In this document: piece after piece, positions 1 to 64,000 of the stretch
Layout: each line of letters starts with the position of its first letter
How positions within the stretch are numbered: the first letter of the stretch is position 1
Assembly: GCA_021850805.1 (NCBI GenBank)
Contig: JAJZKO010000003.1
Coordinates: 8,246-72,245 of the forward strand
Direction of reading: 5' to 3'
Length of the DNA: 64,000 bases
Source: Candidatus Micrarchaeota archaeon
GTDB lineage: Archaea > Micrarchaeota > Micrarchaeia > Micrarchaeales > CABMGC01
The notes under the pieces: model-generated
Databases searched by the model: none
What the model saw: the letters and a program-made list of their open reading frames with translations, nothing else
What the model was told of the DNA's origin: nothing
Program-made: the position numbers and the translations under genes

Positions 1-2
1 GG

Positions 3-1259
3 GGCGCAATACAAGACGCCGCTGATAATGAAGGCTCAAAGAAAAAGGTAATTGAGGTAGCACAGGCATGGATTGAAAATCCCGGATATCCAATAGTAAG
101 TGTTTCAAATTCCGGAACAGGAATCTCGGTATCGCAGGAAAGATACTTCCTACTAAAAGACAGTAAGGACAGTACACTCTGGCCTATCCCGATTTCCTAC
201 AAGACATCAAAAGGCAATGCTTCCTCCCTGCTCGAAAAGAAAAGCGGAAAAATAAATGATCTGAAGGATGGACTGATAAACGGCGAGAGGACTGGATTCT
301 ACAGAGTCAGATATTCCAAAGAGATTTTAAGTCGGTTATTTGAAAGAATTGAGAAACACGAACTGAATGGCAAGGAAGAATGGGGCATAATAAACGATCT
401 TTTTGCCCTTGCAAGATCCGGGAGGGCAAGAGCTGATGAATATCTGGATTTTGCGGAAAATTATCATGAAGAGCTAAGCTATCCTGCAAACTCTGCAAAC
501 CTTCGCCATCTTATATGGCTCTCAAAAATGCTTCCAGATGGTGATGAAAAGCAGAGGGCTACCAGACTCACTGCAGAATGCGGCTTCTCGATTCTAAAGA
601 AACTAGGCTGGTCTAAGAAGAAAGGCGAGCCAATAATAAGCACAATGCTAAGGGGAAATGCGATATACGCATCAGCATTCGGCGGCAAGGCAGATGTCAT
701 ATCCAAGGCAAGGGGGCTTTTTGACGAATATATGCGCCAGAGCCCTTCAGCAGACCCTAACATAATGGGCCCGATATACAGCATAAATGCGATGTATGGC
801 GGCAGCAAGGAGTTCTCCAAGTTTACAAGAAGGTTCGTTGAGGCCCGTATGCCTGAGGAGAAGCTCAGGATACTCGGTGCAATAGGCCAATTCAGGGACA
901 AGAAACTCTTGGAAAGGGCCCTGTATCTATCAACGTCAAATAAGGTCCGCAAGCAGGATTCAATATATATACCTGCTTCAGTATCGTCCGATCCTTCAAA
1001 CTTAGATCTCCTGTGGGAATGGGAGACTAAGAACTGGAAGGCACTCATGAGCAACTATGCAAGCGGCACGCACATGCTGGGAAGGTACATAGAAAACTTT
1101 GGATACTCATCAAACAGGGAGACAATCCACAGAATCAATGAATTCTTCGGAAAGAAGGGAAACATGCGCAACGATCTGAAGAAGCCGATACGGCAGACAG
1201 CAGAGATAATAACCTCAAATGCAAACTTTTCAGCTGCAAACTGTTATAAAGAGAAGTGA
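3..1259 (+). CDS. M1-family aminopeptidase (aminopeptidase N / tricorn-interacting-factor-like), C-terminal part; 5' end lies outside the window
   Basis: Frame 3 is open from the window edge into the listed 528..1259 ORF. My translation of 3..527 gives ...ERTGFYRVRYSKEIL...WGIINDLFALARSG..., matching the GFYRV-Y motif and helical ERAP1-C-like region of M1 aminopeptidases. Confidence 0.6.
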   Translation, partial: GAIQDAADNEGSKKKVIEVAQAWIENPGYPIVSVSNSGTGISVSQERYFLLKDSKDSTLWPIPISYKTSKGNASSLLEKKSGKINDLKDGLINGERTGFYRVRYSKEILSRLFERIEKHELNGKEEWGIINDLFALARSGRARADEYLDFAENYHEELSYPANSANLRHLIWLSKMLPDGDEKQRATRLTAECGFSILKKLGWSKKKGEPIISTMLRGNAIYASAFGGKADVISKARGLFDEYMRQSPSADPNIMGPIYSINAMYGGSKEFSKFTRRFVEARMPEEKLRILGAIGQFRDKKLLERALYLSTSNKVRKQDSIYIPASVSSDPSNLDLLWEWETKNWKALMSNYASGTHMLGRYIENFGYSSNRETIHRINEFFGKKGNMRNDLKKPIRQTAEIITSNANFSAANCYKEK

Positions 1260-2576
1260 ATGCCAATGGATGCGAACAACAAAGCCCTCGAGCTCCACAG
1301 GATAAGCAGGGGCAAGATCGAGATAATGCCTAAGGTGCCGCTTAGCAATTCAGATGAACTTTCTGAATTCTATACTCCTGGAGTCGCAGAAGTATCAAAC
1401 GCCATACATGCAGAGCCTGATAAAGCATATGAATATACCTCAAAATCGAATATGGTTGCAATAATATCCGACGGAACACGGGTCCTTGGTCTTGGAAACG
1501 TGGGCCCTGAAGCTGCAATTCCAGTTATGGAAGGGAAATCTGCGATATTCAAAAGATTTGGCGGGATAGACGCAGTGCCAATATGCATAGCCGAGAGGGG
1601 CGAAGAGGAGATAATAAGCTTGGTAAAGGCCATCTCGCCATCATTCGGAGCGATAAACATTGAAGATATAGAATCACCCAAGTGCTTCAGGATCCTTGAG
1701 AGGCTCCAGAAGGAGCTTAACATACCAGTCTTTCACGATGACCAGCAGGGCACAGCCGCTGTTGTTCTTGGTGGGATAATCAATTCGTTAAGGCTTTCGG
1801 GTAAAGGGAAAAGCTCAAAAATCGTAATACTCGGCGCAGGGGCTGCAGGTTACGGGATTTCAAAACTGCTCCTCGCGTACGGGTTAGATAATATAATCGT
1901 TGTCGATTCAAGCGGTGCAATATACAAGGGGCGCAAGGGAGATATGACTCCAGAAAAGATGATAATATCTGAGGCTACTAACAAGGGAATGTTCATGGGG
2001 TCTCTTGAGGGTGCAATGGAGAATGCTGATATATTCATAGGAGTCTCATCAAAGGGCAAGATAACAAAGGAAAACATAAACAGCATGGCTGAGAAACCCA
2101 TAGTATTTGCCCTATCAAATCCGTATCCTGAAATAAGCTACGAAGACGCGGTAGATGCTGGCGCTTTCATAGTTGCTACTGGGAGAAGTGACAAACCAAA
2201 TCAGGTAAACAACCTCCTCGCCTTTCCAGGAATAGTCAAAGGGCTCTTGGAAACTAGGGCACACGCAATAACAGAGAAGACCCTACTGGCTGCGGCAAAG
2301 GAAATAGCTCTTTCAGCGGGAAAAAATCTTGCCACTGACCATATACTTCCAAGAATTGGAGACAGGGGATTTGAGACTTCGGTAGCACCTAGAGTTGCCG
2401 CCGCAGTAGCAGAGGCGACGGTTGCGCAAAGGTTGTCAAGGATAACAGTAGGAAGGGAAGAGGTACTGTCATCTGCAAGATCCGCAATTAGGCGCTATCT
2501 CAGGATAGAAGCCAGACTTGTCAAGAAAGGGTTCTATGCAAATGGAGGCAATTCCTCGAAGCAAAGCAATGCCTAA
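1260..2576 (+). CDS. NAD(P)-dependent malic enzyme (short prokaryotic type)
   Basis: 438 aa with YTPGVA, GTRVLGLGNVGPEAAIPVMEGK, FGGIDAVPI, NIEDIESPKCF, FHDDQQGTA and the Rossmann GAGAAG motif. Confidence 0.85.
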   Translation: MPMDANNKALELHRISRGKIEIMPKVPLSNSDELSEFYTPGVAEVSNAIHAEPDKAYEYTSKSNMVAIISDGTRVLGLGNVGPEAAIPVMEGKSAIFKRFGGIDAVPICIAERGEEEIISLVKAISPSFGAINIEDIESPKCFRILERLQKELNIPVFHDDQQGTAAVVLGGIINSLRLSGKGKSSKIVILGAGAAGYGISKLLLAYGLDNIIVVDSSGAIYKGRKGDMTPEKMIISEATNKGMFMGSLEGAMENADIFIGVSSKGKITKENINSMAEKPIVFALSNPYPEISYEDAVDAGAFIVATGRSDKPNQVNNLLAFPGIVKGLLETRAHAITEKTLLAAAKEIALSAGKNLATDHILPRIGDRGFETSVAPRVAAAVAEATVAQRLSRITVGREEVLSSARSAIRRYLRIEARLVKKGFYANGGNSSKQSNA

Positions 2577-2581
2577 TTAAC

Positions 2582-3802
2582 CTACCTGTTTATCTTCGTC
2601 GTAAACATGCCGTTATAACTTATAGCGAGCAGTTTTGGAGAAGGCTCATTAGCAGTCTTAAGATAAGAAACTCCATAGAAAGAAAGCAGAGGGAACAGGT
2701 ATATAACAAGAAGAGTTCCTGCAGGCAATGCAACGATGGCAAGCAGCAGGAGGCAGATCCCAAGCCTTGAAAAGTTCAGGTAATACTCTCTATTTATCCA
2801 AAAAAGTGATCTGTCGATTCCATGCTCCTTCTCAACAAGAACAAGAAAATTTGTCGTAGCCTTGTTGTTGAGCGGCGCGTTTACCAGGGCATATACAAAA
2901 GAGAAGAAAAATACATTTATAGGAGGCGGCATGAAAGACGGAAATACAAGGAACAAGCTGGAGGCTATGGTTGCAACAATTCCTACTCTCACAAAAGCAT
3001 TCCATCTTTTGAATCCCCTCCTAAAGATAAGCCCCGATACCGTGGAAACGAGAAGCGTAAAGCTTACATAAACTCCGACAAGGAAGTAATTGGAGGTTAT
3101 CTGGAATACGTATATCGGCATTACTATGGAAAATGGCACCGCAAAGAGCTGGCTAAAGAAAAAGAGGCTCTTGAAGTCGGAGTATCCATGAACTTTTATC
3201 AGAGTGTCCTTAAGCCTGAATTTCTTCCCCTGCTGTATGTTGTGCACATCCAGTTTTCTTATTGCCAGCACAGATGAGAGCAGTACTGCCGCTGCAACCG
3301 CGAAGTCCATTACGAATCTACTGCTTCCTGCAGTACCTGCAAACTGCACCAGTGTTCCTCCAAACAGGGGAGATATCATGGCTATTACGCTGCTCAGTGC
3401 ATTTATTGTCGAGATGAGTGCAAACCTGTTCTTCTTTAGGGTTATATCATAGAGTATGTTATTGCTTCCAGCCCAGAAAAGGCCGCTTGAGAGTCCGTAT
3501 ATGAAGCCGAATATCATGACATTCGAAAAGTAGCCTATGGCCACTATAAGTGTAATCAGTATTGCCACCCTAAACACTTCTCCCGCAATGAATAAGTCTC
3601 TAGGCATAAATCTGTTCATGAGGTATCCCGAAAGGGTGAACATCAAGAAAAGCCCTGCAGTCAGAGCCAACTGGAAATACAGGACTGCAGCATACGACCC
3701 AGAAGAGAAGAAAAACAGGTTAAGAAATACGCCGACTATTCCCTGAGAGAATGTAAATAGGAGAAAAGACAGGTAATATCTTTTTATATTGTCAAGATTC
3801 AT
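2582..3802 (-). CDS. MFS-type multi-pass membrane transporter
   Basis: 406 aa with about 12 hydrophobic segments arranged as two halves, and a basic loop after TM2. No specific substrate signature recognised. Confidence 0.55.
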   Translation of the reverse strand: MNLDNIKRYYLSFLLFTFSQGIVGVFLNLFFFSSGSYAAVLYFQLALTAGLFLMFTLSGYLMNRFMPRDLFIAGEVFRVAILITLIVAIGYFSNVMIFGFIYGLSSGLFWAGSNNILYDITLKKNRFALISTINALSSVIAMISPLFGGTLVQFAGTAGSSRFVMDFAVAAAVLLSSVLAIRKLDVHNIQQGKKFRLKDTLIKVHGYSDFKSLFFFSQLFAVPFSIVMPIYVFQITSNYFLVGVYVSFTLLVSTVSGLIFRRGFKRWNAFVRVGIVATIASSLFLVFPSFMPPPINVFFFSFVYALVNAPLNNKATTNFLVLVEKEHGIDRSLFWINREYYLNFSRLGICLLLLAIVALPAGTLLVIYLFPLLSFYGVSYLKTANEPSPKLLAISYNGMFTTKINR

Positions 3803-3816
3803 TTTCCCATCTTGGG

Positions 3817-4245
3817 TTATTTCGCATTAACCCCAAGCAGAGCTACATCCGCAGCGCTGCTCCCATAAAATTTAAGATCCAGAAACCTGAGTATAACAAC
3901 TCCGTTCTCGCTTGCAAAGGCCTCAATGCCTTCCCTGTCATCGGAGAAAATCAAGAAGTCTCTTGAATCTTCAACACTACACTCAGACACGGCATCATCT
4001 ATCCTGTCTCTTCCACTTATAAAAAGCATCATCTCTATATTTGCGTTTCCTGAATTCATCCCACCCTCGTTTAGTCTTACGTACGCATTCAGATACGATG
4101 GCAGGAGTCGCCCCAAAAACTCCTTCTTGTTCTTAAGTAACAGCATAAAGTATCCTTTTCCGAAAGAAGAAGCCGCTTTCTTCAGTCTTTCAGCATTAAC
4201 CTCTGAAGTGCATTCTGCAGCACTCCCCGGACCGAGGGAACCCAT
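3817..4245 (-). CDS. Cgi121-like KEOPS subunit (tentative)
   Basis: 142 aa. The segment IEMMLFISGRDRIDDAVSECSVEDSRDFLIFSDDRE resembles the archaeal Cgi121 core (E-hh-h-SG-RQI--AI...) as I remember it. Confidence 0.45.
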   Translation of the reverse strand: MGSLGPGSAAECTSEVNAERLKKAASSFGKGYFMLLLKNKKEFLGRLLPSYLNAYVRLNEGGMNSGNANIEMMLFISGRDRIDDAVSECSVEDSRDFLIFSDDREGIEAFASENGVVILRFLDLKFYGSSAADVALLGVNAK

Positions 4246-4342
4246 CAGCTCACAAGATTACCTTGGGTTTTTAAGTTAAAAAACCTGCCCTATAATCGTG
4301 CGCCGCAGCTATAGGTTTAAAATCTTTCCCATACATATCTTA

Positions 4343-4350
4343 TTTAAAAA
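4343..4350 (+). promoter_or_regulatory. TATA box (TTTAAAAA) for the S8e gene, leaderless arrangement
   Basis: TTTAAAAA begins 24 nt upstream of the ATG at 4367. The TFB promoter at 45470 has the same geometry. Confidence 0.5.
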
Positions 4351-4366
4351 TACCATAGTGTATATT

Positions 4367-4762
4367 ATGAGCCAGTTCGGATCACAACTCCATTCAAGCT
4401 CCTCAAGGAAACTATCAGGGAGCGGGAAGAAGAGGAACAAGAACAAGGACAAAAAGCGACATGAGATGGGAGGGTACTTTTCCGCTACAAAGCTAGGTGC
4501 AGAGAACAGTTACAAGAAGGTAAGGGGAAGAGGCGGGGTGCTCAAGGAGAAGCTTAAATATGCTGCAACTGTCAACCTGCTTACTAGAAGCGGGTATAAA
4601 AAGACCAATATAAAAGCAGTAGTGGAATCAAAGGACAACCGCAACTTCGCAAGGCTCAACGTAATAACCAAAGGGTCCGTAATAGATACTGACCTCGGCA
4701 AGGCCGTGGTGACTAGCAGACCAGGAAGCGGCGCGGTAATAAACGCGCGACTGATTGAGTAA
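4367..4762 (+). CDS. rps8e: 30S ribosomal protein S8e
   Basis: GKKRNKNKDKKRHEMGG...NFARLNVITKGSVIDTDLGKAVVTSRPGSGAVINARLIE is a typical S8e. The internal ATG at 4367 is preferred over the upstream GTG because the TATA box lies inside the longer ORF. Confidence 0.85.
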   Translation: MSQFGSQLHSSSSRKLSGSGKKRNKNKDKKRHEMGGYFSATKLGAENSYKKVRGRGGVLKEKLKYAATVNLLTRSGYKKTNIKAVVESKDNRNFARLNVITKGSVIDTDLGKAVVTSRPGSGAVINARLIE

Positions 4763-4798
4763 GGTGATGCAATAAGCGCAGTTGTCTATTCCTGCAAC

Positions 4799-5146
4799 AT
4801 GGCAGATGCAGAGAAGCTCAGGCGCCTTCTCTCATACGACCCGTATCTTGATAAGTCTATCTCCGTGGAGAAGCTCAACGAGATAAAAAAAGACAACTCC
4901 GCAAATGTTATATTCGCAAGGCAGGACTATCAGCTTAAGGATGGGATATCATTGGGGCTTGATAGGGAAAAATATTACCTTTACATATCCGCAACTGATG
5001 AATTTCTCTCCGAAGCGGACAAGAAACTCAAGCATGAGATACCGAGCATAGAAAAAGTGGATGCCGCCTTAACGGACAGGATCATATCTGAACTTGACAA
5101 GGAAAGATCTATGAGCGAGCACGGCCTTGGCATGATATTCGGTTAG
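4799..5146 (+). CDS. hypothetical 115-aa protein with a ribosomal-stalk-like C-terminal tail (…SEHGLGMIFG)
   Basis: Clean ORF between rps8e and argF, with charged/helical composition. No family recognised. Confidence 0.5.
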   Translation: MADAEKLRRLLSYDPYLDKSISVEKLNEIKKDNSANVIFARQDYQLKDGISLGLDREKYYLYISATDEFLSEADKKLKHEIPSIEKVDAALTDRIISELDKERSMSEHGLGMIFG

Positions 5147-5156
5147 GCGGTGCCGG

Positions 5157-6050
5157 ATGAACCTGACGAAGATCACAGACCTCTCCGCAACCGATATAAA
5201 TGAGATATTCAGCATCGCCGACGCGATAAAAGCAGGCAGGCAAAAGTCAAAAATGGATAAGAAGGTCCTTGCTCTTCTTTTTGAAAAGCCTTCCACAAGG
5301 ACGCGTGTCTCTTTCGAGGCTGCGATGGCAAGGCTCGGCGGAAGCTCGATATACATAGACAAAAACACATCACAGCTCTCCAGAGGTGAGACCATAGGTG
5401 ACACTGCGATGGTGCTGAGCCAATATGTTGATTTCATAGCTGCAAGGATGTACAAGCAGCAGGATCTGGAGAATCTTGCATCCGCATCTACTGTGCCTGT
5501 AATAAACGCACTTACTGACATGGAGCACCCATGCCAGGCCATAAGCGACATATACACGATGAGGGAAAAGTCTGGCACACTTAAAGGGAAAAAACTCGCA
5601 TTTGTAGGAGATATAGCTGCAAATACTGCAAACTCACTATTGGCAGGATGCACGGCAATGGGAATAGATATTACGCTTGTAGGGCCAAAAGAATGCAGGC
5701 CAAATGCAAAGTATCTCTCAATTGCGAGGAAAAACGGTACCGTGGAGGTTATTGCTGATATGCATCACGGCATAGAAAAAGCGGATTTCATATATACGGA
5801 CACTTTTGTCAGTATGGGACAAGAGAGCGAGGCGGAGAAGAGAAGAGCTGAATTCAAGAACTTCCAGCTTAACACGCGTGCGCTCTTATACGCAAAGAAG
5901 ACAGCATTTATAATGCACTGCCTCCCTGCACACAGAGGCGAGGAGATAACGTCAGAAGTTCTGGACGGAAAGATGAGCATCGTAACCCTTCAGGCAAGGA
6001 ACAAAATGATAGTGGAAGGCGCTATACTGATATATCTTTCCTCAAAATAA
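5157..6050 (+). CDS. argF: ornithine carbamoyltransferase
   Basis: Carbamoyl-phosphate motif STRTRVSFE, DTFVSMGQE and HCLPAHRGEE. HCLPA is the OTC-type motif; ATCase has HPLPR. Confidence 0.8.
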   Translation: MNLTKITDLSATDINEIFSIADAIKAGRQKSKMDKKVLALLFEKPSTRTRVSFEAAMARLGGSSIYIDKNTSQLSRGETIGDTAMVLSQYVDFIAARMYKQQDLENLASASTVPVINALTDMEHPCQAISDIYTMREKSGTLKGKKLAFVGDIAANTANSLLAGCTAMGIDITLVGPKECRPNAKYLSIARKNGTVEVIADMHHGIEKADFIYTDTFVSMGQESEAEKRRAEFKNFQLNTRALLYAKKTAFIMHCLPAHRGEEITSEVLDGKMSIVTLQARNKMIVEGAILIYLSSK

Positions 6051-6061
6051 TGGTTGATTGA

Positions 6062-6754
6062 ATGGCCCAGAAGAAAATAATGTGCCTTTCCCTAGGCGGG
6101 AGCATAATATCGCGTGATACAGGCGTTAATGTTGAATACAGCAAGAAGCTATCAGGTCTGATAGACCACTTCAGGGACAAATACAAGTTTATAATAGTGG
6201 TGGGAGGTGGATACGCCAGCCGCTTGTACATACAGTCAACAAAGAATATAATAGAGAACAACTCTCTGCTCGACCAGGTCGGGATAGCCTTTACAAGGAT
6301 AAATGCGCTGATACTCAAGGATCTGCTTGGAAATCTCAGCGTATACCCTAATGTCATAACAAGCCTCGAAGAGCTGAAGAATTCGCTGAGCATGAATGAC
6401 ATAGTGGTGCTAGGCGGCCTCCTCCCGGGCATATCCACTGATGCCGTATCTGTTCTAGCATGCGAGGTTACAAACAGCAAGCTCCTGATAAACGTCAGCA
6501 GCACATCCTATGTGTATGACAAGCCTCCGTCGGAGGAAGGCGCAAGGAAGCTCAAGAGCCTTACCCACGAGCAGCTTGTAGAACTTGCATACAAATACGA
6601 CCAAAGGGAGGCAGGCTCACATTTCATACTGGATCTGGTGGCAAGCAAGCTGGCTAAGAGATCAAAGATAGAGATACGCTTCGTCGACGATAACATAGAA
6701 AACCTATATGCTGCCATAGAAGGCAAAGAGCATAACGGCACTACTGTAAAGTGA
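6062..6754 (+). CDS. pyrH: UMP kinase, archaeal type
   Basis: Amino-acid-kinase fold with LSLGGSI and IIVVGGGYASRLYI. The C-terminal GKEHNGTTVK matches the archaeal PyrH ending (…GDHNGTTIEP in Pyrococcus, from memory). Confidence 0.8.
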   Translation: MAQKKIMCLSLGGSIISRDTGVNVEYSKKLSGLIDHFRDKYKFIIVVGGGYASRLYIQSTKNIIENNSLLDQVGIAFTRINALILKDLLGNLSVYPNVITSLEELKNSLSMNDIVVLGGLLPGISTDAVSVLACEVTNSKLLINVSSTSYVYDKPPSEEGARKLKSLTHEQLVELAYKYDQREAGSHFILDLVASKLAKRSKIEIRFVDDNIENLYAAIEGKEHNGTTVK

Positions 6755-6780
6755 AGTCTGCAATAAAATGTGCGATGCCG

Positions 6781-7350
6781 ATGAACGGCCCAATAAAAAG
6801 ATGCGGCTGGGCATCAGCAGATCCTCTGTACATAAAATACCATGATACTGAATGGGGCGTCGCGGTACACGATGACATAAAGCTATTTGAATTTCTTCTC
6901 CTTGAAGGCGCTCAGGCAGGTCTGAGCTGGCTTACCATACTGAAAAGGCGCGAGAACTACAGGAAAGCCTTCGATATGTTTGATCCTGAGAAAGTTGCTT
7001 CCTACGACAAACAGAGGATAAGATCCATACTCTCCGAGAGTGACATAATAAGAAACCGACTAAAGGTTGAGGCTGCTGTGTCAAACGCGCAGGTGTTCCT
7101 AAGAATCAAAAAAGAGTTCGGGAGTTTCGATTCTTATGCATGGGGATTTGTAGGGCACAGGACGATAAGGAACAGCTGGGAGAGCGTGGACCAGGTACCT
7201 GCGCACAGCACAGAGTCGTCAGCAATGAGTATTGACATGAGGCAGCGTGGATTCAAGTTTGCAGGAAACACCATATGCTATGCGTATATGCAGGCAATGG
7301 GGATGGTGAACGACCATATAATTTCATGCTTCAGGTACGTGCAGCTGTAA
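6781..7350 (+). CDS. tag: DNA-3-methyladenine glycosylase I
   Basis: RCGWASADPLYIKYHDTEWGV…LFEFLLLEGAQAGLSWLTILKRRENYRKAF. The start is set at the ATG at 6781, which aligns with E. coli Tag MERCGW. The ORF is open from a GTG at 6751. Confidence 0.85.
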   Translation: MNGPIKRCGWASADPLYIKYHDTEWGVAVHDDIKLFEFLLLEGAQAGLSWLTILKRRENYRKAFDMFDPEKVASYDKQRIRSILSESDIIRNRLKVEAAVSNAQVFLRIKKEFGSFDSYAWGFVGHRTIRNSWESVDQVPAHSTESSAMSIDMRQRGFKFAGNTICYAYMQAMGMVNDHIISCFRYVQL

Positions 7351-7373
7351 CGGATCGTAATAGCCGGATGCGC

Positions 7374-8021
7374 TTATTCTGACATGCGTGCATCAAGCGC
7401 TTCTACGTTCTTTATATGCGAGAGGCTCTTTAGGGCTTCAAATGTAGCGAAAGCCATATTATATACGTCTCTCGTCCTTCCCCTTGAGAATGTCCATACG
7501 TCCTTAACTCCTGCAAGCTCTAGGACAGCCTTCACCGTATCGCTTGCCGCTATGCCTGCCCCTCTCGGAGCTGGCTTGAGTATGACCTCAGCGCTTCCGC
7601 ACTTTGCCGATGTCCTCAGCATTATGCTGTGTGCTGTGCCGCAGTTGCACTCCCACGAACCGCATCCGAGCTTTACGGATATTATGTTCTTTTTAGCATC
7701 CCTGATTCCTGTTTCTATAGATGGCTTAACTTCGACATCCTTTCCGAATCCGAATCCCACATGGCCTGCATAATCCCCTATTATAACCGTTGCTCTATAT
7801 TTCTGCTTCCTATTGTTCTTGGTCATCCTCTGTACTGACGCTATCTCAAGCACGTTATCCTTGAGCCCAGGAAGTATCCTGTCGATTATCTCTATCTCCT
7901 TTATCGGCTTACCAGTTGCAAATATCTGCTCTATGGTTGTTATCTGACCGCTGTTGACGAGCTCGCCTATCTTTGTTCTTGGTTTCCAGATTACACTTGT
8001 GCTTTCACTCTCCAAATCCAA
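7374..8021 (-). CDS. rps5: 30S ribosomal protein S5 (uS5)
   Basis: 215 aa. The dsRBD-like and S5 C-terminal pattern is present (…VQRMTKNNRKQKYRATVIIGD…GHVGFGFGK…), and the gene lies at the end of the r-protein cluster. Confidence 0.9.
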   Translation of the reverse strand: MDLESESTSVIWKPRTKIGELVNSGQITTIEQIFATGKPIKEIEIIDRILPGLKDNVLEIASVQRMTKNNRKQKYRATVIIGDYAGHVGFGFGKDVEVKPSIETGIRDAKKNIISVKLGCGSWECNCGTAHSIMLRTSAKCGSAEVILKPAPRGAGIAASDTVKAVLELAGVKDVWTFSRGRTRDVYNMAFATFEALKSLSHIKNVEALDARMSE

Positions 8022-8025
8022 TCAA

Positions 8026-8607
8026 TCACTCATTTTTCAATAGCTTTTCCTTCACGCTCGCAAATTTGACCCCCAACGATACAGGGTCAATCCCGTCCTT
8101 TATATAAGATGAAAATCTATTCTTGTAGCCATCCGGATCTTCCTTCTTCATGTCTGCTGCGTACTTCGATAATCCCGTGCAGTTGTAGAAAGAATCATTT
8201 ATGGAGAATGTGCCCTTTATACTCATTCCTCCGTCTGCACACCCCTTTCCGAATGCAAACGGTATCGAACTCGGTGACGACCTTGCAAGTCCTATGTCCA
8301 ATATATAACTTCCTTTCTTTCCATTAAGCTTTCTCCCAAGAAGAAATCCTGTAAGGTATGCCGTGGCCCTGTTTGCGCGTGAAGGCCAGCCAAGCTCTAC
8401 CAGCTCCTTCGAATCTGCACGTGCCACAATCCTGTCTCCTTTAGGATCGTATCTAACTACCTGGCCTATTACCATCCTGTTGCTCCGCCTTACGACTACC
8501 CTCTCAAATCCGCCCCTGACGAGCTTCATTCTCCTCTTGTAGTCGGTTACCGCCTCCCGTCTTCTCCTAAACTTCAAATCTTTTATCGCTCTCTCCATCT
8601 GCGTCAC
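8026..8607 (-). CDS. rpl18: 50S ribosomal protein L18 (uL18)
   Basis: RRRREAVTDYKRRMKLV…VVRRSNRMVIGQVV, in the expected position between L19e and S5. Confidence 0.9.
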   Translation of the reverse strand: MTQMERAIKDLKFRRRREAVTDYKRRMKLVRGGFERVVVRRSNRMVIGQVVRYDPKGDRIVARADSKELVELGWPSRANRATAYLTGFLLGRKLNGKKGSYILDIGLARSSPSSIPFAFGKGCADGGMSIKGTFSINDSFYNCTGLSKYAADMKKEDPDGYKNRFSSYIKDGIDPVSLGVKFASVKEKLLKNE

Positions 8608-9098
8608 TTATTATACCTACTTCTTGCGTATTCGTTAACCTGCTTCAGGTCATCGTCGCTTATATTCGCTCCTTCTTCCCTGAGGTGAAGCAGCAGGGTT
8701 GCTTTGTCCTCGTATGATGCACCCTTTATGTGCCTGTAAAACTTCCTGAATGTCTTCGAATCGACCCTCTTCATATCCCTGAGTTTCCTCAGGAAAAGTC
8801 TTTGGGATCTGACCTTTTTCTCCCATCCTATCCCTTTCCTTGCGTTGCTCGTTCCCTTGCGCCTTCCAGGGCCCCTGCGCCTTCCTTCGTCCCGCTTTCT
8901 TTTAAGCACCTTCGAGTTCATGCTTAGGTTGTGCTTCTCGGGCAAGGCATATATCCCGCCGTTCTTGACCAGCTTGCGTATATCTTCTGCCGTAAGTGCC
9001 TTCTCGGCTTCCTGCAGGGACGCACCTTTTATACGTATTGCATTTATGCCCCTGCCCATAATCCTGCCTGCAGTCCTCTTTGCAAATCTAACTCCCAT
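8604..9098 (-). CDS. rpl19e: 50S ribosomal protein L19e
   Basis: Basic 164-aa protein with RRGPGRRKGTSNAR, in the conserved cluster position. Confidence 0.9.
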   Translation of the reverse strand: MGVRFAKRTAGRIMGRGINAIRIKGASLQEAEKALTAEDIRKLVKNGGIYALPEKHNLSMNSKVLKRKRDEGRRRGPGRRKGTSNARKGIGWEKKVRSQRLFLRKLRDMKRVDSKTFRKFYRHIKGASYEDKATLLLHLREEGANISDDDLKQVNEYARSRYNK

Positions 9099-9454
9099 CA
9101 GCGCACCCTGTTTGAAACCTTTATGCCCTTCTTGTCTGCAATCTCCTGAAGCGCGATTCTCTTTCTCAAGGAAATGTCGTGTGCGAACTTGGCTACAACG
9201 TCGCCGCCTCCTATCTGCAGCAATTCCCGTTCATTATGTATGACCTTCTCAAGCGCTATACCATTTTTTCTGAATCTTACCTTTTCGCTGTTCTTATATC
9301 CTGTGTTTGGCACAGCTCCATATCCGCTCTTGTAAATCCTCTTCTTGTTGTCGACTCCCCTCTGCTTCCTCCACCGTGCCATTACCCTCTTTCTCTTCTT
9401 TGCGCCGTAATTCGGCACGTTGAATCTGGGATGCTTCCTCTTTATCATTTTCAT
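9098..9454 (-). CDS. rpl32e: 50S ribosomal protein L32e
   Basis: HPRFNVPNYGAKKRKRVMARWRKQRGVDNK. The start is taken at the ATG that overlaps the L6 stop (ATGA at 9451-9454). The ORF is open further upstream to 9517. Confidence 0.85.
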   Translation of the reverse strand: MKMIKRKHPRFNVPNYGAKKRKRVMARWRKQRGVDNKKRIYKSGYGAVPNTGYKNSEKVRFRKNGIALEKVIHNERELLQIGGGDVVAKFAHDISLRKRIALQEIADKKGIKVSNRVR

Positions 9455-9975
9455 TCCTCTAAAGCGACGTATATGCCATCCTGGAATACTCTGGTATCGT
9501 ATCCGCGCGCTGCGCACGCCTTCCTCATGTTGGCAACAGTCTGACCTACATCGTAATTGTCAACTCCCCTTACCGTAACATCCTGTCCCTTTACTTCTAC
9601 TTTGGTATCGCCAACAGTGTGCGTTACCCTAGGTATCTTTTCACCGAATATATTCTTTATGACTATATCCTTGCCTTTTATTTCTATTGACATTGGAAAG
9701 TGTGCGTACACCACCTTCATCTTTACCTCTACGCCTTTAGTAACGCCTTCCATCGCGCTCTTCACTCCAGAAGAGAAGGACTGTATGGCAAGCGTAGCAA
9801 ATTTCTCCAGCTTCTTTCCGCCCTTTTCCTTTATTACCACTTTGCCGCCTTCGACACTAACGCTCATCAATTTCCTGTTTATCTTCTTCCTTGCAGTCCC
9901 AAGCTTGCCGCTGATGACTACAAAGTCTCCATCAAGAGACAAATTCGCACCCTGCGGAATATCAAGCTCATACAT
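9451..9975 (-). CDS. rpl6: 50S ribosomal protein L6 (uL6)
   Basis: 174 aa with the two-repeat L6 pattern, in the conserved cluster position. Confidence 0.9.
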   Translation of the reverse strand: MYELDIPQGANLSLDGDFVVISGKLGTARKKINRKLMSVSVEGGKVVIKEKGGKKLEKFATLAIQSFSSGVKSAMEGVTKGVEVKMKVVYAHFPMSIEIKGKDIVIKNIFGEKIPRVTHTVGDTKVEVKGQDVTVRGVDNYDVGQTVANMRKACAARGYDTRVFQDGIYVALEE

Positions 9976-9986
9976 GGAATATCACA

Positions 9987-10370
9987 TCAATATACATATG
10001 CAAGCAGCCTTCCTCCAGTTTTCTTCTCCATAGCCTGTTTCGTGGTCATTATTCCTGACGGGGTGGATATTATCACTATACCGAAGTTCTTGCTTGGTAT
10101 ATGCCTTGCCTCGTACTTCTGGAGATCAGATATCGCTACTGCATGCCTTGGCTTTATCACGCCTATATCATTTATCTTTCTTGCAAGCGCAACCTTAAGC
10201 TTCCTGAATCTCCCGTCTTCGTACTCCTCGAATCCTGATATGTAACCATTATCCTTCATTGTATTTAATACTGCCTTTATTATTGTAGTTGATGGCAGCA
10301 CGCATTCCCGCATGCCTGCCGTCTCGTACACCTTTATCTTGTTTATTGCATCTGCGAAAACGTCTACCAT
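9987..10370 (-). CDS. rps8: 30S ribosomal protein S8 (uS8)
   Basis: …DAINKIKVYE…GYISGFEEYEDGRFRKLKV…GGRLLAYVY. The start is moved to the ATG at 10370, 4 nt after the S14 stop. Confidence 0.9.
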   Translation of the reverse strand: MVDVFADAINKIKVYETAGMRECVLPSTTIIKAVLNTMKDNGYISGFEEYEDGRFRKLKVALARKINDIGVIKPRHAVAISDLQKYEARHIPSKNFGIVIISTPSGIMTTKQAMEKKTGGRLLAYVY

Positions 10371-10374
10371 AAAA

Positions 10375-10527
10375 TCACTGAAACTTCTCAAAACCTATCT
10401 GCCTTCCTACCTCCCTGAAGCATCTCCTGCATATATAGAGGTCATAAGACCTTATCAAACCGCGTGCATTTCCGCATATCTTGCACTTCCTCCTGCCTCT
10501 TCCCTTAAATTTAAGATCATAACTCAT
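10375..10527 (-). CDS. rps14: 30S ribosomal protein S14 (uS14, zinc-ribbon type), 50 aa; absent from the supplied ORF track
   Basis: My translation of the minus strand is MSYDLKFKGRGRRKCKICGNARGLIRSYDLYICRRCFREVGRQIGFEKFQ*. It carries the CxxC…CxxC signature and sits in the canonical slot between L5 and S8. Confidence 0.85.
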   Translation of the reverse strand: MSYDLKFKGRGRRKCKICGNARGLIRSYDLYICRRCFREVGRQIGFEKFQ

Positions 10528-10541
10528 CTTTATAAAATCAC

Positions 10542-11063
10542 CTAGGATTCTGTCGCTATACCTGCTTTGAAGTTATCTTTTAAGTATCTTTCTATCTCGT
10601 CTCTACCTATGGTCCTGTGCGAAAGCGGCACCCTTGCGGATCTCCTCTTGCGCTTCTCCACTCTTCTGCCTCTCCTTGAAAATGATGCATTTACATTGAG
10701 CCCTAGCATGCCTATCTTTGGGTCATACTTTACCCCGGCTATATAAATGTATTCTTTGATTCCAAAGCTTAGTGAATTATTTGTTACCGCTCCCTCCTTT
10801 ATCAAGTTATCATTCGCATCGAGAGTCTTCTTGAGCATTGCGGCAGCTTCTTCTCCCCTAAGAGTAACCATGCTGCCTATTATCTGCCCTTTTCTCACAT
10901 TGAGTTCCGGCTGCCTGTGCTTGGAGATGGTAAACGCTGCCTTATGCCCGGTAAGCTTTTCCAGCAGGGTCTTTGCGTTCTGTGAGTTAGACTCGGTATC
11001 GCCTATGCCTATGTTAAGCACGACCTTCTCAAGCCTTATCCCTCTCATCTTGTTATCCTGCAT
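10542..11063 (-). CDS. rpl5: 50S ribosomal protein L5 (uL5)
   Basis: MRGIRLEKVVLNIGIGD…, in the conserved cluster position. Confidence 0.9.
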   Translation of the reverse strand: MQDNKMRGIRLEKVVLNIGIGDTESNSQNAKTLLEKLTGHKAAFTISKHRQPELNVRKGQIIGSMVTLRGEEAAAMLKKTLDANDNLIKEGAVTNNSLSFGIKEYIYIAGVKYDPKIGMLGLNVNASFSRRGRRVEKRKRRSARVPLSHRTIGRDEIERYLKDNFKAGIATES

Positions 11064-11072
11064 TATACCCAG

Positions 11073-11747
11073 CTATATTACCATTATATTATCAAGGAGG
11101 GTCTCTATTACCTTTCCATCCTTGGTGTTTATCTGGACAAGCGCGTCTCTCTGCGCATTGCCTTTCCGTATCTCCTTTACTGTACCTTCTCCTGAGGAGT
11201 GGACACCATTGATTACTACGCATCCTGCCCCCTCCTTAAGCTTGATTACCTTGACCTTGCCATCTGAAAGATCGACAGAGTCGTTGACGTTTACTTCCTC
11301 CGGAAACCTCATGTTGGTTCCGTCATGAAGCCTTATCATCTGTGTCTTCCCGCGTGCGAGATACTTTCCCACTACCTTGAAGACCTGCCTGCTGCCTCCC
11401 CCTATCGCTACTGTGCCGTTCCTGCTTATACCTATCACATATCTCGTCTTATCCTCGCCAAGGGAGACCACATCCCCAAAGCCTACAGGATAATGTGCAT
11501 CCCTTACTTCCCTGCCATTCACTAAGACCAGTCCGTCCTTAAGTATTTTCCTGACCTCAAACATCGTCCTTGCAGTCCCTAGTTTATCCCTGAGAAGCAC
11601 ACCTATCGGCAGGCTCATCGCTGCCGTATGCCTTCCAGGATTCTGCACTGCTATATACTTAGAGAATTTTCTGCTAACCTGCGGATATTTCCCTGCAGCA
11701 AGCCTGTTTAGATGATTTGTTCCTCCTTTTTTTGACATGATAATCAA
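11073..11747 (-). CDS. rps4e: 30S ribosomal protein S4e
   Basis: GGTNHLNRLAAGKY…GRHTAAMSLPIGVLLRD…ILKDGLVLVNGREVRDAHYPVGFGDVVSL. The true start may be the ATG at 11738. Confidence 0.9.
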   Translation of the reverse strand: MIIMSKKGGTNHLNRLAAGKYPQVSRKFSKYIAVQNPGRHTAAMSLPIGVLLRDKLGTARTMFEVRKILKDGLVLVNGREVRDAHYPVGFGDVVSLGEDKTRYVIGISRNGTVAIGGGSRQVFKVVGKYLARGKTQMIRLHDGTNMRFPEEVNVNDSVDLSDGKVKVIKLKEGAGCVVINGVHSSGEGTVKEIRKGNAQRDALVQINTKDGKVIETLLDNIMVI

Positions 11748-12130
11748 CCTTTTTCGTTGCCTTTCTTCATATCCTCTACTGCTTTTGATCTGAACTTGTC
11801 CTGAAGCCCAAGATCGGTTATATATAGGTTGGATATTCTTATCGGTATCTGTATCTCCTTACCCTTGGCGTTCTTCCTAAGATAAGAATCAACGTAGGCT
11901 ATGCCTCTCCTTACATCTACTTCATCGATCTTGCCTGTCTTTCCCTTTCCATCTCCAGCCATTATCTTTACACTGTCTCCTTTCCTTAACTGAATGCTCC
12001 TCCTTTTTATGCCAAGCTTTGTGGCAAGCTCTTTAGATATATGCGCATGTGCGTACTTCTGCCTGACGCTCATCGGCGCCTGAAATCGTTCTTTTCTCTG
12101 TTTGTTTGGTTTACCGCTCTTCATAATCAC
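11744..12130 (-). CDS. rpl24: 50S ribosomal protein L24 (uL24)
   Basis: KOW motif LRKGDSVKIMAGDGKGKTGKI, in the conserved cluster position. Confidence 0.9.
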   Translation of the reverse strand: MIMKSGKPNKQRKERFQAPMSVRQKYAHAHISKELATKLGIKRRSIQLRKGDSVKIMAGDGKGKTGKIDEVDVRRGIAYVDSYLRKNAKGKEIQIPIRISNLYITDLGLQDKFRSKAVEDMKKGNEKG

Positions 12131-12537
12131 ACTATCTTTGAGGCTATCCCTGCCACCTTTACAAACCTCTCCACAACTTCCCTGGCCATTGCACCTTTTA
12201 CCTCTGTCCCTATCGGCAGGTTTTCGTCATTTATCATTATTCCTGCGTTGTCCTCAAACTTGACCCGCAGGCCGTTTGCTCTTCTTATCAGAGCTCTCTG
12301 CCTGATTATTACTACGCGAACAGGCTTCTTCAGATAAGTCGCAGTCCCCTTCCTTACGCTTGCAGATACCACGTCCCCTATCCCTGCAGCTGTCATCCTC
12401 CCGTGCCTTCCATTGCTCTTGCCTATTATGTGAATCATCCTGAATTCGTAAGCTCCACTATTGTCCGCACAGTTTATAACTGCACCTGGAACAAGTGTCT
12501 TCGTGATATGCGTCGAGAATCCCTTCATGAAAGTCAC
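12127..12537 (-). CDS. rpl14: 50S ribosomal protein L14 (uL14)
   Basis: …VINCADNSGA…IGDVVSASVRKG…, in the conserved cluster position. Confidence 0.9.
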   Translation of the reverse strand: MTFMKGFSTHITKTLVPGAVINCADNSGAYEFRMIHIIGKSNGRHGRMTAAGIGDVVSASVRKGTATYLKKPVRVVIIRQRALIRRANGLRVKFEDNAGIMINDENLPIGTEVKGAMAREVVERFVKVAGIASKIV

Positions 12538-12824
12538 CCTTGCTTGATTACGTTTGTCACTACAAAAGACTTTGTCTTGCTAAGTCTTCTTGTCTCGGCT
12601 ATCTCAACAGTATCTCCCTGCTTGACACCCATGCATTCAGGATTATGTGCTGGTATATGCGATCTCTTCCTAAGATACCTCTCAAACTTGTAGATATAGC
12701 GGGTATAGTCCACCTTGACGATAACAGTCTTCTTAGCCTTATTGCTGACCACAACTCCGCTCATTCTAGAGCCTCTTGTTTTTATGCCTCCGTGAACGGG
12801 GCATCTAGTGTCATTGCATTCCAA
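12534..12824 (-). CDS. rps17: 30S ribosomal protein S17 (uS17)
   Basis: …VVSNKAKKTVIVKVDY…KYERYLKRS…HNPECMGVKQGDTVEIAETRRLSKTKSFVV. Confidence 0.9.
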   Translation of the reverse strand: MECNDTRCPVHGGIKTRGSRMSGVVVSNKAKKTVIVKVDYTRYIYKFERYLRKRSHIPAHNPECMGVKQGDTVEIAETRRLSKTKSFVVTNVIKQG

Positions 12825-12883
12825 AATATCAGCCTATCGCAAATTAAGAAGGCAAAATCAAATATATTTGAGGTGTTAGCTTA

Positions 12884-13195
12884 TTATAGTTTTCTGTTTT
12901 GAGAAGCCCTCCTATGTGAGTAATATCTCAGCGATTTTTCGAGTCTGTCCTCGGGAGAGAAGTCTATCTCTGAACCTTCCACAAAAAATGTGCTCTTTCC
13001 ATCGGAAAAGCAGAAGGACGCATTGGACTTGATTATTGTCGCGTATCCTCCACCTCTGCGTATTCTTATTGTATGGGCAGTTTCATCTACAACAACGCCT
13101 GATATTCCTATCTGCCTCCTATCAAGCGCATATGCAACCGTTGTACGAAGGCCTATAAGCTCCCCAATTACAATATTTTTGTTGTCGTAGCGCAT
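12884..13195 (-). CDS. rnp1: RNase P protein component 1 (Rpp29/Pop4 family)
   Basis: GELIGLRTTVAYALDRRQIGISGVVVDETAHTIRI… is a Sm-like Rpp29 core, and the gene sits upstream of S17 as in many archaeal clusters. Confidence 0.7.
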   Translation of the reverse strand: MRYDNKNIVIGELIGLRTTVAYALDRRQIGISGVVVDETAHTIRIRRGGGYATIIKSNASFCFSDGKSTFFVEGSEIDFSPEDRLEKSLRYYSHRRASQNRKL

Positions 13196-13259
13196 ATCCT
13201 GATAATTCTACCAGGACTATTTATAAACATTACCTTCTGATAATTGTAATAAAGAAAAC

Positions 13260-14174
13260 GTGATGGTATTGCCTGCTTCGATAGGAAAACTGATTGATAA
13301 TTCATACTCAATGATACGCGAATCGCCAGAAATCCTATATGCCCCAATAGCGGCAGGGATAATCTTCTCATTAATGTACCTTCTCCTTCTGCAGCCTCTA
13401 GTGGCAGGCATCAGCACCGAATCAGCCCTGCTTAGCACAAATCAGACGACAGCAAGCCAGGTTCTCTCAAGCATAAATCTGCCGGGGATTATAAGCGCAG
13501 AATTCGTATATATAATAATAACTGCACTGGTAAGCGTATTCCTTTCTGGCTTGTATATAAGCTTCGCCGCACAGAAAGCAAATGGGAAAAAGCCATCACT
13601 AGAAGAGGCATTCAGGTTTGGCAGAGAGCGATATATAGACCTTCTGCTCCTGGATCTTGGAATATTCCTTGTTGTGGCAATAATTGCTGTCCTAATGGTA
13701 ATTGTATTTGCAAGTTTATTCGCTGCAGCATCTTCTTCGGCCGCAGTGGTGGTATTGGCACTGGGCCTTTTGATACTGATAGTTATTGCTCTCATAATCC
13801 TATTCTCGATAGGCCTGTTTGAGGCTGCAGTGGTAAGGCTTCTTGAGCATCGTGGAGTATGGGATTCTATAATGCAGAGCATAGAGATAGGCAGGTCGAA
13901 TTTCATATCCCTATTCGTAATACTCATAATTCTCGCAATAATAAGCGTTGTGTTCGTCAGCGTACCGTCCATAATCCTAGGCTTCATATCAAGTGCGATC
14001 TCACAGCCTGCAACTCTCATACTTGGCCAGATATTTTCCGTTTTCTCTACTGCAGTAGCAGTATTCTTCTACTATTCTTTGGAGAGGCATCCTGCAGCAG
14101 AAAGTACAGGAGATAAAATACCAGTTAAAAAAGCAGCCACACAGCCTAAAAGAAAAATCAAAAAAATGCAGTAG
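13260..14174 (+). CDS. multi-pass membrane protein, paralog 1 of a tandem pair
   Basis: 304 aa with about 6 TM segments and a lysine-rich C-terminus. It shares GR-RY…LL and ILGQ…FYYS blocks with the next ORF. Confidence 0.55.
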   Translation: MMVLPASIGKLIDNSYSMIRESPEILYAPIAAGIIFSLMYLLLLQPLVAGISTESALLSTNQTTASQVLSSINLPGIISAEFVYIIITALVSVFLSGLYISFAAQKANGKKPSLEEAFRFGRERYIDLLLLDLGIFLVVAIIAVLMVIVFASLFAAASSSAAVVVLALGLLILIVIALIILFSIGLFEAAVVRLLEHRGVWDSIMQSIEIGRSNFISLFVILIILAIISVVFVSVPSIILGFISSAISQPATLILGQIFSVFSTAVAVFFYYSLERHPAAESTGDKIPVKKAATQPKRKIKKMQ

Positions 14175-14179
14175 ATGCT

Positions 14180-15010
14180 GTGCACACGCGCGATATATTC
14201 AGGAAGACGGCGGGCTTATTCTTCAGAAAGCCAGGAATACTCCTTCTTCCGTTCGCATTGGGGGCTGCGTTGGCATTCCTAGACATGCTGCTATTGGCGC
14301 CTTACAACCCCACCATACATGAAGTGCTTCTGCAGTCTCTATCATATGTATTGGGTGCACGTTCTCCGTTCCTAAGTTCAGAGGCGGCATATGCGCTGAT
14401 GGATTTCCTGTATTTCGTAATTAGCGAATTGCTTGGCCTTCTCATGACAGGCACCTATATCTGCATAGTCATTCAGGAGAGAAGAGGTGAGCAGCTGTCT
14501 ATAAGTGGCGCAGCAGAGCAGGCGGGCAGGAGATATACGAGCCTGCTTGCGGCAAACCTCGCCGCAATACTGCTACTTGCGGTATCTGTTTCCATTCCCC
14601 TACTGGCGTTCTCATACCTTATAAGCATGCTTCCGCAAGGCGCTGTTGTCCCTGCAGTGATAATATCTGCTATAGTGATATTCTCCATAGCCGCAATAGT
14701 CGAGATAATGCTTTTCCAGGTAAATTCTGCTAATCTTATAAGCGGTAAAGGAGCGATAGGTTCAATATACAGCAGCATAATCGTAGGCAGACGCTACGCA
14801 AAGGAAACAGCAATACTAATGTCAATGCTGCTGCTTTCGAATATAATAATCATAGAGTTTCCAGCCGTCGCTGCCGGATTCATTATTCCTTCAAGCTCCG
14901 GCCCAGTTGCGATACTGCTGGGGCAGTTCGCAGGACTTATCGATTCCATAGCGATGGCATATTTCTATTATTCAGAGATAAGAATCGCAAGACTCCATGC
15001 TTCATCTTAG
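14180..15010 (+). CDS. multi-pass membrane protein, paralog 2 of a tandem pair
   Basis: 276 aa with the same TM layout. LLGQFAGLIDSIAMAYFYYS aligns with ILGQIFSVFSTAVAVFFYYS in paralog 1. Confidence 0.55.
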   Translation: MHTRDIFRKTAGLFFRKPGILLLPFALGAALAFLDMLLLAPYNPTIHEVLLQSLSYVLGARSPFLSSEAAYALMDFLYFVISELLGLLMTGTYICIVIQERRGEQLSISGAAEQAGRRYTSLLAANLAAILLLAVSVSIPLLAFSYLISMLPQGAVVPAVIISAIVIFSIAAIVEIMLFQVNSANLISGKGAIGSIYSSIIVGRRYAKETAILMSMLLLSNIIIIEFPAVAAGFIIPSSSGPVAILLGQFAGLIDSIAMAYFYYSEIRIARLHASS

Positions 15011-15574
15011 TATGGCGAAAGTAATGTACCCTGTATGCCATATGCCCTTAGTCGTAGGCCGCACGCCCTCGTTCCTTACCATAATCTCTCGGGCAATGAC
15101 CTCTATGGTATACCTATCAGAGAAGCCAAGCCTGTCAAGCTTTTTAGCGAATGCAGCAACCTGCTCAGTATTTGGGGAATACCCTGCAACAACTCCATTC
15201 ATATTCAGTGCTTTCTTGCAGTGCCGCAGGGCTTTTTCCGGCGAAGGCAGGTCAAGCGAGATGAAGTCAACCATGCGTTCGTCTATGCCTTTGAATATGT
15301 CCTTGTTCTTGAATTCTATATTTTCTATCCCAAGAATCCTCCTATTCTTCTCCGCTATCTCTATGAATTCGCTTCTCAATTCGTATGCATATACAAATTT
15401 ACATATTCTGGCCAGGCTGAGCGCCAGCCATCCGCTGCCCAGCCCTGCATCTACGCATATGCTATTTCTTGATACCCCCGAAAAAGCTATTATTGCACCT
15501 ATGTCTTTCGGGAGTATCACCTGCGGGCCCCGCTTAAGCTTTCTATACAATGGCGGATAAATAAACATCTTCAA
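15002..15574 (-). CDS. trmI: tRNA (adenine-N1)-methyltransferase, TrmI/Gcd14 family (catalytic domain only)
   Basis: RGPQVILPKDIG…VDAGLGSGWLALSLA (SAM motif I)…DLPSPEKAL…RPTTKGIWHTGYITFA. Confidence 0.75.
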   Translation of the reverse strand: MKMFIYPPLYRKLKRGPQVILPKDIGAIIAFSGVSRNSICVDAGLGSGWLALSLARICKFVYAYELRSEFIEIAEKNRRILGIENIEFKNKDIFKGIDERMVDFISLDLPSPEKALRHCKKALNMNGVVAGYSPNTEQVAAFAKKLDRLGFSDRYTIEVIAREIMVRNEGVRPTTKGIWHTGYITFAILR

Positions 15575-17757
15575 GCCTTCTTTTTTGCCAATGGCTTCTT
15601 CTTATGAGGAGCCTTGCGGTTTTTCTTTATTTTCTTTGCCTTTACAGGAGCTGCTTCTGAAGCGGGAGCCTGCATCTGTGCAGCGGGCTGCATTCCAGCA
15701 GGCGCACTTGCTTTTGGCGCTGCCCATCCTTCCTTGCTCTTGCATAGCGGATCAAGGTCCATCTCGAAGACCCTCTTTCCCCTGCGGAATACCTTTACTT
15801 TCGGCGTATTGCACATCTCGCATACCTTCCCAGTGGGAACAATCAGCGCATTCTGCGGAACGGGATATGTGATAGTGCATTCTGGCCAGTTGGTACACCC
15901 TACGAAATTCTTTCCTGCCTTAGATCTCTTAAGCATAAGATTTCCACCGCACTTGCATTTTCCAAGGGACTTTGAGAGCTCACTCTCCCTGAATCCTTTT
16001 GCAAGCTCTTTGCCTATGCTGCCCTCATTGGCCTTGAATTCTTCTATTATCTTTGAGATAAGCTCCCTGCCTTCCTTCAGCGCATCGCCTTCCTTTAGTT
16101 TGCCCCTTGCTATCTCTTCCATATCGCCCTCCAGCTTCCTGGTGAGCTCTTCATCGAGTATCTCCCTGCAGTATCCGCTCAGCGCCTCGTATATGCTCAT
16201 GCCAAGCGCCGTAACTTCTATACTTGAGCCTTTGACATAATCCCTTCTGAATAGCGTGTCTATAACCTCTGTCCTCGTCGCCTTCGTGCCAAGGTTCTTC
16301 TTCTCTAGTAGTGCTATCAGACTTGCTTTAGAATACCTTCTCGGCGGCTCTGTCTTGCCTTCTTTCAGATGCACCTTATCAGGCTTTACCCGTGAGCCTT
16401 CTTCAAGTTCAGGCAGAGAAGCTTCCTTAGGCGAATAATGCCTATAAGTGGCAAGCCATCCCTGCTCCTTCACGGAAAGCCCCTGTGCAGCATACTCCTC
16501 CCCGCCTGCGGAAAGGACAACGCTTGATTTAAGCAGCACAGCAGCTTCACGGAAGCAGGAGAGAAACCTTCGCGCTACAAGGTCATAAATTTTCATCTCC
16601 TCCTCTCCCAGTCCTGATGGCACCTCTCCTGTGGGGTATATGGCCGGGTGGGCTTCATCCTTCTTCGCGCCCTCAATCGGACGGTATACCCCTCTCTTCG
16701 ATATCTCTTCCGCATCCTTGGCATATACTACTATTTTTGAGAGCCCTGCTATTATCCTTTGGAAATTTATTGTCGGTGGCAGCTTCTGCGACGCTGTCCT
16801 TGGATAAGATATATACGATTTTTCATAAAGGCTCTGTGCTATGGCAAGCGTGCGTGACGGATCTATCCTAAATACCCGACTAGCCTCAAGTTGCATAGAG
16901 GTCAAGTCGAAGGGTGGAAAAGGGAAGAGTCTGCTCTCATCCGACTTTATCTCCTTTACAATCATCTCCGAAGAGGAGGTGGCCTTAAGCGCTGCTTCGG
17001 CCTCTTCCTTGGCAAAAAAGCTGCCCCTGCGGTTCTCGAGCTCAAAATCTCCGATGAGCACAAAAACCTTCCAATAAGGCCTCGGCTTGAAGTCCTTTAT
17101 CTCGAGTTCCCTCTGCGCAAGTATCGAGAGCGTTGGACCCTGTATTCTGCCTATGCTGAGCACCTTCTTTATGCCGCCTATATTTACCGCGCTCATGAGT
17201 GCCCTGCTAAGGTTTATACCCCACATCCAGTCTAGCATGTGCCTGCTCTCGCCTGCATAGTAATTGTATATGTCTACTCCTTCCATACCCTCATACGCTC
17301 TGACAAGATCGGGTTTTGTGGTAGTCGAGAACTTCATTCTCCCTACGTCGGAAAGGTCACCAGTGCTATTCACATCGCCGTATCTGACATACTTTATTAT
17401 ATTGGTCCCTATTACTGTACCCTCGACATCGTAGTCGCATGCATTTACGAATCCTGTGCATTTTTCCCCTACGTACTTTATCACATCCAGGTATTTCTTG
17501 GTAAAATACGAGTTTTTATTCGCCTTATACGAAGGGACCCATTCCAGTTTAAATACCGGGAAGGTTGCGCTTTCCGCCTGCCTGACTGTGAAGAGATGCC
17601 CTGCCGCGGCAACGACGAAGAGCGAGTCGCCGCCTTTTTCTATCTGATAGTATGAGACTCCATTGGAAAACAGCCTCTTCGGCTTTCCGTCTTCTGCGAG
17701 AGAAAGTGCAAGCCTGACTGCCACGCTTGGCTTCTCCGCTATTATGAGTCTATTCAT
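15571..17757 (-). CDS. topA: type IA DNA topoisomerase (TopA/Topo III-like) with C-terminal zinc ribbons and a Lys-rich tail
   Basis: Toprim IIAEKPS and DYDVEG, active-site ISYPRTASQ, Cys4 ribbons CKCGG…CTNWPEC and CEMC…, and the tail KAKKIKKNRKAPHKKKPLAKKKA. Confidence 0.9.
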   Translation of the reverse strand: MNRLIIAEKPSVAVRLALSLAEDGKPKRLFSNGVSYYQIEKGGDSLFVVAAAGHLFTVRQAESATFPVFKLEWVPSYKANKNSYFTKKYLDVIKYVGEKCTGFVNACDYDVEGTVIGTNIIKYVRYGDVNSTGDLSDVGRMKFSTTTKPDLVRAYEGMEGVDIYNYYAGESRHMLDWMWGINLSRALMSAVNIGGIKKVLSIGRIQGPTLSILAQRELEIKDFKPRPYWKVFVLIGDFELENRRGSFFAKEEAEAALKATSSSEMIVKEIKSDESRLFPFPPFDLTSMQLEASRVFRIDPSRTLAIAQSLYEKSYISYPRTASQKLPPTINFQRIIAGLSKIVVYAKDAEEISKRGVYRPIEGAKKDEAHPAIYPTGEVPSGLGEEEMKIYDLVARRFLSCFREAAVLLKSSVVLSAGGEEYAAQGLSVKEQGWLATYRHYSPKEASLPELEEGSRVKPDKVHLKEGKTEPPRRYSKASLIALLEKKNLGTKATRTEVIDTLFRRDYVKGSSIEVTALGMSIYEALSGYCREILDEELTRKLEGDMEEIARGKLKEGDALKEGRELISKIIEEFKANEGSIGKELAKGFRESELSKSLGKCKCGGNLMLKRSKAGKNFVGCTNWPECTITYPVPQNALIVPTGKVCEMCNTPKVKVFRRGKRVFEMDLDPLCKSKEGWAAPKASAPAGMQPAAQMQAPASEAAPVKAKKIKKNRKAPHKKKPLAKKKA

Positions 17758-17772
17758 AAAAACCAGTAAACA

Positions 17773-18006
17773 TCAACTGCGCTTGCCCTTATTATATTTC
17801 CTTCCTTTCTTCTCCTTCTCCTGAGCTTCGAGGTCGTCCCTTGCAAGCGACCTAGTCATATAAAATCCCGCAGCCAAGTCCGCGATAATAAATACATAAA
17901 ACACTATCCCAGGACCAAGGGTAAAAAATACAACAAGGGACAGGATGCTCAGGAATACCACTAAGACAGACATAATCTCCTGCCTTACTTCTTCCTCCTC
18001 ATCCAT
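17773..18006 (-). CDS. small membrane protein (77 aa, 2 TM)
   Basis: ORF with two hydrophobic helices and a basic C-terminus. No family recognised. Confidence 0.35.
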   Translation of the reverse strand: MDEEEEVRQEIMSVLVVFLSILSLVVFFTLGPGIVFYVFIIADLAAGFYMTRSLARDDLEAQEKEKKGRKYNKGKRS

Positions 18007-18069
18007 TATCTCAATCTCTTTATATAGTTAATATTAAATAACATTACGATAAAGCGCTCTTGTGAGTAT

Positions 18070-18429
18070 ATGGCAGGGGTTATACTGATACTGGCTCTCA
18101 CTGCTACTGCAGCTCTGCTTGCGGCAATAGCACAGTATGTATTCAAGCTTCATATGAAGCGCTTTAGCTTCAGCATCGGGGGGATACTAAACCTGCTTCT
18201 CACAAGGCAGATAATCCTGGGACTTTTCATATACGGTACAAGTTTTATAATATACCTGATTGCGCTCGGCCACGCAAGCCTTGTTTTTGTATATCCTGCA
18301 TTCTCCAGCTCTTTTATATTCGTAATGCTCATCTCGGCATTCTTCCTCAAGGAACGCATAAGCGCTAGGCGTGCTGCTGGGCTGATGCTTATAGTCCTGG
18401 GGATAACCCTTATTGCGCTTGCGCAGTGA
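18070..18429 (+). CDS. half-size DMT/EamA-like (SMR-like, 4 TM) transporter subunit
   Basis: 119 aa with four TM segments and an EamA-type ending …FFLKERISARRAAGLMLIVLGITLIAL. Confidence 0.55.
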   Translation: MAGVILILALTATAALLAAIAQYVFKLHMKRFSFSIGGILNLLLTRQIILGLFIYGTSFIIYLIALGHASLVFVYPAFSSSFIFVMLISAFFLKERISARRAAGLMLIVLGITLIALAQ

Positions 18430-18433
18430 TCAA

Positions 18434-18778
18434 ATGCCCAACAAAAACGTCAAGATTTATCTTGCAGAGATCCTTATACTCAGCACCTTCCTCGGCGGTC
18501 TTGGGCAGCTCCTATTCAAGGCTGGTCTCCTGGAGCACCAGCAAATCAACATGGCCCTTGCAATATTGGCAGGCCTTGTGGCATACGGTGTATCGACCCT
18601 GCTTTATTTCTATGCCCTGGGCAGAGAGCACCTCAGCTGGGTATACGGATTCAGCGGCTTAAGTTACATCTTTACATGGATACTTGCGTATCTGTTTCTA
18701 GGTGAGGCAACAACCACGCTCGGAACAATCGGAATATTGCTAATAGCTACAGGGGTTGCGTTAGCAGGCACGAGCTGA
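18434..18778 (+). CDS. half-size DMT/EamA-like transporter subunit (partner of the preceding gene)
   Basis: Four TM segments, …YLFLGEATTTLGTIGILLIATGVAL. The ATG at 18434 lies 5 nt after the upstream stop. Confidence 0.55.
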   Translation: MPNKNVKIYLAEILILSTFLGGLGQLLFKAGLLEHQQINMALAILAGLVAYGVSTLLYFYALGREHLSWVYGFSGLSYIFTWILAYLFLGEATTTLGTIGILLIATGVALAGTS

Positions 18779-18781
18779 ATC

Positions 18782-19129
18782 TTATTCATCATCCAATTTC
18801 TTATCTTTCTTGCCGTTTTTTTCCTTGTATTTCTCATCGGATTCGACCAGCCCCATGCCTATTGTGGCAAATTTATAACCCACGCTGGCAAAGAGGAAGA
18901 AGAGCCCCACCTTTATCGCACTCACGAATAGTTCCGAGAATTGTGACGACAAAGAGAAGGAGAAGTTGTTAATGCTTGCAGGTATGCTTGAATTAGAGCC
19001 TGCAAGTGGTGCATAAACCTGCGAATAGCTGCTAAGACTTATATAAAGTCCGTATCCAAGCAGCAGCGCAAGGAGTATAAGCAGCAATCCAAATACAAAG
19101 AGCGCATAACCAAGGTATCTGCCGTCCAT
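18782..19129 (-). CDS. membrane protein (2 TM) with an acidic/Lys-rich tail
   Basis: The start is taken at the ATG at 19129, which has an AT-rich TATA-like stretch about 20-30 nt upstream on that strand. The ORF is open to 19180. Confidence 0.4.
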   Translation of the reverse strand: MDGRYLGYALFVFGLLLILLALLLGYGLYISLSSYSQVYAPLAGSNSSIPASINNFSFSLSSQFSELFVSAIKVGLFFLFASVGYKFATIGMGLVESDEKYKEKNGKKDKKLDDE

Positions 19130-19224
19130 GCTTAATCTCACTGGGGCAAAATATATATACATTGGCAGGAAGAAGAGCATTGCTACCGCGCATCAATCTC
19201 TGCAAATGCACATGCTGCGCAGGC

Positions 19225-20187
19225 ATGCAAAAGGTTACGACTATGGATCAGAAATCAGGAAGCAGCGCCTCAAGGAGAAATAACAAATTCGGGCAGTATC
19301 TCGGCATAGCGCTGCTGATGATATTTATTGTAATTGTACTCACTTACGTTTTTGTCGACTATGCAACGGCAACAATAGACGAGCTTACCAGGGCCATATC
19401 AGCAGGAATATTCGGCATAGTCATGATAGAGATAGTAGCACATATGCTTTACAAATATTCACGTACAACCATAATAAAATCCGAAGCAAAGACACTTGCT
19501 AATCTTTTCAGGATCACGGCGTACAGTGCGCTTGCGCTGATAATACTCTCAATCCTTAACATAAATATAACAGGGCTGCTTATAAGCGCAGGATTCCTCG
19601 GCATAGTCCTGGGTCTCGCCGCACAGTCCACCCTGGGAAACTTCATAGCAGGACTTTCCCTTTTAATAGCAAGGCCCTTCTACCCTGATGACTATGTGAC
19701 TATAATAACGTGGCAGTATGGCGCTCAGCCTCCCTCATTCAGCCATTCTAAATTCGTCCCTGGTTATGTGGGTACAATAGATAACATCGGCCTCATGTAT
19801 ACCAAGATAATAGACGAATCAGGCACTCCGGTATACATACCAAACAACATAGTAAACCAGTCGCTGGTGTTGAACCACAAACGTGCAAAAGACCATCCCA
19901 TGACGATTCTCATAGAAGTGCCAAATGAGGTAAAGCTGACCGGAATCGAGGAGAAGGCAAGGAAGTTCTTTGCAGATAACGGCATGCAGTTTTACGAGGA
20001 TACTATAAAGGTGGAGTACGCAGGCCTCTCGTCCTACATGCTGACAGTAGTGCTCAGGGTGAACGACCACAGGGCCGAAGCGCAGCGCCTTAAGCTATAC
20101 CAGGAGCTTATAGAATACATATCCATGGCAAAAAGCGGTCAGAAAGGAAAGAGTCAGAAGAGCCTAGGCGTACAGGGAAAGTCTTGA
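19225..20187 (+). CDS. small-conductance mechanosensitive channel (MscS family)
   Basis: TM3-like LISAGFLGIVLGLAAQSTLGNFIAGLSLLIARPF followed by a beta-domain. The start is ambiguous (19225 or 19243). Confidence 0.75.
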   Translation: MQKVTTMDQKSGSSASRRNNKFGQYLGIALLMIFIVIVLTYVFVDYATATIDELTRAISAGIFGIVMIEIVAHMLYKYSRTTIIKSEAKTLANLFRITAYSALALIILSILNINITGLLISAGFLGIVLGLAAQSTLGNFIAGLSLLIARPFYPDDYVTIITWQYGAQPPSFSHSKFVPGYVGTIDNIGLMYTKIIDESGTPVYIPNNIVNQSLVLNHKRAKDHPMTILIEVPNEVKLTGIEEKARKFFADNGMQFYEDTIKVEYAGLSSYMLTVVLRVNDHRAEAQRLKLYQELIEYISMAKSGQKGKSQKSLGVQGKS

Positions 20188-20215
20188 ATTGAAAGTAAAA
20201 CTATTTTTAGAAAGG

Positions 20216-20223
20216 TTTATAAA
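20216..20223 (+). promoter_or_regulatory. BRE/TATA promoter (…TTTTAGAAAGGTTTATAAA…) with no annotated gene downstream
   Basis: The 15-mer TTTTAGAAAGGTTTA at 20205-20219 is identical to the TFB promoter at 45459-45473. An ATG lies 25 nt downstream at 20241. Confidence 0.5.
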
Positions 20224-20240
20224 CTGCTATATTCTACTTA

Positions 20241-20420
20241 ATGCTTCGTGCGTTTAGAGTATTCTATTCATTTTCCCCACCCTCTAAACGCCGCTTTTTT
20301 ATATTCAAGACAGCTGCGGCACAGGATAGCTGTATATTCAATATCCCTAAAGAAATGCCACAAATTTTTATAGTTATACATACAGATTATCTTGCTATTT
20401 GTAAAAAACTGGTTCCATGA
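20241..20420 (+). other. candidate leaderless 59-codon sORF, small RNA or lonB leader
   Basis: My translation is [59 protein letters not shown]. Its stop overlaps the lonB ATG (ATGA at 20417-20420), and it falls just under the 60-aa cutoff of the ORF track. Confidence 0.25.
20250..20300 (+). terminator. perfect 10-bp hairpin followed by a T6 run
   Basis: GCGTTTAGAG (20250-20259) pairs with CTCTAAACGC (20282-20291) around a 22-nt loop, followed by TTTTTT at 20295-20300. Confidence 0.4.
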
Positions 20421-22384
20421 AGCGATTCAAGACCACAGAGAGCATAAAGATACCATCAAGGCTAGTTGACCAGGTTATAGGCCAGGAAAATGCAGTCGAG
20501 ATAATAAAGAAAGCAGCAAAGCAGAACAGGAACGTCCTTCTAATAGGCGAACCCGGAACAGGCAAGACGATGCTGGCGCAGGCAATAGCGGAACTTCTCC
20601 CCTCGGCCGATCTTGAGGATGTCCTAGTATACAAGAATCCAAATGACGAGAATAAGCCCCTTGTAAAATCCGTAAAGACATATCCAAAGCCCCTCGAGGC
20701 TGGAAAGCCTCTCCCTGACGGGCAGGGCAGGCAGATTGTACAGAAAGAGCGCATGAAGAGCAGGATGCAGCCATCGCAGGGTAAGAGCATACTTATACCT
20801 GTCATTTTCATAATAGTCGTTGCGCTCGCAATCCTGTCCTTCACCCCGTTTGTGAAAGGCAACCAGATAATCCTTCTCAGTGCAATAATACTCGGCGTGC
20901 TGATATTCGGTTCAATGGCTTTATTCATAAGCGGCTTCAGGAGAGTGGGCATAATGCCTGGCGTATTCGAGGCCAACGAGGCAAAGCTGATAGTTGACAA
21001 CACAGGCATGGCACATGCTCCTTTTGTAGATGCTACCGGATCAAAGGCGGGGTCCCTTTTCGGCGACGTGAAGCACGATCCGCTGCAGTCTGGAGGGCTA
21101 GGAACCCCTCCGCATCTGAGAGTTGAGAGCGGTTCTGTACATAAGGCAAACAAGGGCGTTCTCTTTATAGATGAGGTCGCAGATTTGGAGCCAAAGTCGC
21201 AGCAGGAGCTCCTCACAGCAATGCAGGAAAAGAAATACCCTATAACCGGACAGAGCGAATTAAGCTCAGGCGCGCTGGTCAGGACCGAACCTGTGCCGTG
21301 CGATTTCCTGCTCGTGGCCGCTGGGAATCTTCAGGACATACAGAAAATGCATCCTGCGTTGAGGTCCAGGATAAGGGGATATGGGTACGAGGTGTATATG
21401 GAATCCACAATGCCAGATACGGAGAAGAACAGGGAGAAGATCGTGACTTTCATAGCCCAGGAAATAAAGAAAGATGCCAAAATACCGCCATTTACATATG
21501 AAGCCTGCATGGCCATAATAAATGAGGCACGGCGGAGAAGCGGGAGGAAAGGCAAACTCACTCTTGCACTAAGGGATCTTGGCGGACTTATAAGGGCAGC
21601 AGGGGATATAGCCAAAGAGAACAAGGAGAGTGCTGTATCAGAGAAGGATGTAAAGGCGGCACTTACACTTGCAAAGCCGATAGAGGCCCAACTGGTTGAG
21701 CAGTCGCTGGAGTACAGGAAAGACTACCAGATATTCAGGACAAGCGGCTTCGCGATAGGGCGGGTAAATGGTCTTGCAATAGTTGGGTCATCATATCTCT
21801 CATCAGGAGTGGTGCTTCCGATAGTTGCAGAGGTAACCCCTGCAAGCTCGAAGACTGAAGGTAAGCTCATACCAACTGGCAAGCTGGGGAAGATAGCGCA
21901 GGAGGCGGTAAAAAACATCAGCGCAGTAATAAAGAAGCACATGCAGAGGGACATAACGCAATATGACATACACGTGCAGTTCATGCAGACATACGAAGGC
22001 GTGGAGGGAGACAGCGCAAGTATATCTGTGGCTGTTGCGGTTATATCAGCCCTGGAAGGAATACCTGTAAATCAGGAGGTAGCCATGACAGGATCCCTTT
22101 CCGTAAGAGGTGATGTTCTTCCAGTAGGGGGAGTAACAAATAAAGTCTCTGCGGCGATAACCGCCGGGATAAAATCCGTAATAGTACCAGAATCAAACGT
22201 AAAGGACATACTGCTGGAAAAGGATCAGATGAAGAAAGTAAAGATAATCAAGGCATCAAACATAGCAGATGTCCTCCAGGTCGCCCTCAAGGACAGCTCA
22301 AGGAAGAGGGAGATAATACAAAAGCTCAGGAAATATATAACTGCAGACAACAAGGAAAGGCCAGAGGAGAGAAATAAGGGATAG
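20417..22384 (+). CDS. lonB: archaeal membrane-anchored Lon protease (LonB)
   Basis: Walker A GEPGTGKT, two TM helices inserted in the AAA+ module ([16 protein letters not shown]…), and a protease domain with [16 protein letters not shown]. Confidence 0.9.
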
Positions 22385-22385
22385 A

Positions 22386-23525
22386 ATGGCTGCACGGCAA
22401 GATACCAAAAAAGCGCCGCAGCAGGCACCGCAGGAAGATAATGCTGCAGAGAGGCTTGAGGCGATGGGACGCTCTCTGCTCATAGACATAAACAACGGCA
22501 CACCTCCCAAGTTCACAACGACTGCGAGGACGCGTTCAAATATAATATTCGACGAGAGCAAAGGCTACCTGAAGCTCGGTCCGGTGAAGGAAGAACGCAA
22601 TTTCCTGAATATCTCCCAATCAAAGCGGTTCATGCAGACGATAGCGATAGCATCAAAGTGCCACAAGTTCCTTAACGAGAATCTGCATACTACAATAAGG
22701 GGCTTATATTACCAGCTCAAGTTCTCTCTTGGTGAGGATGTGGACGAGAACATATTCAGCGAACAATCCGAATCCAACCCGTTGATAGAAGATCTGGAGG
22801 TAGCCCTAGGTGTAAACAGGGAAAACCTTAACCTAAATGCCAACAGGAAAGGGGTTCTAGCAGGAAGGATGAAGGTTATAGACCGCTTCGGGGACGAGAA
22901 GACAGAGATAGACTGCTCAAAGCAGGGAAGGAGCGGCTGGGCCATACCTAGCGACGTGGATAATGACATAGAATTTGTTGATATAGACGCCAAATACGTC
23001 CTTGTGGTCGAGAAGGACGCCCTATGGCAAAGGCTAAATGAAGACGGCCTGTGGAAGAAGGAAAATGCCATACTGATAACCCCGCAGGGACAGGCAGCGC
23101 GTGGAACAAGGAGGATAATAAGGAAGCTTGCTGACAAAGGGCTTCCAATATATGTATTTACGGATTCCGACGCATGGGGCTGGTATATCTACTGGACCAT
23201 AAAGACCGGCAGCATAAACCTTGCGTATATCGGATCAGATGTTGCAACCCCCGAAGCCAAGTTCATAGGCGTAACAATGTCTGATCTTGATAAATACGAG
23301 TTTCTTAACAAGATGACAATACATGCCACTGAGGTGGACCTTAAGCGCGCACAGGAGATGCTCGATTACACCTGGATAAGGGGGAATAAGGGCTGGGTAA
23401 ACGAGTTGCAGCGCATGATAAAATCAAAGAAGAAGCTCGAGCAGGATGCGCTGCAAGGTCCTAGGCTTACATTTGTAGATGATTATATAAACGAAAAGAT
23501 ACGGAACAAAGAATATCTCTCTTGA
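22386..23525 (+). CDS. top6A: DNA topoisomerase VI subunit A (Spo11 family)
   Basis: TIRGLYYQLK (catalytic Tyr region), VVEKDALWQRL, and Toprim YVFTDSDAWGWYIY. Confidence 0.9.
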   Translation: MAARQDTKKAPQQAPQEDNAAERLEAMGRSLLIDINNGTPPKFTTTARTRSNIIFDESKGYLKLGPVKEERNFLNISQSKRFMQTIAIASKCHKFLNENLHTTIRGLYYQLKFSLGEDVDENIFSEQSESNPLIEDLEVALGVNRENLNLNANRKGVLAGRMKVIDRFGDEKTEIDCSKQGRSGWAIPSDVDNDIEFVDIDAKYVLVVEKDALWQRLNEDGLWKKENAILITPQGQAARGTRRIIRKLADKGLPIYVFTDSDAWGWYIYWTIKTGSINLAYIGSDVATPEAKFIGVTMSDLDKYEFLNKMTIHATEVDLKRAQEMLDYTWIRGNKGWVNELQRMIKSKKKLEQDALQGPRLTFVDDYINEKIRNKEYLS

Positions 23526-23541
23526 AAAGCATTACCCATGC

Positions 23542-24168
23542 CTAAGTAGTGCTTGAAGGGCAGATATCGTTCAGTACGCATACCTCACATTTCTTGACTC
23601 TTGCAGTACAGACATCTCTTCCCAGCTCTATGAAATGATTCGATATCTCACACCAGACGTCTTCATCGAATCTTCTCATAAGGTCCTTCTCAACCTTATA
23701 AGGATCCTTGTGCCTGCTGAGTCCTAGCCTTCTGGCTACCCTGCCGCAGTGTGTATCTACCGCAATGCCTTCACACATGCCGTAACCCTCCTCGAGTATT
23801 ACATTAGCTACCTTTCTTCCTATCCCTGGCATTCTGGTAAGTTCATCTATGCTCCTTGGCACATTACCTCCGAATTCGTTCACAAGCATCCTGCATGACT
23901 CTTTCAGGTTCTTTGCCTTGGTCTTGTAATAATTAAGCCCTTTCAGGCACCGCTTCAGCACCCTGATATCTGCATTAGCGTAGTCGTTAAAGCTCCTAAA
24001 TCTGCGAAATAGCGTCTTTGTGACATTGTTTACCTGTTTATCTGTGCATTGTGGTGAAAGAAAGACAGCCACAAAGAGCTCCTCCATGCTTTTGTGTTCA
24101 AGCTGCGTGTGTAGATCCTTTCCGTAGCGCACCTCAAGCCTATCAAGTATCTCATCTTCGCGAGCCAT
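23542..24168 (-). CDS. nth: endonuclease III (HhH-GPD, Fe-S cluster)
   Basis: HhH LTRMPGIGRKVANVIL, VDTHCGRVARRLGL, and the Cys cluster CTARVKKCEVCVLNDIC. Confidence 0.9.
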   Translation of the reverse strand: MAREDEILDRLEVRYGKDLHTQLEHKSMEELFVAVFLSPQCTDKQVNNVTKTLFRRFRSFNDYANADIRVLKRCLKGLNYYKTKAKNLKESCRMLVNEFGGNVPRSIDELTRMPGIGRKVANVILEEGYGMCEGIAVDTHCGRVARRLGLSRHKDPYKVEKDLMRRFDEDVWCEISNHFIELGRDVCTARVKKCEVCVLNDICPSSTT

Positions 24169-24204
24169 AAAACTATTTAAGCGTCAACTGTTAAAAGTTA
24201 TCCT

Positions 24205-25041
24205 ATGATCCGGAAGCCTTATGTTTCAGGCATCTTCTATCCGCGCGAAAAGGCACAACTGAAAAAGATAATACTCTCGATGTTGTCTGATGCGGGAAAC
24301 CAGGAATGGGTTAGCCGCAAGACCAACTCATTCATAGCACCTCATGCAGGTGTATCCTATTCAGGAAAGACTGCTGCATTTGCCTACGCTGCAATAGCAT
24401 CAAGGCTTAATAAAAAGGATGTGGATACTATAATAATCATAGGGCCAAATCATACAGGGACTGGCAATGGGATATCGCTCTCAGAAGCAACATGGGAGAC
24501 CCCAATGGGGAAATTTGAGACGGATGAAGAGATGGCAAAAGATATAAGGCGTTATAGCGATAGAATCTCGCCTGACGAGGAGGCACATCGCATGGAGCAT
24601 TCCATAGAGGTACAACTTCCATTCCTCGCAGCAGTTGCTCCTGAAAAGAACCTGATATGCATCTGCATGGGCATACAATCATATTACAACTCAAAGATTG
24701 TCGCGGACGCCGTGCTGCATTCAGCAGAAAAAAACGGCAGGGAGATAATAGCCATTGCAAGCTCGGATCTTAACCACTACGAGCCGGTACATGTGGCTGA
24801 GGCGCGCGACGCACCCCTGATAGACGCAATAAAGATGGCAGATCCTGGCGCTTTCTACAAGAGCGTAAAAGAATCAGGCAATAGTGCGTGCGGGTACGGT
24901 CCGATAACCTCTGCAATATTAATATCCAAATCCTTAGGTTCCGTGAGAGGGAGGATCCTTAATTATTCAAATTCCGGCAATTCCTCTGCAGAACGAGACC
25001 TAGGTGTGGTTTCGTACCTCAGCGCAGCATTCACCGATTAG
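24205..25041 (+). CDS. MEMO1 / AmmeMemoRadiSam system protein B family
   Basis: VSGIFYPREK…IAPHAGVSYSGKTAAFAY…IIIGPNHTG…MEHSIEVQLPFL…SSDLNHY. Confidence 0.8.
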   Translation: MIRKPYVSGIFYPREKAQLKKIILSMLSDAGNQEWVSRKTNSFIAPHAGVSYSGKTAAFAYAAIASRLNKKDVDTIIIIGPNHTGTGNGISLSEATWETPMGKFETDEEMAKDIRRYSDRISPDEEAHRMEHSIEVQLPFLAAVAPEKNLICICMGIQSYYNSKIVADAVLHSAEKNGREIIAIASSDLNHYEPVHVAEARDAPLIDAIKMADPGAFYKSVKESGNSACGYGPITSAILISKSLGSVRGRILNYSNSGNSSAERDLGVVSYLSAAFTD

Positions 25042-25052
25042 CGGGAGATAAG

Positions 25053-26552
25053 ATGGCACACATAAAATCTAGGAAACTGATTATAATCGGCATAGACTCC
25101 GCGCCTCTATGGCTGCTTAAGAAATTTTCTGCGAAGCGTTCCGGGAAAGATGGGTTCTCTGAAGTATTTGGTTTCGGGAAGAGAGGTGTAATGGACCTCG
25201 AATCAACTCTCCCCCCGATGACCGGTGCCGCGTGGCCGAGTTTCTATACCGGTCTGCAGCCTTCAAGGCACGGCTCCATGGACTTCTTTGTGCTTGACAG
25301 GCATTATACAAAACAGCTTGTATACTTCGACAATTCAAAAGGTGCGTTTTGGGATATCCTTGGAAGAAAAGGATTTGCAAGTTTCATAATCACTCCACCA
25401 ATGGCGGTCTCACCAAGCAGCGAAAAGAACGTCCAGATGATGTCCGGATGGCCCCTGGCCCCAAGATTTAATTCCAAGAAAATAGAAAAATACGCGAAAG
25501 AGAGCAGCTTTGCAGGAGAACCTGAGATAGAGAAGGAGCTAAAGGAAGGCAGGGTAACACTGGAAGAGGCGTCAGCACAGTACACCGCAAGCGCCAAAGC
25601 GAGGGCGGAGATGACAATGGAGATAGCCAAGCACGAGGATTTTGATCTGCTATTTTCGTGTTTTACTGAGACGGACAGGATGCAGCATTATTCGCTTAAC
25701 AATCGGAGATGGGAGGACTATGTAATGCCCATATACTCTGTAATATCTGATGTAATAAGGGAGATGTACAAGTACATATCGGGCAATTATGACGACTTTG
25801 CCATAATGATTGTTTCGGATCACGGCGCCCAGCCAATACAATCGAAATTTCTCATAAACTCGTGGCTGATACGTGAAGGATATGCTAACCTCAAGAAAAG
25901 CGTAGAGGAACAATACAACTCCCAAAAAAGCGGCCCTAATGCAAGATACGCCATAAGGGAACTGCTGATGAAGAGCAAGATGAGGAAGGTCTATGACAAA
26001 ATGCCAAGGAAGATGCACAATGCTGCATACAAAGTAGCCGGCAGCCTGCTCTCAGGGGCATCCGCAGGGAGCTATACCCGCATACACGATTTTGATTTCG
26101 ATATGGGGCGCACAAAAGCATTTGCATCCGTATCAAATGGGCCTGTCAGCATGATATGGATAAACGATTCCAGATTCGATACGCCCTCAGTTGCGAGTTC
26201 ATCTAAAAGAAAGGTAAAATATGAGATTAAGGGCAGGCTAATGAAGATAAAGTCTACTGGGAAAAGCGTCATCGCAAACGTTATAGACGGTGAAACTTAT
26301 TACGGAAAGAACCCCGCGTTCATAGCACCAGATCTGCTTATAGAGGCAAATCGCGGATACACGATAGACGTTTTCAACTATTCAAGTTCGTCTTTTTATA
26401 TGAAACCAGAGATATCACGGAGCGGTGATCATCAGAGGCACGGCATATTCGCTGTCAAGAACAGCGCAACGGATGCAAGATGGCCGGATAAGGGCGCACG
26501 GATAGGGGATATAAACGAATATATCCTAAGGTTTTTTGGTTCTAGGGGATGA
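25053..26552 (+). CDS. alkaline-phosphatase-superfamily protein (type I phosphodiesterase/nucleotide pyrophosphatase-like)
   Basis: IIIGIDSAP…LPPMTGAAWPSFYTGLQPSRHG…TETDRMQH…IVSDHGAQP. Confidence 0.65.
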   Translation: MAHIKSRKLIIIGIDSAPLWLLKKFSAKRSGKDGFSEVFGFGKRGVMDLESTLPPMTGAAWPSFYTGLQPSRHGSMDFFVLDRHYTKQLVYFDNSKGAFWDILGRKGFASFIITPPMAVSPSSEKNVQMMSGWPLAPRFNSKKIEKYAKESSFAGEPEIEKELKEGRVTLEEASAQYTASAKARAEMTMEIAKHEDFDLLFSCFTETDRMQHYSLNNRRWEDYVMPIYSVISDVIREMYKYISGNYDDFAIMIVSDHGAQPIQSKFLINSWLIREGYANLKKSVEEQYNSQKSGPNARYAIRELLMKSKMRKVYDKMPRKMHNAAYKVAGSLLSGASAGSYTRIHDFDFDMGRTKAFASVSNGPVSMIWINDSRFDTPSVASSSKRKVKYEIKGRLMKIKSTGKSVIANVIDGETYYGKNPAFIAPDLLIEANRGYTIDVFNYSSSSFYMKPEISRSGDHQRHGIFAVKNSATDARWPDKGARIGDINEYILRFFGSRG

Positions 26553-27613
26553 GAATGAGGGTATATCTGCTAGGTGGGCTAGGCCGCTTCGACAATTCGT
26601 CAGGCGAAGGCGTATCCACCTACATGTACGAGATATACCACGGTCTCAAGGCAAGCAAAAGCATCAAAGCAGATAAGATAGAATACCCAATACGAGATAG
26701 GACTGGCGGTGCGTACTCATGGTTCCGCATGGCGGTTATGGCATCTTTCAGCGATTATAGCGGTGCTGACATAATCCACAAAGTAGATGTAAAACCGATA
26801 AATCCTATCAGAAAAGGCAGGGCAAAAATTGTCTCTACAGCGCATGACTTTCAGCCTTTGATTGAGCCCGCGCTTGATTCTGACATGACTGTCTCGCTAA
26901 AAGGAAGGATCCGTCTTGCGCTAGAGACAAGATACTCCCTCAGGCTGATGCTAAAATCAGATTACCTGCTCGCGAATTCTACGCTTACAAAGAACGATGC
27001 TGTAAAGTTAGGCTTTGAGAGCAAGAGGGCATTTGTGATAAATCACGGGATAGGAAGGACCTACATCTCGCGTAAGATACGCAGAAAAGAGGGAAAAACG
27101 TGCGTTGTGGGATATATTGGTGCGTTCAGGTCGCGCAAAAACGTGGGGTTTGCAATACGCGCATTTAAGATGACCTCACATAAAAAGCTTGAGTTCAGGC
27201 TTTGGGGCAGCAAGAGATATGAATACGAAAAACTTGAATCTGGTGCAGGAGATGACAAACGCATACACTTTATGGGCTTCGCCCCAGCGCAAAAGATAGT
27301 GGATACATACGATAGTTTTGACGTATTTGTATTTCCCAGTCTCTATGAGGGAATGGGCTATGAGATATTGGAGGCAAAAGCGAGGCGTATACCAGTAATA
27401 ATATACAAGCACGCAAAAATTCCTGAGGAAGTAAGGCGCTACTGCATAGAGGCTAAAGACGAGTACGCAATGGCGGATGCTATCGAAAAAATATTCTCTA
27501 ACGGCCCGGATGATAAGATGCTGTCTAAGGCAATGCAAGACGCAAGAGGCTTCACTTGGGAAAAGACAATATCCAAAACTATAGATGCCTACGGAAAGAT
27601 CTGTGAGGCCTAG
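26549..27613 (+). CDS. GT-B glycosyltransferase (group 1 / GT4-like)
   Basis: C-terminal …DVFVFPSLYEGMGYEILEAKARRIPVI (EX7E region). The ATGA overlap with the upstream gene suggests co-translation. Confidence 0.75.
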   Translation: MRMRVYLLGGLGRFDNSSGEGVSTYMYEIYHGLKASKSIKADKIEYPIRDRTGGAYSWFRMAVMASFSDYSGADIIHKVDVKPINPIRKGRAKIVSTAHDFQPLIEPALDSDMTVSLKGRIRLALETRYSLRLMLKSDYLLANSTLTKNDAVKLGFESKRAFVINHGIGRTYISRKIRRKEGKTCVVGYIGAFRSRKNVGFAIRAFKMTSHKKLEFRLWGSKRYEYEKLESGAGDDKRIHFMGFAPAQKIVDTYDSFDVFVFPSLYEGMGYEILEAKARRIPVIIYKHAKIPEEVRRYCIEAKDEYAMADAIEKIFSNGPDDKMLSKAMQDARGFTWEKTISKTIDAYGKICEA

Positions 27614-28818
27614 TCTATTATCCCTATGCCTGCGAACCTTCCTGAATCATAAAGCAGGAATCTTCCCATCTCCGGACATTCAATAGCACTCTCTATAATA
27701 GTACTTTCCAAAAGCCTAATCTTTGCCTTCCCAGTGCCTAATGGCTTTATCGAGTGCGCTTCCTTGATCCTTCCGCTCTTTAAATCAACCTCGCCGAATA
27801 CCGCAACATCTGCCATAAGCTCAGAGCCATTCATCCTAAGTTGCACTTTTTTAGGAATCTTCTCTACAGAGAACACCATTGCATTAAATTCGGTACCGCA
27901 CCGCGGGTTGCTCTCCAGATCAAATCCTACACACCCACGCGTTGCATGTGCCCCAAAGATTTCCAGCGCCACATTCTGCCCTTCAGAAGCGGTGCGCATC
28001 TCCTTTCCTTTGACATATATAGAATTAACTACTGCGTTTCTTCCAACAGGCATAATTCGTATCTTCTGCCCTCTCTGCAACCTTCCGTTTACTATCTTTC
28101 CAGTATACAGCGTCTTTCTTCCGCTCTTTATGGTGCCCTGAAACAGGAGCCTCAGCCCATTACTGCTTCTCTTTTTAGCAGATGCCGCTTCGTAGACAAG
28201 CTCCATAAGTGGCTTGCCTACGTACCACCTTATACGTGCAGAGCGCTTTACAAGATTGTCTGCATTGTAAGCAGATATAGGGACAAAAACTACAGAACCA
28301 GGCTCAAATCCGATATTCGTGCAGAACCCATTTACAGCATCCATAATAAGCTCAAACTTCTCCTTTTTGTATGCAACAGCATCCATCTTGTTTACTGCAA
28401 CTACTACCCTGCTTATCCCCAGCAGCTTAGCCAGCATAAGGTGCCTTCTTGTCTGCTCAGTTATTCCCTCCCCATCCTTTGCAGATACCATGAGCACGGC
28501 AAAATCGCCATAGGATGCGCCGCTTATCATATTGCCTATGAGCTCTTCGTGACCCGGAACGTCTATGAATTCGAACGCAGCATCCTTGTAAGTGATCTGT
28601 GCCCTTGTGGTGTCTATTGTCAATCCACCTTCACGCTCCTCCTCAAAACTATCCAGTATAAAACCGGGCTCAAAGTTCCTTCCCAGCTTCCTGCTCACAT
28701 TTTTTGCCTCTTCAATCCGCTGTTTCGTAGCAGACCCCGTTGCTATCAGAAGGCTTCCTATTAAAGTAGATTTGCCATGATCCTTATTTCCCAGGAGGGT
28801 AACCCTTTTGATATCCAA
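27610..28818 (-). CDS. CysN/EF-1alpha-family translational-type GTPase (probable sulfate adenylyltransferase subunit 1-like); no APS-kinase domain
   Basis: G1 GNKDHGKST, LDSFEEEREGGLTID, G3 DVPGHEE, G4 NKMD, then two beta-barrel domains ending GRFLLYDSGRFAGIGIID. It uses a TTG start 8 nt after the cysD-like stop. Confidence 0.65.
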   Translation of the reverse strand: MDIKRVTLLGNKDHGKSTLIGSLLIATGSATKQRIEEAKNVSRKLGRNFEPGFILDSFEEEREGGLTIDTTRAQITYKDAAFEFIDVPGHEELIGNMISGASYGDFAVLMVSAKDGEGITEQTRRHLMLAKLLGISRVVVAVNKMDAVAYKKEKFELIMDAVNGFCTNIGFEPGSVVFVPISAYNADNLVKRSARIRWYVGKPLMELVYEAASAKKRSSNGLRLLFQGTIKSGRKTLYTGKIVNGRLQRGQKIRIMPVGRNAVVNSIYVKGKEMRTASEGQNVALEIFGAHATRGCVGFDLESNPRCGTEFNAMVFSVEKIPKKVQLRMNGSELMADVAVFGEVDLKSGRIKEAHSIKPLGTGKAKIRLLESTIIESAIECPEMGRFLLYDSGRFAGIGIID

Positions 28819-28826
28819 GCGAGCAC

Positions 28827-29615
28827 CTACATATACCCAAGAGCTCTCAGCTTCTCCATGACATATGCTTTTTCCTTGTCCTGCTCTCTCCCTGCCCTCT
28901 CTTCAGTCTCTGTTACCTTAAGTTCGTCCATTATCTGCCTTATGCTCTTCGCATTCGACTTTACAGGTACGGTGCAGTGCGTGCATCCCAGGCTCCTGTA
29001 CCTGTATCCGTTGCTTGAATAATAAAGCGGGTTCACTGGTACCTTCATCTTCATTGTATATTGCCATATATCTATCTCATTCCAATCAAGTATAGGATGA
29101 ACGCGTACGTGGCCCTTCGTATCCATCTTCGATGAATAATTGTTCCAAAGCTCTGCAGGCTGATCTTTGTAATTCCACTTGAACTCAGTGTCCCTCGGGC
29201 TAAAATACCTTTCCTTGGCCCGTATCCCATGTTCATCCCTGCGTATTGATACAATAAGTGCATCAAATCCATGTTCCTTCATCACTTCCTTCAGCGCGTC
29301 CGTCTTGTTTGATCCGCAACAGCTAAATCCCGAGAGCTCGGGCTTTATTCTGCTCTTCGCAACTATCAGATCCAGATTCCATTTTTTAGCGAGATCATCC
29401 CTGAACTTATATGTTTCGGGGAAGTCTATGCCATTGTCTATGTGTATCACTGGAAAAGGCACCTTTCCAAGAAATGCCCTGCGCGCAATCATTATCATTG
29501 CCGTTGAATCCTTGCCGCCAGACCACAGCGCAGCAACATTCCCAAACTTCTCCTTTGTCTCGCGTATTATATACGCGCTTTTCTCTTCCAGATTGCCTAT
29601 ATCCTGCATTATCAT
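28827..29615 (-). CDS. cysD: CysD-like PP-loop ATP pyrophosphatase (sulfate adenylyltransferase subunit 2 family)
   Basis: PP-loop ALWSGGKDS, IRRDEHGIRAKERYFSPRD, ELWNNY, DIWQY, YRSLGC and the C-terminal ERAGR…VMEKLRALGYM. It is collinear with E. coli CysD (…ERQGR…SMELKKRQGYF, from memory). Confidence 0.8.
   Translation of the reverse strand: MIMQDIGNLEEKSAYIIRETKEKFGNVAALWSGGKDSTAMIMIARRAFLGKVPFPVIHIDNGIDFPETYKFRDDLAKKWNLDLIVAKSRIKPELSGFSCCGSNKTDALKEVMKEHGFDALIVSIRRDEHGIRAKERYFSPRDTEFKWNYKDQPAELWNNYSSKMDTKGHVRVHPILDWNEIDIWQYTMKMKVPVNPLYYSSNGYRYRSLGCTHCTVPVKSNAKSIRQIMDELKVTETEERAGREQDKEKAYVMEKLRALGYM
28833..28862. repeat. 30-nt repeat, copy 1 (3' end of the cysD-like gene)
   Basis: ATACCCAAGAGCTCTCAGCTTCTCCATGAC (plus strand) is 29/30 identical to 29916-29945. 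Confidence 0.9.
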
Positions 29616-29903
29616 TCAATCCACCTTATTCATGTTTGAGAGCCCCTTGAGGTAAATCAGGGCGCCCTCGAAGTTCTTCCCGTCCCTTACTGCAACAGGA
29701 ACCTTCGAAACAAGCTTTTTCTTCGAGTCGTAAAGCTCTACATAAGACTTGTTCATGTCATCAGCCTTCCGGAGCCCATGCTCAAAGACAACGCGATAAT
29801 ACCTTATGCTGGAGCTGCCGAGCTTCTTCCGGAACCTATCCCAGTTCCTTACATCGTTGACAGACCATAACGAATCAACTATATTATCAATTTCCTTAAC
29901 CAT
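29616..29903 (-). CDS. hypothetical 95-aa protein (no Cys, no recognisable family)
   Basis: The ORF exactly fills the space between the RHH stop (29904) and the cysD-like start (29615) with zero-nt spacers on both sides. Confidence 0.5.
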   Translation of the reverse strand: MVKEIDNIVDSLWSVNDVRNWDRFRKKLGSSSIRYYRVVFEHGLRKADDMNKSYVELYDSKKKLVSKVPVAVRDGKNFEGALIYLKGLSNMNKVD

Positions 29904-30131
29904 TCAGTCACCCAAATACCCAAGAGCCCTCAGCTTCTCCATGACTGTGCTATTCTGCTTTGCTCCACCGCGCTTCTCCATCTCAAGTTCTGCTACAGTC
30001 TCACGCAAGACATACGTAGCGTAGTCTGAGACTGATGAGAAGCCTGTCTTGCCTATGAGCCTCTCTATATTATCGAACAGTGCAGTCGGTATTGTTATTG
30101 TTGTATACTTCCTTTTTGCATGTGCCGCCAA
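29904..30131 (-). CDS. ribbon-helix-helix (CopG/Arc-like) DNA-binding protein with a CysD-like C-terminal tail
   Basis: RHH core KYTTITIPTALFDNIERLIGKTGFSSVSDYATYVLRETV, tail …EMEKRGGAKQNSTVMEKLRALGYLGD. The TTG at 30131 is the preferred start because the TATA box and palindrome lie inside the longer ATG(30212) ORF. Confidence 0.6.
   Translation of the reverse strand: MAAHAKRKYTTITIPTALFDNIERLIGKTGFSSVSDYATYVLRETVAELEMEKRGGAKQNSTVMEKLRALGYLGD
29916..29945. repeat. 30-nt repeat, copy 2 (3' end of the RHH gene)
   Basis: ATACCCAAGAGCCCTCAGCTTCTCCATGAC. Both copies encode VMEKLRALGY on the minus strand. Confidence 0.9.
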
Positions 30132-30147
30132 GATATCACGAATGTAA

Positions 30148-30167
30148 TTTAATGTTGTAACATTAAA
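30148..30167. promoter_or_regulatory. perfect 20-bp palindrome (9-bp arms, 2-bp spacer), candidate RHH operator
   Basis: TTTAATGTT-GT-AACATTAAA. It lies between the TATA-like element and the expected transcription start of the RHH/cysDN-like operon. Confidence 0.45.
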
Positions 30168-30176
30168 ATATAAAAA
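30165..30176 (-). promoter_or_regulatory. TATA-like element of the RHH/cysDN-like operon
   Basis: The minus strand reads CCTTTTTATATTTT. The core lies about 25 nt upstream of the palindrome's distal edge and about 43 nt upstream of the TTG at 30131. Confidence 0.4.
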
Positions 30177-30195
30177 GGCTCCTGTCAGCAGGCTT

Positions 30196-30226
30196 TGTGT
30201 AAAAAGTGCCATGTATGTGTAAAAAG
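30196..30226. repeat. two direct copies of TGTGTAAAAAG spaced 20 bp apart, upstream of the RHH promoter
   Basis: The copies lie at 30196-30206 and 30216-30226, two helical turns apart. Confidence 0.6.
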
Positions 30227-30520
30227 CGGCGATTTTTACCTACTTGCCATCAAGACATAGTTGGTTCATGCCTCATCAATGCCTGTCGCATGCTAATGCA
30301 AATTTCGCCTAATCAGATACTAATCGCGGCAGACATCATCACATCGACCTATAATCATGGGTCATCGTGCCCCAGCCCTATCATCTATCTGCCGCAGGCT
30401 AAGGCAGTAATGTATGCAACTGAATGTTTTTAAGCCTAGGCAACCTGCTCATGCTGGAAACGGTTATAAAATACCGCGCGTTGATACTCTACTGTAAGTC
30501 ATTTTCAGAAGGCTGGAACC

Positions 30521-32239
30521 ATGAAAATCCTTGAGATGGATGTCGAGGGCATACACGCAGATTACCTGAAGCCTGAGATAAGCGTGTACGATAAAATAAT
30601 GACCAAAAGCATAGAATCGGCAGACGCTCTTGTCCTTTTCACATGTATCGAAGAGGGCGATACGCAGGAAATTGCAAGGGAAGCAATGGAGGACGCGATA
30701 AAGTTTATGGACACACTGAAAAGAAAGACCATCGTGCTCTATCCGTTTGCACATCTGAGCACAAACCTCGCTCCTCCTAAGCGAGCATCAGAGTTACTGG
30801 ATTATATGCTCTCAATAGTTCCTGAAAGATACGAATCAAAAAAAGCCGCATTCGGATGGAACAAGAAACTGAAGCTGGAGATGAAGGGCCATCCTCTTGC
30901 AGAGAGGCTGAGATCATTTCCGAGATCCGAGCGCGCTACAAATGAGTCGCTTGCCGTAAGGAAAGAAGAGGAACCAGGATGGGAGCAGATGATGGCACGC
31001 ATAAAAAAGAGCGATTTCAGCGGGCTGCCAGAGACAGACCACAGGGTAATAGGCGAGAGGCTTGAGCTGTTCAGCTTCCAAGAAGTGTCACCAGGGATGG
31101 TATACTGGCACAACAAAGGCGTTATACTGAGGGAAATACTGATTAGCTTTATACGAAGCGAGTTATCCAAGAGGTCATATCTCGAGGTAAGCACTCCGGC
31201 TCTTGCAAACACTGTGCTATGGCGTGTCAGCGGCCATTGGGATCACTATAAAGATAATATGTTTGTAACTAATATAGGTGACGAGGAATTCGGGCTAAAG
31301 CCGATGAACTGTCCATCAGCATTCCTTTTCTACAAGACGAAGAAATGGAGCTACAGGGACCTCCCACTGCGGGTTGCCGATTTTGACCAGCTCTACAGGA
31401 ATGAGCGCAGCGGCGTAGCAAGTGGGCTATTCAGGGTAAAGATACTGACACAGGACGATGCACACGTATTCTGCAGCGAAGAACAGATAGAGGCAGTAAT
31501 ATCGGAAATACTGGAGATGGTGAAGCTCATGTACGGTATATTCGGCCTAGAATACAAGGTAAAGCTCTCTACGATGCCCGATAGCCACATAGGCAGCGAG
31601 AAGCAGTGGGAAGAAGCAACAAGAAAGCTCTCAAGCTCAATGGAAAAGGCGGCCCTCAAGTATGAGATAAAGGACAAGGAGGGGGCATTCTACGGACCAA
31701 AGATAGACATTGACATACGCGACAGCATAGGCAGGGAGTGGCAATGCGCTACAATACAGCTTGATTACCAGATGCCTGCAAGGTTCGGCCTGGTCTACTC
31801 CGGCGCAGACGGCAAGGAGCACACGCCTATAACTGTCCACAGGGTTATTTATGGGTCGCTGGAGCGTTTCATAGGCATAATGCTGGAGCATTACAAGGGA
31901 AAACTGCCAACATGGCTCTCACCTGTGCAGGTAAAAGTCTTATCTATATCAGAACAGCTTAATCAGCACGCTTCGAAAATACATGAGAGGTTTGTAGCAG
32001 CGGGAGTACGTGCAGAGCTTGACGTATCAGACAAGACGCTAGAATATAAGATAAGGTCTGCAAAGCTGCAGGAGATACCTTACGTATTAATAATCGGAAA
32101 GAAGGAAGAGCAGGCCGGCCTCGTATCAATCAGGGGCAGAGACGGCAAGCAAAAAAATATGATAAGTGTGGAGTCTGTCATAGAAGAGGTACTCGAAGAA
32201 TCCAGATCAAAGTCCCAGGATCTTTCTGCCGCTTCATAA
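30521..32239 (+). CDS. thrS: threonyl-tRNA synthetase (archaeal type with N-terminal DTD-like editing domain)
   Basis: Editing domain …IVLYPFAHLS…, class II core …FGLKPMNCP…YRNERSG…FRVKILTQDDAHVF…GPKIDI…, and an anticodon-binding C-terminus. Confidence 0.9.
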   Translation: MKILEMDVEGIHADYLKPEISVYDKIMTKSIESADALVLFTCIEEGDTQEIAREAMEDAIKFMDTLKRKTIVLYPFAHLSTNLAPPKRASELLDYMLSIVPERYESKKAAFGWNKKLKLEMKGHPLAERLRSFPRSERATNESLAVRKEEEPGWEQMMARIKKSDFSGLPETDHRVIGERLELFSFQEVSPGMVYWHNKGVILREILISFIRSELSKRSYLEVSTPALANTVLWRVSGHWDHYKDNMFVTNIGDEEFGLKPMNCPSAFLFYKTKKWSYRDLPLRVADFDQLYRNERSGVASGLFRVKILTQDDAHVFCSEEQIEAVISEILEMVKLMYGIFGLEYKVKLSTMPDSHIGSEKQWEEATRKLSSSMEKAALKYEIKDKEGAFYGPKIDIDIRDSIGREWQCATIQLDYQMPARFGLVYSGADGKEHTPITVHRVIYGSLERFIGIMLEHYKGKLPTWLSPVQVKVLSISEQLNQHASKIHERFVAAGVRAELDVSDKTLEYKIRSAKLQEIPYVLIIGKKEEQAGLVSIRGRDGKQKNMISVESVIEEVLEESRSKSQDLSAAS

Positions 32240-32348
32240 GCGCAAGCCCAGCACCAATCATCAATAATTCGTTAATCAACGAATATACTGGTGGATTGCG
32301 CTTGTATTTAAAATACTTTTTAGGTAAGTATTAAATATCGGTGGAAAA

Positions 32349-32750
32349 ATGGTAGGTGTGAAAAATACGCGAAAATTATCGGCTGCTAGCCCAAGGGCTT
32401 TTTACATGGAGCTTCTGGGAAGCATAATATACATGGTACTTGCATTTGCTGTTACTGGATTCGCAGCCAGTGCGGGTTCATATGCGAATACGCAATGGAA
32501 CGGGGCTGGGGCTCTGTGGCTGCCTGTACTGTATGCCGGTGCCATAGTGAGTGCTATAGCTCTATTCTTCCTGAGCTTTGCAAATGCAGGGGAGTTCAAC
32601 AATACGCATCCTAAGAAGACATATGTATTCTCGCTTGTAGGTGGATTCTCCTTGATTGCACTGACCTTCAATTCATCGCTATTTCTGGGTGCGATAATAG
32701 GATTCGTCCTTGCATTTGTAGGTGTGCTATCAGAAGAAAGGGCTGAGTAA
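32349..32750 (+). CDS. small membrane protein (4 TM)
   Basis: 133 aa with four hydrophobic helices. No family recognised. Confidence 0.45.
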   Translation: MVGVKNTRKLSAASPRAFYMELLGSIIYMVLAFAVTGFAASAGSYANTQWNGAGALWLPVLYAGAIVSAIALFFLSFANAGEFNNTHPKKTYVFSLVGGFSLIALTFNSSLFLGAIIGFVLAFVGVLSEERAE

Positions 32751-32766
32751 TAAATTGTTTTGTATT

Positions 32767-32802
32767 GGCGGTTCTCCTTAAAATCTGAGGACCGCCATTT
32801 TT
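32767..32802 (+). terminator. hairpin plus T5 run between convergent genes
   Basis: GGCGGTTCTC pairs with GAGGACCGCC (10 bp including one G-U) around a 10-nt loop, followed by ATTTTTG. Confidence 0.45.
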
Positions 32803-32852
32803 GCTTATAAAAAATCCAGTTTCTAGCCTATGCAAAGAAGCCGCAATAGAAG

Positions 32853-35606
32853 TCAGCTGCTGTTGTATAAGATCCTGAATACTTTCGTATCAGAATTGGA
32901 GTATACCTGCTGCATCCTGGCTACGGTCCCATTGGTATTCCATTCACATACATTATTGTTGCAGAAGTAAAGCAGTCTTATGAAATTGCTCTGTGCAAGT
33001 TCCGTGCCCATCATAAGCGCTCCTGTCATATTGCTGAAAGGCGGTTTGATCTCCGGGGGAGTTGTAGGGTTTGGAATACCCGAATAAGTTATCATGAACA
33101 TATCCCCATTAGTGTTGTTAAGCGTCTGTTTCAGGATGCTGTAATTCCCATCATTCTGATTATAAAATGCAACATATGAAAATGGCGAGAGAACTGTCTG
33201 CCCTGCCTTGGTATGCTCAACAACATACGCTCCTACCTCGCTTTGATTTGTCACGCTGACAAGTACCTTATATCCGCTGCTGCTTCCGAAGATGTAGTCT
33301 ATGCTGTTGCCGCTGACCGAAGGGCTGAAGTTGTTGAATTGTATATACCCGTAATAGCTCTCATTCAAGCTTATGTTGGCCTCGGTGTATATTCCGCTCA
33401 ATTCGTTAAGCCATGCATATCGTATCAGGAAATAGTCAGGTCTACCATTTATGTTGCTGGTTAAGAACTTCGGATCAGGGCTTGAATTAAGCAGCCAGGC
33501 AGCAAAAGGGTCTGCCTTGGAGGCATTCTGCGAGCCAACGCTATCCGTAACGCTTATCCTCTGTGCCCATCCTTCTATCACACTCCCATCCGGCCAGAGC
33601 GTAAGGAATGTGCTATTTGCAGGGGTATTTGTGCGTATCCAGTTCAGTGCGCTGAGGAATGTTGGATTTACAAAGTCCGCCTGCGTTACGTCTGAAGAAT
33701 ATGCTATGTCAAAATAGCCCAGCACAAATATTATCAGCACAACCATGAAAAGGTATTTGCTATTTACGCTGCTCAAGAAAAGATAGGAATAAACGCTTAT
33801 TGCAAGGGCAACGCCAAGCAGTATTACTGCATAAACTAATCCTAAAGTTATCTGCAGCGCATTAAACTGGAATGCAAAGAAAGCAATGGAAAAAGCAGCG
33901 AGCAAAATGGCCCACAGGCGTTTTCTTTCCTTAGCTACATTATCCTTAAACGGTCCGTACTGGGAGAACAGAAGCAGGGAGACTATTATAAAAGCCGCCG
34001 CAAGAACTAGCGATAGAAAGACACCTATACCTGCAAAATTGTAAAGCTCTATACCTATTCCAAAGCTCACGAATACAGAAAGAAGCCCATCTGAAAGCAT
34101 ATGGAGCCTTCCTTTGCGAATAGAATTAATTATCAGCCAGTATACGGTATAAGCAGAGAATATTGCTATCGGCACAGCGACAAGGGAATTGAATCTTATT
34201 GCATGTATCTGCAGGTAAGCTGTTACAATAAAATATGCAGCAAATGCTGCGAAAGCTTCTCCAGCTTCAAATCTTATCTTCGGTATTCCTGATATTATGC
34301 CTTTACCTGAATCGTAAACCTGCATAAAGAAGTAAGGCAGCATTGTTGCGAGCAGTATTACGAAATCTATGAAGAAGTATACTGTGGATATGTTGCATGA
34401 TGGCGAATTAAGGTTTAGTACTGCGGCAAGCGCCATGAAAATTGATGTAGGGTTAGCAAAGAGGTTTATCCCGAAACTGTCAAACAGGAAACTGAAGCTT
34501 GGTGGCTGGAGCTCTTGTATGGTCGCACTGAATTTATTGTTTATTATCGCTCCGTTATCTACAAACACCGAACAGAGGAATGGATGGGCGAAAATATCAA
34601 GCGCTATTATAAAAACTGCGGCTATGGCGACCGCATATATAATTTTAGCTTCAGACGTATAAAAACCATCTGCGGCAAGCTTCTTGAAGATGCTGCGCCT
34701 TTCCCCGTAACCAAGGCCCAGCCACGCCGCAATGGTAATAATGAGTATGGCTACAAAGTAGATTCCAGTAAGCGGCTGGACTATTATGAATCCCAGCGCT
34801 TCGTACGATCTCACGAGGAGCCACCATATCACAAGGGCAAGTGCCATATACGTTACGTTTGATCTGAGCCTCTTGTTGTCATATACGAATCCCAAAAGCA
34901 TTATCAGGAGCATTGCAAGGTAATAGACTGCAGTGGCGAACGGCGCACCATTCCACACATAATTGCAGATGCTCAGAAAGATACCAGACATTGCCGCAAA
35001 AAGCAGCTTCCTTTTTTGTTTCTCCTCCCTGAAAATCTGCAGAGCAAAGACCAGTGACATTATCAGGAATATAGTAATGAATCCATCCCCTCTGTATACA
35101 AGCGCATTTGTCCTGGCTGCATCCCCTGAGCTTAGTGCGACAAAAGCCATTACCAGAAGGGCAAAAAACCTGTCTTTGCTTAGATATCTTGAGAGTAGGT
35201 ATGCCCCAAGCACATCAAAAATACCGAATAATACCGGTATAAGTCTCATTATTGTATAGTAATTTACGCCAAAATAGCGCAGTACCATATAAGGGATAAG
35301 GGTTACCTCATAAAGGCCATTCGGTTCTATTACGGGTGTGTGGGCAGGCCATCCAGAGAGGGCAGAATACTTCGGTATCTGGAAGTTATTCGCTACAGCC
35401 TGCCTTATTATGGAATAGTGATAAAACCCGTCTGGCTCAAAGAAACCCGTGAGGTGATACATACCCACCCTTAGGTAAATCGTAACCCCAAGGACTACTA
35501 CCACTCCTATATAAAAAAGCAGATTTTTAATATCGAATGAAGATAAGTTTCTTCTGCCGCCTGCAGCGTCATTATTGTTAAATAATCCCATTTTCATCAG
35601 AAACAC
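32853..35606 (-). CDS. aglB: STT3/AglB-like oligosaccharyltransferase (GT-C fold)
   Basis: 917 aa with at least 13 TM segments and a large C-terminal soluble domain. The first-loop FFEPDGFYHY resembles the STT3 EFDP-F-Y motif, and LWPDGS sits where WWDYG is expected after the last TM. The C-terminal domain is rich in N-x-S/T. Confidence 0.6.
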   Translation of the reverse strand: MFLMKMGLFNNNDAAGGRRNLSSFDIKNLLFYIGVVVVLGVTIYLRVGMYHLTGFFEPDGFYHYSIIRQAVANNFQIPKYSALSGWPAHTPVIEPNGLYEVTLIPYMVLRYFGVNYYTIMRLIPVLFGIFDVLGAYLLSRYLSKDRFFALLVMAFVALSSGDAARTNALVYRGDGFITIFLIMSLVFALQIFREEKQKRKLLFAAMSGIFLSICNYVWNGAPFATAVYYLAMLLIMLLGFVYDNKRLRSNVTYMALALVIWWLLVRSYEALGFIIVQPLTGIYFVAILIITIAAWLGLGYGERRSIFKKLAADGFYTSEAKIIYAVAIAAVFIIALDIFAHPFLCSVFVDNGAIINNKFSATIQELQPPSFSFLFDSFGINLFANPTSIFMALAAVLNLNSPSCNISTVYFFIDFVILLATMLPYFFMQVYDSGKGIISGIPKIRFEAGEAFAAFAAYFIVTAYLQIHAIRFNSLVAVPIAIFSAYTVYWLIINSIRKGRLHMLSDGLLSVFVSFGIGIELYNFAGIGVFLSLVLAAAFIIVSLLLFSQYGPFKDNVAKERKRLWAILLAAFSIAFFAFQFNALQITLGLVYAVILLGVALAISVYSYLFLSSVNSKYLFMVVLIIFVLGYFDIAYSSDVTQADFVNPTFLSALNWIRTNTPANSTFLTLWPDGSVIEGWAQRISVTDSVGSQNASKADPFAAWLLNSSPDPKFLTSNINGRPDYFLIRYAWLNELSGIYTEANISLNESYYGYIQFNNFSPSVSGNSIDYIFGSSSGYKVLVSVTNQSEVGAYVVEHTKAGQTVLSPFSYVAFYNQNDGNYSILKQTLNNTNGDMFMITYSGIPNPTTPPEIKPPFSNMTGALMMGTELAQSNFIRLLYFCNNNVCEWNTNGTVARMQQVYSNSDTKVFRILYNSS

Positions 35607-35639
35607 AGTAAATAGCCAAGCAGATATCTGATGGTTACT

Positions 35640-36863
35640 CTAGGCTCTGATTAAGTTTATAAACGTATCAGTCTGAAAACTGCACACTGCACCTACTGTC
35701 CATGCCTGAGGGTCGCATGCCTTGGTCTCCATATGCCCCATACTTATAATCTTTCCATGCGCATCCACGCCATAATACTCTGGAAAAGTGCCGATTTCCC
35801 TGCACGCACCGAGGACGGCCCTTTTTACTTTTTCATACTCCAAGTCAAGCCCTATTCTCCGTAGCCCCTGGGCTATCATCCAATTATCATGAGGCCATAC
35901 GGATCCGTTCTGGTACTTGTAAGGATTGAAGGTCTCTGAAAAAGAAGATTCTGTCCGTATACCATATGGAGTCAGCATATCTCTCTTCATAATCCGCCTT
36001 GCGACAGCCATGGCGCTGCCTCTGTCCAGTATGCCGGTAAACAGAAGCTGCCCAGGATTGCTTGTGACTGTCTCAACAAGATTGTCAGAGCCATCAAGTG
36101 CAATACCATAATAGCCTCTCTTATCCGACCAGAATCTGCCTATATTTGATTTTATCTGTGCTGCCATTGCACCTGTGTCATATTTTTGCCTTGCCTTGTC
36201 TACCCCCAACGCGCTGCTTATAGCGCCAAAATGCCTAAATGCCATGTATGCGTAGCCCTGCACCTCAACAACAGCAACTCTTCCTTCAAGGCTCTCAAGC
36301 ATGTTGCCTATCCCATCCTTCCAGCTCTGGGATGGCAAACCCTCACTCGGGTTCAATTTACTATACCTAATGAATCCATCGTGAAGCCCATAATCCGCCA
36401 TCCATCCTACGGCGCGCTCTATATTGCCATATATGGACCTTATGAAATCAATGTCACCTGTCTTGTCCAAATATGCGCCTGCACCTATTATAAACAACGG
36501 GGTGCTGTCCACGGAGAAGTATGCGGGCTTGCCGCCATGAAGCCAAGGTATGCCATTTTTATATGCCTCAACCGAAGAGCCGTCAGGGAAGAATTCATGC
36601 AGTATCTTTCCAGGTTCTTCACCATTCTTTGCATCCACCTTTGTTCCCTGAAGTCTTGCAAGTGATTCCAAGGAATGCTTTAGTATACGGCTGTCGTAGC
36701 CCAGCATCTGCATTCCTGATATTATGGAATCCCTCCCGAATAGTTCCATGAACTTTGGGTATCCTGCATAGAGATATCCACTCCCGGAGGTAAGCTTGGA
36801 AACGGCCGCATCAACAATCTCCGCGTTAAATGGGCGTTTCTTCAAGAATGCATCTGCCTGCAT
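35640..36863 (-). CDS. glycogen-debranching-enzyme-like protein (amylo-alpha-1,6-glucosidase / GDE_C, six-hairpin glycosidase)
   Basis: …ELFGRDSIISG…, GKILHEF…, QSWKDG…, VEVQGYAY…, NGSVWPHDNW…. Confidence 0.75.
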   Translation of the reverse strand: MQADAFLKKRPFNAEIVDAAVSKLTSGSGYLYAGYPKFMELFGRDSIISGMQMLGYDSRILKHSLESLARLQGTKVDAKNGEEPGKILHEFFPDGSSVEAYKNGIPWLHGGKPAYFSVDSTPLFIIGAGAYLDKTGDIDFIRSIYGNIERAVGWMADYGLHDGFIRYSKLNPSEGLPSQSWKDGIGNMLESLEGRVAVVEVQGYAYMAFRHFGAISSALGVDKARQKYDTGAMAAQIKSNIGRFWSDKRGYYGIALDGSDNLVETVTSNPGQLLFTGILDRGSAMAVARRIMKRDMLTPYGIRTESSFSETFNPYKYQNGSVWPHDNWMIAQGLRRIGLDLEYEKVKRAVLGACREIGTFPEYYGVDAHGKIISMGHMETKACDPQAWTVGAVCSFQTDTFINLIRA

Positions 36864-36867
36864 AAAC

Positions 36868-38133
36868 CTACCTTATTATTACCTTGTCTGACACGTCCAC
36901 TATGCGGTCTATCCCATATACTATGGGATTTCCAAAGCTCGTATTTATCACCAGCCTGCCATTCTTCACATCAACACTTGCCACTTTCCCTATAAGTGCG
37001 CCGAGCTCGTTTATCACTTCCTTGTCCTTAAACCTCTTCTTTCTAAGTTCCCTCCTCTTTATGAGGTTTAAAGATGAAGCTATTGCCGCTTCTATGATGA
37101 CACCTATTACAATATAATCAACAAGCTGGCTGAAGTATATCTGCCCTATTATCCAAGCTATAAATGAGTATGTAAGTATCCAGAAAACTGCAGCTGCACC
37201 CATATACGAACCATACTTGAGGCTCTTAAAATAATACTTGGTCCTGCGCATGTCAATAAATCTGCCTACTATATAGAGGGATAGCATTATGGGAATTATA
37301 AGCATGAATCCCTCTATGCCATAAGAGATCGACAAGAAACTGTCAGCAGTCATCTTCATCTCCTGGGTATAGCTTCCAACCCCTACAAAGATTGCTGCGA
37401 CAAGGAAAAGCAGCGATCCGAGGTAAAAGACAAAACTGCTCCTTTCTGCGCTGAATCCGAATCCCCTAAAGGAATTTATCAGCATATCTTCGAATCCAAA
37501 TCCCTTTACCATGAGATATGCGCCTATTATTATTACCGGAGGTATCCATCCTGCGCCGAGGAGGAAGCTTAGGGCTACAAGAAGAAACAATATTCCCGGC
37601 AGTCCAAAGACTATCTTTGCGTAGTGCGGTTCCTTCAATTTTTCAAGTATCGTGAAATACGCATTTTCTATATTTTCCGCCTGCTTTACCTTTACCACCC
37701 GCACGCCATTTATCCTTATTCTGGATTCGACTATGGGGAGAACCCTGTCATCGCTGGCACCATCGGTTACGAATATGCACGCGTCGGCTTTGTATCTTCC
37801 GAGCACAATGTCCAGCTGCCTTGCTATCTCCTTGTCAGCATCATAACCCTCTCTCTCGCTTCCGGTTATCGTTGCAATCTCAACTTCGTAGTCCTTTTCC
37901 TTGAGCGAATCGTAGAGCTTGACAGAATAAAACATCGCATTTCCATCAGTGTCTTGCGGATCGGCAAGGGCAAACTGCGAAGCTGCGCTAAGGTTCTGCA
38001 CCCTGCCCAGCAGGGGTCCGCTTATGCCTGTCTTCCTATACAAGTCGTTGTCTATGTCCACTCCCAATATCAGCAGCCGCTCATCCTTGTCCTTAAGATT
38101 TGGCTCACTTTTTTTTACAGGCATCAAAATCAT
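36868..38133 (-). CDS. DUF373-like membrane protein (N-terminal soluble acidic domain, about 7 TM, small C-terminal domain)
   Basis: LILGVDIDNDL…CIFVTDGASDDRVLPIV followed by TM helices. The family name is recalled from memory. Confidence 0.5.
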   Translation of the reverse strand: MILMPVKKSEPNLKDKDERLLILGVDIDNDLYRKTGISGPLLGRVQNLSAASQFALADPQDTDGNAMFYSVKLYDSLKEKDYEVEIATITGSEREGYDADKEIARQLDIVLGRYKADACIFVTDGASDDRVLPIVESRIRINGVRVVKVKQAENIENAYFTILEKLKEPHYAKIVFGLPGILFLLVALSFLLGAGWIPPVIIIGAYLMVKGFGFEDMLINSFRGFGFSAERSSFVFYLGSLLFLVAAIFVGVGSYTQEMKMTADSFLSISYGIEGFMLIIPIMLSLYIVGRFIDMRRTKYYFKSLKYGSYMGAAAVFWILTYSFIAWIIGQIYFSQLVDYIVIGVIIEAAIASSLNLIKRRELRKKRFKDKEVINELGALIGKVASVDVKNGRLVINTSFGNPIVYGIDRIVDVSDKVIIR

Positions 38134-38248
38134 TACTCAGGCAACCTATATTATTTTTATGCATGGAACCGCGGATAAGCGAAAAACGTGAAAAACCATG
38201 TTCCTTATATGTTTATAATTTTTTGTTCTGATACCATATGAGATAGAG

Positions 38249-38605
38249 ATGCTTCTTGGTATAAAGCGTATATACGACAAGGCGGGAATAACCGAGGGCA
38301 AAAGAGTTCTTGTCGATAGGCTATGGCCCAGAGGCGTAAAGCGCAGCACATCAAATATAGATGTCTGGCTTAAAGATGTGGCTCCTAGCACAGAACTTAG
38401 GGAATGGTTCTCCCATGATCCTGAAAAGTGGGAAGAGTTCAAGGAGCGTTACAGGAAAGAGCTCAAGGGCAGCAAGGCATTCGAAGAACTGGTTAAGATG
38501 GCAAGGGAAGGCGACATAACCCTGATATACTCATCGAAGGACGAGAAGCACAATAACGCAGAAGTCCTGCAGGAAGAGATACAAAAATCACTCAGCCACT
38601 CTTAA
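38249..38605 (+). CDS. DUF488 family protein
   Basis: KRIYD…VLVDRLWPRGVKR…DVWLKDVAPSTELREWF…ITLIYSSKDEKHNNA. Confidence 0.75.
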   Translation: MLLGIKRIYDKAGITEGKRVLVDRLWPRGVKRSTSNIDVWLKDVAPSTELREWFSHDPEKWEEFKERYRKELKGSKAFEELVKMAREGDITLIYSSKDEKHNNAEVLQEEIQKSLSHS

Positions 38606-39911
38606 GGTCCCCCATATTTGCGACTGCAAGGGGGATCAGCATCTCCTCCTTTGACATACCGCCATGATGACCCCTGAAGGAAACCTTTCTCATACCGTTC
38701 TCCTTATGCATATACCAGATCATATTATTCCTTCTTGGAAGCACCAGAACATCGCCCACCCTTGTCCTGAACTCAGTCTCAGGTTTCTTACTTCCAAAAA
38801 GCCCTTCGCGTATTGCATAATCCATGTCAACGAACTCTGCATCCTTCCCTAATTCCGATCTGAGGCTATCTATGGTGCCTTCTTTCATATCCTCCTTTAT
38901 GTAAAGAAACATATCGCGCGGACTTCCAGCAGGCGAGAGCCGTGCTCCATCCTTTTTCAGCCTGAAAGCACTCTCAAGTTTCTTCTTTCCATTGAGATAT
39001 ATTACCCTCGATGGATCCACGTCTATCTGGCCGTGGTCTGCAGTGATGACTATCCTTGTCTTACGAGCATACCTCATGTCCGTTCTCTCCACGAGCCTCC
39101 TCATTGCGAAAGAGAAGAGCGCTATCTCGTTTTTCGCCTGAACAGATGAAGGGCCATACTTATGCTCTGCATCGTCTATGCCTGACCAGTAGATGTAAAA
39201 GTATGATTTTCCCCTGGCCTTGCGCATTCCCTCTTCTATATTGGCAAGCATCTCCCCAAGAGAGGAATGCGGCATTATATTGGCTCCTTCAAAGAGCCTC
39301 TTTGAGTATACGCTTTTACAGACTGCTGACTTGAGCAGGGCATAGCTATCTATCCCCTCCTCGGCGAATAACTTCGAAAAAGGCCTTCCCATGAATAGGC
39401 GCGATCCGCTTATCTCCCCGGCAAGCGCATCAGGCTGCTCAGCGCCAAGTTTTCTGAATGGCAGGGTCTCTATTATTGAGTCTACCTTTTCCATGTATAT
39501 ATTCCATTCGGCAAGAAGATGCTCTGAAGGAAGAAGGCCCGTGCTCACTGTAGTGAGTGCCGCAGCAGTTGTCGAAGGAAATACGCTGGTAAGCGGGCAT
39601 ACAAAGCCATTTCTGTTCACAGCATCCACAAACGGCTCCCTGTGGGCATCAGTCCAGCTTTTGTAGCCGAATCCGTCCACCAGGAAGAAGAGAACAGTAT
39701 CCACATCTTCCCCGATTCCGCTCCTGCTTCTTATATCCCCCGGGAGCCCCGCGTGTACGTATCCGCTCCCCAGTGACTGTGCGACTGTAGGCATTATGTT
39801 GGAAAGGCAATAACCTTCATAATCAGGCCTTATGAAATCCCTTAAGAATCGGTTCTTAAGTATCCTGCTCTCCGGCTTTTCGTAGATCACGCAACCAACC
39901 TTGGGAATCAA
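38592..39911 (-). CDS. alkaline-phosphatase-superfamily protein (type I phosphodiesterase-like), second copy in the window
   Basis: FFLVDGFGYKSW…TSVFPSTTAAALTTVSTG…ITADHGQ…GHHGGMS. Confidence 0.65.
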   Translation of the reverse strand: MIPKVGCVIYEKPESRILKNRFLRDFIRPDYEGYCLSNIMPTVAQSLGSGYVHAGLPGDIRSRSGIGEDVDTVLFFLVDGFGYKSWTDAHREPFVDAVNRNGFVCPLTSVFPSTTAAALTTVSTGLLPSEHLLAEWNIYMEKVDSIIETLPFRKLGAEQPDALAGEISGSRLFMGRPFSKLFAEEGIDSYALLKSAVCKSVYSKRLFEGANIMPHSSLGEMLANIEEGMRKARGKSYFYIYWSGIDDAEHKYGPSSVQAKNEIALFSFAMRRLVERTDMRYARKTRIVITADHGQIDVDPSRVIYLNGKKKLESAFRLKKDGARLSPAGSPRDMFLYIKEDMKEGTIDSLRSELGKDAEFVDMDYAIREGLFGSKKPETEFRTRVGDVLVLPRRNNMIWYMHKENGMRKVSFRGHHGGMSKEEMLIPLAVANMGDLKSG

Positions 39912-39937
39912 CTACAGCTGCTTCCTAAGACAGTGCG

Positions 39938-40498
39938 TCATACGACTATCTTGCGCGCTTCGAACTTGCTTATCTGCGCGATATTCTTTATCGCATTAAC
40001 CCCGTCAGCCTGGAAGCTGTTGTCTAGGGCTGCCTTTATGAATTCCTCAAGCGTGACCTTCGACGCATACTCGGCAAAGAAATCGTCAAGAGCTTTTCTC
40101 ATCGCTGTCTTTTTCGTAGTTGCTATCTTGTTCCTTGTAACTACCATGGCCTTGAGAACGAACTCCTTTCCTTCCCTGTCTTTCAGCTGCTTTGTAATAT
40201 AAACCACGCTGGTATGCCTCCTTACAAGGGAGTGCACATACCCATACGTCTCCTCAAGAAATCCCAATTCGGTGTTCGCAGAGCTGCCACTCGCTTTTGT
40301 GACTCTAAGGCCCACGACGAAGAATGAGTGCTCCGGCTTGTTGGTAAGCCAGGATAGATTCACCTTTATCATCCTCCCGCCTACGAGCTTCTCATCGTCG
40401 GCAGGTATCTCGCCTATGACGTTCTCCCCAAAGAGTTTTGGAGAATAGACATTGAACCATTTCTTGTTCTTCCATTTTTCAGCAGATTTCTGAGCCAT
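39938..40498 (-). CDS. rps3ae: 30S ribosomal protein S3Ae (eS1)
   Basis: KKWFNVYSPKLFGE…GRMIKVNLSWLT…, a typical S3Ae. Confidence 0.9.
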   Translation of the reverse strand: MAQKSAEKWKNKKWFNVYSPKLFGENVIGEIPADDEKLVGGRMIKVNLSWLTNKPEHSFFVVGLRVTKASGSSANTELGFLEETYGYVHSLVRRHTSVVYITKQLKDREGKEFVLKAMVVTRNKIATTKKTAMRKALDDFFAEYASKVTLEEFIKAALDNSFQADGVNAIKNIAQISKFEARKIVV

Positions 40499-40502
40499 CT
40501 AA

Positions 40503-40961
40503 TCAGTCACTCTTTATAAGCAGTGCAACCTTATCAGGTTCGTATTTCCAGTCCGAAGGGAGCTCTCCTACCCTCTTGTAATATTTGGAAAGCCTCCAAA
40601 TCTTTGCTTCCACCCTGTTCAACCGTGTCTTGTTGTGCATATCATTATGGTTTGCCTTAAGGTGATTCCTCAGTCCTACAGCCCTCTTGAGCAGGTCCAT
40701 GAAATCCTGCGGCATTTCCGCCTTCTCGTCCACTTCTGCAAGTACCTCGTTCAGCCTCTTCCCAGTAGCACTCTTAATATAAGGCACTCCATGCTTCTCC
40801 TTTAGCACCTGCCCTATCATGGCATGGTGCATTCCCTGCTTTGCGTACTCTTTCACGAGCTTGCGTATCTCCTTTTCATCTATTTGGGCTTCAACGGTAG
40901 TTGCAGAGAATACCTTCCTTGACTTTGATTTGCCTTTCTTCCTTGTATGCATTCTAGCCAA
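40503..40961 (-). CDS. rps15: 30S ribosomal protein S15 (uS15/S13e)
   Basis: MARMHTRKKGKSKS…LRNHLKANHNDMHNKTRLNRVEAKIWRLSKYYK. Confidence 0.9.
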   Translation of the reverse strand: MARMHTRKKGKSKSRKVFSATTVEAQIDEKEIRKLVKEYAKQGMHHAMIGQVLKEKHGVPYIKSATGKRLNEVLAEVDEKAEMPQDFMDLLKRAVGLRNHLKANHNDMHNKTRLNRVEAKIWRLSKYYKRVGELPSDWKYEPDKVALLIKSD

Positions 40962-41070
40962 TATAACACCAAAACTAACGTAGCAGCTAATGATTACTAA
41001 ATTATACAGTTATTTAATACAGATAATATTAAAAGCCTTGCTAGATATGCCTGACAGATTACTCGAAAGC

Positions 41071-43434
41071 TCATGTGCGGAGTTCTATGCTTATCCCAAG
41101 GTCATCTACTTTTGCCGAACCCTCCCCGATTGAGATTGAAGAGATATTCATTGCCCCTTTTATATCATCCTCCCCCTCGCCTATCCTCTCACTAATCACA
41201 AGCTCCTTAACCGGTGCATTGAGGGCCATCTTGATATTATGCTTTAGTATCCTTACTGACTCTAGCACCTTTGCCACTCTCCATCCGTGCTCCAAGGATT
41301 CCTTATTGTACGCAAACTCGCCAGATACTGGCCACTTGGATACGTGTATAGAGGTGCTGCCATCAACCTTCGAATATCGTTTGGCATATATCTCATCGGT
41401 TATATAAGGCATAAAAGGCGCAAGCATCTTTAGGATAGCAAGAAATACGCCGTCTAAATGCTGCCTTACTGAAGCGTCACCGCCATACACCCTGTACTTA
41501 ACAAATTCCAAATAATCGTCGCAGAAGATCCAGAAGAATCTCTCCACTTCCCTCCTTGCCGTATAATAATCATACTGCTCGAACAGGGACGTTACTTTCT
41601 CTATGGTAGTGCTGCAGATGGAGAGTATCCACCTATCTACGATATTCTTTCCTGCGCCTTCTTTCGCATCTGACGCTTCTGGATAGTTCATGGTTATGAA
41701 ATTATTGACGTTCCACAGCTTGTTGATTAGTTTTGAGCCGGCAACGAGCTCCTTCTCCTGGAAAGAAGCGTCGCTTCCAGGCGCAGATGAACTTGCCCAC
41801 CATCTAAGTGCGTCTGCCCCATATCTCTCGATTACCACCTTGGGCTCCACTATATTCCCAACTGATTTGTGCATGGGCGCTCCCTTCGAGTCAAGACCAT
41901 GCCCGGATATAAGCGCACTTTTCCACGGAAGTTTTCCCGTATGTAAGTAACTCTTGACTATTGTGGTGAAAAGCCAGAACGATATTATGTCGTGCGCCTG
42001 CGGCCTTAAGTCCATAGGGAAGATGCGCTCAAAGAGCCCGCTGTCCGTCTTCCATCTGCCATTTATCATAGGTGTAAGCGATGAGGTTGCCCAGGTGTCC
42101 ATTATATCGGTTTCCGGTTCGAACGATTCGCTTCCACATACGCATCTCTTTTCAGGCTGCTGCTCCAGAGGATTTACCGGGAGAGCGCCAATATCCGCAA
42201 AGACAGGCTCGCCACATTTCCTGCAGTACCATACGGGAAAAGGAACACCATAGTAGCGCTGCCTAGATATGGACCAGTCCCACTGAAGCCCTGAGACCCA
42301 ATTCTTATACCTCACTTTCATATACTCTGGATGCCAGTCCAGTTCCTCACCAAGCCCTATAAGCTTCTCCTTAATGTCAAGATATCGTATATACCACTGC
42401 TTCTTGACAAGAAATTCTATCTCCGTATTGCACCTCTCGTGCACGTTGACCGTATGGACTATCTCCTTCTCATCCAGAACGAGCCCCTTCTCCTTAAGCT
42501 CCTTTATTATCTCCTCCCTCGCTTCGCGTATCTTCATGCCTTTATACTTTCCGAGGAGCATCCTCCCATCTTCATCTATAGCAATCCTAAGCTCAAGGTT
42601 GTAAGCCTTATACCACTCTATATCTGTGAGATCCCCAAATGTGCAGCACATAACCACTCCTGTGCCCTTCTCCGGATCAACCCTCCTATCCCCAATCACC
42701 TTTACCTTGTTGCCGAAAAGCGGGACTGTAACGTCCATGCCTATCTTTTCTGCATTCTTCTCGTCCTTGTCATTCACCATCACGGCCACGCATGCGGGAA
42801 GCAGCTCAGGTCTGGTAGTTGCTATCTGTATCCCATCCGAGAATTGTATGGTTATAAACCTGGACTTGAAGTCCATATCCTTAAGCTCCATCTGCGATAT
42901 TGCAGTCTTGCACTTAGGACACCATATCGAAGGGCTTTCCTTCCTATAAGCGCGCCTCTCATTTGCAAGCATAAGGAAGGAGAGCTGCGATATCCTCTGC
43001 ACTTCCTTGCTTATTGTAGAATATCTGAGTGACCAGTCAACAGATATGCCTATCTGCGTCCATGTGCGCCTGTACATCTCCTCGTATTTCTTAGTCTCTT
43101 CCTCTACAAGCCTCGAAAACTTCTCCCTGCCCATATCCTCCGCTGTGGTCTTGTAGTTTCTTTCTACGAGTATCTCTGTAGGTATCCCATTGTTATCGAA
43201 GCCGAAAGGATAAAAGACGTTGTACCCGCGCATCCTCTTATATCTGGCAACGAAGTCGGCCTGCGAGTATGAATACGCGTGCCCTACATGTATTAATCCA
43301 GATATTGTCGGAGGCGGAGTGTCTATTGCATATACTTTTGCATTGCCGTTGCGCTCAAACCTATACACGCCGTTGCGCTCCCACGACTCGGCAAGCCTGG
43401 CTTCAACTTCCTTAAAATCATACTTTCCGCTCAT
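41071..43434 (-). CDS. valS: valyl-tRNA synthetase
   Basis: YAIDTPPPTISGLIHVGHA (HIGH), ARYKRMRGYNVFYPFGFDNNGIPTE, WCPKCKTAIS, DTWATSS and the KMSKS-like PMHKSVGN. The start is set at the ATG at 43434 (MSGKYDFKEVE…). The 77 upstream codons of the ORF look non-coding. Confidence 0.85.
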   Translation of the reverse strand: MSGKYDFKEVEARLAESWERNGVYRFERNGNAKVYAIDTPPPTISGLIHVGHAYSYSQADFVARYKRMRGYNVFYPFGFDNNGIPTEILVERNYKTTAEDMGREKFSRLVEEETKKYEEMYRRTWTQIGISVDWSLRYSTISKEVQRISQLSFLMLANERRAYRKESPSIWCPKCKTAISQMELKDMDFKSRFITIQFSDGIQIATTRPELLPACVAVMVNDKDEKNAEKIGMDVTVPLFGNKVKVIGDRRVDPEKGTGVVMCCTFGDLTDIEWYKAYNLELRIAIDEDGRMLLGKYKGMKIREAREEIIKELKEKGLVLDEKEIVHTVNVHERCNTEIEFLVKKQWYIRYLDIKEKLIGLGEELDWHPEYMKVRYKNWVSGLQWDWSISRQRYYGVPFPVWYCRKCGEPVFADIGALPVNPLEQQPEKRCVCGSESFEPETDIMDTWATSSLTPMINGRWKTDSGLFERIFPMDLRPQAHDIISFWLFTTIVKSYLHTGKLPWKSALISGHGLDSKGAPMHKSVGNIVEPKVVIERYGADALRWWASSSAPGSDASFQEKELVAGSKLINKLWNVNNFITMNYPEASDAKEGAGKNIVDRWILSICSTTIEKVTSLFEQYDYYTARREVERFFWIFCDDYLEFVKYRVYGGDASVRQHLDGVFLAILKMLAPFMPYITDEIYAKRYSKVDGSTSIHVSKWPVSGEFAYNKESLEHGWRVAKVLESVRILKHNIKMALNAPVKELVISERIGEGEDDIKGAMNISSISIGEGSAKVDDLGISIELRT

Positions 43435-43588
43435 AGGCCCAAACCACAAAGCAAGTTGGCGCTTCTCCAAAGAAAGCAGCACCAGACTAATCTTCAAGGC
43501 GTGATAATATATCTCTTTCCATGCATAAAAACAGAAGATGCTGTAGACCAGGCTGCCAACTAATATTAATCTATCCTTAAATACTAAA

Positions 43589-45352
43589 ATGAATGAGATG
43601 AACAAGATTGCGTCCCTGCCATATATGAAGAAATGGCTTATAGTGGCATCTCTCCTTGGAATCATATCGGGCGTATCTGCCCTTGTGTTCTACTACGCGA
43701 TAATCGCCGCGGAGCACATATTTCTTGGGTCTTTCGTAGGGATGAGCATACCGCGTCCTGCAGGTGAAGGTGGCATCTCAGGCTTCGTATACGATGTCAA
43801 AAATTTCTGGTACATACCGATAAGCATAGTGATTGGGGGTATTCTATCCGGTGCAATAGTATACAAATTTGCTCCTGAAGCAGAAGGGCACGGTACCGAC
43901 GCGGCAATAAAGTCATTCCATTACGACCAGGGAAAAATACGCCGCAGAATACCTCTTGTGAAGGGAATAGCATCAGCAATAACGATAGGTTCAGGGGGCA
44001 GTGCCGGACGTGAAGGCCCGACTGCACAGATATCGGCAGGGATAGGCTCGTTCATAGCGGATACAATAGGCCTAAGCGATAATGACAGGAGGATGGCAGT
44101 TGCAGTATGCATAGGCGCAGGGATAGGGACTATATTTAAGGCTCCAATAGGCGGGGCAATACTCGCAGCCGAAGTACTGTACAAGAGGGATCTCGAGACA
44201 GAGGTAATATACCCATCAATAATAGCCAGCGCGATAGGATACTCAATCTTCGGCTCTGTAGTCGGCTTCACACCAATATTTGGCTATAACCTTGTACCAT
44301 TCAGCGTGCTCCGCCTTCCCATGTACGCCATACTTGGCATAGTCACAGGACTTCTTGCGATACTGTACATAAAGACATTCTACGGCATTCATGAATTTTT
44401 CAATAAACTGCGGATAAGCAGGTACGCAAAGCCTGCGATGGGCGCATTTGTGGTGGGGATCCTTGCGCTCTTCTTTCCAGAGATAATGGCCACTGGCTAC
44501 GGATGGGTCCAGATACTCATGAGCGGCTCACTGCAGCAGATTCCAACATTCGGCGCACCGCTTCTCCTGATGCTTATCCTCCTTCCATTTGTAAAGATTG
44601 TAGCTACCTCTTTCAGCATAGGTTCAGGGGGCAGCGGGGGCGTATTCGCACCTGGGATAGAAATCGGGGCAAGCGCAGGGCTCCTTGTCTTCCTCATGTT
44701 CCATGCCATAAATCCGTCTCTTGCAGCAATAGCTGTGCCATTCGTAATAATAGGCATGCTCTCCTTCTTCGGTGCCGCAGGAAAGGCGCCAATATCAGTT
44801 CTTATAATGGTGGTTGAGATGACAGGCAGCTTGCAGCTTCTTCCAGGCGCAATGATAGCCGTTCTGATAGCATACTTCGTATCTGGCGACAATACCATAT
44901 ACCGTTCGCAGGTTCCTACAAGAAAAGACTCCCCAGTTCATTTTGGCGAATACAACGTCCCCATGCTTACTGGAATGACAATAGAGGGCATAGGGCTGCA
45001 TGACATATCAATAAGTCCCATCTCAACAGTATCCAACGCTACCAGGAAGATGAAGATGGAGGGTCTAGCGTCCCTTCCTGTGGTAGAGAAAGGAAAGCTG
45101 ATAGGCGTAATCTATCTACTTGACATAAACAATACCAGAGGTTCGGAGAGAATCCGGACATTAATGAGAACAGGCAGCACATACCTTAGGCTTCAGAATA
45201 CTGCAGATGAGGCATGGGAGGTTATGGTAAAGAACAAGAGCACATGGGTTTCAGTGGTGGAGAAGGGCAGGTATCTTGGTGTAGTTACACTTGACAGCAT
45301 ACTCAAATGCTACAAAGGCAAGATCGCATCGCTTCGCAGGAATCAAAAATAA
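43589..45352 (+). CDS. ClC-family chloride channel / H+-Cl- antiporter with C-terminal CBS pair
   Basis: GSGGSAGREGP, GIGTIFKAPIGG, GSGGSGGVFAPG, then two CBS-like repeats. Confidence 0.85.
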   Translation: MNEMNKIASLPYMKKWLIVASLLGIISGVSALVFYYAIIAAEHIFLGSFVGMSIPRPAGEGGISGFVYDVKNFWYIPISIVIGGILSGAIVYKFAPEAEGHGTDAAIKSFHYDQGKIRRRIPLVKGIASAITIGSGGSAGREGPTAQISAGIGSFIADTIGLSDNDRRMAVAVCIGAGIGTIFKAPIGGAILAAEVLYKRDLETEVIYPSIIASAIGYSIFGSVVGFTPIFGYNLVPFSVLRLPMYAILGIVTGLLAILYIKTFYGIHEFFNKLRISRYAKPAMGAFVVGILALFFPEIMATGYGWVQILMSGSLQQIPTFGAPLLLMLILLPFVKIVATSFSIGSGGSGGVFAPGIEIGASAGLLVFLMFHAINPSLAAIAVPFVIIGMLSFFGAAGKAPISVLIMVVEMTGSLQLLPGAMIAVLIAYFVSGDNTIYRSQVPTRKDSPVHFGEYNVPMLTGMTIEGIGLHDISISPISTVSNATRKMKMEGLASLPVVEKGKLIGVIYLLDINNTRGSERIRTLMRTGSTYLRLQNTADEAWEVMVKNKSTWVSVVEKGRYLGVVTLDSILKCYKGKIASLRRNQK

Positions 45353-45469
45353 GCCAGCGCACTTCCAAATCCAAAATATCAGCCGCCAGCCTCTTCATCG
45401 CCAGGGCTTAACATATAGAAACATTTAAATATCTTACTGCTATTTATTATATAGCTTATTTTAGAAAGG

Positions 45470-45477
45470 TTTAAAAA
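45470..45477 (+). promoter_or_regulatory. BRE/TATA promoter of tfb (AGAAAGG-TTTAAAAA), leaderless arrangement
   Basis: The TATA box begins 26 nt upstream of the ATG at 45496. Confidence 0.55.
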
Positions 45478-45495
45478 TTAATCTGATGTTTAAGC

Positions 45496-46536
45496 ATGGT
45501 GAGAACGATGACAAACCAGAAAAAAGATTTAAGACAGGAGAAAAGCGATGACTTCGAATTGTTAGCTGACTCTGCACACCCTGCACAGCAGAGACCGTAT
45601 ACAGTGAGGAGGGAGAGCTCGAATCCGGCTGATATAAAGCACTGCCCAAGTTGCGGCAGCACTGATGTAATATTCGATAACGAGAAGGGAGAGTACGTAT
45701 GCAACAACTGCGGTCTGATAATAGAGGAGAACGTAACTGACGTAGGTCCTGAATGGAGGGCTTTCGACAGCGATCAGAGGAATTCAAGGGCAAGGACCGG
45801 TGCCCCTATAAAGTACATGAAACCCAACAAAGGCCTTGTAACAGAGATTGATATGTACAATAAGGATATACGTGGCACGAAACTGCCGTCCAAGCGCCAG
45901 GCCCAGCTATACCGCATGAGGAAGTGGCATAAGAGGGCAAGCATAGCAAGCTCAAGCGAGCGAAACTACATAATAGCCATGCCTGAGCTGAACAGGGTGG
46001 CGAGCTATCTCGGGCTTCCGGACAACATAAGGGAGCAGGCTGCACTTCTATACAGGCAGTGTGTAAAGAACAACCTGATACGTGGCAGGCCTATAGAAAC
46101 AGTAGTGAATGCAGCATTATATGCTACATGCAGGAAGACAGGCATGCCAAGGACTCTGGATGAGATAGCGCAGATATCTGGCGTTCCAAAGAAGGAGATA
46201 GGCAGGTCATTCAGGGTTATTGCCCACGAGCTTAATCTGAAGATACCACTGACGGATCCATCAAGCTACGTACCAAGATATATATCCGCGCTGAAGCTTA
46301 GCGGAGAAGCACAGGAGAAATCGATGCTCCTCTTGAAGCAGGCCATGAAGAAAGGCCTTGTTAGCGGCAGGAGCCCTACCGGGGTCTCTGCTGCTGCGGT
46401 ATATATAGCAGGCGCGCTGGTCGGAGAAAGGCGTACCCAGAAGGAGGTGGCAGACGTGGCAGGGGTAACCGAGGTTACGATAAGGAACAGGTACAGAGAG
46501 CTGAAGAAGGAGCTTAACATAGACGTAAACCTCTGA
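45496..46536 (+). CDS. tfb: transcription initiation factor IIB (TFB) with an N-terminal extension of about 50 aa
   Basis: Zn ribbon CPSCGS…CNNCG, B-finger/linker …GPEWRAFD…, and two cyclin repeats ending in the HTH QKEVADVAGVTEVTIRNRYREL. Confidence 0.9.
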   Translation: MVRTMTNQKKDLRQEKSDDFELLADSAHPAQQRPYTVRRESSNPADIKHCPSCGSTDVIFDNEKGEYVCNNCGLIIEENVTDVGPEWRAFDSDQRNSRARTGAPIKYMKPNKGLVTEIDMYNKDIRGTKLPSKRQAQLYRMRKWHKRASIASSSERNYIIAMPELNRVASYLGLPDNIREQAALLYRQCVKNNLIRGRPIETVVNAALYATCRKTGMPRTLDEIAQISGVPKKEIGRSFRVIAHELNLKIPLTDPSSYVPRYISALKLSGEAQEKSMLLLKQAMKKGLVSGRSPTGVSAAAVYIAGALVGERRTQKEVADVAGVTEVTIRNRYRELKKELNIDVNL

Positions 46537-46543
46537 TGGCACA

Positions 46544-47035
46544 ATGTCCAGTGCAGCAGGGCCAGCCAGGATTTGGCTGGCATTTTCTATATTTTCCTTT
46601 ATACTAGGCATGGTCTATGCGTCTTCAAGCACCTCAATAGGATCTCAGAACTATACTGTAGCATATGCAAATTCTACAATCAACAGCACAGCCAATTACA
46701 TAGAGACAATAAACCAGAGCGGCTACCTCATATTCTATCCGAATCTATCGAAGGCATATTCATACCTGGAAAAGGCCAGGGGCATATACACGAAATCCCC
46801 TTCGGCTGCAGTTGCGTATGCAGATCAGGCGGAGGCCTCTGCCAGAGAGCAGTATGCTGCCATGGCACAGTATAAGCTCTATTCGTTTGCAGCAGCCGCT
46901 ATCTTTACCTTGGTCATGGGCGCAATCCTATACCTTTTCATGATACCTGTTAAGAGAAAGGGCAGCAGAAAGGCACATGCAAGAACGGCAAAGGGAAAGC
47001 CGGCGCGAAAGAAGGCTAAGAAGAATTCTGCCTGA
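46544..47035 (+). CDS. small secreted, C-terminally anchored protein, sequon-dense
   Basis: It has an N-terminal signal-like helix and five N-x-S/T sites (NYT, NST, NST, NQS, NLS) within about 45 aa, followed by a C-terminal TM helix and a basic tail. Confidence 0.5.
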   Translation: MSSAAGPARIWLAFSIFSFILGMVYASSSTSIGSQNYTVAYANSTINSTANYIETINQSGYLIFYPNLSKAYSYLEKARGIYTKSPSAAVAYADQAEASAREQYAAMAQYKLYSFAAAAIFTLVMGAILYLFMIPVKRKGSRKAHARTAKGKPARKKAKKNSA

Positions 47036-48149
47036 GGCTATACATCCGCCCTCTCCAGGTTATCCTGCGCATAAAAGCTGCGCACGAAAGATTATAAACA
47101 TATAAAAACGGCATCAGCGCAGACGCTATAATTACACTTGCAGTAGCATCTCCTCCTATCCTCCTCTTTGTCCTGTATGCTGTTATTGCTGCATGGAGGA
47201 GCAACACCAGATAAATAGGATTGTATAATGAAAGAGCTATTCCTGTAACTATCAGCAACGATTCGGAAGAGTAGTAGACCAACCCTACATAAAGGTTTCT
47301 CCTTTGCCCAAGCACGCTCAATGCTGCCTGCCTATTTGACCACTCGACAAACTCCGGAAAAGTATCAACCGATCCAACTTCAGGGTGATATCTTTCAATA
47401 TACCATATTCCCAGCCCATCTTTCTTTGCCATCTTCATTATTGTTATGTCATCAGAGACTGAGAATTCAGATTCGAGGAAGAACTTCATCCTCTTCTCTC
47501 CTGCTACGAGGCTTCTCCTGAAGGCCATCGATCCGCCCCATACAAACCTTGTCGCATCGCTCTCCATTAGCCCCTCTCCTACAAAACCCCACGCAAATTT
47601 GATGAGAGATACAATACCCCCCTCTGGTACAAAACGCGGAAACATTGTAGATACTCCTACGCTCCTATCAGCTAAAGGCATAACAAGCTCAGAAAGCCAT
47701 CTTCTGCCTACCCGTATATCCGAGTCCGCCACTACATATACATCATATCCAGGATTCATCTTAATGGCGCTTGCTATTGCCCTGACCTTCCCGCTGCACC
47801 TGCTGCATTGCACATTTGATATGATGTGGCGCATTTTCGCTTTCTCTATTGCTTCAACTGCCGGGTCATCCCTATCATCGACTACTGCTATGGCCCTGAA
47901 GTCCGGATACTCCTGCATTTTTATTGACTTGAGATTCGCAACCAGGCCGCGGTCCTTGCCCCGGCAAGGAACTATAACAAGTACACGCGGCAAATATCTT
48001 CCCTGGCTCTGCACCGTCTTACTCTTCCTATTTCCGCCCTTCAACTTAATCGTATCTGCCGCAAGCATCAAGGCAAATATTGCTGAAACGGCGATTATAT
48101 AATACTGCAAAAGTGCGCCCAATTTTCCACCTTTCCAATCTGCAAACAT
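47016..48149 (-). CDS. GT-A family 2 glycosyltransferase (membrane-associated, GT2/GT21-like)
   Basis: VLVIVPCRGKD…AVVDDRDDP…VVADSDI… (DxD), followed by C-terminal TM helices. Confidence 0.7.
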   Translation of the reverse strand: MFADWKGGKLGALLQYYIIAVSAIFALMLAADTIKLKGGNRKSKTVQSQGRYLPRVLVIVPCRGKDRGLVANLKSIKMQEYPDFRAIAVVDDRDDPAVEAIEKAKMRHIISNVQCSRCSGKVRAIASAIKMNPGYDVYVVADSDIRVGRRWLSELVMPLADRSVGVSTMFPRFVPEGGIVSLIKFAWGFVGEGLMESDATRFVWGGSMAFRRSLVAGEKRMKFFLESEFSVSDDITIMKMAKKDGLGIWYIERYHPEVGSVDTFPEFVEWSNRQAALSVLGQRRNLYVGLVYYSSESLLIVTGIALSLYNPIYLVLLLHAAITAYRTKRRIGGDATASVIIASALMPFLYVYNLSCAAFMRRITWRGRMYSLRQNSS

Positions 48150-48179
48150 TTATATTATTCTAATCAGACTGATAACCAT

Positions 48180-49220
48180 ATGCCATACCACAGTTTCGAG
48201 ACTATAATACTGCCTTCGTTTCTCGCATTCGTAATAACCATAATAGGGACAGAGTTCATAATGGTATACCTTAAAGGTGCAGGCATAATAGCAGAAGACA
48301 GAAACAAGAGCAAGCCTGTGATACTTCCAAGCAGCGGAGGAGTGGCTGTGGCATTTGGGCTTATAGTTGGCATACTGTCATACACGTTCGGCGGGTCTTT
48401 CCTATTTGTCCCTGTTCTTGATGTAGAGAAACTTCTTTCGATAGCACTCTCAATAGTCCTGATAACATTCGTGGGCTTCCTTGACGATGTAAACGTGAAA
48501 AGCCACAGGGTCGCAAGCACAGGTATAAAGGATATACGGCAGGGCTTAAGGCAGTGGCAGAAGCCGCTCCTTACTTTTGTCGGTGCCCTTCCCCTCATGG
48601 CGATAAACGCCGGCGTAGAAGTTGTCTTTGTTCCATTTATTGGGAGAATAGCGCTAGGAATATTCTATCCTTTGTTAGTGCTCCCAATAGCAATAATATT
48701 CGTCTCCAACTCCTTCAACCTCCTGGGAGGGTTTGATGGATTACAGCCATCAATGGGCGCAATAGCTGCGCTCGGCCTGGTAATATACTCTTTCTTCTAC
48801 GGAAATTACATGGGGCTATTCCTTTCTTCGATACTGCTTGCATCCCTATTGGGATTTATCCCATTCAATACATATAGGGCAAAGATAATTCCAGGTGACA
48901 GCTTCACATACGCAGTAGGGGCATCACTTGTGGCTGTAATGGTCATGGGCAATGCGGAGGCGTTCGGCATTATAATATTCGTGCCGTGGATCCTGGAGTT
49001 CTTCCTGCATCTGCGCAGGAGATTCAAGGTATCGGATCTTGGCATACGCCAGAAGGATGGCACATTCAAGGCTCCATACGGCAGAAAAATATACAGCCTC
49101 ACGCATGCGGTAATGAACCTCAAGCCAATGAGGGAGAAAGATATAACACGCTACCTATCCGCAGTCGAGGTTATGTTTGTGCTTCTGGGGTTTGGACTTA
49201 AGCTTGCCGGATTACTCTGA
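48180..49220 (+). CDS. aglH: UDP-GlcNAc:dolichyl-phosphate GlcNAc-1-phosphotransferase (MraY/WecA/AglH family)
   Basis: GFLDDVN and NSFNLLGGFDGL motifs, about 10 TM segments. Confidence 0.8.
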   Translation: MPYHSFETIILPSFLAFVITIIGTEFIMVYLKGAGIIAEDRNKSKPVILPSSGGVAVAFGLIVGILSYTFGGSFLFVPVLDVEKLLSIALSIVLITFVGFLDDVNVKSHRVASTGIKDIRQGLRQWQKPLLTFVGALPLMAINAGVEVVFVPFIGRIALGIFYPLLVLPIAIIFVSNSFNLLGGFDGLQPSMGAIAALGLVIYSFFYGNYMGLFLSSILLASLLGFIPFNTYRAKIIPGDSFTYAVGASLVAVMVMGNAEAFGIIIFVPWILEFFLHLRRRFKVSDLGIRQKDGTFKAPYGRKIYSLTHAVMNLKPMREKDITRYLSAVEVMFVLLGFGLKLAGLL

Positions 49221-49441
49221 CGTACAAACCTGGATCCGTCAAATATCAACCTGACATCATCAGCTTTTATTGTCTTCCTTCCAGCATGCTGCGCATACAT
49301 GCGCGACCTTTCAGTCATCTGTTCAGCAAGCTTCTCTATCTCCACCTCCAATCTTAGAACTGCGTCTTCCGTAACCTTCTCTGCGCCAGCCTCACGTATA
49401 AACTGCTCCATCTCATAAAGACTAAATGATTTTTTTATCAC
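49151..49441 (-). CDS. archaeal histone-fold protein with a C-terminal extension of about 30 aa
   Basis: …MEQFIREAGAEKVTEDAVLRLEVEIEKLAEQMTERSRMYAQHAGRKTIKADDVRLI aligns with HMfB (…IIKDAGAERVSDDA…ARHAGRKTIKAEDIEL). A GTG at 49441 is proposed as the start. The ORF is open to 49549, and the ATG at 49411 is an alternative. Confidence 0.75.
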   Translation of the reverse strand: MIKKSFSLYEMEQFIREAGAEKVTEDAVLRLEVEIEKLAEQMTERSRMYAQHAGRKTIKADDVRLIFDGSRFVRQSNPASLSPNPRSTNITSTADR

Positions 49442-49609
49442 AGTATTACCCCAAGGAAAAAAGACAATAGAGTTGAAAGGAAAACCTTTAAATTCATATT
49501 CCGGTGCCCATAATAGCGGCATTACCAGAAGTTTTACTGGAATATCCATTTTGCAGAGGTAATCAATACTTCTTACGCACAGCCTCAGGTGGAATTTGCC
49601 ATATGCTGC

Positions 49610-50800
49610 TTACTTGTAGCGCAGTATGGCCCCTATGCCTTTGAAGCCCATCAGGAACTCCTTCCCATAGGAACTCTCGGAAGATACAAATACCGTATCA
49701 ACCCCTCCCTCATCGGCAAGGCCTACCAGCTCTGCTATCGCATCCTCGCTCGAAACTGGGTCAAGGGTCCCACCACATTCATGTCTCTTCTGCTTTACTT
49801 CGCTCTCCATGCTCTTTACTATCTGGTTGCACGAGCTGCATTTATACTCAACCATGTACATCTCCAGGTCATTGTTTATTATGAGAGTGCCTGCTTGGTT
49901 CGCGAGAAGTGCTTTCTTGGTGTTCTCATAGCCGTATGTTGCCAATCCTCCATGGGATATCTCCTGGATGAACCTCTCTATGACCCTCCTTTCCATGTAC
50001 GCTTCCTGCTCCTTGAGCAGATCCGAGGCCTTCTCCACAAGTTCGTTGAGCCCGAACTCATCCGTATATCCTGTATCATATACCCCAAGAATCTTTATCT
50101 GATAGTTCAGTGTGTTGGATTTCACAAAGCCCTCTTTGGTCGGTCCAGGTCCTCCAACTATAAGTCCCTTCACCTTGAACTGGCTCTGCTCGAATATGGA
50201 GTTTATTATCTCGGAAACACGCGAATAGTACTCGCCTATGCTCTCCTCAATTATCCTCTCGTACCGCCTTGCCGATTGCCCTCCCTTGCGCACTTTCGCA
50301 TGAACCATCGAATTGAGCTTCTTAACAACCTGTATATGCAGACCCTTCAGGGTGGCAACAGTCGCTTCTCTGCCGTCAAGGACCACCAGGGCGTATGTAT
50401 CCTTAGTGCTGACTATATCCTCTATGGGGTCCAAGAGGAATGTGGAATCGCAGCGGTATATATTTACTTTTATAGGCAGAGGAGGTTCCATTGAGAACAA
50501 CTCTATTGATGTCTTTCCAGGGTTGTCGGATATGTTGCCGCAGAATACCGCAAGCCCATTCTTCGGGGTCTCCTTGTAAAGCCTAAGGTACTGTATTATC
50601 TTGTCTATAGCGCTCTGTACGTTAGTTCGTGTAGATTTTGATTTTATATTAGACGATTGGCTATATTCCTCCCGCAGCTTCGATACTTCTTCCGAAAGCT
50701 GAAAACCTGCAGGCACATAGATGCTTATTAGCTCTGTCCCAGATCCGCGTATGGACCGAAGTTTTTTAATCTCCCTAAGCATCGAGTACTCGTTTTTCAT
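49610..50800 (-). CDS. prf1: peptide chain release factor aRF1
   Basis: NIKS motif (SSNIKSKSTR) and GGQ motif (RKGGQSARRYERI), 396 aa. Confidence 0.9.
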   Translation of the reverse strand: MKNEYSMLREIKKLRSIRGSGTELISIYVPAGFQLSEEVSKLREEYSQSSNIKSKSTRTNVQSAIDKIIQYLRLYKETPKNGLAVFCGNISDNPGKTSIELFSMEPPLPIKVNIYRCDSTFLLDPIEDIVSTKDTYALVVLDGREATVATLKGLHIQVVKKLNSMVHAKVRKGGQSARRYERIIEESIGEYYSRVSEIINSIFEQSQFKVKGLIVGGPGPTKEGFVKSNTLNYQIKILGVYDTGYTDEFGLNELVEKASDLLKEQEAYMERRVIERFIQEISHGGLATYGYENTKKALLANQAGTLIINNDLEMYMVEYKCSSCNQIVKSMESEVKQKRHECGGTLDPVSSEDAIAELVGLADEGGVDTVFVSSESSYGKEFLMGFKGIGAILRYK

Positions 50801-50875
50801 CGTTATTCTACCATGTGGAAAAGCGTCAGTAAAAGTATTTAAATAGCAATGCTAATAAATACAATAAGATGCGAT

Positions 50876-51031
50876 ATGCCGGGATTATCAACTCCACAGC
50901 AGCAGGCCGGGATACTTAGTTTCTACGATGCACCTGAGAAAGGTCCTAGGCTTAGCGCAAAGCACATACTTGTTTTTGCAGTAATATTCTCAATAATAAT
51001 AATCTTCTTGGACCATGTAGTTGCACTATAG
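50876..51031 (+). CDS. secG: preprotein translocase subunit Sec61-beta (archaeal SecG)
   Basis: …QQAGILSFYDAPEKGPRLSAKHILVFAVIFSIIIIFL matches the archaeal Sec61-beta pattern (AGL-RFFDE…GPK-SP--V plus a TM helix). The ATG at 50876 is preferred over 50849. Confidence 0.7.
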   Translation: MPGLSTPQQQAGILSFYDAPEKGPRLSAKHILVFAVIFSIIIIFLDHVVAL

Positions 51032-51080
51032 GCGATGTAGCAGCACTAGCGCGCGGAAAGAGCGGCGATTCTCTGCCATT

Positions 51081-51953
51081 TCATGTAAGTGTAAACGCAT
51101 CCTTTCTCTTCTCGCTGACTTCTCCGCTCTCAGAGAGCAGGTACAATATCGCCCGTATCCCTTCTTCATCTATGCCTGTCTTTGCGGATAGGTCGGTAGT
51201 CTTTGACGTGCCATTGCCTATGAGCTTTATGAGCTGAGGGCCGTTCTTCTCCATGAATGACCTTAGCACTATATAGAATTTTCTATTGAAGGCACGTGTG
51301 CCGAGAACATGTCCTTTCCGTATACTCTCCTCCAGCGCGCTTGATATTGCCGCCGCCTGGCTCTCGCTCTGTAGTACTATATAACCTTCTTTCTCGAGAG
51401 TGGCAACCTCATCAATCTCTGTTACTGGCGTGTAGCCTGCCGGGGGCTGCCGCACATAGGCTGTGCTTCTGGGCTGCTGGTAGGCTTTCGCCTGTGGAGC
51501 TTGGGGAATACTCTGCGGGCTCTTCTTCCGCATAAGGAAGTTGTCATAAACATCCTTGGAAATGCTGTATACCTTATTCCCTTCCTTGCTGTTGAAGAGA
51601 TTCACGAACTTTTTCTGAAGCAGGGATTTCATCACGGATTTCTCATCCTGTGTAAGGAGCTTGTTTACATTCTCAACAGTCCTCATCTGATACCTTAGCG
51701 TGTCTATTTTTTTAAGCACCGCAATTTCACTCTGCGAAGGAGTCAATGGCGCTCTTCTTGCCGGTTGCTGTGCTGAGGCTCCAGCCTCATTTTCCTCCCT
51801 GTAAACGTCATCCTTCCGCATTACCCTATAACTTCCGTCATTGCTTCTGAGGAATTCCACTTCCTGCCCTTCGGAGAGTTTCATGGACTTGACAAGCTCA
51901 TCCGGAAGGTTTACAATCAGCTTGTTGCTCTTTGTCCTATATATCTTAACCAA
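51081..51953 (-). CDS. hypothetical DNA-binding protein: N-terminal SpoVT/AbrB-like domain, Q/P-rich linker, C-terminal winged-helix-like region
   Basis: KLIVNLPDELVKSMKLSEGQEVEFLRSNDGSYRVMRK fits the AbrB swapped-hairpin pattern. The C-terminus …KTTDLSAKTGIDEEGIRAILYLLSESGEV is HTH-like. Confidence 0.5.
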   Translation of the reverse strand: MVKIYRTKSNKLIVNLPDELVKSMKLSEGQEVEFLRSNDGSYRVMRKDDVYREENEAGASAQQPARRAPLTPSQSEIAVLKKIDTLRYQMRTVENVNKLLTQDEKSVMKSLLQKKFVNLFNSKEGNKVYSISKDVYDNFLMRKKSPQSIPQAPQAKAYQQPRSTAYVRQPPAGYTPVTEIDEVATLEKEGYIVLQSESQAAAISSALEESIRKGHVLGTRAFNRKFYIVLRSFMEKNGPQLIKLIGNGTSKTTDLSAKTGIDEEGIRAILYLLSESGEVSEKRKDAFTLT

Positions 51954-52037
51954 TCAACCATCATCGCAGTCAAATGCACATAAATTATCCCATGGAAAGT
52001 ATAAAAAGTTAGCACAATATAGAAAGTAGGTGGTCAT

Positions 52038-52931
52038 TTGCGATACGCTGTCGCACGCGCTGCAGATTTCCTGAAGCTTGATAAGAGGAGGGATGTATTC
52101 TCCACGAAGAGGAGCAACGGCCGTGTCATGGTCTTCGGAGGATCATCCAGGTATCACGGTGCGGTAGCGCTAGCATCACTCGCGGCACTGAAGGCCGGCG
52201 CAGGCTATGTTGTATCAATGGTTCCTAAGAAAATACTCGTTGAAGAGAGGGCGGTTTCACCTAACATAATAGTGATGCCTTCAGGCATGAGCCACCTGTC
52301 TTTCGGAAAAGCCGCAATGGGGGAGATTGAAAAGTCGGATTCTGTTATAATAGGTCCTGGTGCGGGAAGGGATCCGCCAACGCTGCGTGCATGTGCGTCT
52401 GCCATAACCTACGCGTGCCTTGCAGGGAAGAATCTCGTCATAGATGCTGATGGTCTTCTTGCAATCAATGGAAGCATCAATTCTGGAAGAAAAGAAAATG
52501 TAGTTCTCACCCCGAATGACAAGGAAGCCAAAGCACTTGCAGGAACAGCAGTGGATGCAGAGGGCCCATCCAGTATGCCAAAAAGAATAAAGATTGCAAT
52601 CCATATCGCAAGAACATATAATGCATCCGTAATACTGAAAGGCCATAAGAGCATCGTGACCGATGGGGCCAGAGTAAAGGTTATAGTGCCAAAGACCGCA
52701 ACCCTTGCAACTATGGGAACAGGCGACGTCCTGTCAGGGATATTATCCTTCTACCTACTCCAGTCAAGCAATGCTTTCGATGCCGCTGTCGGTGCGGCAT
52801 ACCTACACGCAATGGTCGGAGATTACATAGCAGCAAACTTCGGGGAGCATGCAATAGCATCAGATATAATAGATAACATCCCTGCAACTATATCATGGAT
52901 AAGTCGAGGCAACAAGGATATTCGCAAATAA
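52038..52931 (+). CDS. nnrD: ADP/ATP-dependent NAD(P)H-hydrate dehydratase (YjeF C-terminal family)
   Basis: VFGGSSRYHGAVALASLAALKAGAGYV…GPGAGRD…TPNDKEA…GTGDVLSGI. It uses a TTG start. Confidence 0.8.
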   Translation: MRYAVARAADFLKLDKRRDVFSTKRSNGRVMVFGGSSRYHGAVALASLAALKAGAGYVVSMVPKKILVEERAVSPNIIVMPSGMSHLSFGKAAMGEIEKSDSVIIGPGAGRDPPTLRACASAITYACLAGKNLVIDADGLLAINGSINSGRKENVVLTPNDKEAKALAGTAVDAEGPSSMPKRIKIAIHIARTYNASVILKGHKSIVTDGARVKVIVPKTATLATMGTGDVLSGILSFYLLQSSNAFDAAVGAAYLHAMVGDYIAANFGEHAIASDIIDNIPATISWISRGNKDIRK

Positions 52932-52970
52932 CTATTTAATGCTGAATAATTAAATTATGAAGTTGATTGG

Positions 52971-54890
52971 ATGACCAATGAACCTTATTCATATATGCTA
53001 GATGATTTTATCCATCGCATATGCGAAAGGGTAAAGGATTGCCATCCAGAGGTTAATCTCGGAGAGCCTGAAATCCGTTCCTCTGTCTCATGGCAGAAGG
53101 CAGCTGACAAAGATATTGCCTCTTCAATAGCATTCAAGATATCTAAAATACTTGGAAAAAATCCAAGAGAGATAGCGGACGGGCTCTTCAAGAGCGCAGA
53201 GATACAGGGAAATATACCATACAGAATAAGCAGCGAGAACGGTTACATAAACGCAAGATTCGACAGGGCGAAGTTTTCAGAAGCTGTGCTTCAGCATATC
53301 AACCTTGTAACTACAGCACACCAAGAGGGTACGGGATCTAAGCCCAAAGGCCTTTTGCTTGCGGAGTTTCCCAGCGTGAATCCAAACAAGCCGTGGCACA
53401 TAGGTCATCTCAGGAACGCTCTGCTAGGCGATTCCGTATCAAAGATAATGGAGGCAGAAGGGTTCTCGGTGATACGGCAGGATTACATAGACGACCTAGG
53501 CCTCCAAGTTGCGGAAAGCGCATGGGGCTATATCAAGCTAAACGGCGAGCCTGACAAAAAATTTGACCAGTGGCTTGGGGAGCAGTATGTTATAGTAAAC
53601 AAGGAGATGGAACGCGAGAGTGTAAAGGAAGAGGTTAATCATGTGCTCAAGCTCATGGAAGAAGGCAATTCAAGCGAAGCGAAGACCGCCCGCCTTATCG
53701 CTGAAAGATGCGTAGTCGCGCAATATACCACCGCATTCAAATACGGCATATATCACGACATACTGGTCTGGGAAAGCGACATAATAAGGGAAAGGCTTCT
53801 TGAGCAAGCAATCGATCTGCTTGAAAAGAAGCATTTCATAGAGAACGTGATGGAGGGAAAATACAGAGGATGCAAGATAATAAACCTGTCAAATATCAGG
53901 AGAAGCGGATCGGCTCTCGCAGAGGGTCTTGAAGAGAGGGACGACGAGGCAAAAGTCTTAGTCAGAAGCAACGGCGCTGCAACATACTTGGCAAAAGACA
54001 TAGCCTTCCATATGTTTAAGTTCGGTCTTATAGGCAAAGAGATGCGAATGGGCATATTCATGGAGAAGCAGCCAAACGGCAGACCGCTGTATACAACATC
54101 TGCTCACGGCGAGGCGCATCCGCAGCCCGCATGCGATATAGCGATAAACGTAATAGGCTCCGCACAGGACTATCTGCAATTGCTACTAAAGTCCGCATTT
54201 ATTGCGATGGGCATGGACAGCATTGCGAATAAGATAATACATCTGTCTTACGGCGAGGTCAATATAGAAGGCTCCGATCTTAGCGGCAGAAGGGGAGGAT
54301 GGCTTGGTGAAGGGCGCAACTACACTGCTGACGATCTACTTGCCGTCACCTCGTCCAAAGCCGCAGAGCTATTGCAGAACAGCAAGAAGTTTGAGATCAG
54401 CGAAGGCATTGAAGATACAGCAATAAAGATAGCGCTATCTGCGATAAAATTTGAGTTCCTTAAGATATCCCCTGAGAGGCGCATCACATTCTCGTGGGAG
54501 AAGGCGCTTAAGTTTGAGGGAGAGACAGGTCCATACTGCATCTATACATATGCGAGGGCTCGCAAGGTTCTCAAGAATGCTGGATACGTATCTGATCAGA
54601 ACATGACGCCAGACTGCTCAGCTATCACTGAAGGCGAGGACTATATCCTGATAAAGCTACTTGCGGCAAAGGGTGAGTGCATAAGAAAGGCTGCGCGCGA
54701 ATTTCGGCCCGATCTGATTGCTGATTACCTAATATCAATATGCTCTTCATTCAGCAGATTTTACGAAAAATACCCCGTACTCAAGGGCGGCGACAGCAAA
54801 GAATTTCGCCTCGGCCTTGTAAATGCCGTCTCGATGACAATAAAGGAGCTTCTTGCACTTCTTGGAATAGTAACTGTGGAGTCTATGTAG
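52971..54890 (+). CDS. argS: arginyl-tRNA synthetase
   Basis: SVNPNKPWHIGHLRNALLGD (HIGH region) and the C-terminal DALR anticodon-binding domain, 639 aa. Confidence 0.9.
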   Translation: MTNEPYSYMLDDFIHRICERVKDCHPEVNLGEPEIRSSVSWQKAADKDIASSIAFKISKILGKNPREIADGLFKSAEIQGNIPYRISSENGYINARFDRAKFSEAVLQHINLVTTAHQEGTGSKPKGLLLAEFPSVNPNKPWHIGHLRNALLGDSVSKIMEAEGFSVIRQDYIDDLGLQVAESAWGYIKLNGEPDKKFDQWLGEQYVIVNKEMERESVKEEVNHVLKLMEEGNSSEAKTARLIAERCVVAQYTTAFKYGIYHDILVWESDIIRERLLEQAIDLLEKKHFIENVMEGKYRGCKIINLSNIRRSGSALAEGLEERDDEAKVLVRSNGAATYLAKDIAFHMFKFGLIGKEMRMGIFMEKQPNGRPLYTTSAHGEAHPQPACDIAINVIGSAQDYLQLLLKSAFIAMGMDSIANKIIHLSYGEVNIEGSDLSGRRGGWLGEGRNYTADDLLAVTSSKAAELLQNSKKFEISEGIEDTAIKIALSAIKFEFLKISPERRITFSWEKALKFEGETGPYCIYTYARARKVLKNAGYVSDQNMTPDCSAITEGEDYILIKLLAAKGECIRKAAREFRPDLIADYLISICSSFSRFYEKYPVLKGGDSKEFRLGLVNAVSMTIKELLALLGIVTVESM

Positions 54891-55665
54891 AGCCACCTTT
54901 ATCTGCAGCCTCTAGCGCCTTGGCTACCTCTTTCGATTCATCATGCTCTATTCCGTACCTCTTCCTGAAGAAAGTGGCAATATTGTGTATATCTCTTTCC
55001 AGAAATTCCTTAGCCCTCGGATGATCTATGCTTACTGCCTGCCCGAAATCTATTATGTAAGGCTCATTATTCTTTACAAGTACATTGTACTCGCTCATAT
55101 CCCCATGCACCAGCCCATAGCTGCTCAACTTGCGTACCGATTCGAATATCACCTCAATTATTCTCTCAGGATGCTCTGATTTCATATCCTTCAACTTTGG
55201 GGAAGGCACTCCATCCTCTCCTATAAATTCCATTGCGAGCACATTTCCATTTGCATAATACGGTCGAGGTGCCATTACCCCGGCTTCCTCCGCTATCTTC
55301 AGATTTCCGTATTCCTTCCTGCACCATATGCCTATGAGCTTATTTACGTCCGTGCTCTTCCCTGAAAACCTTCTGTCTCCTCTTATATAATCTTCCCTCT
55401 TACCGAAGCTTGAGGTTTCCATCCTGAATATCTTGAGGAGCACAACCTCCTCCTTCACCCTGTTTCCATTCTGTGCTAGGTAGATATCCGCTTCCTTGCC
55501 GCTTGCTATCTGGAAGTGTATTGACGAGATTATGCCTATCCCGAAAAGTTTCTTCAGGCTGGCGGCTGTCCTATCGTCTATCGATGAGCTCCCAAACTTC
55601 ATCACTTCCTTCAACGTAAATCTGTCCCTATCAGGCCGCTTCCTCTTGCTTACCATGCGTGACAT
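54883..55665 (-). CDS. rio1: RIO-type serine/threonine protein kinase
   Basis: SGKEADIY…LVHGDMSEYNVLV…IIDFGQAV. Confidence 0.85.
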   Translation of the reverse strand: MSRMVSKRKRPDRDRFTLKEVMKFGSSSIDDRTAASLKKLFGIGIISSIHFQIASGKEADIYLAQNGNRVKEEVVLLKIFRMETSSFGKREDYIRGDRRFSGKSTDVNKLIGIWCRKEYGNLKIAEEAGVMAPRPYYANGNVLAMEFIGEDGVPSPKLKDMKSEHPERIIEVIFESVRKLSSYGLVHGDMSEYNVLVKNNEPYIIDFGQAVSIDHPRAKEFLERDIHNIATFFRKRYGIEHDESKEVAKALEAADKGGST

Positions 55666-55721
55666 GATACAACATCTCTCCCAACATTTCTATATTTATT
55701 CTTTGCCTGAGCAGTCTCACC

Positions 55722-56372
55722 ATGGGTGTGCGCATAATTGCAGACAACAGGGAAAGATCCGAGAGTATCCTGGAAACCCTCCTCGCGATGGATTCGTCAG
55801 TTGAGATCCTGCAGCTGCCTGTAGGTGATTATGTTCTCTCCGATAGGATATGCGTGGAGAGGAAGCGTTCATCAGACTTCGAAAACTCAATAATAGATGG
55901 CCGTCTCTTTGAGCAGGCAAAACGCCTTGCAGAAGGGTTCGAGAGACCTGTAATGATAATAGAAGCTTCAGAGCAGCAGCCACGCATAAGGCACAACGCG
56001 CTGGTTGCCGCGGTGCTTAAGCTCTATGCTACATATGGCATACAGGTGATATTCACGGAGAGCGAGGAGGATACGGCATTTACCCTGCACAAGATAGCTG
56101 AATTCGAGCAGGAAGAGAACAAGAGGCAGCCTGTGATAAGGGGGCAGAGAAGGAAACGTACTGATTATGACATACAGTTGAGTATCCTTAGTTCTATACC
56201 GGGCATAGGTGAGAAGCTTGCTTCATGCCTCCTCTCGAATTTCGGAAGTGTGAAGAACGTCATGATGGCAGATACCAAAGAACTGCAGAAGGTCAACAAG
56301 ATAGGCAGGAAAAAGGCTGAAGCCATATACCGCTCCCTTAACGGCGCGCCTAGCAACGGGGCATTCAAATGA
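55722..56372 (+). CDS. xpf: short archaeal XPF/ERCC4-family nuclease with a C-terminal (HhH)2 domain
   Basis: IIADNRE…LPVGDYVLSDRICVERKRSSDF…GRLFEQ and IPGIGEKLA…KIGRKKAEAI. Confidence 0.8.
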   Translation: MGVRIIADNRERSESILETLLAMDSSVEILQLPVGDYVLSDRICVERKRSSDFENSIIDGRLFEQAKRLAEGFERPVMIIEASEQQPRIRHNALVAAVLKLYATYGIQVIFTESEEDTAFTLHKIAEFEQEENKRQPVIRGQRRKRTDYDIQLSILSSIPGIGEKLASCLLSNFGSVKNVMMADTKELQKVNKIGRKKAEAIYRSLNGAPSNGAFK

Positions 56373-57001
56373 GACTTATAGAGAGAATATTCAATGGCGG
56401 GGAACAGGGCATCATAAAGAGGAGCAAGGTAATAGCAGAACACGCTAAAAAGGCTAATGCACTAATGCTCCAGGTAATATCTGGAAAGAGTGACATATCA
56501 GGAATAAGGAGGCTCGAGAGGCTCTCGGATTCGGAGCTATTCAACCTCACCAACTCCGTCACATCAGGCGCAATAGCACCTAACCTGATAGATGACGTCA
56601 TAAGATTCCTGAACACCGAGGACGATATAGTTGACAATATATTCAACCTTTCAAGGGCAGTTATACGCTACGATGGCGGTTCGCCTGCGATTAGGAAGTA
56701 CCTCAACTCAAATCTCGGCAAGTTCAATCTATTCACAGACAGGGCAATCACTCTTCTTATAGAAATGCACTCCGCAGATAGGATTTCCGAGATGAGGAAA
56801 TTCAGGACAGAGATAGAAAAATACGAGAGGAAGGTTGACGACGTGAAGGATGCAATGCTGAACTATGCGTACGAGGCCAAGCTAAACTACAAACAGTTTG
56901 CGCACATCACCGACATAGCGTATCTGGGAGACAACATACTGGACAGCTGCGAAGATTCTGCCGACAGGCTGCTGGGAATAATGCTCTCGATAGCTACATG
57001 A
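56369..57001 (+). CDS. DUF47 / PhoU-like helical protein (phosphate-transport-regulator-like)
   Basis: 210-aa all-helical protein immediately upstream of a PiT-like permease, which is the usual DUF47-PiT pairing. Its ATG overlaps the xpf stop (ATGA). Confidence 0.5.
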   Translation: MRLIERIFNGGEQGIIKRSKVIAEHAKKANALMLQVISGKSDISGIRRLERLSDSELFNLTNSVTSGAIAPNLIDDVIRFLNTEDDIVDNIFNLSRAVIRYDGGSPAIRKYLNSNLGKFNLFTDRAITLLIEMHSADRISEMRKFRTEIEKYERKVDDVKDAMLNYAYEAKLNYKQFAHITDIAYLGDNILDSCEDSADRLLGIMLSIAT

Positions 57002-57011
57002 GTGTGATGAG

Positions 57012-57926
57012 TTGATAAGTGCGCTAACGTATGGCATGGCCCTCCTATTAATAGCACTTGTCTCAGGAAACAACCTCACCGCATGCTCTGGTTCAATAAT
57101 AGCAGGCAGAATCGTGGGAAAGAAAACAGGGATAATGCTTACGATAGCAGGATACTCTCTAGGTTTCCTATTGCAGGGAAGCCTACTTAGCACAGGCATT
57201 AACGCAATACTGCCCGTAAGATCGGATCAGAGCATACTCCTTGCGCTTAGCATAGCAACCCTGATATTTCTGATAGCCCACCGTTTCAGGGTGCCTCAAT
57301 CACTCTCAATAACATTATCAATGACCGCACTTGGGATAAGCACAGCGTTAGGCCTAGCTGTAGACTGGAGCTTTATAGCATATATGATCACTTTCTGGAT
57401 CGTTGCTGCCTTTCTATGCGCAATATTTGCATTTGCAACAATGCGGGCTACAAGAGGTTTCATGTCAAAGGTAAGAATATGGAAGGCATTGTCTTCTGTT
57501 AAGATGCTTCTTATCCTTATATCCTTCTTTACTGCATTTACACTTGGCGCCAATACTATAGGGTTCCTGTACGTTTCGCTTCCCGGCAGGGTATCCGAAT
57601 TTATGATAATAGCGGCAATCATATTCGGTTCTTTTGTCTTCAGCGCAGGAGAGATTAAAAGAGTAGGCAGCGACATACTGCCGTTAAGATACCTCAATGC
57701 CCTTGTCTCCCAATCGATATCAGTGCTTCTGGTCGAAGCCGCAACCCTGTCCAGCGTGCCATTGTCAAATACGCAGACGTTCATAGCAAGTCTCTATGGA
57801 TCTGCCGTTAGCTACAGGACAAGAATAATCCGCAAGCGCCCTGCGGAGACCATACTATTTACATGGATCATAACTTCCATAGTAAGCTTTAGTGCAGGCT
57901 TCATCCTCGCTAAGATACTCCTATAA
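57012..57926 (+). CDS. PiT-family inorganic phosphate (or sulfate) permease, divergent
   Basis: About 10 TM segments. GNNLTACSG near the N-terminus and LGANTIGF in the second half resemble the duplicated GANDxAN signature. It uses a TTG start. Confidence 0.5.
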   Translation: MISALTYGMALLLIALVSGNNLTACSGSIIAGRIVGKKTGIMLTIAGYSLGFLLQGSLLSTGINAILPVRSDQSILLALSIATLIFLIAHRFRVPQSLSITLSMTALGISTALGLAVDWSFIAYMITFWIVAAFLCAIFAFATMRATRGFMSKVRIWKALSSVKMLLILISFFTAFTLGANTIGFLYVSLPGRVSEFMIIAAIIFGSFVFSAGEIKRVGSDILPLRYLNALVSQSISVLLVEAATLSSVPLSNTQTFIASLYGSAVSYRTRIIRKRPAETILFTWIITSIVSFSAGFILAKILL

Positions 57927-58063
57927 AGATATAATTGACACCTGCGACCAAACTGGCGAAATCAGTTTATTATTCTTTTCATTTAAGGTTATAGTGCAAG
58001 TATTGTGCAGGCTGGTGCCAAACCAATGGTAACCCTGCAGATTTATCAATTGGAGGATACCAA

Positions 58064-58810
58064 ATGAATATACAGTCAAAGATATTATTCTATATAATAG
58101 CCGTACTGGGCGTACTTCTCTTTGGCACAGGAGGAACCTATATAATAGGTTCCCACGGCGGTTTCAGCGTAAATGTCAATTCCCCGCTTACAGCGCTTTA
58201 CTTCACCATCGTGACTCTCTCTACTGTGGGATACGGCGACATAGTTCCAGTCTCAGCCGTTGCAAGGATATTTGTCATAATACTTATAGTCTCAGGCTTA
58301 ACAATATTCCTAAGCGCCATAACGTTTCTTGGAAGTGATTTCATGAATTCAAAAATAGACCAGTTATCAGGGGGAATAGCCTCTGTCGAGCGCAAGTTCC
58401 TGAGCAACCATATAGTCCTTATCGGGACAGACACAACCAATGCGTCAATAGCGAAGAAGCTGAAGAAGGCAAAGCAGAAGTTCATAATAATAACTTCTGA
58501 TAAGGTGGTATTCGACAAGCTAAGGGAGCATGGCTACAAGGCATACGTGGCAGATTCAACGTCAGTTCAGGACATGAAGAAATTCGAGCTTCACAAGGCA
58601 AAGGAGATAATAATAGATCTCAAGGATAATTCCAGGACTGTATATTCAGTAATAGTTGCAAGAGATATCGCAAAGAATGTAAAATTGAGGATAATAGCGA
58701 CAAACGAGGATACAGAGAGGCACCTAAAGGAAATGGGCTACAATAACGTGATAAACCCTGCAGAGGCAATTGCGATGGAGATAGTGGCCAGCATGGGTGT
58801 GAAGGTTTGA
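58064..58810 (+). CDS. 2-TM potassium channel with C-terminal RCK/TrkA-N domain
   Basis: Selectivity filter TLSTVGYGD, followed by Rossmann-like HIVLIGTD…. Confidence 0.8.
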   Translation: MNIQSKILFYIIAVLGVLLFGTGGTYIIGSHGGFSVNVNSPLTALYFTIVTLSTVGYGDIVPVSAVARIFVIILIVSGLTIFLSAITFLGSDFMNSKIDQLSGGIASVERKFLSNHIVLIGTDTTNASIAKKLKKAKQKFIIITSDKVVFDKLREHGYKAYVADSTSVQDMKKFELHKAKEIIIDLKDNSRTVYSVIVARDIAKNVKLRIIATNEDTERHLKEMGYNNVINPAEAIAMEIVASMGVKV

Positions 58811-61245
58811 GCAAGACTGGCGGAACAGGCTCGAAAGCTGAAAAGAGGGCAGACTTTACCGAACTTTTCGCAAAGCTTAACTCCTCAGAAAACGGAATAA
58901 AAGAGACCGAAGCAGAGAAGCGCATACAGAAGTACGGCTACAATGAGATAATAGAGAAGAAGAAGAGCCCCATATTCCTCTTCCTGAAGAAATTCACAGG
59001 CCCGATACCATTCATGCTGGAAATAGTCATAGTGATAACCTACCTGATAAATGACTACAAGGATCTTTACATAATAGCCGCACTCCTCGTCTTCAATGGC
59101 ATAGTTGGTTTCCTTGAGGAATACAGGGCTGACAGTTCAGTGGAACTCCTGAAGAAGAGGCTCCAGGTTATGACCCGCGTCCTCAGGTCAGGAAAGTGGA
59201 AGCGCGCAGAGGCGCGCACCCTTGTGCCAGGAGACATAATCCGCGTCAGGATAGGCGATATAGTTCCAGCAGACAGCGCAGTAATATCGGAACAGGATCT
59301 ACATCTTGACCAATCCATACTTACCGGCGAAGCAATGCCTGTGAAGAAACAGGAGGGCAGCACCATATACTCTGGTTCTGTTGTCAAGGAAGGTGAGGCT
59401 CTGTGCATCGTCACAGGAACAGGATACAATACCTACTACGGCCATACGACAAAGCTGGTCCAGGATGCAAAGCCCAAGCTGCATCTGCAGGGGGTGATAA
59501 TGGGCATCGTAAAGAACCTCATAGTCATGGATCTCGCTGTAGCTGCGATAATATTTGCATATTCCTTCATCTTTCTGCACCTCGGCATAACCGAATTGCT
59601 TCCGTTTGTCCTAGTCATAATAATAGCATCGGTTCCTGTCGCACTGCCCACGGCGTTTACTGTAACCATGGCAATTGGGACGGAGAAGCTGACAAAGAAG
59701 TCCGCCCTTGTTACGAAGCTTGAGGCAATAGAGGAAGCATCCAACATGAATGTAATATGCTTCGACAAAACCGGAACAATAACAGAGAACATGCTTCAGG
59801 TAAGGGATGTATTCTGCGCTGCAGGCGTGGCAGAAGAGGAGGTTCTACTGGCTGCCGCGCTCGCATCAAGGGCCGAAGACAACGATCCAATAGACAATGC
59901 CGTCTTAGGCTCCGCCGCACAGAAGGGTGTCAACATCAAACCATACGCGCAGGAGAAATTCATCCCGTTCAAACCTGCCACCAAAATGTCAAGTGCAGAT
60001 ATACGCTATAAGTCGGGAAGCATGAAAGTCTACAAAGGCGCATACCAGGTAATAGCGGGAATTGCAAAGCAGAACCCCAGCGAAGCAAAAATAATGGAAG
60101 CAAAGGTGGCGGAGTTTTCAAGGAAGCAGTTCAGGACTATAGCCGTTGCAGAATCCAAGGGAGGGAAAGCGCGGTTCCTCGGAATACTTGCCCTTTATGA
60201 CAGGCCCAGAAAGGACGCCAAGAAGACAATCTCGGAGATAAGGGCACTTGGCATCAGGGTAAAGATGCTAACAGGGGACAATGTGCACATAGCCGAAGAG
60301 ATTGCAAAGGAAGTGGGGATAAGCGGCAAGGTTGCCGACATAGCAAAGCTGAAGAAGATGCCTCACGAGGAGATGCTGAAAGAGATAGATAACACCGAGG
60401 TATTTGCCGAGATATACCCTGAAGACAAGTATACTATAGTAAAGGCACTGCAGGAGAAGGGCTATAGGGTCGGAATGACAGGAGACGGTGTGAACGACGC
60501 GCCAGCGCTTAAGCAGGCGGAAGTTGGGATAGCAGTGGCAAACGCTACAGACGTGGCGAAGAGCGTTGCAGCTATAGTCCTTACAAAAAACGGCGTTGAG
60601 GTAATAAATGACGCAGTGGTGGAGAGCAGGAAGATATTCGAGCGGATGATGACTTATACGATGGTGAAGATAACAAGGGTGATACAGATAGTATTCTTCA
60701 TAATGCTAGCGCTCTTTGTGCTTGGCACCATCCCAATACTGCCTTTTGAGCTTATACTGCTTATCTTTACCAATGACATAGTGAACATAGCAGTTGCAAC
60801 AGACCACACCATATACTCATCGATGCCTGATACATGGGACATAGGCAAGATCATGCGCTCCTCATTCATAATGGGCTTTATGATGCTCATCGCCTCGCTT
60901 GCCTTCATACCACTTGGTTTCATCCTTGGCCTCGGCGTGGCAGCATTCCAGACGTTTGACTTCCTTATGATTAATATAACGGATAACCTACTATTTTATG
61001 CTGTACGCGGAAGGGAGAAGCTATTCGGCCTGAAGCCGACAAAGACATTGGTCGCAGCATCTGCTTTTGGAATAGCATTCGGAATAACTGTATCATATCT
61101 AGGTATACTGGTAACAGGCATAAGCGCATTCACGATAGCATCGCTTATAATATTTGCAATAATCCTTATGCTCCTATTTGATGTGATAAAATCTTTTATA
61201 TTCCGAAAAGTCGTAAAGTGGCAGACGCTAGCCGGTAACCAGTGA
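58807..61245 (+). CDS. P-type ATPase (type III plasma-membrane H+-ATPase-like)
   Basis: TGEAMP, CFDKTGTITEN, MLTGDN, GDGVNDAPALKQA, 812 aa. Its TTG start overlaps the K+ channel stop (TTGA). Confidence 0.85.
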   Translation: MSKTGGTGSKAEKRADFTELFAKLNSSENGIKETEAEKRIQKYGYNEIIEKKKSPIFLFLKKFTGPIPFMLEIVIVITYLINDYKDLYIIAALLVFNGIVGFLEEYRADSSVELLKKRLQVMTRVLRSGKWKRAEARTLVPGDIIRVRIGDIVPADSAVISEQDLHLDQSILTGEAMPVKKQEGSTIYSGSVVKEGEALCIVTGTGYNTYYGHTTKLVQDAKPKLHLQGVIMGIVKNLIVMDLAVAAIIFAYSFIFLHLGITELLPFVLVIIIASVPVALPTAFTVTMAIGTEKLTKKSALVTKLEAIEEASNMNVICFDKTGTITENMLQVRDVFCAAGVAEEEVLLAAALASRAEDNDPIDNAVLGSAAQKGVNIKPYAQEKFIPFKPATKMSSADIRYKSGSMKVYKGAYQVIAGIAKQNPSEAKIMEAKVAEFSRKQFRTIAVAESKGGKARFLGILALYDRPRKDAKKTISEIRALGIRVKMLTGDNVHIAEEIAKEVGISGKVADIAKLKKMPHEEMLKEIDNTEVFAEIYPEDKYTIVKALQEKGYRVGMTGDGVNDAPALKQAEVGIAVANATDVAKSVAAIVLTKNGVEVINDAVVESRKIFERMMTYTMVKITRVIQIVFFIMLALFVLGTIPILPFELILLIFTNDIVNIAVATDHTIYSSMPDTWDIGKIMRSSFIMGFMMLIASLAFIPLGFILGLGVAAFQTFDFLMINITDNLLFYAVRGREKLFGLKPTKTLVAASAFGIAFGITVSYLGILVTGISAFTIASLIIFAIILMLLFDVIKSFIFRKVVKWQTLAGNQ

Positions 61246-61250
61246 TATGT

Positions 61251-62279
61251 TCAAATATTCTTTAGTATGTATCTGCCGACTTCTGAGCACTTCGAGTCAC
61301 CGCCTATGTCATAGGTCTTTATCCCGCTTTCCAGAGAAGCTGTGACTGCGCTCTCTATACTCTCTGCCGCGCTCTCACATCCCATCCACTCAAACATCAT
61401 CTTAGCAGAAAGTATAGTTGCAACAGGATTGACCTTGTCGAGCCCGGCATATTTCGGTGCAGATCCGTGGACAGGTTCAAACATTGCATACCCATCCCCT
61501 ATGTTGGCGGAAGGCCCTACTCCTATTCCGCCTACAATCATTGCCGCTTCATCGGATAATATATCCCCAAATAGGTTCTCGGTTACTATAACATCGTAAG
61601 ATTCCGGATTCTTTATCAGCCATTGCGCCATGGCATCTACATGCGCATCATCCATATGCACTTTCTTATGGCCTGCACCGAGACCGTATATACTATTCTT
61701 GAAGAGTGCATCAGAGACCTTAAGTATATTGCCCTTGTGCACTATTGTAAGGTGTTTCCTCCTTTTCTCTGCAAGATTTAGGGCGAATTCCCCTATCCTC
61801 AGGCTGCCCCTTCTTGTAATTACCCTCATTGCGGCTGCAGTATTCTGCGAGACCATAAAATCAATGCCGCTGTACATTCCTTCTGTATTCTCCCTCACTA
61901 TAACGAGGTCTACGTTCTCCTTTACTGCCGGCACACCCTTTCTAGTCTTGCAAGGTCGTACATCAGCATATAAACTGAACATCTTCCTTATCTTTACCGC
62001 AGCGCTAATCTCAGATCCCGCACCTTCCGGAGTTGTCATGGGTCCCTTCACCACGCAATCAGATCTCTTCAGAAGGTCTATAGTTTTCTGCGGCAAATTA
62101 GTTCCGTATCTGCTTATGCAATTGTACCCTGCATCACCTACACTTATCCTTGCCCTTACTCCTGCACTTGCTGCGGCCTTCCTTATTACAGGGAGGGTGA
62201 CCTTCATTATCTCAGGTCCGGTTCCATCACCTGGCAGAAACGCTATCTTCCAATCCCTTTTTACACTTTTGTTATCCAT
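61251..62279 (-). CDS. isocitrate/isopropylmalate dehydrogenase family (beta-decarboxylating dehydrogenase)
   Basis: …VRENTEGMYSG…, NLFGDILSDEAAMIVGGIGVGPSANIG, 342 aa. It overlaps the aconitase 3' end by 8 nt, suggesting an acn-icd operon. Confidence 0.8.
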   Translation of the reverse strand: MDNKSVKRDWKIAFLPGDGTGPEIMKVTLPVIRKAAASAGVRARISVGDAGYNCISRYGTNLPQKTIDLLKRSDCVVKGPMTTPEGAGSEISAAVKIRKMFSLYADVRPCKTRKGVPAVKENVDLVIVRENTEGMYSGIDFMVSQNTAAAMRVITRRGSLRIGEFALNLAEKRRKHLTIVHKGNILKVSDALFKNSIYGLGAGHKKVHMDDAHVDAMAQWLIKNPESYDVIVTENLFGDILSDEAAMIVGGIGVGPSANIGDGYAMFEPVHGSAPKYAGLDKVNPVATILSAKMMFEWMGCESAAESIESAVTASLESGIKTYDIGGDSKCSEVGRYILKNI

Positions 62280-64000
62280 TTCCTTCAGCCTCCAGCATTA
62301 TACGCCTAAGTACATAATTGAGCACGCCGCCTACCCTGCAGTACTCTACCTCAAGCTCTGATTCAAGCCTTACTACCCCCACAAACGAAGCCTCCTTTCC
62401 AGATCTAGATGTATAAGAGACCGTTACTTCCCCCTTCGGCTTAAGAGAATTCGATAGCCCTATGCTAATTGGTTTTTCTGGATCTATATCAAGGCTTGCA
62501 AAATCCTTACCTGCAGGAAACTCTATAGGGACTATCCCCATGCCTGCAAGGTTCGAGCGGTGTATTCTCTCGAAGCTCTTCGCTATGACTGCTTTCACTC
62601 CTAGGAGCGCTGGGCCTTTAGCTGCCCAGTCCCTTGAGCTTCCGGAGCCGTACTCTTTGCCTCCTATAACCACAAGCGGCACTCCTTCCTTTGCATAGCT
62701 CATTGCTGCATCATACATTGAGACTCTTTCCTTGTCGGGGAAATGAAGTGTATAACCTCCTTCCTCCCCATTCAGGAGCAGGTTCTTTATCCTAACGTTC
62801 GCAAATGTCCCGCGCATCATCACTTCGTGATTTCCGCGCCTGGATCCGTAAGTATTGAAATTCTTTTTCTCAACTCCGTGCTCTATAAGATACTTCCCAG
62901 CAGGAGAGTCCTGTGGTATGGCGCCAGCAGGGGATATGTGGTCTGTGGATAATGAGTCGCCAAAGACCGCAAGCGCCCTGGCATTCTCTATACTCGATAT
63001 AGAATGCCTTGCTTTGTAGTCAAACCCTGCAAAAAATGGCGGCAGGTTTATGTACGTGCTTTTTGCGTTCCAAGGATACGTCTCCTGCTCTGCAACACTT
63101 AGCTCATCCCAGTACTTATTCACGGAGAATATGCGCTTATACTCCTCATTAAACATGGATACATCTATTGAACTGCCGGCAATTTTCCTTATCTCATAAG
63201 CGTCAGGCCATATGTCGTCAAGATAAACGTCCTTCCCATCGCTTCCGCGTCCGAGGGGTTCCCTTGTTATATCCTTAAGAACGCTCCCGGCAATGGCAAA
63301 CGCAACTACCAGCGGAGGGGACATCAGATAATTTGCCCTTACTTCAGTATGGATTCTGGCTTCGTAGTTCCTATTTCCAGAGAGGACGCTTGCGGTTACT
63401 ATCCCGTCATCCTTTATCGATCTTGAGACCTCTGCAGGAAGGGGGCCGCTGTTGCCTATGCACGTCGTGCATCCGAAGCCTACTAGTGAAAAGCCAAGCC
63501 TCTCCATGTACTCATACAATCCGCTCTTTACAAGGTAATCGCTGACCACCCTGCTTCCTGGCGCAAAGCTGGTCTTGACCTTCCTGTTTACCTTAAGCCC
63601 CCTCTTAACAGCATTCCTTGCAAGAAGCCCTGCACCTATCATCGCTGTAGGGTTGCTCGTATTAGTGCAGCTTGTTATGGCTGCTATAACCACATCTCCG
63701 TCCTTTATAGTCTCTTCGCTTCCGTCATCGTAGCGTATCCTTGATTCCTTAGGCGAGTTCCTCGCCTGTGCAGGAGCCTTTGCCTCTTGCACCGAAGTAC
63801 TCTCCTGCGACCACCGTGCATAATCCCGTTGCGATGAGTTCTGTTCCTGCTGGGCCCCTGAAGCGCCTGCCATAAAGTTCTGGTAAAATGTGTCCGCTAT
63901 AGAGCCAAGTCTTATTTCCTGCTTGGGCTGGCTTGGTCCAGAGACGCTGGGCTCTATCTCCTCAAGCTTAATCTCAATAACTTTGTTGTACTTTACATCA
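62272..64000 (-). CDS. acn: aconitate hydratase (AcnA/IRP type), C-terminal ~575 codons; 5' end lies outside the window
   Basis: VVIAAITSCTNTSNP, GFGCTTCIGNSG, SGNRNYEARIH, and the swivel domain VVIGGKEYGSGSSRDWAAKG. The reading frame stays open upstream of the listed Met to the window edge (…EIEPSVSGPSQPKQEIRL…). Confidence 0.85.
   Translation of the reverse strand, partial: DVKYNKVIEIKLEEIEPSVSGPSQPKQEIRLGSIADTFYQNFMAGASGAQQEQNSSQRDYARWSQESTSVQEAKAPAQARNSPKESRIRYDDGSEETIKDGDVVIAAITSCTNTSNPTAMIGAGLLARNAVKRGLKVNRKVKTSFAPGSRVVSDYLVKSGLYEYMERLGFSLVGFGCTTCIGNSGPLPAEVSRSIKDDGIVTASVLSGNRNYEARIHTEVRANYLMSPPLVVAFAIAGSVLKDITREPLGRGSDGKDVYLDDIWPDAYEIRKIAGSSIDVSMFNEEYKRIFSVNKYWDELSVAEQETYPWNAKSTYINLPPFFAGFDYKARHSISSIENARALAVFGDSLSTDHISPAGAIPQDSPAGKYLIEHGVEKKNFNTYGSRRGNHEVMMRGTFANVRIKNLLLNGEEGGYTLHFPDKERVSMYDAAMSYAKEGVPLVVIGGKEYGSGSSRDWAAKGPALLGVKAVIAKSFERIHRSNLAGMGIVPIEFPAGKDFASLDIDPEKPISIGLSNSLKPKGEVTVSYTSRSGKEASFVGVVRLESELEVEYCRVGGVLNYVLRRIMLEAEGNG

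Follow-up and report, generated by a model that had tools for sequence, protein, structure and literature searches.

The small gene that lies between rps8e and argF in the DNA analysed here belongs, as read from its sequence, to a DPANN-wide and so far unnamed family, whose small acidic proteins end in the C-terminal ‘tail’ of the archaeal ribosomal stalk; this family exists, and is near-universal in the Micrarchaeota. Archaeal and eukaryotic ribosomes alike depend on the stalk tail as a universal handle to recruit and activate translational GTPases and, to our knowledge, this tail has so far been regarded as a feature of stalk proteins only. Our literature search found neither a description of the family nor a report of a cellular, non-stalk protein bearing a stalk tail. 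We suggest, with a probability of about 0.5, that the protein may serve as an adaptor that docks translational GTPases through this tail, be it on or off the ribosome.

The gene, its neighbours and its start codon

The sequence studied (‘the window’, by which we mean the whole stretch of 64,000 nucleotides) comes from contig C25 of a genome from the phylum Micrarchaeota, which totals 882 kb in 25 contigs and is 84% complete. The features of the locus that matter here are as follows.

4367-4762, + strand: rps8e, encoding ribosomal protein S8e (PF01201, E 2.6e-23; TIGR00307, E 8.4e-25)
4763-4768, + strand: Shine-Dalgarno-like GGTGAT, read from the sequence, with its GGTGA core 4 nt upstream of the ATA at 4772
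4772-5146, + strand: proposed full tail-protein gene, 124 codons plus TAG, with ATA (AUA) as its start
4772-5056, + strand: predicted globular alpha/beta domain, residues 1-95 (AlphaFold2 model me1bed2db6e00; alignments A1, A2 and A4)
4799-5146, + strand: tail-protein ORF from ATG, 115 aa then TAG, the span given by gene callers
5063-5137, + strand: predicted long acidic C-terminal helix, residues 98-122 (DSSP on the AlphaFold2 model)
5123-5143, + strand: stalk-type peptide GLGMIFG, with the TAG directly after it at 5144-5146
5157-6050, + strand: argF, encoding ornithine carbamoyltransferase (TIGR00658, E 2.5e-101)

A preliminary description of this locus had picked out an ORF between rps8e and argF with GLGMIFG at its end, and this is what the window encodes, the C-terminus reading …ISELDKERSMSEHGLGMIFG ahead of the TAG. 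On the upstream side, rps8e ends in a TAA at 4760-4762, with 36 nt between it and the ATG at 4799; on the downstream side, argF starts 10 nt past the TAG and is followed by pyrH. The gene is encoded outside the L11-L1-P0-P1 cluster. Its place beside a ribosomal-protein gene had been taken as fitting a role in translation; the two genes do adjoin here, but the arrangement holds in two related Micrarchaeota families only, and lends such a role little weight. Among 12 loci from the Micrarchaeota families f1 and f2, rps8e lies upstream in 11 (the twelfth ends early on that side) and argF adjoins downstream in 10. The order rps8e, tail gene, argF (then pyrH) is kept in none of 18 loci from other families, where the neighbours include genes for CorA, PCMT, an inositol monophosphatase and a phosphoribosyltransferase, and where argH or argG is found within about 1.3 kb of the tail gene in two cases.

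The same description had given the protein as 115 aa from the ATG. That frame exists, and the protein record P0001, retrieved in the homolog search, is 100% identical to it, but the gene probably initiates upstream, at the AUA at 4772, to give a product of 124 aa. We place it at 4772-5146 because the match to the family profile starts at 4781, upstream of the ATG; because the ATA at 4772 aligns with the ATG, TTG or GTG starts of orthologs; because the spacing GGTGA-4 nt-ATA mirrors the [AG]GTGA-N4 that precedes ATG or TTG in those orthologs; and because extension at the N-terminus yields a better structural model, which gains the first beta-strand and moves from pLDDT 84.6 to 89.4 and from pTM 0.69 to 0.79, although the alignments used also differed between the two runs. 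In frame ahead of the ATG, and running into it, A-V-V-Y-S-C-N-M lines up with the first strand conserved in the orthologs (M-P-x-R-V-Y-x-C-D), and between the TAA of rps8e and this strand there is no ATG, GTG or TTG.

In 50 loci from two Micrarchaeota families, the aligned start codon is ATG in 26, TTG in seven, GTG in two and ATA in seven, with ATA as the sole candidate in five of these last seven; one further locus has only ATT or ATA on offer, and another only ACG. ATG and ATA alternate inside genera, so that the switch of start codon is a recurrent one. Within the genome itself, the 20-nt stretches that precede the first ATG of 502 long ORFs show a 3.7-fold enrichment of GGTG, with a modal GGTGA spacing of 4 nt; the 3' end of the 16S rRNA, with its anti-Shine-Dalgarno sequence, was not found in the assembly. 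If this reading of the start is right, then natural initiation at AUA (and at ATT or ACG) in archaea gains a recurrent case, and AUA-started copies of the gene are liable to be truncated or missed by gene callers.

In the window, rps8e and the tail gene share a frame, separated by the TAA and three codons, such that the ORF could in principle be reached by read-through as a C-terminal extension of S8e. We consider this very improbable: in four loci where rps8e is likewise immediately upstream (L004, L005, L007 and L010), the tail gene's frame runs on far upstream without a stop, past the end of rps8e, with a translation that does not resemble S8e, and this difference in frame relation excludes read-through as a general mechanism; moreover, rps8e is not adjacent in the 18 loci of other families, and orthologs possess an ATG, TTG or GTG start of their own with a Shine-Dalgarno-like element upstream.

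That the gene is transcribed is weakly indicated by a 237-nt contig from a mine-drainage metatranscriptome, identical to positions 4826-5062 and therefore internal to the gene and uninformative on transcript ends or start codon; two of the three metatranscriptome runs gave no match.

The family and its stalk-type tail

Scans of the window protein and 10 distant homologs against Pfam and NCBIfam assigned no family, the only recurring weak match being to the last ~50 positions of the aP0 model NF003098 (E 0.015-0.025). Homologs are nevertheless plentiful. Close relatives number 69, with E-values down to 3.6e-39, and are labelled Micrarchaeota wherever the source gives a name; an exhaustive phmmer search over 1.84 billion proteins returned 51 cluster representatives, whilst profiles built from the short forms and from the most distant forms collected 603 and 66 hits, respectively. 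The frame in the window matches the family profile at E 1.6e-37. Searched with that profile as whole genomes, 149 of 151 sampled Micrarchaeota (a tally that counts one unpublished genome, G029, none of whose sequence was used) contain the family, almost always once each, as do 131 of the 133 that are of high quality. A second, small GTDB phylum, reached via a related locus, has it in 27 of 31 genomes, and further members carry the labels Diapherotrites, Pacearchaeota, Aenigmarchaeota or Hydrothermarchaeota, known from MAG records only. A few homologs bear the JGI label ‘nitrogen regulatory protein PII’, again as a label only.

Members of the family are about 100-155 aa long and acidic (median pI 5.0), with a median net charge of -3 over the last 30 residues. 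Conserved motifs of the body are RVY in β1, DPY and F-A-R at the start of β2, and YLY in β3; the window protein is homologous to the family over its full length, the acidic helix and the G-φ-G-x-I-F-G end included. The tail itself is the most conserved element of the protein: nine columns of the DPANN-wide alignment A4 are invariant or almost so, and four of them fall within the last seven residues.

The preliminary description had staked its reading on the terminus being conserved among orthologs, and on its likeness to the tail of the organism's own stalk protein, aP1, and both expectations were borne out. Among 298 homologs, 174 terminate exactly in G-φ-G-x-I-F-G and 106 in the same motif plus 1-4 extra residues, so that about 280 retain the tail; most of the remaining 18 are fragments or variants (for example, GLSLFE). 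The 174 exact endings show no variation at G(-6), G(-4), F(-1) and G(0), and 158 of them have I(-2). The aP1 of the same genome, a protein of 98 aa encoded on contig C22 downstream of aP0, has the C-terminus …KVSEEAAAGGLASLFG / …EEAAAGGLASLFG (…GGLASLFG), and it agrees with the tail protein at every position shown to be important in Pyrococcus horikoshii aP1, GLGMIFG having L, I, F and G in the places of Leu103, Leu106, Phe107 and Gly108 (PMC4267659). In that system the substitutions L103S, L106S and F107S abolish binding to aEF1A, earlier work had shown that aEF2 binding needs these three residues as well, and the carboxylate of the terminal Gly108 is touched by the factor (PMC4267659).

This likeness is beyond chance: when all stop-terminated open frames of at least 50 codons were scanned in six frames over the whole genome (7,501 in total), the terminus G-[LIMFV]-x-x-[LI]-F-G turned up in two, namely aP1 and the tail ORF. 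Nor are the two tails identical in detail. In every one of 28 further Micrarchaeota genomes aP1 ends in G-L-[AGS]-x-L-F-G, and in the same genomes the tail protein ends in G-[FLIM]-G-x-[ILV]-[FL], nearly always with a terminal G; over 30 of 30 genomes, aP1 has Ala, Ser or Gly at -4 and Leu at -2, whereas the tail family has Gly and Ile. Differences as consistent as these mean that the motif of the tail protein is under a constraint of its own, and that it is no recent copy of aP1.

Predicted fold, the stalk anchor and the tail receptors

For the N-extended protein, AlphaFold2 predicts the order β1-α1-α1'-β2-β3-α2, a ferredoxin-like two-layer sandwich, followed by a helix of 25 residues (98-122) that leads straight into the tail. 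The model as a whole has a pLDDT of 89.4 and a pTM of 0.79, and at the end of the C-terminal helix the pLDDT drops to 57-74. The acidic and helical segment noted ahead of the tail in the preliminary description is thus also predicted to be helical in the model. Foldseek searches of the PDB with both models gave no match at E <= 0.001, and a search of PDB sequences with the family profile gave none below E 0.79. By VIA-align in a wide search, the best structural match is 2cve_A, the C-terminal domain of YigZ/IMPACT (YigZ/TT1547), at Z 8.5 and 1.6 Å rmsd over 64 residues, followed at Z 5.6-7.4 by SBDS domain III, KH domains, domain V-type modules of EF-G, LepA and TetM, PII proteins and designed ferredoxin folds; all of these values fall in a generic range that the tool credits to common arrangements. 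The YigZ/IMPACT domain, SBDS domain III (1p9q, Z 6.9) and domains III/V of EF-G, EF-2, LepA and TetM (3cb4, 8dmf, 3j9y and 2dy1; Z 5.6-6.2) are βαββα(β) modules that resemble the tail protein in the order and packing of strands and helices, but with 5-10% sequence identity and no match at the level of families, and these translation-associated modules score no better than KH domains, PII/ACT proteins or designed ferredoxin folds.

When the family profile was compared by hhalign with one built from 30 Micrarchaeota aP1 sequences, the match was confined to the last 18 columns (E 2.6e-4, probability 42%), the rest of the protein being a ferredoxin-like domain and an acidic helix; we therefore read the tail as ‘motif mimicry’ and not as a sign of homology to P1. 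Both proteins are acidic, and the C-terminal regions of aP1 and aP0 share with the tail protein a run of small or acidic residues that leads into the terminal G-φ-x-x-[LI]-F-G. In contrast, aP1 has an N-terminal helical domain for dimerisation and aP0 binding, which the tail protein is without, and a flexible hinge rich in Ala, Lys and Glu, where the tail protein has the predicted helix 98-122 going straight into the tail with no low-complexity linker.

Several assignments were considered and set aside. Descent from aP1 was rejected given that no PF00428 or TIGR03685 hit appears at E <= 1 (the genome's own aP1, as a control, scores TIGR03685 at E 7.2e-28), that the alignment extends over 18 columns only and that the predicted fold is alpha/beta. 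The long forms have a KH-like topology, with KH structural matches at Z 5.7-7.1, but a type I KH domain, which combines βααββα topology with a GXXG loop between α1 and α2, was rejected, there being DPY in place of GXXG in the loop, no α1' insertion in forms of ~100 aa and no KH Pfam hit. The elongation factor aEF1B, which is of the same fold class and binds aEF1A, was likewise rejected: the protein has no PF00736 match, and a separate aEF1B is encoded on contig C4 (36.4 bits, above the cut-off). A candidate second P1-like protein, suggested by a weak PF00428 hit on contig C9, proved to be the Lys/Glu/Gln-rich C-terminal extension of an L7Ae-like protein.

In model archaea the stalk anchor aP0 has a C-terminal region homologous to that of aP1, giving seven factor-binding sites on the stalk (PMC7768734). 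Here, aP0 is about 283 aa long, spans profile positions 10-284 of 336 and ends in …SVAEDKKE. Of 30 Micrarchaeota genomes, 29 have aP1 as their sole PF00428 match; the additional match, in genome G031, is below the cut-off, broken by stops and not aP0. The motif is missing from the end of the aP0 ORF that adjoins aP1 in 29 of 29 loci from Micrarchaeota and in 11 of 11 from the second phylum, such that in these lineages the tail is found on aP1 and the tail protein and is absent from aP0. This pairing of family and tail-less aP0 is an observation on two lineages and does not amount to a test of anticorrelation. The NCBIfam L10 model NF003099, of 293 positions, also has no tail, and tail-less aP0 may thus be more widespread. 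The preliminary description had mentioned neither the tail-less aP0, nor the probable upstream AUA start, nor the spread of the family across DPANN.

As for possible receptors, the genome encodes aEF1A, aEF2 and aIF5B, the last of which also binds the stalk tail. In its aEF1A the hydrophobic residues of the aP1 groove are kept (F129 as Y and I384 as L, with L166 and L359 unchanged), and Lys324 and Ser423, which contact the terminal carboxylate in P. horikoshii aEF1A, are Thr and Asp; Lys324 is likewise not conserved in the aEF1A of Sulfolobus or Aeropyrum. The Fer4_RLI domain of ABCE1 was not found, which in an 84%-complete genome is not to be read as absence. Receptors of the P-stalk tail include aEF1A, aEF2, ABCE1, trichosanthin and ricin A (PMC4267659, PMC5887453, PMC6125642, PMC6162817, PMC4379515). 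Translation factors, ABCE1 and ribosome-inactivating proteins are all receptors of the tail, whereas the protein described here is a carrier of it.

Possible roles of the tail protein

Synthesising these observations, we propose the following model as the likeliest. Forming the last stretch of a helix and closing on a free Gly, the tail would insert its three hydrophobic side chains into those grooves of the translational GTPases that accept the aP1 tail, G-L-x-x-L-F-G, with aEF1A, aEF2, aIF5B and possibly ABCE1 as the candidate partners, whilst the globular domain would bind another partner, such that the protein may be an adaptor between translation factors and the partner of that domain. 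That the tail binds translation factors we infer from its likeness to aP1; the globular domain, in turn, might dock at the stalk base, where it would supply the tail that aP0 has lost, or off the ribosome.

There are also observations that tell against an adaptor. A motif of seven residues may converge for other reasons, and Gly at -4 and Ile at -2 may signal a different partner, or a different selectivity, from that of aP1. The tail is mounted on a predicted rigid helix whereas aP1 has its hinge; the carboxylate contacts of aEF1A are replaced by Thr and Asp; a consistent link to translation in the gene neighbourhood is confined to two families; and the matches of the fold are generic.

Within the adaptor reading, one specific case is that the protein stands in for the tail of aP0, with its globular domain seated close to the base of the stalk, or on it, as a lineage-specific, ribosome-associated component of the large subunit's stalk. 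We regard this as a tentative and rather improbable case. In its favour, aP0 is tail-less at every Micrarchaeota and second-phylum locus that was read, the family is near-universal in these lineages, and the gene is almost always matched once in genomes of 0.6-1.5 Mb, as is typical of housekeeping parts of the translation machinery; the position directly after rps8e in one gene order points the same way, as do the several fold matches to SBDS domain III and to EF-G/EF-2 domain V-type modules, both of which contact the stalk base. Set against this are Z scores within the range of common arrangements, the acidity of the family where most rRNA-binding ribosomal proteins are not acidic, a co-occurrence with tail-less aP0 that comes from two lineages, and the tail-less model NF003099, with its hint that such an aP0 may occur more widely. 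In its broader form the idea would be that the stalk of Micrarchaeota and related DPANN archaea has been ‘re-partitioned’, aP0 losing its tail and an unrelated small protein supplying one in trans, at the stalk base or at a second ribosomal site, a proposal we hold to be rather doubtful as it stands. Were it true, this would be a new lineage-specific ribosome-associated protein, and the first case of a cellular stalk tail on a non-stalk protein. More generally, a tail carrier of unrelated fold alongside a tail-less aP0 suggests either that factor recruitment may have been rebuilt in these reduced genomes or that they may possess a dedicated factor-binding adaptor or regulator, and in either event a function would be assigned to a gene that ranks among the best-conserved ‘hypothetical’ ones in the Micrarchaeota.

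The same evidence from the tail that speaks for an adaptor would serve equally for a competitor, buffer or chaperone that works off the ribosome, filling the stalk groove of aEF1A, aEF2 or aIF5B so as to hold a pool of factors, slow translation or hand factors on; this is the idea of the preliminary description, which had suggested a competitor, delivery factor or regulator. The protein looks soluble, is acidic and shows no signature of rRNA binding, and away from the factor-binding centre the aP1 tail is known to bind factors in the GTP-bound as well as the GDP-bound state (PMC7768734). Yet a near-universal, single-copy gene in strongly reduced genomes would be unusual for a pure competitor, and the globular domain is well conserved, with F-A-R, DPY and YLY nearly invariant, which argues for a specific partner of this domain, beyond any service as a mere carrier of the tail; on balance we think this role improbable. 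We consider it more unlikely still that the tail arose by convergence for some other use, such as oligomerisation, docking outside translation, or the switch of a PII/ACT-like sensing domain, perhaps in arginine or nitrogen metabolism. The top weak Foldseek rows do lean towards such domains (PII-like SbtB at E 0.04, ACT-type regulatory domains at E 0.05 and GlnK1 at E 0.08), and the JGI label, the argF, argH and argG neighbours and the two positions at which the tail consistently departs from aP1 could all be read in this light. However, there is no match to PII or ACT families in Pfam or NCBIfam, the neighbourhood varies in most families, all positions that matter for the function of aP1 are kept, down to the terminal Gly, and within this genome the motif is common to aP1 and the tail ORF alone.

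The stalk anchor protein and the elongation factor

L001:1811-2662, minus strand, contig C22: aP0 (the stalk anchor protein) of this genome
L069:1492-2793, minus strand: aEF1A of this genome, a candidate tail-binding GTPase
L002:1252-1710, plus strand, contig C9 of this genome: L7Ae-like protein, from reading of the sequence

The C-terminal hinge and the G-L-x-x-L-F-G tail are missing from aP0 in all 29 Micrarchaeota loci, and in all 11 loci of the sister phylum, that we examined. These proteins span about 272-342 aa (loci L033-L062 and L072-L085, together with L001 of this genome), and the genome's own copy matches profile positions 10-284 of 336; a tail-less L10 model of 293 positions is already held in NCBIfam (NF003099).

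In Pyrococcus horikoshii, the C-terminal carboxylate of aP1, the stalk protein, is clamped by Lys324 and Ser423 of aEF1A; the aEF1A of this genome carries Thr and Asp, respectively, at these positions. Lys324 is likewise not kept in the aEF1A structures of Sulfolobus and Aeropyrum, and the clamp therefore seems to be specific to Pyrococcus.

A weak match to the stalk-protein family PF00428 on contig C9 was rejected as false, since it arises from a Lys/Glu/Gln-rich C-terminal extension, of about 35 residues, on a protein that appears to resemble L7Ae.

Start codon and transcription of the tail-protein gene

Window 4763-4774: probable start region of the tail-protein gene, with non-canonical starts also at related loci L010, L089, L093, L095, L098 and L091
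Window 4826-5062: metatranscriptome match in the middle of the gene

Non-canonical starts recur among the 50 loci surveyed for this gene, with ATA as the sole candidate in five, ATT or ATA in one and ACG in one; gene callers have shortened such genes to a downstream ATG. The ATA loci carry GGTG or GGTGA 4-5 nt upstream of the start, and several ATG orthologs have a weaker version of the same site (AGTGA). In metatranscriptome data from mine drainage, a single 237-nt contig matches the middle of the gene at 100% identity, which fits an acid-mine-drainage origin of the genome.

Neighbouring genes

Window 5157-6050: argF, directly 3' of the tail-protein gene in one order
L021:1358-2827 and 4662-5954, L029:4463-5857: argH-like and argG-like ORFs, from N-terminal sequence
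Window 3817-4245, minus strand: 142-aa ORF, divergent, upstream of rps8e
L023:2466-2945, minus strand; L024:3248-3799, L028:3311-3808 and L032:3272-3817, plus strand: ORFs of about 160-183 aa adjoining the tail-protein gene

Arginine-pathway genes are recurring neighbours of the family, with putative argH and argG lying no more than about 1.3 kb away at two loci from other families; this may be coincidental, or it may be left over from an earlier gene order.

The 142-aa ORF keeps its position in 8 of 12 related loci, and gives only weak matches to the KEOPS subunit Cgi121 (Pfam E 0.18; NCBIfam E 0.011). At four loci, from other Micrarchaeota families, an ORF of about 160-183 aa directly adjoins the gene; three of the four share conserved stretches, RGIPS and SWLAIVD[DE]ART among their residues, and the sole family hint is a weak match to PIN_5 (E 0.006).

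Follow-up and report, generated by a model that had tools for sequence, protein, structure and literature searches.

A conserved archaeal operon encoding a CysD-CysN-like pair and a predicted ribbon-helix-helix regulator with a common C-terminal tail

Introduction

Among the closest described systems is the bacterial heterodimeric, GTP-driven ATP sulfurylase CysD-CysN of E. coli and P. syringae (PDB 1ZUN), in which the gene for a PAPS_reduct-fold subunit is followed by that for a GTPase of the EF-Tu/EF-1α family. Rhizobial NodP-NodQ are CysDN paralogues that serve the sulfation of a glycoconjugate, the Nod factor, rather than assimilation. NodQ harbours a fused APS kinase and makes PAPS, which is used by the classical sulfotransferase NodH. 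The PAPS_reduct fold is also found in APS reductases (P. aeruginosa 2GOY, M. tuberculosis 7LHR), with cysteines in the arrangement CC...S-x-G-C-x-x-C-T. In the 2GOY structure, the Fe-S cluster adjoins the sulfate of APS.

In archaea, Agl30 and Agl31 of Halobacterium salinarum are sulfatase-like N-glycan sulfotransferases of the alkaline-phosphatase (AP) superfamily, whose genes lie amid those for N-glycosylation and are needed, by genetic evidence, for the sulfation of glycans; the parts of that report cited here name no sulfate donor (PMC11980604). The C-terminal tail of the archaeal ribosomal stalk protein aP1 binds the elongation factor aEF1A between domains 1 and 3 (PDB 3WY9; PMC6791870). 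Here, we describe a locus with the CysD-CysN gene order and features reminiscent of each of these systems.

Results and discussion

Organization of the locus

The window, i.e. the whole 64-kb stretch of DNA analysed, belongs to a genome of the Micrarchaeota (DPANN) whose source is acid mine drainage, a sulfate-rich habitat. The four abutting minus-strand ORFs of the original prediction have the coordinates claimed for them, with spacers of 0, 0 and 8 nt (Table 1). The last spacer together with the stop codon reads TAGGTGCT and contains a Shine-Dalgarno-like AGGTG, and two related loci (L001 and L002) have the same 8-nt spacing. All four genes are under strong purifying selection (dN/dS of 0.02-0.16 relative to two related genomes), including the two small ORFs (0.04-0.07 for the RHH gene and 0.045-0.074 for orf95). 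The four genes are real. No toxin or defence matches were found for the operon. The original prediction had overlooked the promoter and operator, the common tail and the APS-reductase-type cysteines described below.

Table 1. Coordinates of the features of the locus within the 64-kb window
Feature	Position	Strand	Basis or remark
TATA-box-like element TTTTTATATTTT, operon promoter	30165..30176	-	Direct reading; same position in related loci
Inverted repeat TAATGT-N4-ACATTA, putative RHH operator	30150..30165		Between TATA box and RHH start
RHH gene, longer reading frame, 102 aa	29904-30212	-	ORF of the original prediction
Predicted RHH-type (CopG/Arc-like) regulator, 75 aa, TTG start	29904..30131	-	Homologue lengths, AF2 model, dN/dS
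33-nt direct repeat, copy 2, encodes RHH tail	29913..29945	-	94% identical to 28830-28862
orf95, 95-aa accessory protein	29616..29903	-	Family and fold without known match
CysD-like PP-loop adenylyltransferase, 262 aa	28827..29615	-	PAPS_reduct and CysD PRK05253 matches
33-nt direct repeat, copy 1, encodes CysD-like tail	28830..28862	-	Repeat comparison
8-nt spacer between CysD-like and GTPase genes	28819..28826	-	Direct reading of sequence
EF-1α/CysN-like GTPase, 402 aa, TTG start	27610..28818	-	Pfam and NCBIfam
GT4 glycosyltransferase	26549..27613	+	Pfam Glyco_trans_1_4, Glycos_transf_1; recurs in related loci
Cytoplasmic AP-superfamily enzyme (PF01663), candidate sulfotransferase	25053..26552	+	Pfam match

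A CysD-like subunit with APS-reductase-type cysteines

The identity proposed for the CysD-like protein was confirmed by its SGGKDS PP-loop (residues 32-37) and its PAPS_reduct match (E 1e-38). It scores 294 bits against the NCBIfam CysD profile PRK05253 (cutoff 195) and 215 bits against TIGR02039, below the strict curated cutoff of 397. Its best solved structure is 1ZUN_A, but it lacks a segment of ~35 residues present in the latter and in E. coli CysD. Fifty-two invariant residues, including the PP-loop, RRDE, KER and C-terminal GY motifs, are common to the CysD-like proteins, E. coli CysD, NodP and Niveispirillum CysD, and the C-terminal tail is homologous to the ..GY[FM] end of CysD. Identity to the respective window proteins is 32% for NodP and 29% for NodQ.

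Four invariant cysteines, C99, C100, C211 and C214, set the family apart from canonical CysD, which lacks three of them. They align residue for residue with the [4Fe-4S] ligands of the APS reductases 2GOY and 7LHR, in the motifs CCG..K...L and S[IL]GC..CT; 1ZUN CysD and E. coli PAPS reductase do not have this set. The alignment suggests that the CysD-like subunit probably carries a [4Fe-4S] cluster on these residues. Unlike APS reductase, however, the protein has no C-terminal ECG[IL]H catalytic cysteine motif but ends in the CysD tail, and it is far nearer to CysD (185 versus 27 bits). A cysteine-less short CysD is encoded within a canonical cysH-cysD-cysNC cluster of Niveispirillum, indicating that CysD can function without the CC...CxxC motif.

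A GTPase close to archaeal EF-1α

In agreement with the original prediction, the GTPase has no APS-kinase domain; its matches are to GTP_EFTU, to domain 2 and to the eEF1A C-terminal domain. It has G1 (GNKDHGKST), G3 (DVPGH) and G4 (NKMD) motifs and keeps the catalytic His. Against the CysN profile TIGR02034 it scores 222 bits, below the strict curated cutoff of 336. It is closer to A. pernix aEF1A (219 bits) than to CysN 1ZUN_B (167 bits). Across the family, scores range from 185 to 297 bits against archaeal EF-1α and from 144 to 280 bits against E. coli CysN. Since the scores of these GTPases against archaeal EF-1α equal or exceed those against CysN, and the family spans many archaeal phyla, the proposed lateral acquisition from bacteria is not supported.

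Extrapolating from homology, the CysD-like subunit would adenylylate sulfate to APS, and the EF-1α-like GTPase would drive this synthesis through GTP hydrolysis, as CysN does.

A predicted ribbon-helix-helix repressor and its putative operator

The RHH gene most likely begins at the TTG codon at 30131-30129, which gives a product of 75 aa, rather than at the ATG at 30212 as proposed (102 aa), because its homologues (341 family members) are mostly 72-78 aa long and because the TATA box and the palindrome fall within the 5' part of the longer frame. Members of the family are named CopG/Arc/MetJ regulators in the sources, and no Pfam match was found for the protein. Its AF2 model (pLDDT 84) has a strand, helices at 16-26 and 34-53 and a tail helix at 62-69; the best fold matches, the Arc and Omega repressors, are not significant (E-values above 1). 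We tentatively predict an RHH protein from the RHH-like topology of the model and these weak matches. In 66 of 80 loci an RHH gene is found no more than 1.5 kb upstream, as befits the dedicated conserved partner that it was proposed to be.

The inverted repeat TAATGT-N4-ACATTA has a single match in the 64-kb window, for 0.14 expected by chance. It was found in 26 RHH promoter regions, all from the orf95-carrying clade, versus 9 of 1,960 background windows. Other RHH clades have different palindromes at the same place in the promoter. The best reading is that the operon is autoregulated, the repressor encoded by its first gene most likely binding the palindrome that follows the TATA box, upstream of the RHH start codon. 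Type II antitoxins and NikR-like regulators combine an N-terminal RHH domain that binds DNA with a C-terminal extension for a partner or ligand. The organization found here is similar, with a small RHH protein first in an apparently self-repressed operon that has a palindromic operator, and here too a C-terminal peptide would by analogy bind a downstream-encoded protein. Unlike in type II antitoxin operons, no toxin match was found, and the tail copies the C-terminus of the catalytic subunit.

A tail common to the regulator and the catalytic subunit

The RHH protein ends in ..VMEKLRALGYLGD and the CysD-like protein in ..VMEKLRALGYM, the KLxALGY tail being common to both and to some orf95 homologues. 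The motif occurs in 106 CysD-like proteins and 98 of 104 RHH proteins, against just 4 of the 4,822 remaining ORFs. Residues L67, L70, G71 and Y72 are invariant across RHH proteins of distant phyla, and the tail was also found on one cysteine-less PAPS_reduct protein. In the window, the two tails are encoded by direct repeats (Table 1), in both copies of which synonymous differences between genomes co-vary; this indicates gene conversion between the two segments in this lineage. We found no precedent for a regulator whose tail is a copy of the C-terminus of the catalytic subunit encoded with it.

The RHH tail (hxxKLxALGY) copies the conserved CysD tail, and we infer that both would dock on one common site of the GTPase. 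In this scheme, the activity of the repressor would depend on the occupancy of the enzyme complex or on its nucleotide state, a partner switch comparable to an antitoxin tail that binds its toxin. The aP1 tail offers an analogy, being likewise short, amphipathic and C-terminal with an aromatic residue at its end, with an EF-1α-family GTPase as the putative target here; the motifs differ, LxxLFG in aP1 and KLxALGY in our proteins.

It is rather unlikely that the tail binds some other common partner instead (the AP enzyme, the body of CysD, the membrane or a protease), or that the RHH protein, rather than repressing by binding to DNA, serves as a dimeric scaffold bridging two enzyme complexes. 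Such readings would fit the variability of the residues past GY in RHH proteins (GYI, GYLD, GYINNDK), whereas CysD-like proteins always end in GYM, and one locus (L033) that has tail-bearing RHH and orf95 genes without a CysD or GTPase gene within 6 kb. However, the tail is homologous to that of canonical CysD, of which CysN is, to our knowledge, the only known partner. The GTPase is also the one component that is always present, its gene following the CysD-like gene in 78 of 78 loci, and a promoter-proximal palindrome that changes with the RHH clade favours DNA binding. Furthermore, the stalk-peptide pocket of aEF1A is largely kept: R386, F316 and I400 of the GTPase correspond to R409, F331 and I423 (PMC6791870), with R386 present in 68 of 70 sequences and positions 316 and 400 almost always hydrophobic.

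Genetic environment and proposed function

A survey of 116 related loci (~1.0 Mb; flanks of 6-10 kb) showed that the order RHH, CysD-like, GTPase recurs in many archaea and some Chloroflexota. The pair occurs without the rest of sulfate assimilation in the window, as predicted, and also in these 116 loci. In the window, tblastn searches with E. coli proteins detected no cysC, cysI or cysJ homologues, and the sole match of CysH was the cysD-like gene itself; Pfam scans found no Sat, APS kinase or sulfotransferase among the ~50 window proteins. The flanks of the 116 loci contain no APS kinase, sulfite reductase or PAPS/APS reductase besides the CysD-like gene. Beyond these flanks and the 64-kb window, the genomes could still have genes for an APS kinase or a PAPS-type sulfotransferase.

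The suggested link with adjacent glycosyltransferase and AP-superfamily genes was confirmed for 31 of the 37 loci whose flanks are complete, in which an AP-superfamily gene is present. The AP neighbours are PF01663 or PF00884 proteins and are encoded among glycosyltransferase, flippase and STT3-like genes. The AP gene is often inside the operon, in CysD-AP-GTPase or GTPase-AP orders, and TauE/SafE-type sulfur-oxyanion permeases occur in the order RHH-RHH-TauE-CysD-GTPase-AP (TauE and PF01663 confirmed). In one locus (L030), a carbamoyltransferase gene (Pfam Carbam_trans_N/Carbam_trans_C) adjoins a sulfatase-like gene. In the window, the GT4 gene is convergent with the GTPase gene, whose end it overlaps by 4 nt. 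The metal ligands of the AP enzyme (D15, D208, H212, D256, H257 and H460) are invariant. Its likely nucleophile is Thr57, a position at which 51 of 52 sequences have Thr or Ser. No solved or named relative of this enzyme was found.

We hold it to be probable, if only modestly so, that this is an autoregulated operon for a GTP-driven APS synthase, an archaeal-type heterodimeric ATP sulfurylase, feeding PAPS-independent sulfation of surface glycans. APS would most likely be the direct sulfuryl donor for lipid-linked or surface glycans rather than a precursor for cysteine, because neither APS kinase nor reductive genes were found with the pair at any of the loci and because TauE permeases and catalytically intact AP enzymes are encoded in or next to the operon, amid genes of glycan synthesis. 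We know of no AP-superfamily enzyme shown to use APS, nor of any reported link between Agl30/Agl31 and CysDN. As described in the cited parts of that report, Agl30 and Agl31 resemble the AP-superfamily neighbours found here amid glycan-synthesis genes; they are of the sulfatase type, whereas the window enzyme is of the PF01663 type. The proposed role is like that of NodP-NodQ, a likeness that extends to the carbamoyltransferase gene of L030, but the loci described here have AP-superfamily enzymes alone and lack both a kinase and a classical sulfotransferase. The operon would thus represent a widespread, so far undescribed version of the two-protein sulfate-activating enzyme in a tiny acid-mine archaeon, apparently for cell-surface sulfation rather than nutrition.

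That the pair was repurposed is unlikely. According to this alternative, a Fe-S PP-loop enzyme and its EF-1α-like partner would adenylylate or thiolate a non-sulfate target, such as selenate, molybdate or another oxyanion, a glycan precursor, or a nucleotide or tRNA base as do the Fe-S-dependent TtuA/NcsA, and the AP-superfamily enzyme would transfer the activated group. Both subunits do fall under the strict CysD and CysN cutoffs, the four extra cysteines are missing from canonical CysD, the GTPase is nearer to the tRNA-binding aEF1A, and the downstream sulfate pathway is absent from the loci and the window. Nevertheless, the complete C-terminal ER.GR..D...GY segment is among the 52 invariant residues in common with true CysD, the cysteines match the cluster ligands of APS reductase, sulfur-oxyanion permeases are present within the operon, and no tRNA-binding or sulfur-relay genes were found nearby.

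Very improbable is an ordinary assimilatory cysDN pair from bacteria with an unrelated regulator and an incidental ORF: although the public annotation of the large genes is sulfate adenylyltransferase subunits 1 and 2, the CysD-like protein exceeds the PRK05253 cutoff and a related short CysD belongs to the canonical Niveispirillum cluster, cysC, cysH, cysI and cysJ are absent from the ~1 Mb of flanks, DPANN archaea are reported to be almost devoid of sulfur-cycle genes (PMC12153355), the GTPases resemble aEF1A no less than CysN, conservation of the RHH gene alongside the pair extends over different phyla and its product has the same tail, and orf95 is itself a conserved family (dN/dS 0.05-0.07).

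A clade-specific accessory protein

No Pfam or NCBIfam matches were found for orf95, nor PDB or BFVD matches for its AF2 model (pLDDT 84, pTM 0.74). An exhaustive search collected 52 homologous clusters of 90-130 aa. Confined to a Micrarchaeota-like clade and found in 26 of 80 loci, the gene is an addition specific to that clade and not the general dedicated partner initially proposed. The protein would act as an accessory of the system, with the KLxALGY tail in four of its homologues.

Operon structure and distribution

As in the original prediction, the four minus-strand ORFs abut one another in the order RHH regulator, 95-residue protein (orf95), CysD-like PP-loop subunit and EF-1α/CysN-like GTPase, with spacers of 0, 0 and 8 nt as read from the sequence. 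The window has a GC content of ~46%. Taken with the stop codon, the 8-nt spacer reads TAGGTGCT, which contains a Shine-Dalgarno-like AGGTG. Comparisons with two related genomes gave dN/dS values of 0.02-0.16 for all four genes, including 0.045-0.074 for orf95 and 0.04-0.07 for the RHH gene, and these low values for the latter two indicate that the small ORFs are real genes. The start initially assigned to the RHH gene, yielding a 102-residue product, was revised. Its homologues are 72-78 residues long (341 matches), and a TATA-like element and a palindrome fall within the 5' part of the longer frame, so that a downstream TTG is most likely the genuine start codon.

Coordinates of features of the operon, of its surroundings in the window and of the short contig L035
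Feature	Position	Strand	Remarks
GTPase gene	27610-28818	minus	402 aa, TTG start
CysD-like gene	28827-29615	minus	262 aa
95-aa ORF (orf95)	29616-29903	minus	
RHH-like ORF	end at 29904, likely TTG start 30131	minus	75 aa
Perfect palindrome TAATGT-N4-ACATTA	30165-30150		putative operator, between TATA box and RHH start codon
TATA-like element TTTTTATATTTT	30176-30165		
Multi-pass membrane protein, STT3-like	32853-35606	minus	917 aa; weak below-cutoff STT3 and DUF6798 matches
Second PF01663 AP-superfamily gene	38592-39911	minus	439 aa; 9 kb from operon
GT2 and Glycos_transf_4 (GlcNAc-1-P-transferase-like) genes	47016-48149, 48180-49220	minus, plus	
PhoU_div/DUF47 gene adjoining PHO4 (PiT-family) transporter	56369-57926	plus	
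L035, RHH protein end	2-118		ends ..KLKALGYIQ
L035, orf95 homologue	120-518		tail ..KLKALGYM
L035, PAPS_reduct-family protein	635-1042		convergent; no CxxC cysteines (..SLGSTIDT..); ends ..KKLRELGYT

We collected 116 loci (~1.0 Mb), comprising 27 from genomes, several around RHH or orf95 homologues, 80 from metagenomes and the window locus, and we scored all their ORFs with HMMs built from the operon families. The GTPase gene follows the CysD-like gene in all 78 loci with enough downstream sequence. The proposal that the enzymes have two dedicated small partners holds for the RHH gene, which is found ≤1.5 kb upstream in 66 of 80 loci and occupies another place in several further loci. It does not hold for orf95 as a general partner, as the latter is present in 26 of 80 loci, invariably between the RHH and CysD-like genes and, among taxonomically named genomes, in Micrarchaeota and one MAG labelled Marsarchaeota only. 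The core module is distributed across Micr-, Woese-, Nano-, Aenigm- and Altiarchaeota, Jordarchaeia, Nitrososphaerota and Methanosarcinales, and it is also found in Chloroflexota/Dehalococcoidales and an actinomycete. Such recurrence makes the locus a conserved module and not an isolated case. Earlier work mentions archaeal CysDN homologues from ANME and a small number of methanogens (PMC6286981). A defence or toxin-antitoxin function was discarded, PADLOC yielding only weak PP-loop cross-matches (BrxP, QueC and SspD) and none for the GTPase or the RHH protein.

The CysD-like subunit

The assignment of the CysD-like product as a PP-loop enzyme was confirmed (PF01507 PAPS_reduct, E 1e-38, with SGGKDS at residues 32-37). 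It scores above the cutoff of NF003587 PRK05253 (294 bits vs 195) and below those of TIGR02039 (215 vs 397) and NF009214 (218 vs 413). Its closest solved relative is P. syringae CysD (1ZUN_A; 185 bits), of which a ~35-residue segment is absent from the window protein. An alignment revealed 52 invariant residues common to the CysD-like proteins, E. coli CysD, S. meliloti NodP and Niveispirillum CysD, including the PP-loop, RRDE, KER, R..R.LG, ER.GR..D and the terminal GY. The same adenylyl-transfer chemistry as that of CysD is therefore expected, and we infer that the CysD-like protein converts ATP and sulfate to APS and PPi.

Four Cys residues, C99, C100, C211 and C214, are invariant in the CysD-like family. 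They align residue for residue with the eCCGirKiepL and SIGCepCT motifs of P. aeruginosa APS reductase (2GOY), and also with M. tuberculosis APS reductase (7LHR), in both of which the corresponding residues are [4Fe-4S] ligands, whereas P. syringae CysD (1ZUN) and E. coli PAPS reductase lack them. This alignment suggests that the CysD-like protein binds a [4Fe-4S] cluster. Unlike APS reductases, it is devoid of the C-terminal catalytic Cys motif ECG[LI]H and ends in ..EKLRALGYM, with no Cys residue beyond C214; Niveispirillum CysH, in contrast, harbours ECGIH.

A complete bacterial cluster is found on the megaplasmid of Niveispirillum cyanobacteriorum (L037, 1200-10800), with a sir-like gene, an APS-reductase-type cysH, a short cysD, a cysN-cysC fusion and a cysJ-like gene. 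This stretch is unannotated in its record. The short CysD (264 residues, 42% identical to the window protein) has neither the CC nor the CxxC motif, and its tail reads ..RLRATGYL. Because this cysteine-less protein belongs to a canonical cysH-cysD-cysNC cluster, the putative Fe-S cluster is a feature of the CysD-like family and not a requirement for sulfurylase activity.

The GTPase and its origin

Pfam and NCBIfam analyses agree with the prediction of a GTPase without an APS-kinase domain, made up of GTP_EFTU, domain 2 and the eEF1A C-terminal domain. The G1, G3 (including the catalytic His, H90) and G4 residues are ≥95% conserved across the family. The window protein scores 222 bits with the CysN profile TIGR02034, below its cutoff of 336; scores with the EF-1α models are higher, at 265 (cutoff 502) and 242 bits, and below the cutoffs as well.

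In pairwise comparisons, the window GTPase reaches 219 bits with A. pernix aEF1A and 167 with CysN (1ZUN_B), and the family as a whole 185-297 bits with aEF1A and 144-280 with E. coli CysN, while aEF1A and CysN score ~200 bits with each other. These pairwise scores, obtained with three outgroup sequences and not equivalent to a tree, suggest that the GTPase family lies outside the close kin of bacterial CysN, and the lateral acquisition from bacteria initially envisaged is not supported. The scores are compatible with, without proving, a placement of the family close to the root of CysN among archaea, CysN being considered a derivative of aEF1A (PMC4342817). The Fe-S-type CysD combines features of CysD and APS reductase, and the GTPase scores between aEF1A and CysN; both features bear on the origin of the CysDN machine from an archaeal elongation factor.

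The putative RHH regulator and operator

The AlphaFold2 model of the 75-residue RHH protein as a monomer (pLDDT 84) comprises an extended segment (residues 9-15), two helices (16-26 and 34-53), a linker and a tail helix (62-69). No Pfam match was found for this protein, whose family is annotated as CopG in the sources. The best fold matches of the model, Arc (1PAR) and Omega (2BNZ), have TM scores of 0.5-0.6 and E-values above 1, not significant for so small a protein, and the family profile gave a weak match in the PDB to the RHH domain of NikR (E 0.4). A profile match to the C-terminus of uL13 (..QLAALGY, entry 4V91) was considered to be at chance level.

The promoter palindrome occurs once in the window, where 0.14 occurrences are expected. 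Within the orf95-bearing clade, 26 RHH promoters have it at the same position, vs 9 of 1,960 background windows. Other RHH clades have different palindromes there, TACATA-N4-TATGTA or TAATTA repeats. The former is that of a clade with tandem RHH regulators of 107-111 residues, consisting of two strand-helix-helix units followed by the tail (Woese-/Nanoarchaeota-like loci L016, L021, L023 and L026). Many Chloroflexota-like loci have two separate, consecutive RHH genes, each coding for a tailed protein. A putative operator that varies with the regulator clade and is located between the TATA box and the start codon is the pattern expected of an archaeal autorepressor.

A shared C-terminal tail

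The 3' ends of the CysD-like (28830-28862) and RHH (29913-29945) genes harbour a 33-nt direct repeat with 94% identity. Both proteins terminate with VMEKLRALGY, their tails being ..YVMEKLRALGYM and ..TVMEKLRALGYLGD, respectively. Sequence comparisons argue that this shared tail is not merely a local duplication. RHH proteins of Dehalococcoidales, Woesearchaeota, Aenigmatarchaeota, Bilamarchaeum and others have the C-terminus h-x-x-[KR]-L-[KRQ]-x-L-G-Y, with L67, L70, G71 and Y72 invariant and a variable linker before the tail, which is homologous to that of canonical CysD proteins (..MELKKRQGYF in E. coli, ..MEKKKREGYF in NodP and ..FERLRATGYL in Niveispirillum). Over the 116 loci, the motif terminates 106 CysD-like proteins. 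Of the 104 RHH proteins, 98 end in the motif and six in near variants of it, and it is present at the end of only 4 of the 4,822 other ORFs.

Three of these four correspond to the translation factor aSUI1. In some loci, aSUI1 (..LLKELGY) and a second GTPase (..RLRLTGY) have tail-like ends, which were attributed to chance. In one locus (L049, 10211-10498), aSUI1 ends in ..KLLKELGYST, and uL13, chain O of PDB entry 4V91, ends in ..VAKQLAALGY. Such ends on translation proteins are probably fortuitous; we mention them since the presumed receptor of the tail is an EF-1α paralogue.

Four orf95 homologues have a C-terminal extension with the same tail at its end. In L035, a contig of 1,043 bp, three adjacent genes code for tail-bearing proteins, one of them a cysteine-less PAPS_reduct-family protein; the tail is therefore also present on a second kind of PP-loop enzyme.

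The tail-coding segments co-evolve: TTA, GCG and GGA are found in both copies of the related locus L002, CTG and GCT in both copies of L001 and of the window, the repeat copies of L001 and L002 being located at about 5668 and 6751. The two copies of one genome are identical at 28-30 of 33 nt, vs 16-24 of 33 in other lineages. This is the pattern left by short-tract gene conversion, here acting between two distinct genes in a single operon, and the tail behaves as a portable module under strong selection.

As the GTPase is the sole component that always accompanies the tail, and as CysN is to our knowledge the only known partner of canonical CysD, we infer that the tail docks on the GTPase. By analogy, a possible docking site, which we regard as a lead, is the pocket of aEF1A for the C-terminal peptide of the stalk protein aP1, composed of F331, I423, R409 and R140 (PMC6791870). 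These residues correspond to F316, I400, R386 and K131 of the window GTPase. Of the 70 family members, 68 retain R386, where E. coli CysN and NodQ have G or N. According to one paper, CysN contacts CysD where EF-Tu contacts aa-tRNA; no description of the CysD C-terminus in 1ZUN was found in the literature.

orf95

The orf95 protein belongs to no Pfam, NCBIfam or PADLOC family. A word-index search retrieved two relatives and an exhaustive profile-free search 52 clusters of 90-130-residue proteins, none informative on function. W21 and Y36 are invariant in the homologues. The AlphaFold2 model, a confident one (pLDDT 84, pTM 0.74), shows two helices packed against a small sheet, and comparisons with the PDB and BFVD yielded no match (best E-values of 0.78 and 0.097).

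In L033 (5660-6384), a tailed RHH gene and a gene for a tailed orf95 homologue are divergent and adjoin a Memo gene as in the window, with no CysD-like or GTPase gene within 6 kb of the pair. Either the enzyme genes have moved, or the small proteins have an independent role. Its fixed position, the presence of the tail on some relatives and the L033 pairing suggest a role for orf95 alongside the regulator or the GTPase, and not a catalytic one.

Gene neighbourhood

The reported absence of cysC, cysH and sulfite reductase genes from the window was borne out, with no match for E. coli CysC, CysI or CysJ there or at any of the 116 loci, and CysH matching the CysD-like gene only. Similarly, the glycosyltransferase and alkaline-phosphatase (AP)-superfamily genes described next to the operon reflect a wider association, as an AP gene is present in 31 of 37 loci with full flanks; that of the window occupies 25053-26552. 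These AP neighbours are PF01663 'Phosphodiest' or PF00884 'Sulfatase'-like proteins. In one large clade, a 230-260-residue AP form is encoded within the operon, in the order CysD-AP-GTPase or GTPase-AP. The metal ligands D15, D208, H212, D256, H257 and H460 of a two-metal site are kept, and the nucleophile position is Thr or Ser in 51 of 52 sequences. Neither a solved relative nor an NCBIfam name was found for this enzyme. TauE/SafE-type anion permeases are operon members in many loci (order RHH-RHH-TauE-CysD-GTPase-AP), and GT4 glycosyltransferases, Wzx-like flippases, a UDP-sugar epimerase-like protein and a carbamoyltransferase are recurrent neighbours.

The window is rich in surface-glycosylation genes, and its remainder consists of archaeal housekeeping genes (ribosomal proteins, tRNA synthetases, TFB, topoisomerases, aRF1); neither tRNAs nor Rfam families were detected in it. 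The STT3-like membrane protein may be an oligosaccharyltransferase. The second PF01663 gene adjoins DUF373 and glycoside-hydrolase-like genes, and could encode a further transferase acting in the same pathway. Because a Bacillus sulfate permease belongs to the PiT family, the PHO4 transporter could provide a sulfate uptake route in the window, where a TauE gene is absent.

A recent precedent for glycan sulfation that depends on such proteins comes from Halobacterium salinarum, in which deletion of the sulfatase-like, AP-superfamily proteins Agl30/Agl31 abolishes sulfation of the N-linked tetrasaccharide (PMC11980604). In an earlier study, Haloferax Agl7 was found to sulfate a dolichyl-phosphate-bound hexose (PMC3892788).

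Proposed mechanism and implications

As the most likely mechanism, we propose that the cell takes up sulfate, which acid mine drainage contains in abundance; operons of other lineages encode a TauE permease. The Fe-S CysD-like subunit would adenylylate the sulfate to APS while the EF-1α-like subunit hydrolyses GTP. Without 3'-phosphorylation, APS would then be handed to the neighbouring AP-superfamily enzyme, which would sulfate a lipid-linked or surface glycan built by the adjacent glycosyltransferases. As for regulation, the RHH repressor would close the promoter, and its CysD-like tail would let the GTPase, or the free or occupied state of the latter, modulate repression. The tail would have been copied from the catalytic subunit by the transcription factor and, in some genomes, by the 95-residue protein. 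The repressor might thereby directly sense the state of the enzyme complex, in a partner switch between a G protein and a repressor; we know of no previous description of such a circuit. The joint proposal, that the KLxALGY tail is a portable docking peptide for a metabolic GTPase of the EF-1α family and that the Fe-S CysD/GTPase pair is the missing donor system of archaeal AP-superfamily sulfotransferases, supplying numerous archaea and some Chloroflexota with APS, and not PAPS, to sulfate their glycans, is a tentative one, which we consider rather doubtful as a whole.

Literature searches found no description of Fe-S-type cysteines in CysD, of an RHH partner of CysD/CysN or of the shared tail, nor of a link between CysDN and AP-superfamily sulfotransferases or of APS-dependent enzymes among the latter. 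What is new is therefore a variant CysDN system, together with two testable ideas, the docking tail and the APS donor. In public records, the proteins are named 'sulfate adenylyltransferase subunit 2', 'EF-1alpha' or 'subunit 1', 'CopG family regulator' and 'hypothetical protein', and metagenomic papers count the genes as sulfur-cycle genes of DPANN, which may be misleading. If our proposal is true, many 'sulfate adenylyltransferase' and 'arylsulfatase' genes of DPANN and other archaea serve neither sulfur assimilation nor scavenging by sulfatases, and form a self-contained route of uptake, activation and transfer that sulfates the cell surface without PAPS. The retrieved passages of the Agl30/Agl31 paper name no sulfate donor (PMC11980604), so our reading would propose a directly testable one for sulfotransferases of this type. 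A repressor with a copy of the docking tail of an enzyme would, if confirmed, represent a compact new coupling of transcription to the state of a G-protein-driven enzyme.

Strain variation and inserted genes

The closest genomes are Candidatus Micrarchaeota MAGs, with 96-97% identical CysD-like proteins, and the DNA is present in mine-drainage, tailings and sediment metagenomes. Three small metatranscriptomes had no contigs on the operon and were uninformative as to expression. Strain variants in acid-mine-drainage metagenomes are mostly spaced at 3-nt intervals within both large genes. The mine-drainage data (run X1, window positions 27600-30300) contain at least two co-existing operon strains, with most of their differences at third codon positions. 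Several of the assembly joints are located inside the CysD-like and RHH region.

In two unrelated lineages, a free-standing homing-endonuclease gene separates the CysD-like gene from the GTPase gene. That of a Micrarchaeota MAG (L013, 6620-7525), whose CysD-like gene seems frameshifted as well, is of the LAGLIDADG type; that of a Chloroflexota MAG (L017, 3084-3569) is GIY-YIG-like, as assigned from its sequence.

Follow-up and report, generated by a model that had tools for sequence, protein, structure and literature searches.

Several described systems built around small ribbon-helix-helix (RHH) proteins offer points of comparison for the locus analysed here. The Mnt repressor of phage P22 is an RHH protein with a C-terminal oligomerisation helix. 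Our regulator resembles it in having a C-terminal helix after a small RHH DNA-binding domain at the N-terminus, and in a candidate operator of several half-sites, implying that more than one dimer is bound. It differs from Mnt in that its helix of ~10–16 residues follows a variable linker and finishes with an invariant LGY, in that oligomerisation is here a prediction, and in that the helix motif is also found on enzymes of the regulated pathway. The type II antitoxins ParD, RelB, CcdA and FitA combine an RHH N-terminus with a partner-binding C-terminal tail. The likeness extends to the flexible C-terminal segment, to the first place in a presumably autoregulated operon and to a putative contact of the tail with a downstream gene product, whose level would tune repression; here, however, the downstream genes encode metabolic enzymes and not a toxin, and the putative partner, rather than enwrapping the tail, has the tail motif itself. 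NikR, MetJ and PutA are RHH regulators in which an extra domain or a fused enzyme senses the state of a pathway, and ours also seems dedicated to one metabolic pathway, but it has neither a ligand-binding domain nor an enzyme fusion, only a short helix. Finally, the CysD/CysN ATP sulfurylase of P. syringae (PDB 1zun) shares with the Micrarchaeal enzyme the PP-loop PAPS-reductase fold, the adjacent EF-Tu-type GTPase and a C-terminal ERxGR...ME....GY tail, colinear to the last residue. In contrast to CysD, the Micrarchaeal protein lacks the ~35-aa insertion of the bacterial enzyme (alignment to 1zun_A), contains an invariant CC...CxxC, scores below the equivalog cut-offs and has at six tail positions the residues of the regulator, and its GTPase neighbour scores higher on EF-1alpha than on CysN.

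The window, by which we mean the whole 64-kb stretch of DNA that was analysed, contains the features collected in Table 1. The 75-aa protein is a member of the RHH (Arc/MetJ/CopG) superfamily. Its sequence presents the expected succession of elements, KYTTITIP (strand), LFDNIERLIG (helix), TGFSSVSDY (turn plus N-cap) and ATYVLRET (helix), and is laid out as an RHH core (residues ~7–50), a variable linker (~51–61) and the C-terminal helix VMEKLRALGY plus LGD. By sequence profile, the nearest relative of solved structure is the RHH domain of NikR, to which the family profile aligns at residues 7–47 (E = 0.0086), and 16 of 47 family members are recognised by Pfam RHH_1 (best value 7.8e-6). The window protein alone gives no Pfam match, and Foldseek relates its model to Arc, NikR and Omega without reaching significance. 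The AF2 model has helices at residues 16–26, 34–53 and 62–69, the last of which is the C-terminal helix, predicted at moderate confidence on a low-confidence linker (pLDDT ~64). The start codon is most likely TTG 30131 (75 aa) rather than ATG 30212 (102 aa), because the 341 homologues found in databases are of ~75 aa and because the TATA box and the operator lie inside the longer open reading frame.

Table 1. Features of the regulator operon, in coordinates of the window.
Feature	Position	Strand	Basis
EF-1alpha/CysN-like translational-type GTPase, 402 aa	27610..28818	-	GTP_EFTU 9.9e-41
CysD-like PP-loop enzyme, 262 aa	28827..29615	-	Pfam PF01507 1.2e-38; NCBIfam NF003587 293.7 bits
Enzyme tail core VMEKLRALGY, 30-nt segment	28833..28862	-	29/30 identical to 29916-29945
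p95, 95-aa protein, function not assigned	29616..29903	-	tblastn conservation between RHH and CysD-like genes
RHH (CopG/Arc/MetJ-type) regulator gene, 75 aa, TTG start	29904..30131	-	ORF, homologues, AF2, profile matches
Regulator tail core VMEKLRALGY, 30-nt segment	29916..29945	-	sequence match to enzyme tail segment
Candidate operator, three half-sites 10 bp apart	30141..30164	.	motif conservation
Archaeal TATA-box region (putative), CCTTTTTATATTTT on coding strand	30165..30178	-	conserved block

The RHH family heads sulfate-activation operons of two types. Those of Thermoplasmatota and many metagenomic lineages are of the Sat/APS-kinase type, those of Micrarchaeota of the CysD/GTPase (CysD/CysN) type. 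Outside Micrarchaeota, the genes downstream of the regulator encode Sat, a DHH PAP phosphatase, APS kinase, a sulfotransferase and a sulfate symporter; in a set of 80 metagenome loci, Sat is found in 54 and APS kinase in 30, and at one locus the regulator adjoins a TauE sulfite exporter. Across the Micrarchaeal phylum the genes of the regulator and the CysD-like enzyme share an operon: the order RHH-(p95)-CysD-like-GTPase is found with all four genes in 57 of 80 loci, a count that rises to 63 when p95 is not required. The p95 gene, which starts directly after the stop codon of the regulator (TGA-ATG), was detected by tblastn in 68 of 81 sequences (the 80 loci plus the window), and its product has no relatives in Pfam, NCBIfam or the PDB. 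On the Pfam and NCBIfam annotation of the window, a type II toxin-antitoxin module is not indicated: what follows the regulator is p95, the CysD-like enzyme and the GTPase (elsewhere Sat, APS kinase and others), not a cognate toxin. A search of the literature found no transcriptional regulator of archaeal sulfate activation, and no searchable paper combined ribbon-helix-helix, ATP sulfurylase and archaea; in Palaeococcus pacificus (Thermococcales), a CopG gene whose locus tag is next to that of sat is co-induced with sat.

The CysD-like enzyme has a PAPS_reduct domain with the SGGKDS motif, and its identity across the phylum is 66–79%. Its score exceeds the cut-off of the subfamily model NF003587 (195) and stays below those of NF009214 (217.6 for a cut-off of 413) and TIGR02039 (215.4 for 396.6). 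The GTPase gene follows the CysD-like gene, adjacent or within ~0.8 kb, in most of the 80 Micrarchaeal loci. Its product, a putative partner subunit, reaches 265 bits on EF-1alpha and 222 bits on CysN, in both cases under the curated cut-offs. With its cysteine motif, its EF-1alpha-like partner and the absence of APS-consuming genes nearby, the Micrarchaeal "CysD" is thus atypical. Its tail, EERAGREQDKEKAYVMEKLRALGYM, keeps ERAGR and the M, E, G and Y of CysD and departs from the canonical signature ERxGR...ME(D/E/L)(R/K)K(K/R)(E/Q)GYF. In an AF2 monomer the tail helix has a pLDDT of 43–60, a confidence from which a docking site is not readable. The tail of CysD is unmodelled in 1zun, the only solved complex, whose chain A has 204 residues out of 325 with coordinates, as many as the N-terminal stretch 28–231 that aligns by sequence; the literature consulted says nothing about the CysD tail.

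The regulator and the enzyme of the window end alike, in ...NSTVMEKLRALGYLGD and ...KAYVMEKLRALGYM, respectively. The preliminary description had pointed out that two 30-nt segments identical at 29 of 30 positions both encode VMEKLRALGY at a C-terminus, and both observations were found again: on the minus strand the enzyme segment reads GTCATGGAGAAGCTGAGAGCTCTTGGGTAT and that of the regulator GTCATGGAGAAGCTGAGGGCTCTTGGGTAT, the former lying 1083 nt downstream of the latter in direct orientation. The 64-kb window contains no further copy with up to three mismatches, and none of 100 shuffled sequences gave any, so that none is expected by chance. The same description had extended the resemblance to a module of about 28 aa with weakly homologous flanks, and this holds in part: a gapped BLASTP alignment of the two proteins covers 38 residues (18/38, E = 5e-7 for this one comparison), but the match between the Micrarchaeal RHH and CysD-like profiles is restricted to 18 columns of the tail (E = 3.5e-6, probability 88%), and the RHH linker varies in length and sequence across the family.

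In the regulator, this tail is the rule. The family comprises 1038 cluster representatives from Micrarchaeota, Thermoplasmatota and others, and nearly all its members end in ...(E)KVxxRL(R/K)ALGY. The tail was present in 128 of the 150 best of these representatives and in the RHH protein of all 80 Micrarchaeal loci, and in an alignment of 32 sequences its L, A, L, G and Y do not vary. Orthologous regulators therefore do not lack it, and a recent local micro-duplication is rejected, since the tail is carried by all orthologues, far beyond the phylum. The tail is thus a real module, conserved at the protein level; because the C-terminal helix is carried family-wide, it appears to be ancestral to the regulator. 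Mutual-information co-variation on 346 RHH sequences gave no usable signal for tail contacts, subfamily structure being dominant and the tail core invariant. Two readings of the tail, as an HbYX or a MIM1-like motif, were also set aside: the distance from the Tyr to the C-terminus is not fixed, and no receptor is encoded nearby.

In the enzyme, the tail has moved in the opposite sense to that first proposed, namely a regulator tail derived from CysD. Canonical CysD encoded beside such regulators ends in AMEDRKKEGYF, and no similarity to this protein is seen with the broad RHH profile. Only in Micrarchaeota has A-M-E-D-R-K-K-E-G-Y-F become V-M-E-K-L-R-A-L-G-Y-M: M, E, G and Y, which are specific to CysD, are retained, and A, D, R, K, K and E give way to V, K, L, R, A and L, the residues of the regulator in six cases out of six. 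Because the tail is typical of regulators in Sat-type operons which have no CysD in the locus, because canonical CysD differs and because no profile similarity exists, it is the enzyme tail that was reshaped towards that of the regulator in the Micrarchaeal lineage. A CysD origin was thus rejected as the general origin of the tail, on the canonical tail, the lack of profile similarity and the colinearity of the enzyme with CysD. The hydrophobic V, L and L, which replace A, R and E, are spaced i, i+4, i+7 and would form one face of a helix.

These data also bear on the mechanism initially put forward, in which a regulator with a CysD-derived tail docks by partner mimicry onto the surface used by the enzyme's own tail, on the CysN-like GTPase or on CysD itself, and this competition couples transcription to the assembly of the complex. 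The ten identical residues, the conservation of both tails across the phylum and the co-operonic genes agree with it; the mobile CysD tail, missing from the solved structure, could be a docking arm, and at one locus (L034) the p95 protein keeps a CysD-type tail after the loss of the enzyme. However, the tail is family-wide in regulators of Sat-type operons with neither CysD nor GTPase in the locus, and canonical CysD beside the same regulator has another tail. A further argument against docking on the GTPase is the presence of RHH-type tails on PAPS-reductase-fold proteins, both CysH-like and CysD-like, without an adjacent GTPase. We consider this mechanism unlikely.

The near-identity of the two segments at the DNA level has its own explanation. 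In the window, 8 of the 9 codons for shared residues are identical, and comparable values were obtained for L001 (7/9) and L002 (8/9), and for a second set made of L013 (7/8), L018 (7/8) and L021 (8/8). Genes of this genome and of L002 diverge by 35–40% at third positions, and both copies of L002 contain TTA, GCG and GGA where both copies here contain CTG, GCT and GGG. Elsewhere the pattern is lost: the two segments of L012 share 17 of 30 bases and none of 6 codons, and codon identity at same-residue positions of the two tails is overall 0.40 within genomes versus 0.35 between them. Identity at the DNA level is therefore restricted to two clades with concerted evolution and absent in most genomes. 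That the repeated 30-mer acts as a nucleic-acid element at two gene ends of one transcript, as was once suggested, is largely refuted and scarcely credible: the 29/30 match and the synonymous codons shared in the window speak for it, but the direct repeats are unable to pair with each other, there is no Rfam match, and in most genomes bases are shared only as far as the protein requires. From this clade-confined identity we infer local gene conversion instead of an RNA element, the two segments, 1.08 kb apart, being apparently kept near-identical in this clade by short tracts. The rewriting of the enzyme tail to the regulator motif is a clear case of small-scale concerted evolution between non-homologous genes, with gene conversion between the two still going on.

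Upstream of the regulator, we identified a candidate operator made of AATGT (30141–30145), AATGT (30151–30155) and ACATT (30160–30164), the last two forming the palindrome AATGTTGTAACATT. The pattern AATGT-N4-ACATT occurs once in the window for 0.04 expected; in 58 of 74 loci the palindrome is present in the 120 nt preceding the RHH gene, against 5 other sites in 842 kb. The operator, palindrome and third half-site together, abuts the TATA-box region in these 58 loci; the latter is a putative promoter element placed directly upstream of it, and a block CTTTTTATAT(A/T)T is conserved ahead of the palindrome across loci; in Thermoplasmatota, the corresponding loci present TAATTA arrays with a 10-bp period. 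Binding of the regulator to the AATGT/ACATT half-sites is suggested by these patterns, and repression is presumed over activation because of the position of the operator. The phased half-sites are consistent with a C-terminal helix joining two RHH dimers as in Mnt.

The reading we prefer, with a probability of about 0.5, is that of a widespread RHH protein repressing its own operon, in which the C-terminal helix mediates protein association and has been copied by Micrarchaeal enzymes. At least two RHH dimers would most likely bind the phased half-sites at their own promoter, against the TATA box, and repress the RHH-p95-CysD-like-GTPase operon. The short amphipathic helix, carried by a flexible linker, would serve as the association module and make the dimers bind the phased operator cooperatively. 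In Micrarchaeota, the enzyme tail would associate with, or compete for, the same contact, and the abundance or the state of the enzyme could then feed back on the transcription of the operon. A functional link between regulator and enzyme through the tail is plausible, and we infer a physical contact between them.

The distribution of the motif supports this reading and bears on others. Among 1448 gene-like ORFs from all loci, 135 carry it, and all but two of these are RHH proteins, PAPS-reductase-fold enzymes, a p95 fusion or APS kinases; it is otherwise rare (2 of ~1300 unrelated ORFs). Several unrelated proteins of one pathway thus have the motif at, or within 1–5 residues of, their C-terminus. 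This would agree with a third factor reading both tails, a protease or unfoldase recognising a C-terminal degron, a chaperone or a scaffold, for joint turnover or localisation. RHH antitoxins are classic protease substrates. The conserved neighbourhood encodes no candidate receptor, however, and in the regulators the number of residues after the Tyr varies from 0 to 5, which is unusual for a strict C-terminal degron, so that this role is quite improbable.

A broader proposal, tentative in our view, takes (V/I)xxKL(R/K)ALGY as a docking code shared in archaea and some bacteria by the RHH repressor and enzymes of its pathway, APS kinase in Sat-type operons and CysD-like and CysH-like proteins with rewritten tails in Micrarchaeota; these would co-assemble, and the enzyme, by its amount or state, would titrate the repressor. 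Conversely, the tail may serve the regulator only, for instance in Mnt-like oligomerisation, with no functional coupling, and the likeness of the enzyme would then result from helix convergence and neutral short-tract gene conversion. LxxLGY followed by a hydrophobic residue looks like a helix end with its Gly cap; if such an end is favourable, part of the resemblance could be structural convergence, and archaeal APS kinases end in EE..KV..L..LGYL within their folded domain. Concerted evolution is demonstrable, CysD keeps its family-specific residues while other positions vary, and conversion alone could explain the enzyme tail if the converted residues are solvent-exposed and unconstrained. 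Against this stand the agreement of all six changed positions with the regulator, the purifying selection on them across the phylum, where the DNA identity of the tails is mostly gone, and the rarity of the motif elsewhere. Moreover, a second PAPS-reductase-fold family of Micrarchaeota also has the tail, while its canonical relatives end in ECGIH. We therefore regard the absence of coupling as rather doubtful.

Together, these results delineate a large family of regulators (more than 1000 cluster representatives) by its operon context, its likely operator and its hallmark C-terminal helix, which makes it directly testable. The cultured 'Ca. Micrarchaeum' A_DKE co-culture (L013) provides a first system and the Thermococcales a second candidate. 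If true, the docking code would give a core archaeal metabolic pathway a feedback circuit of the antitoxin-like or "trigger-enzyme" kind, and if the regulator and the enzyme do bind through the tail, the pair would exemplify a novel type of connection between an enzyme and its repressor.

The four genes of the operon are packed closely on the minus strand of the window (see the table) and the two tail-encoding 30-mers were confirmed, as first described, to be nearly identical: a single base differs between them and both encode VMEKLRALGY at protein ends. No further match at up to 3 mismatches was found elsewhere in the window or in any shuffle. The 75-aa protein has the fold features of a ribbon-helix-helix (RHH) regulator, in its structure model as well as in sequence matches, and a candidate operator is present at its own promoter. 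Its gene is better read from the TTG start than as a longer ORF, because the homologues have about 75 aa and the longer ORF would engulf the conserved TATA box and operator. An RHH autoregulator heading an operon is ordinary, and a role as antitoxin was rejected since no toxin gene lies downstream. In the window, the RHH, p95 and CysD-like genes share one frame with only TGA-ATG junctions between them, a layout that points to translational coupling. Gaps of 10-60 nt separate these genes in other loci, and the contiguous arrangement is therefore specific to the clade of the window. Two further genes neighbor the operon. A relative of one of them, the type I phosphodiesterase-family protein, is the immediate upstream neighbor of RHH in two Micrarchaeal loci (L076, L078).

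Features of the operon region (positions in the window)
Feature	Position	Strand	Remark
Type I phosphodiesterase-family protein	25053-26552		operon neighbor
GT4 glycosyltransferase	26549-27613		operon neighbor
EF-1alpha/CysN-like GTPase	28818-27610	minus	402 aa
CysD-like PP-loop enzyme	29615-28827	minus	262 aa
30-mer at CysD-like gene end	28833-28862		encodes VMEKLRALGY
TGA-ATG junction, p95/CysD-like	29615-29618
p95 ORF	29903-29616	minus	95 aa
TGA-ATG junction, RHH/p95	29903-29906
30-mer at RHH gene end	29916-29945		encodes VMEKLRALGY
RHH gene	30131-29904	minus	75 aa, TTG start 30131
Third half-site of candidate operator	30141-30145
AATGT-N4-ACATT palindrome	30151-30164		once in window, 0.04 expected

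A recent local micro-duplication does not explain the tail of the regulator, which is carried by its orthologues throughout. For the RHH, 341 close homologues were found, about 75 aa long and chiefly from Micrarchaeota MAGs, and in an alignment of 32 of them the core (RKYTTITIP...TGFSSVSDY) and the L, A, L, G and Y of the tail are invariant while the linker varies in both sequence and length. A scan with one genome per species returned 153 relatives, from which 80 loci were kept, nearly all labelled Micrarchaeota (a few Marsarchaeota, Mancarchaeum, Methanothrix or just 'archaeon'). The order RHH-p95-CysD-like-GTPase, with all four genes detected, was found in 57 of these 80 loci, and in 63 if p95 is allowed to be absent; sequence identity averaged about 73% (CysD-like enzyme), 63% (RHH), 47% (GTPase) and 43% (p95). 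All the RHHs end in ...KL(R/K)ALGY plus 0-5 residues and all the CysD-like proteins in EERxGRxxDKExxYxMxKLR(A/S)LGYM. Two contigs of the MAG MAS1.bin34 (L030 and L056) each carry a complete operon, through either operon duplication or strain mixture in the bin. In one Micrarchaeal genome (L036, 5998-7169), a TauE/SafE sulfite-exporter gene follows the RHH gene in place of the CysD-like gene, with a AATGTTATAACATT palindrome copy between them.

The proteins encoded downstream depart from their canonical counterparts. The CysD-like enzyme scores below equivalog cut-offs, lacks the canonical insertion of about 35 aa and the canonical tail, and has an invariant CC...CxxC (C99, C100, C211 and C214 in the window), the signature of [4Fe-4S] assimilatory APS reductases and absent from bacterial and canonical archaeal CysD; the enzyme may be something other than an ordinary ATP sulfurylase. 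Its partner GTPase matches EF-1alpha models better (265 bits) than CysN (222 bits) and has a G1 motif, GNKDHGKST, closer to the GHVDHGKST of EF-1alpha. This partner may have arisen independently from EF-1alpha instead of being a CysN orthologue. The p95 protein (NW..F...L..S..KYY...DL.KSYAELYD...VPIF...G.TIYLKGL; at about 6200-6530 in L001-L080, the Micrarchaeal loci) has its gene between those of the RHH and the CysD-like enzyme in most Micrarchaeota, is missing in the clade of the cultured 'Ca. Micrarchaeum' A_DKE, and has no relatives in Pfam, NCBIfam or PDB.

The regulator belongs to a much wider family. A profile search over 1.84 billion representatives (E <= 1e-3) gave 1038 clusters, and a tail L..[LIMFV]GY plus 0-8 residues ends 128 of the best 150 of them; the broad consensus is ...GTGFxSVSxYVTYVLRE-(acidic linker)-EDEEKVKERLRALGYLD. 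Where the sources give any names, these are CopG or Arc/MetJ regulators of Thermoplasmatota or Euryarchaeota, and one cluster member is labelled 'bacterium'. Six proteins (P0246, P0325, P0255, P0298, P0308, P0351) show variant architectures: one chain with two RHH-plus-tail modules, one single RHH bearing two tandem tails, and several proteins of about 210 aa in which the RHH and tail are preceded by a middle domain and, N-terminal to it, by an additional RHH-like segment. In Thermoplasmatota contigs, the RHH gene comes first in an operon with Sat (PUA_2 plus ATP-sulfurylase), a DHH phosphoesterase, APS kinase, sulfotransferase, Na/sulfate symporter and Usp; the DHH family in question has been identified as the archaeal PAP phosphatase (PMC10322725). 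Among 80 metagenomic loci collected via the tail motif, pathway genes share the locus with RHH, mostly directly downstream of it: Sat in 54, APS kinase in 30, DHH in 24, sulfotransferase in 15 and canonical CysD plus CysN in 4, with one more cut by the contig end. Neither the 64-kb window nor the DNA up to 6 kb from the Micrarchaeal operons showed any Sat, APS kinase, DHH PAP phosphatase, sulfotransferase or sulfate symporter. In the searchable literature, no paper joins RHH, ATP sulfurylase and archaea; in Palaeococcus pacificus, the CopG gene PAP_09880 was reported as up-regulated with sulfur along with sat PAP_09885, its neighbor by locus tag, without comment (PMC6981617).

These comparisons reverse the preliminary proposal that the RHH tail derives from CysD. 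Where an RHH of the same family, with the tail KERLRALGYLD, precedes canonical CysD/CysN, that CysD ends in SERGxRADDKRSETAMEDRKKEGYF, as does P. syringae CysD. The Micrarchaeal RHH and CysD-like profiles match over 18 columns of the tail (E = 3.5e-6, probability 88%); comparison of the broad RHH family with canonical CysD gave no tail match, and the Micrarchaeal and canonical CysD profiles are colinear and gap-free through the last residue. Read back from the Tyr, the tail is AMEDRKKEGY in canonical CysD, VMEKLRALGY in the Micrarchaeal enzyme and VKERLRALGY in the broad RHH consensus. All six altered positions of the enzyme tail now bear the regulator's residue, with the CysD-specific M, E, G and Y retained. 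Because the canonical tail differs and all six changes match the regulator, it is well supported by these alignments that the enzyme tail was reshaped towards the regulator's and not the reverse. The V, L and L at -9, -5 and -2 from the Tyr replace the A, R and E of canonical CysD. With their i, i+4, i+7 spacing they would, by helical periodicity, make a single hydrophobic helix face, and they coincide with invariant or near-invariant residues of the RHH family.

At the DNA level, codon identity where both tails share a residue is 40% within a genome versus 35% between genomes (68 genomes), so that there is generally no nucleotide conservation past protein demand. This argues against the 30-mer being a nucleic-acid element repeated in the transcript, as does the lack of an Rfam match in the operon region, and that explanation can practically be dismissed. 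Two clades are exceptions: the two 30-mers of one genome agree at 29, 28 and 29 of 30 bases in the window, L001 and L002, respectively, and at 26, 26 and 28 in L013 (A_DKE), L018 and L021. Between the window and L002 the third positions of the genes differ by 35-40%, and both tail copies read TTA...GCG...GGA in L002 and CTG...GCT...GGG in the window. Paralogous segments within a genome (1-2 differences) are thus closer than orthologous ones between genomes (4-6 differences), a signature of concerted evolution, so the 29/30 identity is explained by short-tract gene conversion between direct repeats 1.08 kb apart. That such conversion was neutral and the likeness of the tails convergent, with no coupling between the two proteins, we consider unlikely.

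The motif occurs in 135 of 1448 gene-like ORFs of all fetched loci and the window, and all carriers but two are RHHs, PAPS-reductase-fold enzymes, one p95 fusion or APS kinases. One of the two unrelated carriers, a PF04008 'adenosine specific kinase' protein encoded divergently from an RHH gene (L055, 4946-5440, minus strand) and ending in ...RKKLLRDLGYKLK, is probably a chance match. A second Micrarchaeal PAPS-reductase-fold family, scoring best on CysH models, ends in HERAGRGVARERxMKxLRxLGYN (five loci, no GTPase adjacent); a canonical archaeal CysH (L130) ends in ...ECGIH. A 250-aa CysD-like protein (L053) ends in LLLQKLRALGY, likewise with no GTPase next to it. In L034 (2388-2741), where the CysD-like and GTPase genes are absent, a p95 of 117 aa ends in REKEKEELMRQKLSALGYM, apparently through in-frame fusion to the last 19 or so codons of a CysD-like gene since lost. 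The APS kinases of Sat-type operons (L088-L165, e.g., L089 8841-9359) mostly end in EExxxKV(L/I)xxLxxLGY(L/I), and the solved archaeal ones (7yq0, 8a8h) in LGYL; hhalign of the broad RHH tail with this helix gave 19 columns at E = 4e-4 and probability 35%. The likeness is a lead rather than proof, and could reflect mimicry, common origin or helix-capping convergence. The helix belongs to the kinase fold, and our impression is that helices often terminate with an ending of this type.

The Micrarchaeal RHH genes are preceded by a block CTTTTTATAT(A/T)T, immediately followed by the palindrome AATGT-N4-ACATT, often with an extra ACATT 10 bp beyond. In 58 of 74 loci, the strict palindrome stands no more than 120 nt ahead of the RHH gene, with just 5 other sites in 842 kb. 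Thermoplasmatota loci have four or five TAATTA units of 10-bp period extending to the ribosome-binding site. Since the candidate operator abuts the TATA box and overlaps the expected start site, this layout suggests autorepression by several RHH dimers on one DNA face. Eleven RHH-Sat loci (L088, L089, L096, L100, L113, L115, L117, L124, L131, L143, L145) carry a conserved TTGAAAAAA...TGTATATA/TATAAA block upstream of the RHH gene which looks like a bacterial sigma-70 promoter and is accompanied by a long leader and an AGGAG site; either the family probably occurs in bacteria also, or this subgroup uses another promoter architecture.

Concerning the role of the tail, the RHH model has two RHH helices of high confidence, a linker of low confidence and a short terminal helix, and the model of the CysD-like enzyme places its tail helix with poor confidence (pLDDT 43-60). 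The only solved CysD-CysN complex appears to have no visible tail: in 1zun, 204 of the 325 residues of chain A have coordinates, as many as the N-terminal stretch alignable by sequence contains (28-231), and the tail corresponds in the alignment to 267-324. The preliminary description had the two tails competing for a surface of the GTPase or CysD, which is rather improbable: since Sat-type operons come with the same RHH tail, neither protein can be its primary partner. A signal in the tails shared for recognition by a third party seems very doubtful. The simplest general role would be association between RHH dimers on the phased operator, much as the C-terminal helix of Mnt associates RHH dimers. 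The Micrarchaeal enzymes have acquired the same hydrophobic face and keep it under purifying selection, which makes it plausible that their tail associates with the regulator or competes for its contact, as in those RHH antitoxins that bind the product of the downstream gene with their tail. To the whole reading, a dimer-association tail that Micrarchaeal enzymes copied, with coupling of regulator and enzyme, we give a probability of about 0.5; physical coupling is its weak step, and there is good support for the family membership, the operon linkage and the direction of remodelling. We count as new a large, unnamed RHH family dedicated to sulfate activation, its hallmark tail, and an enzyme tail that took on the regulator's motif, with gene conversion keeping the two identical.
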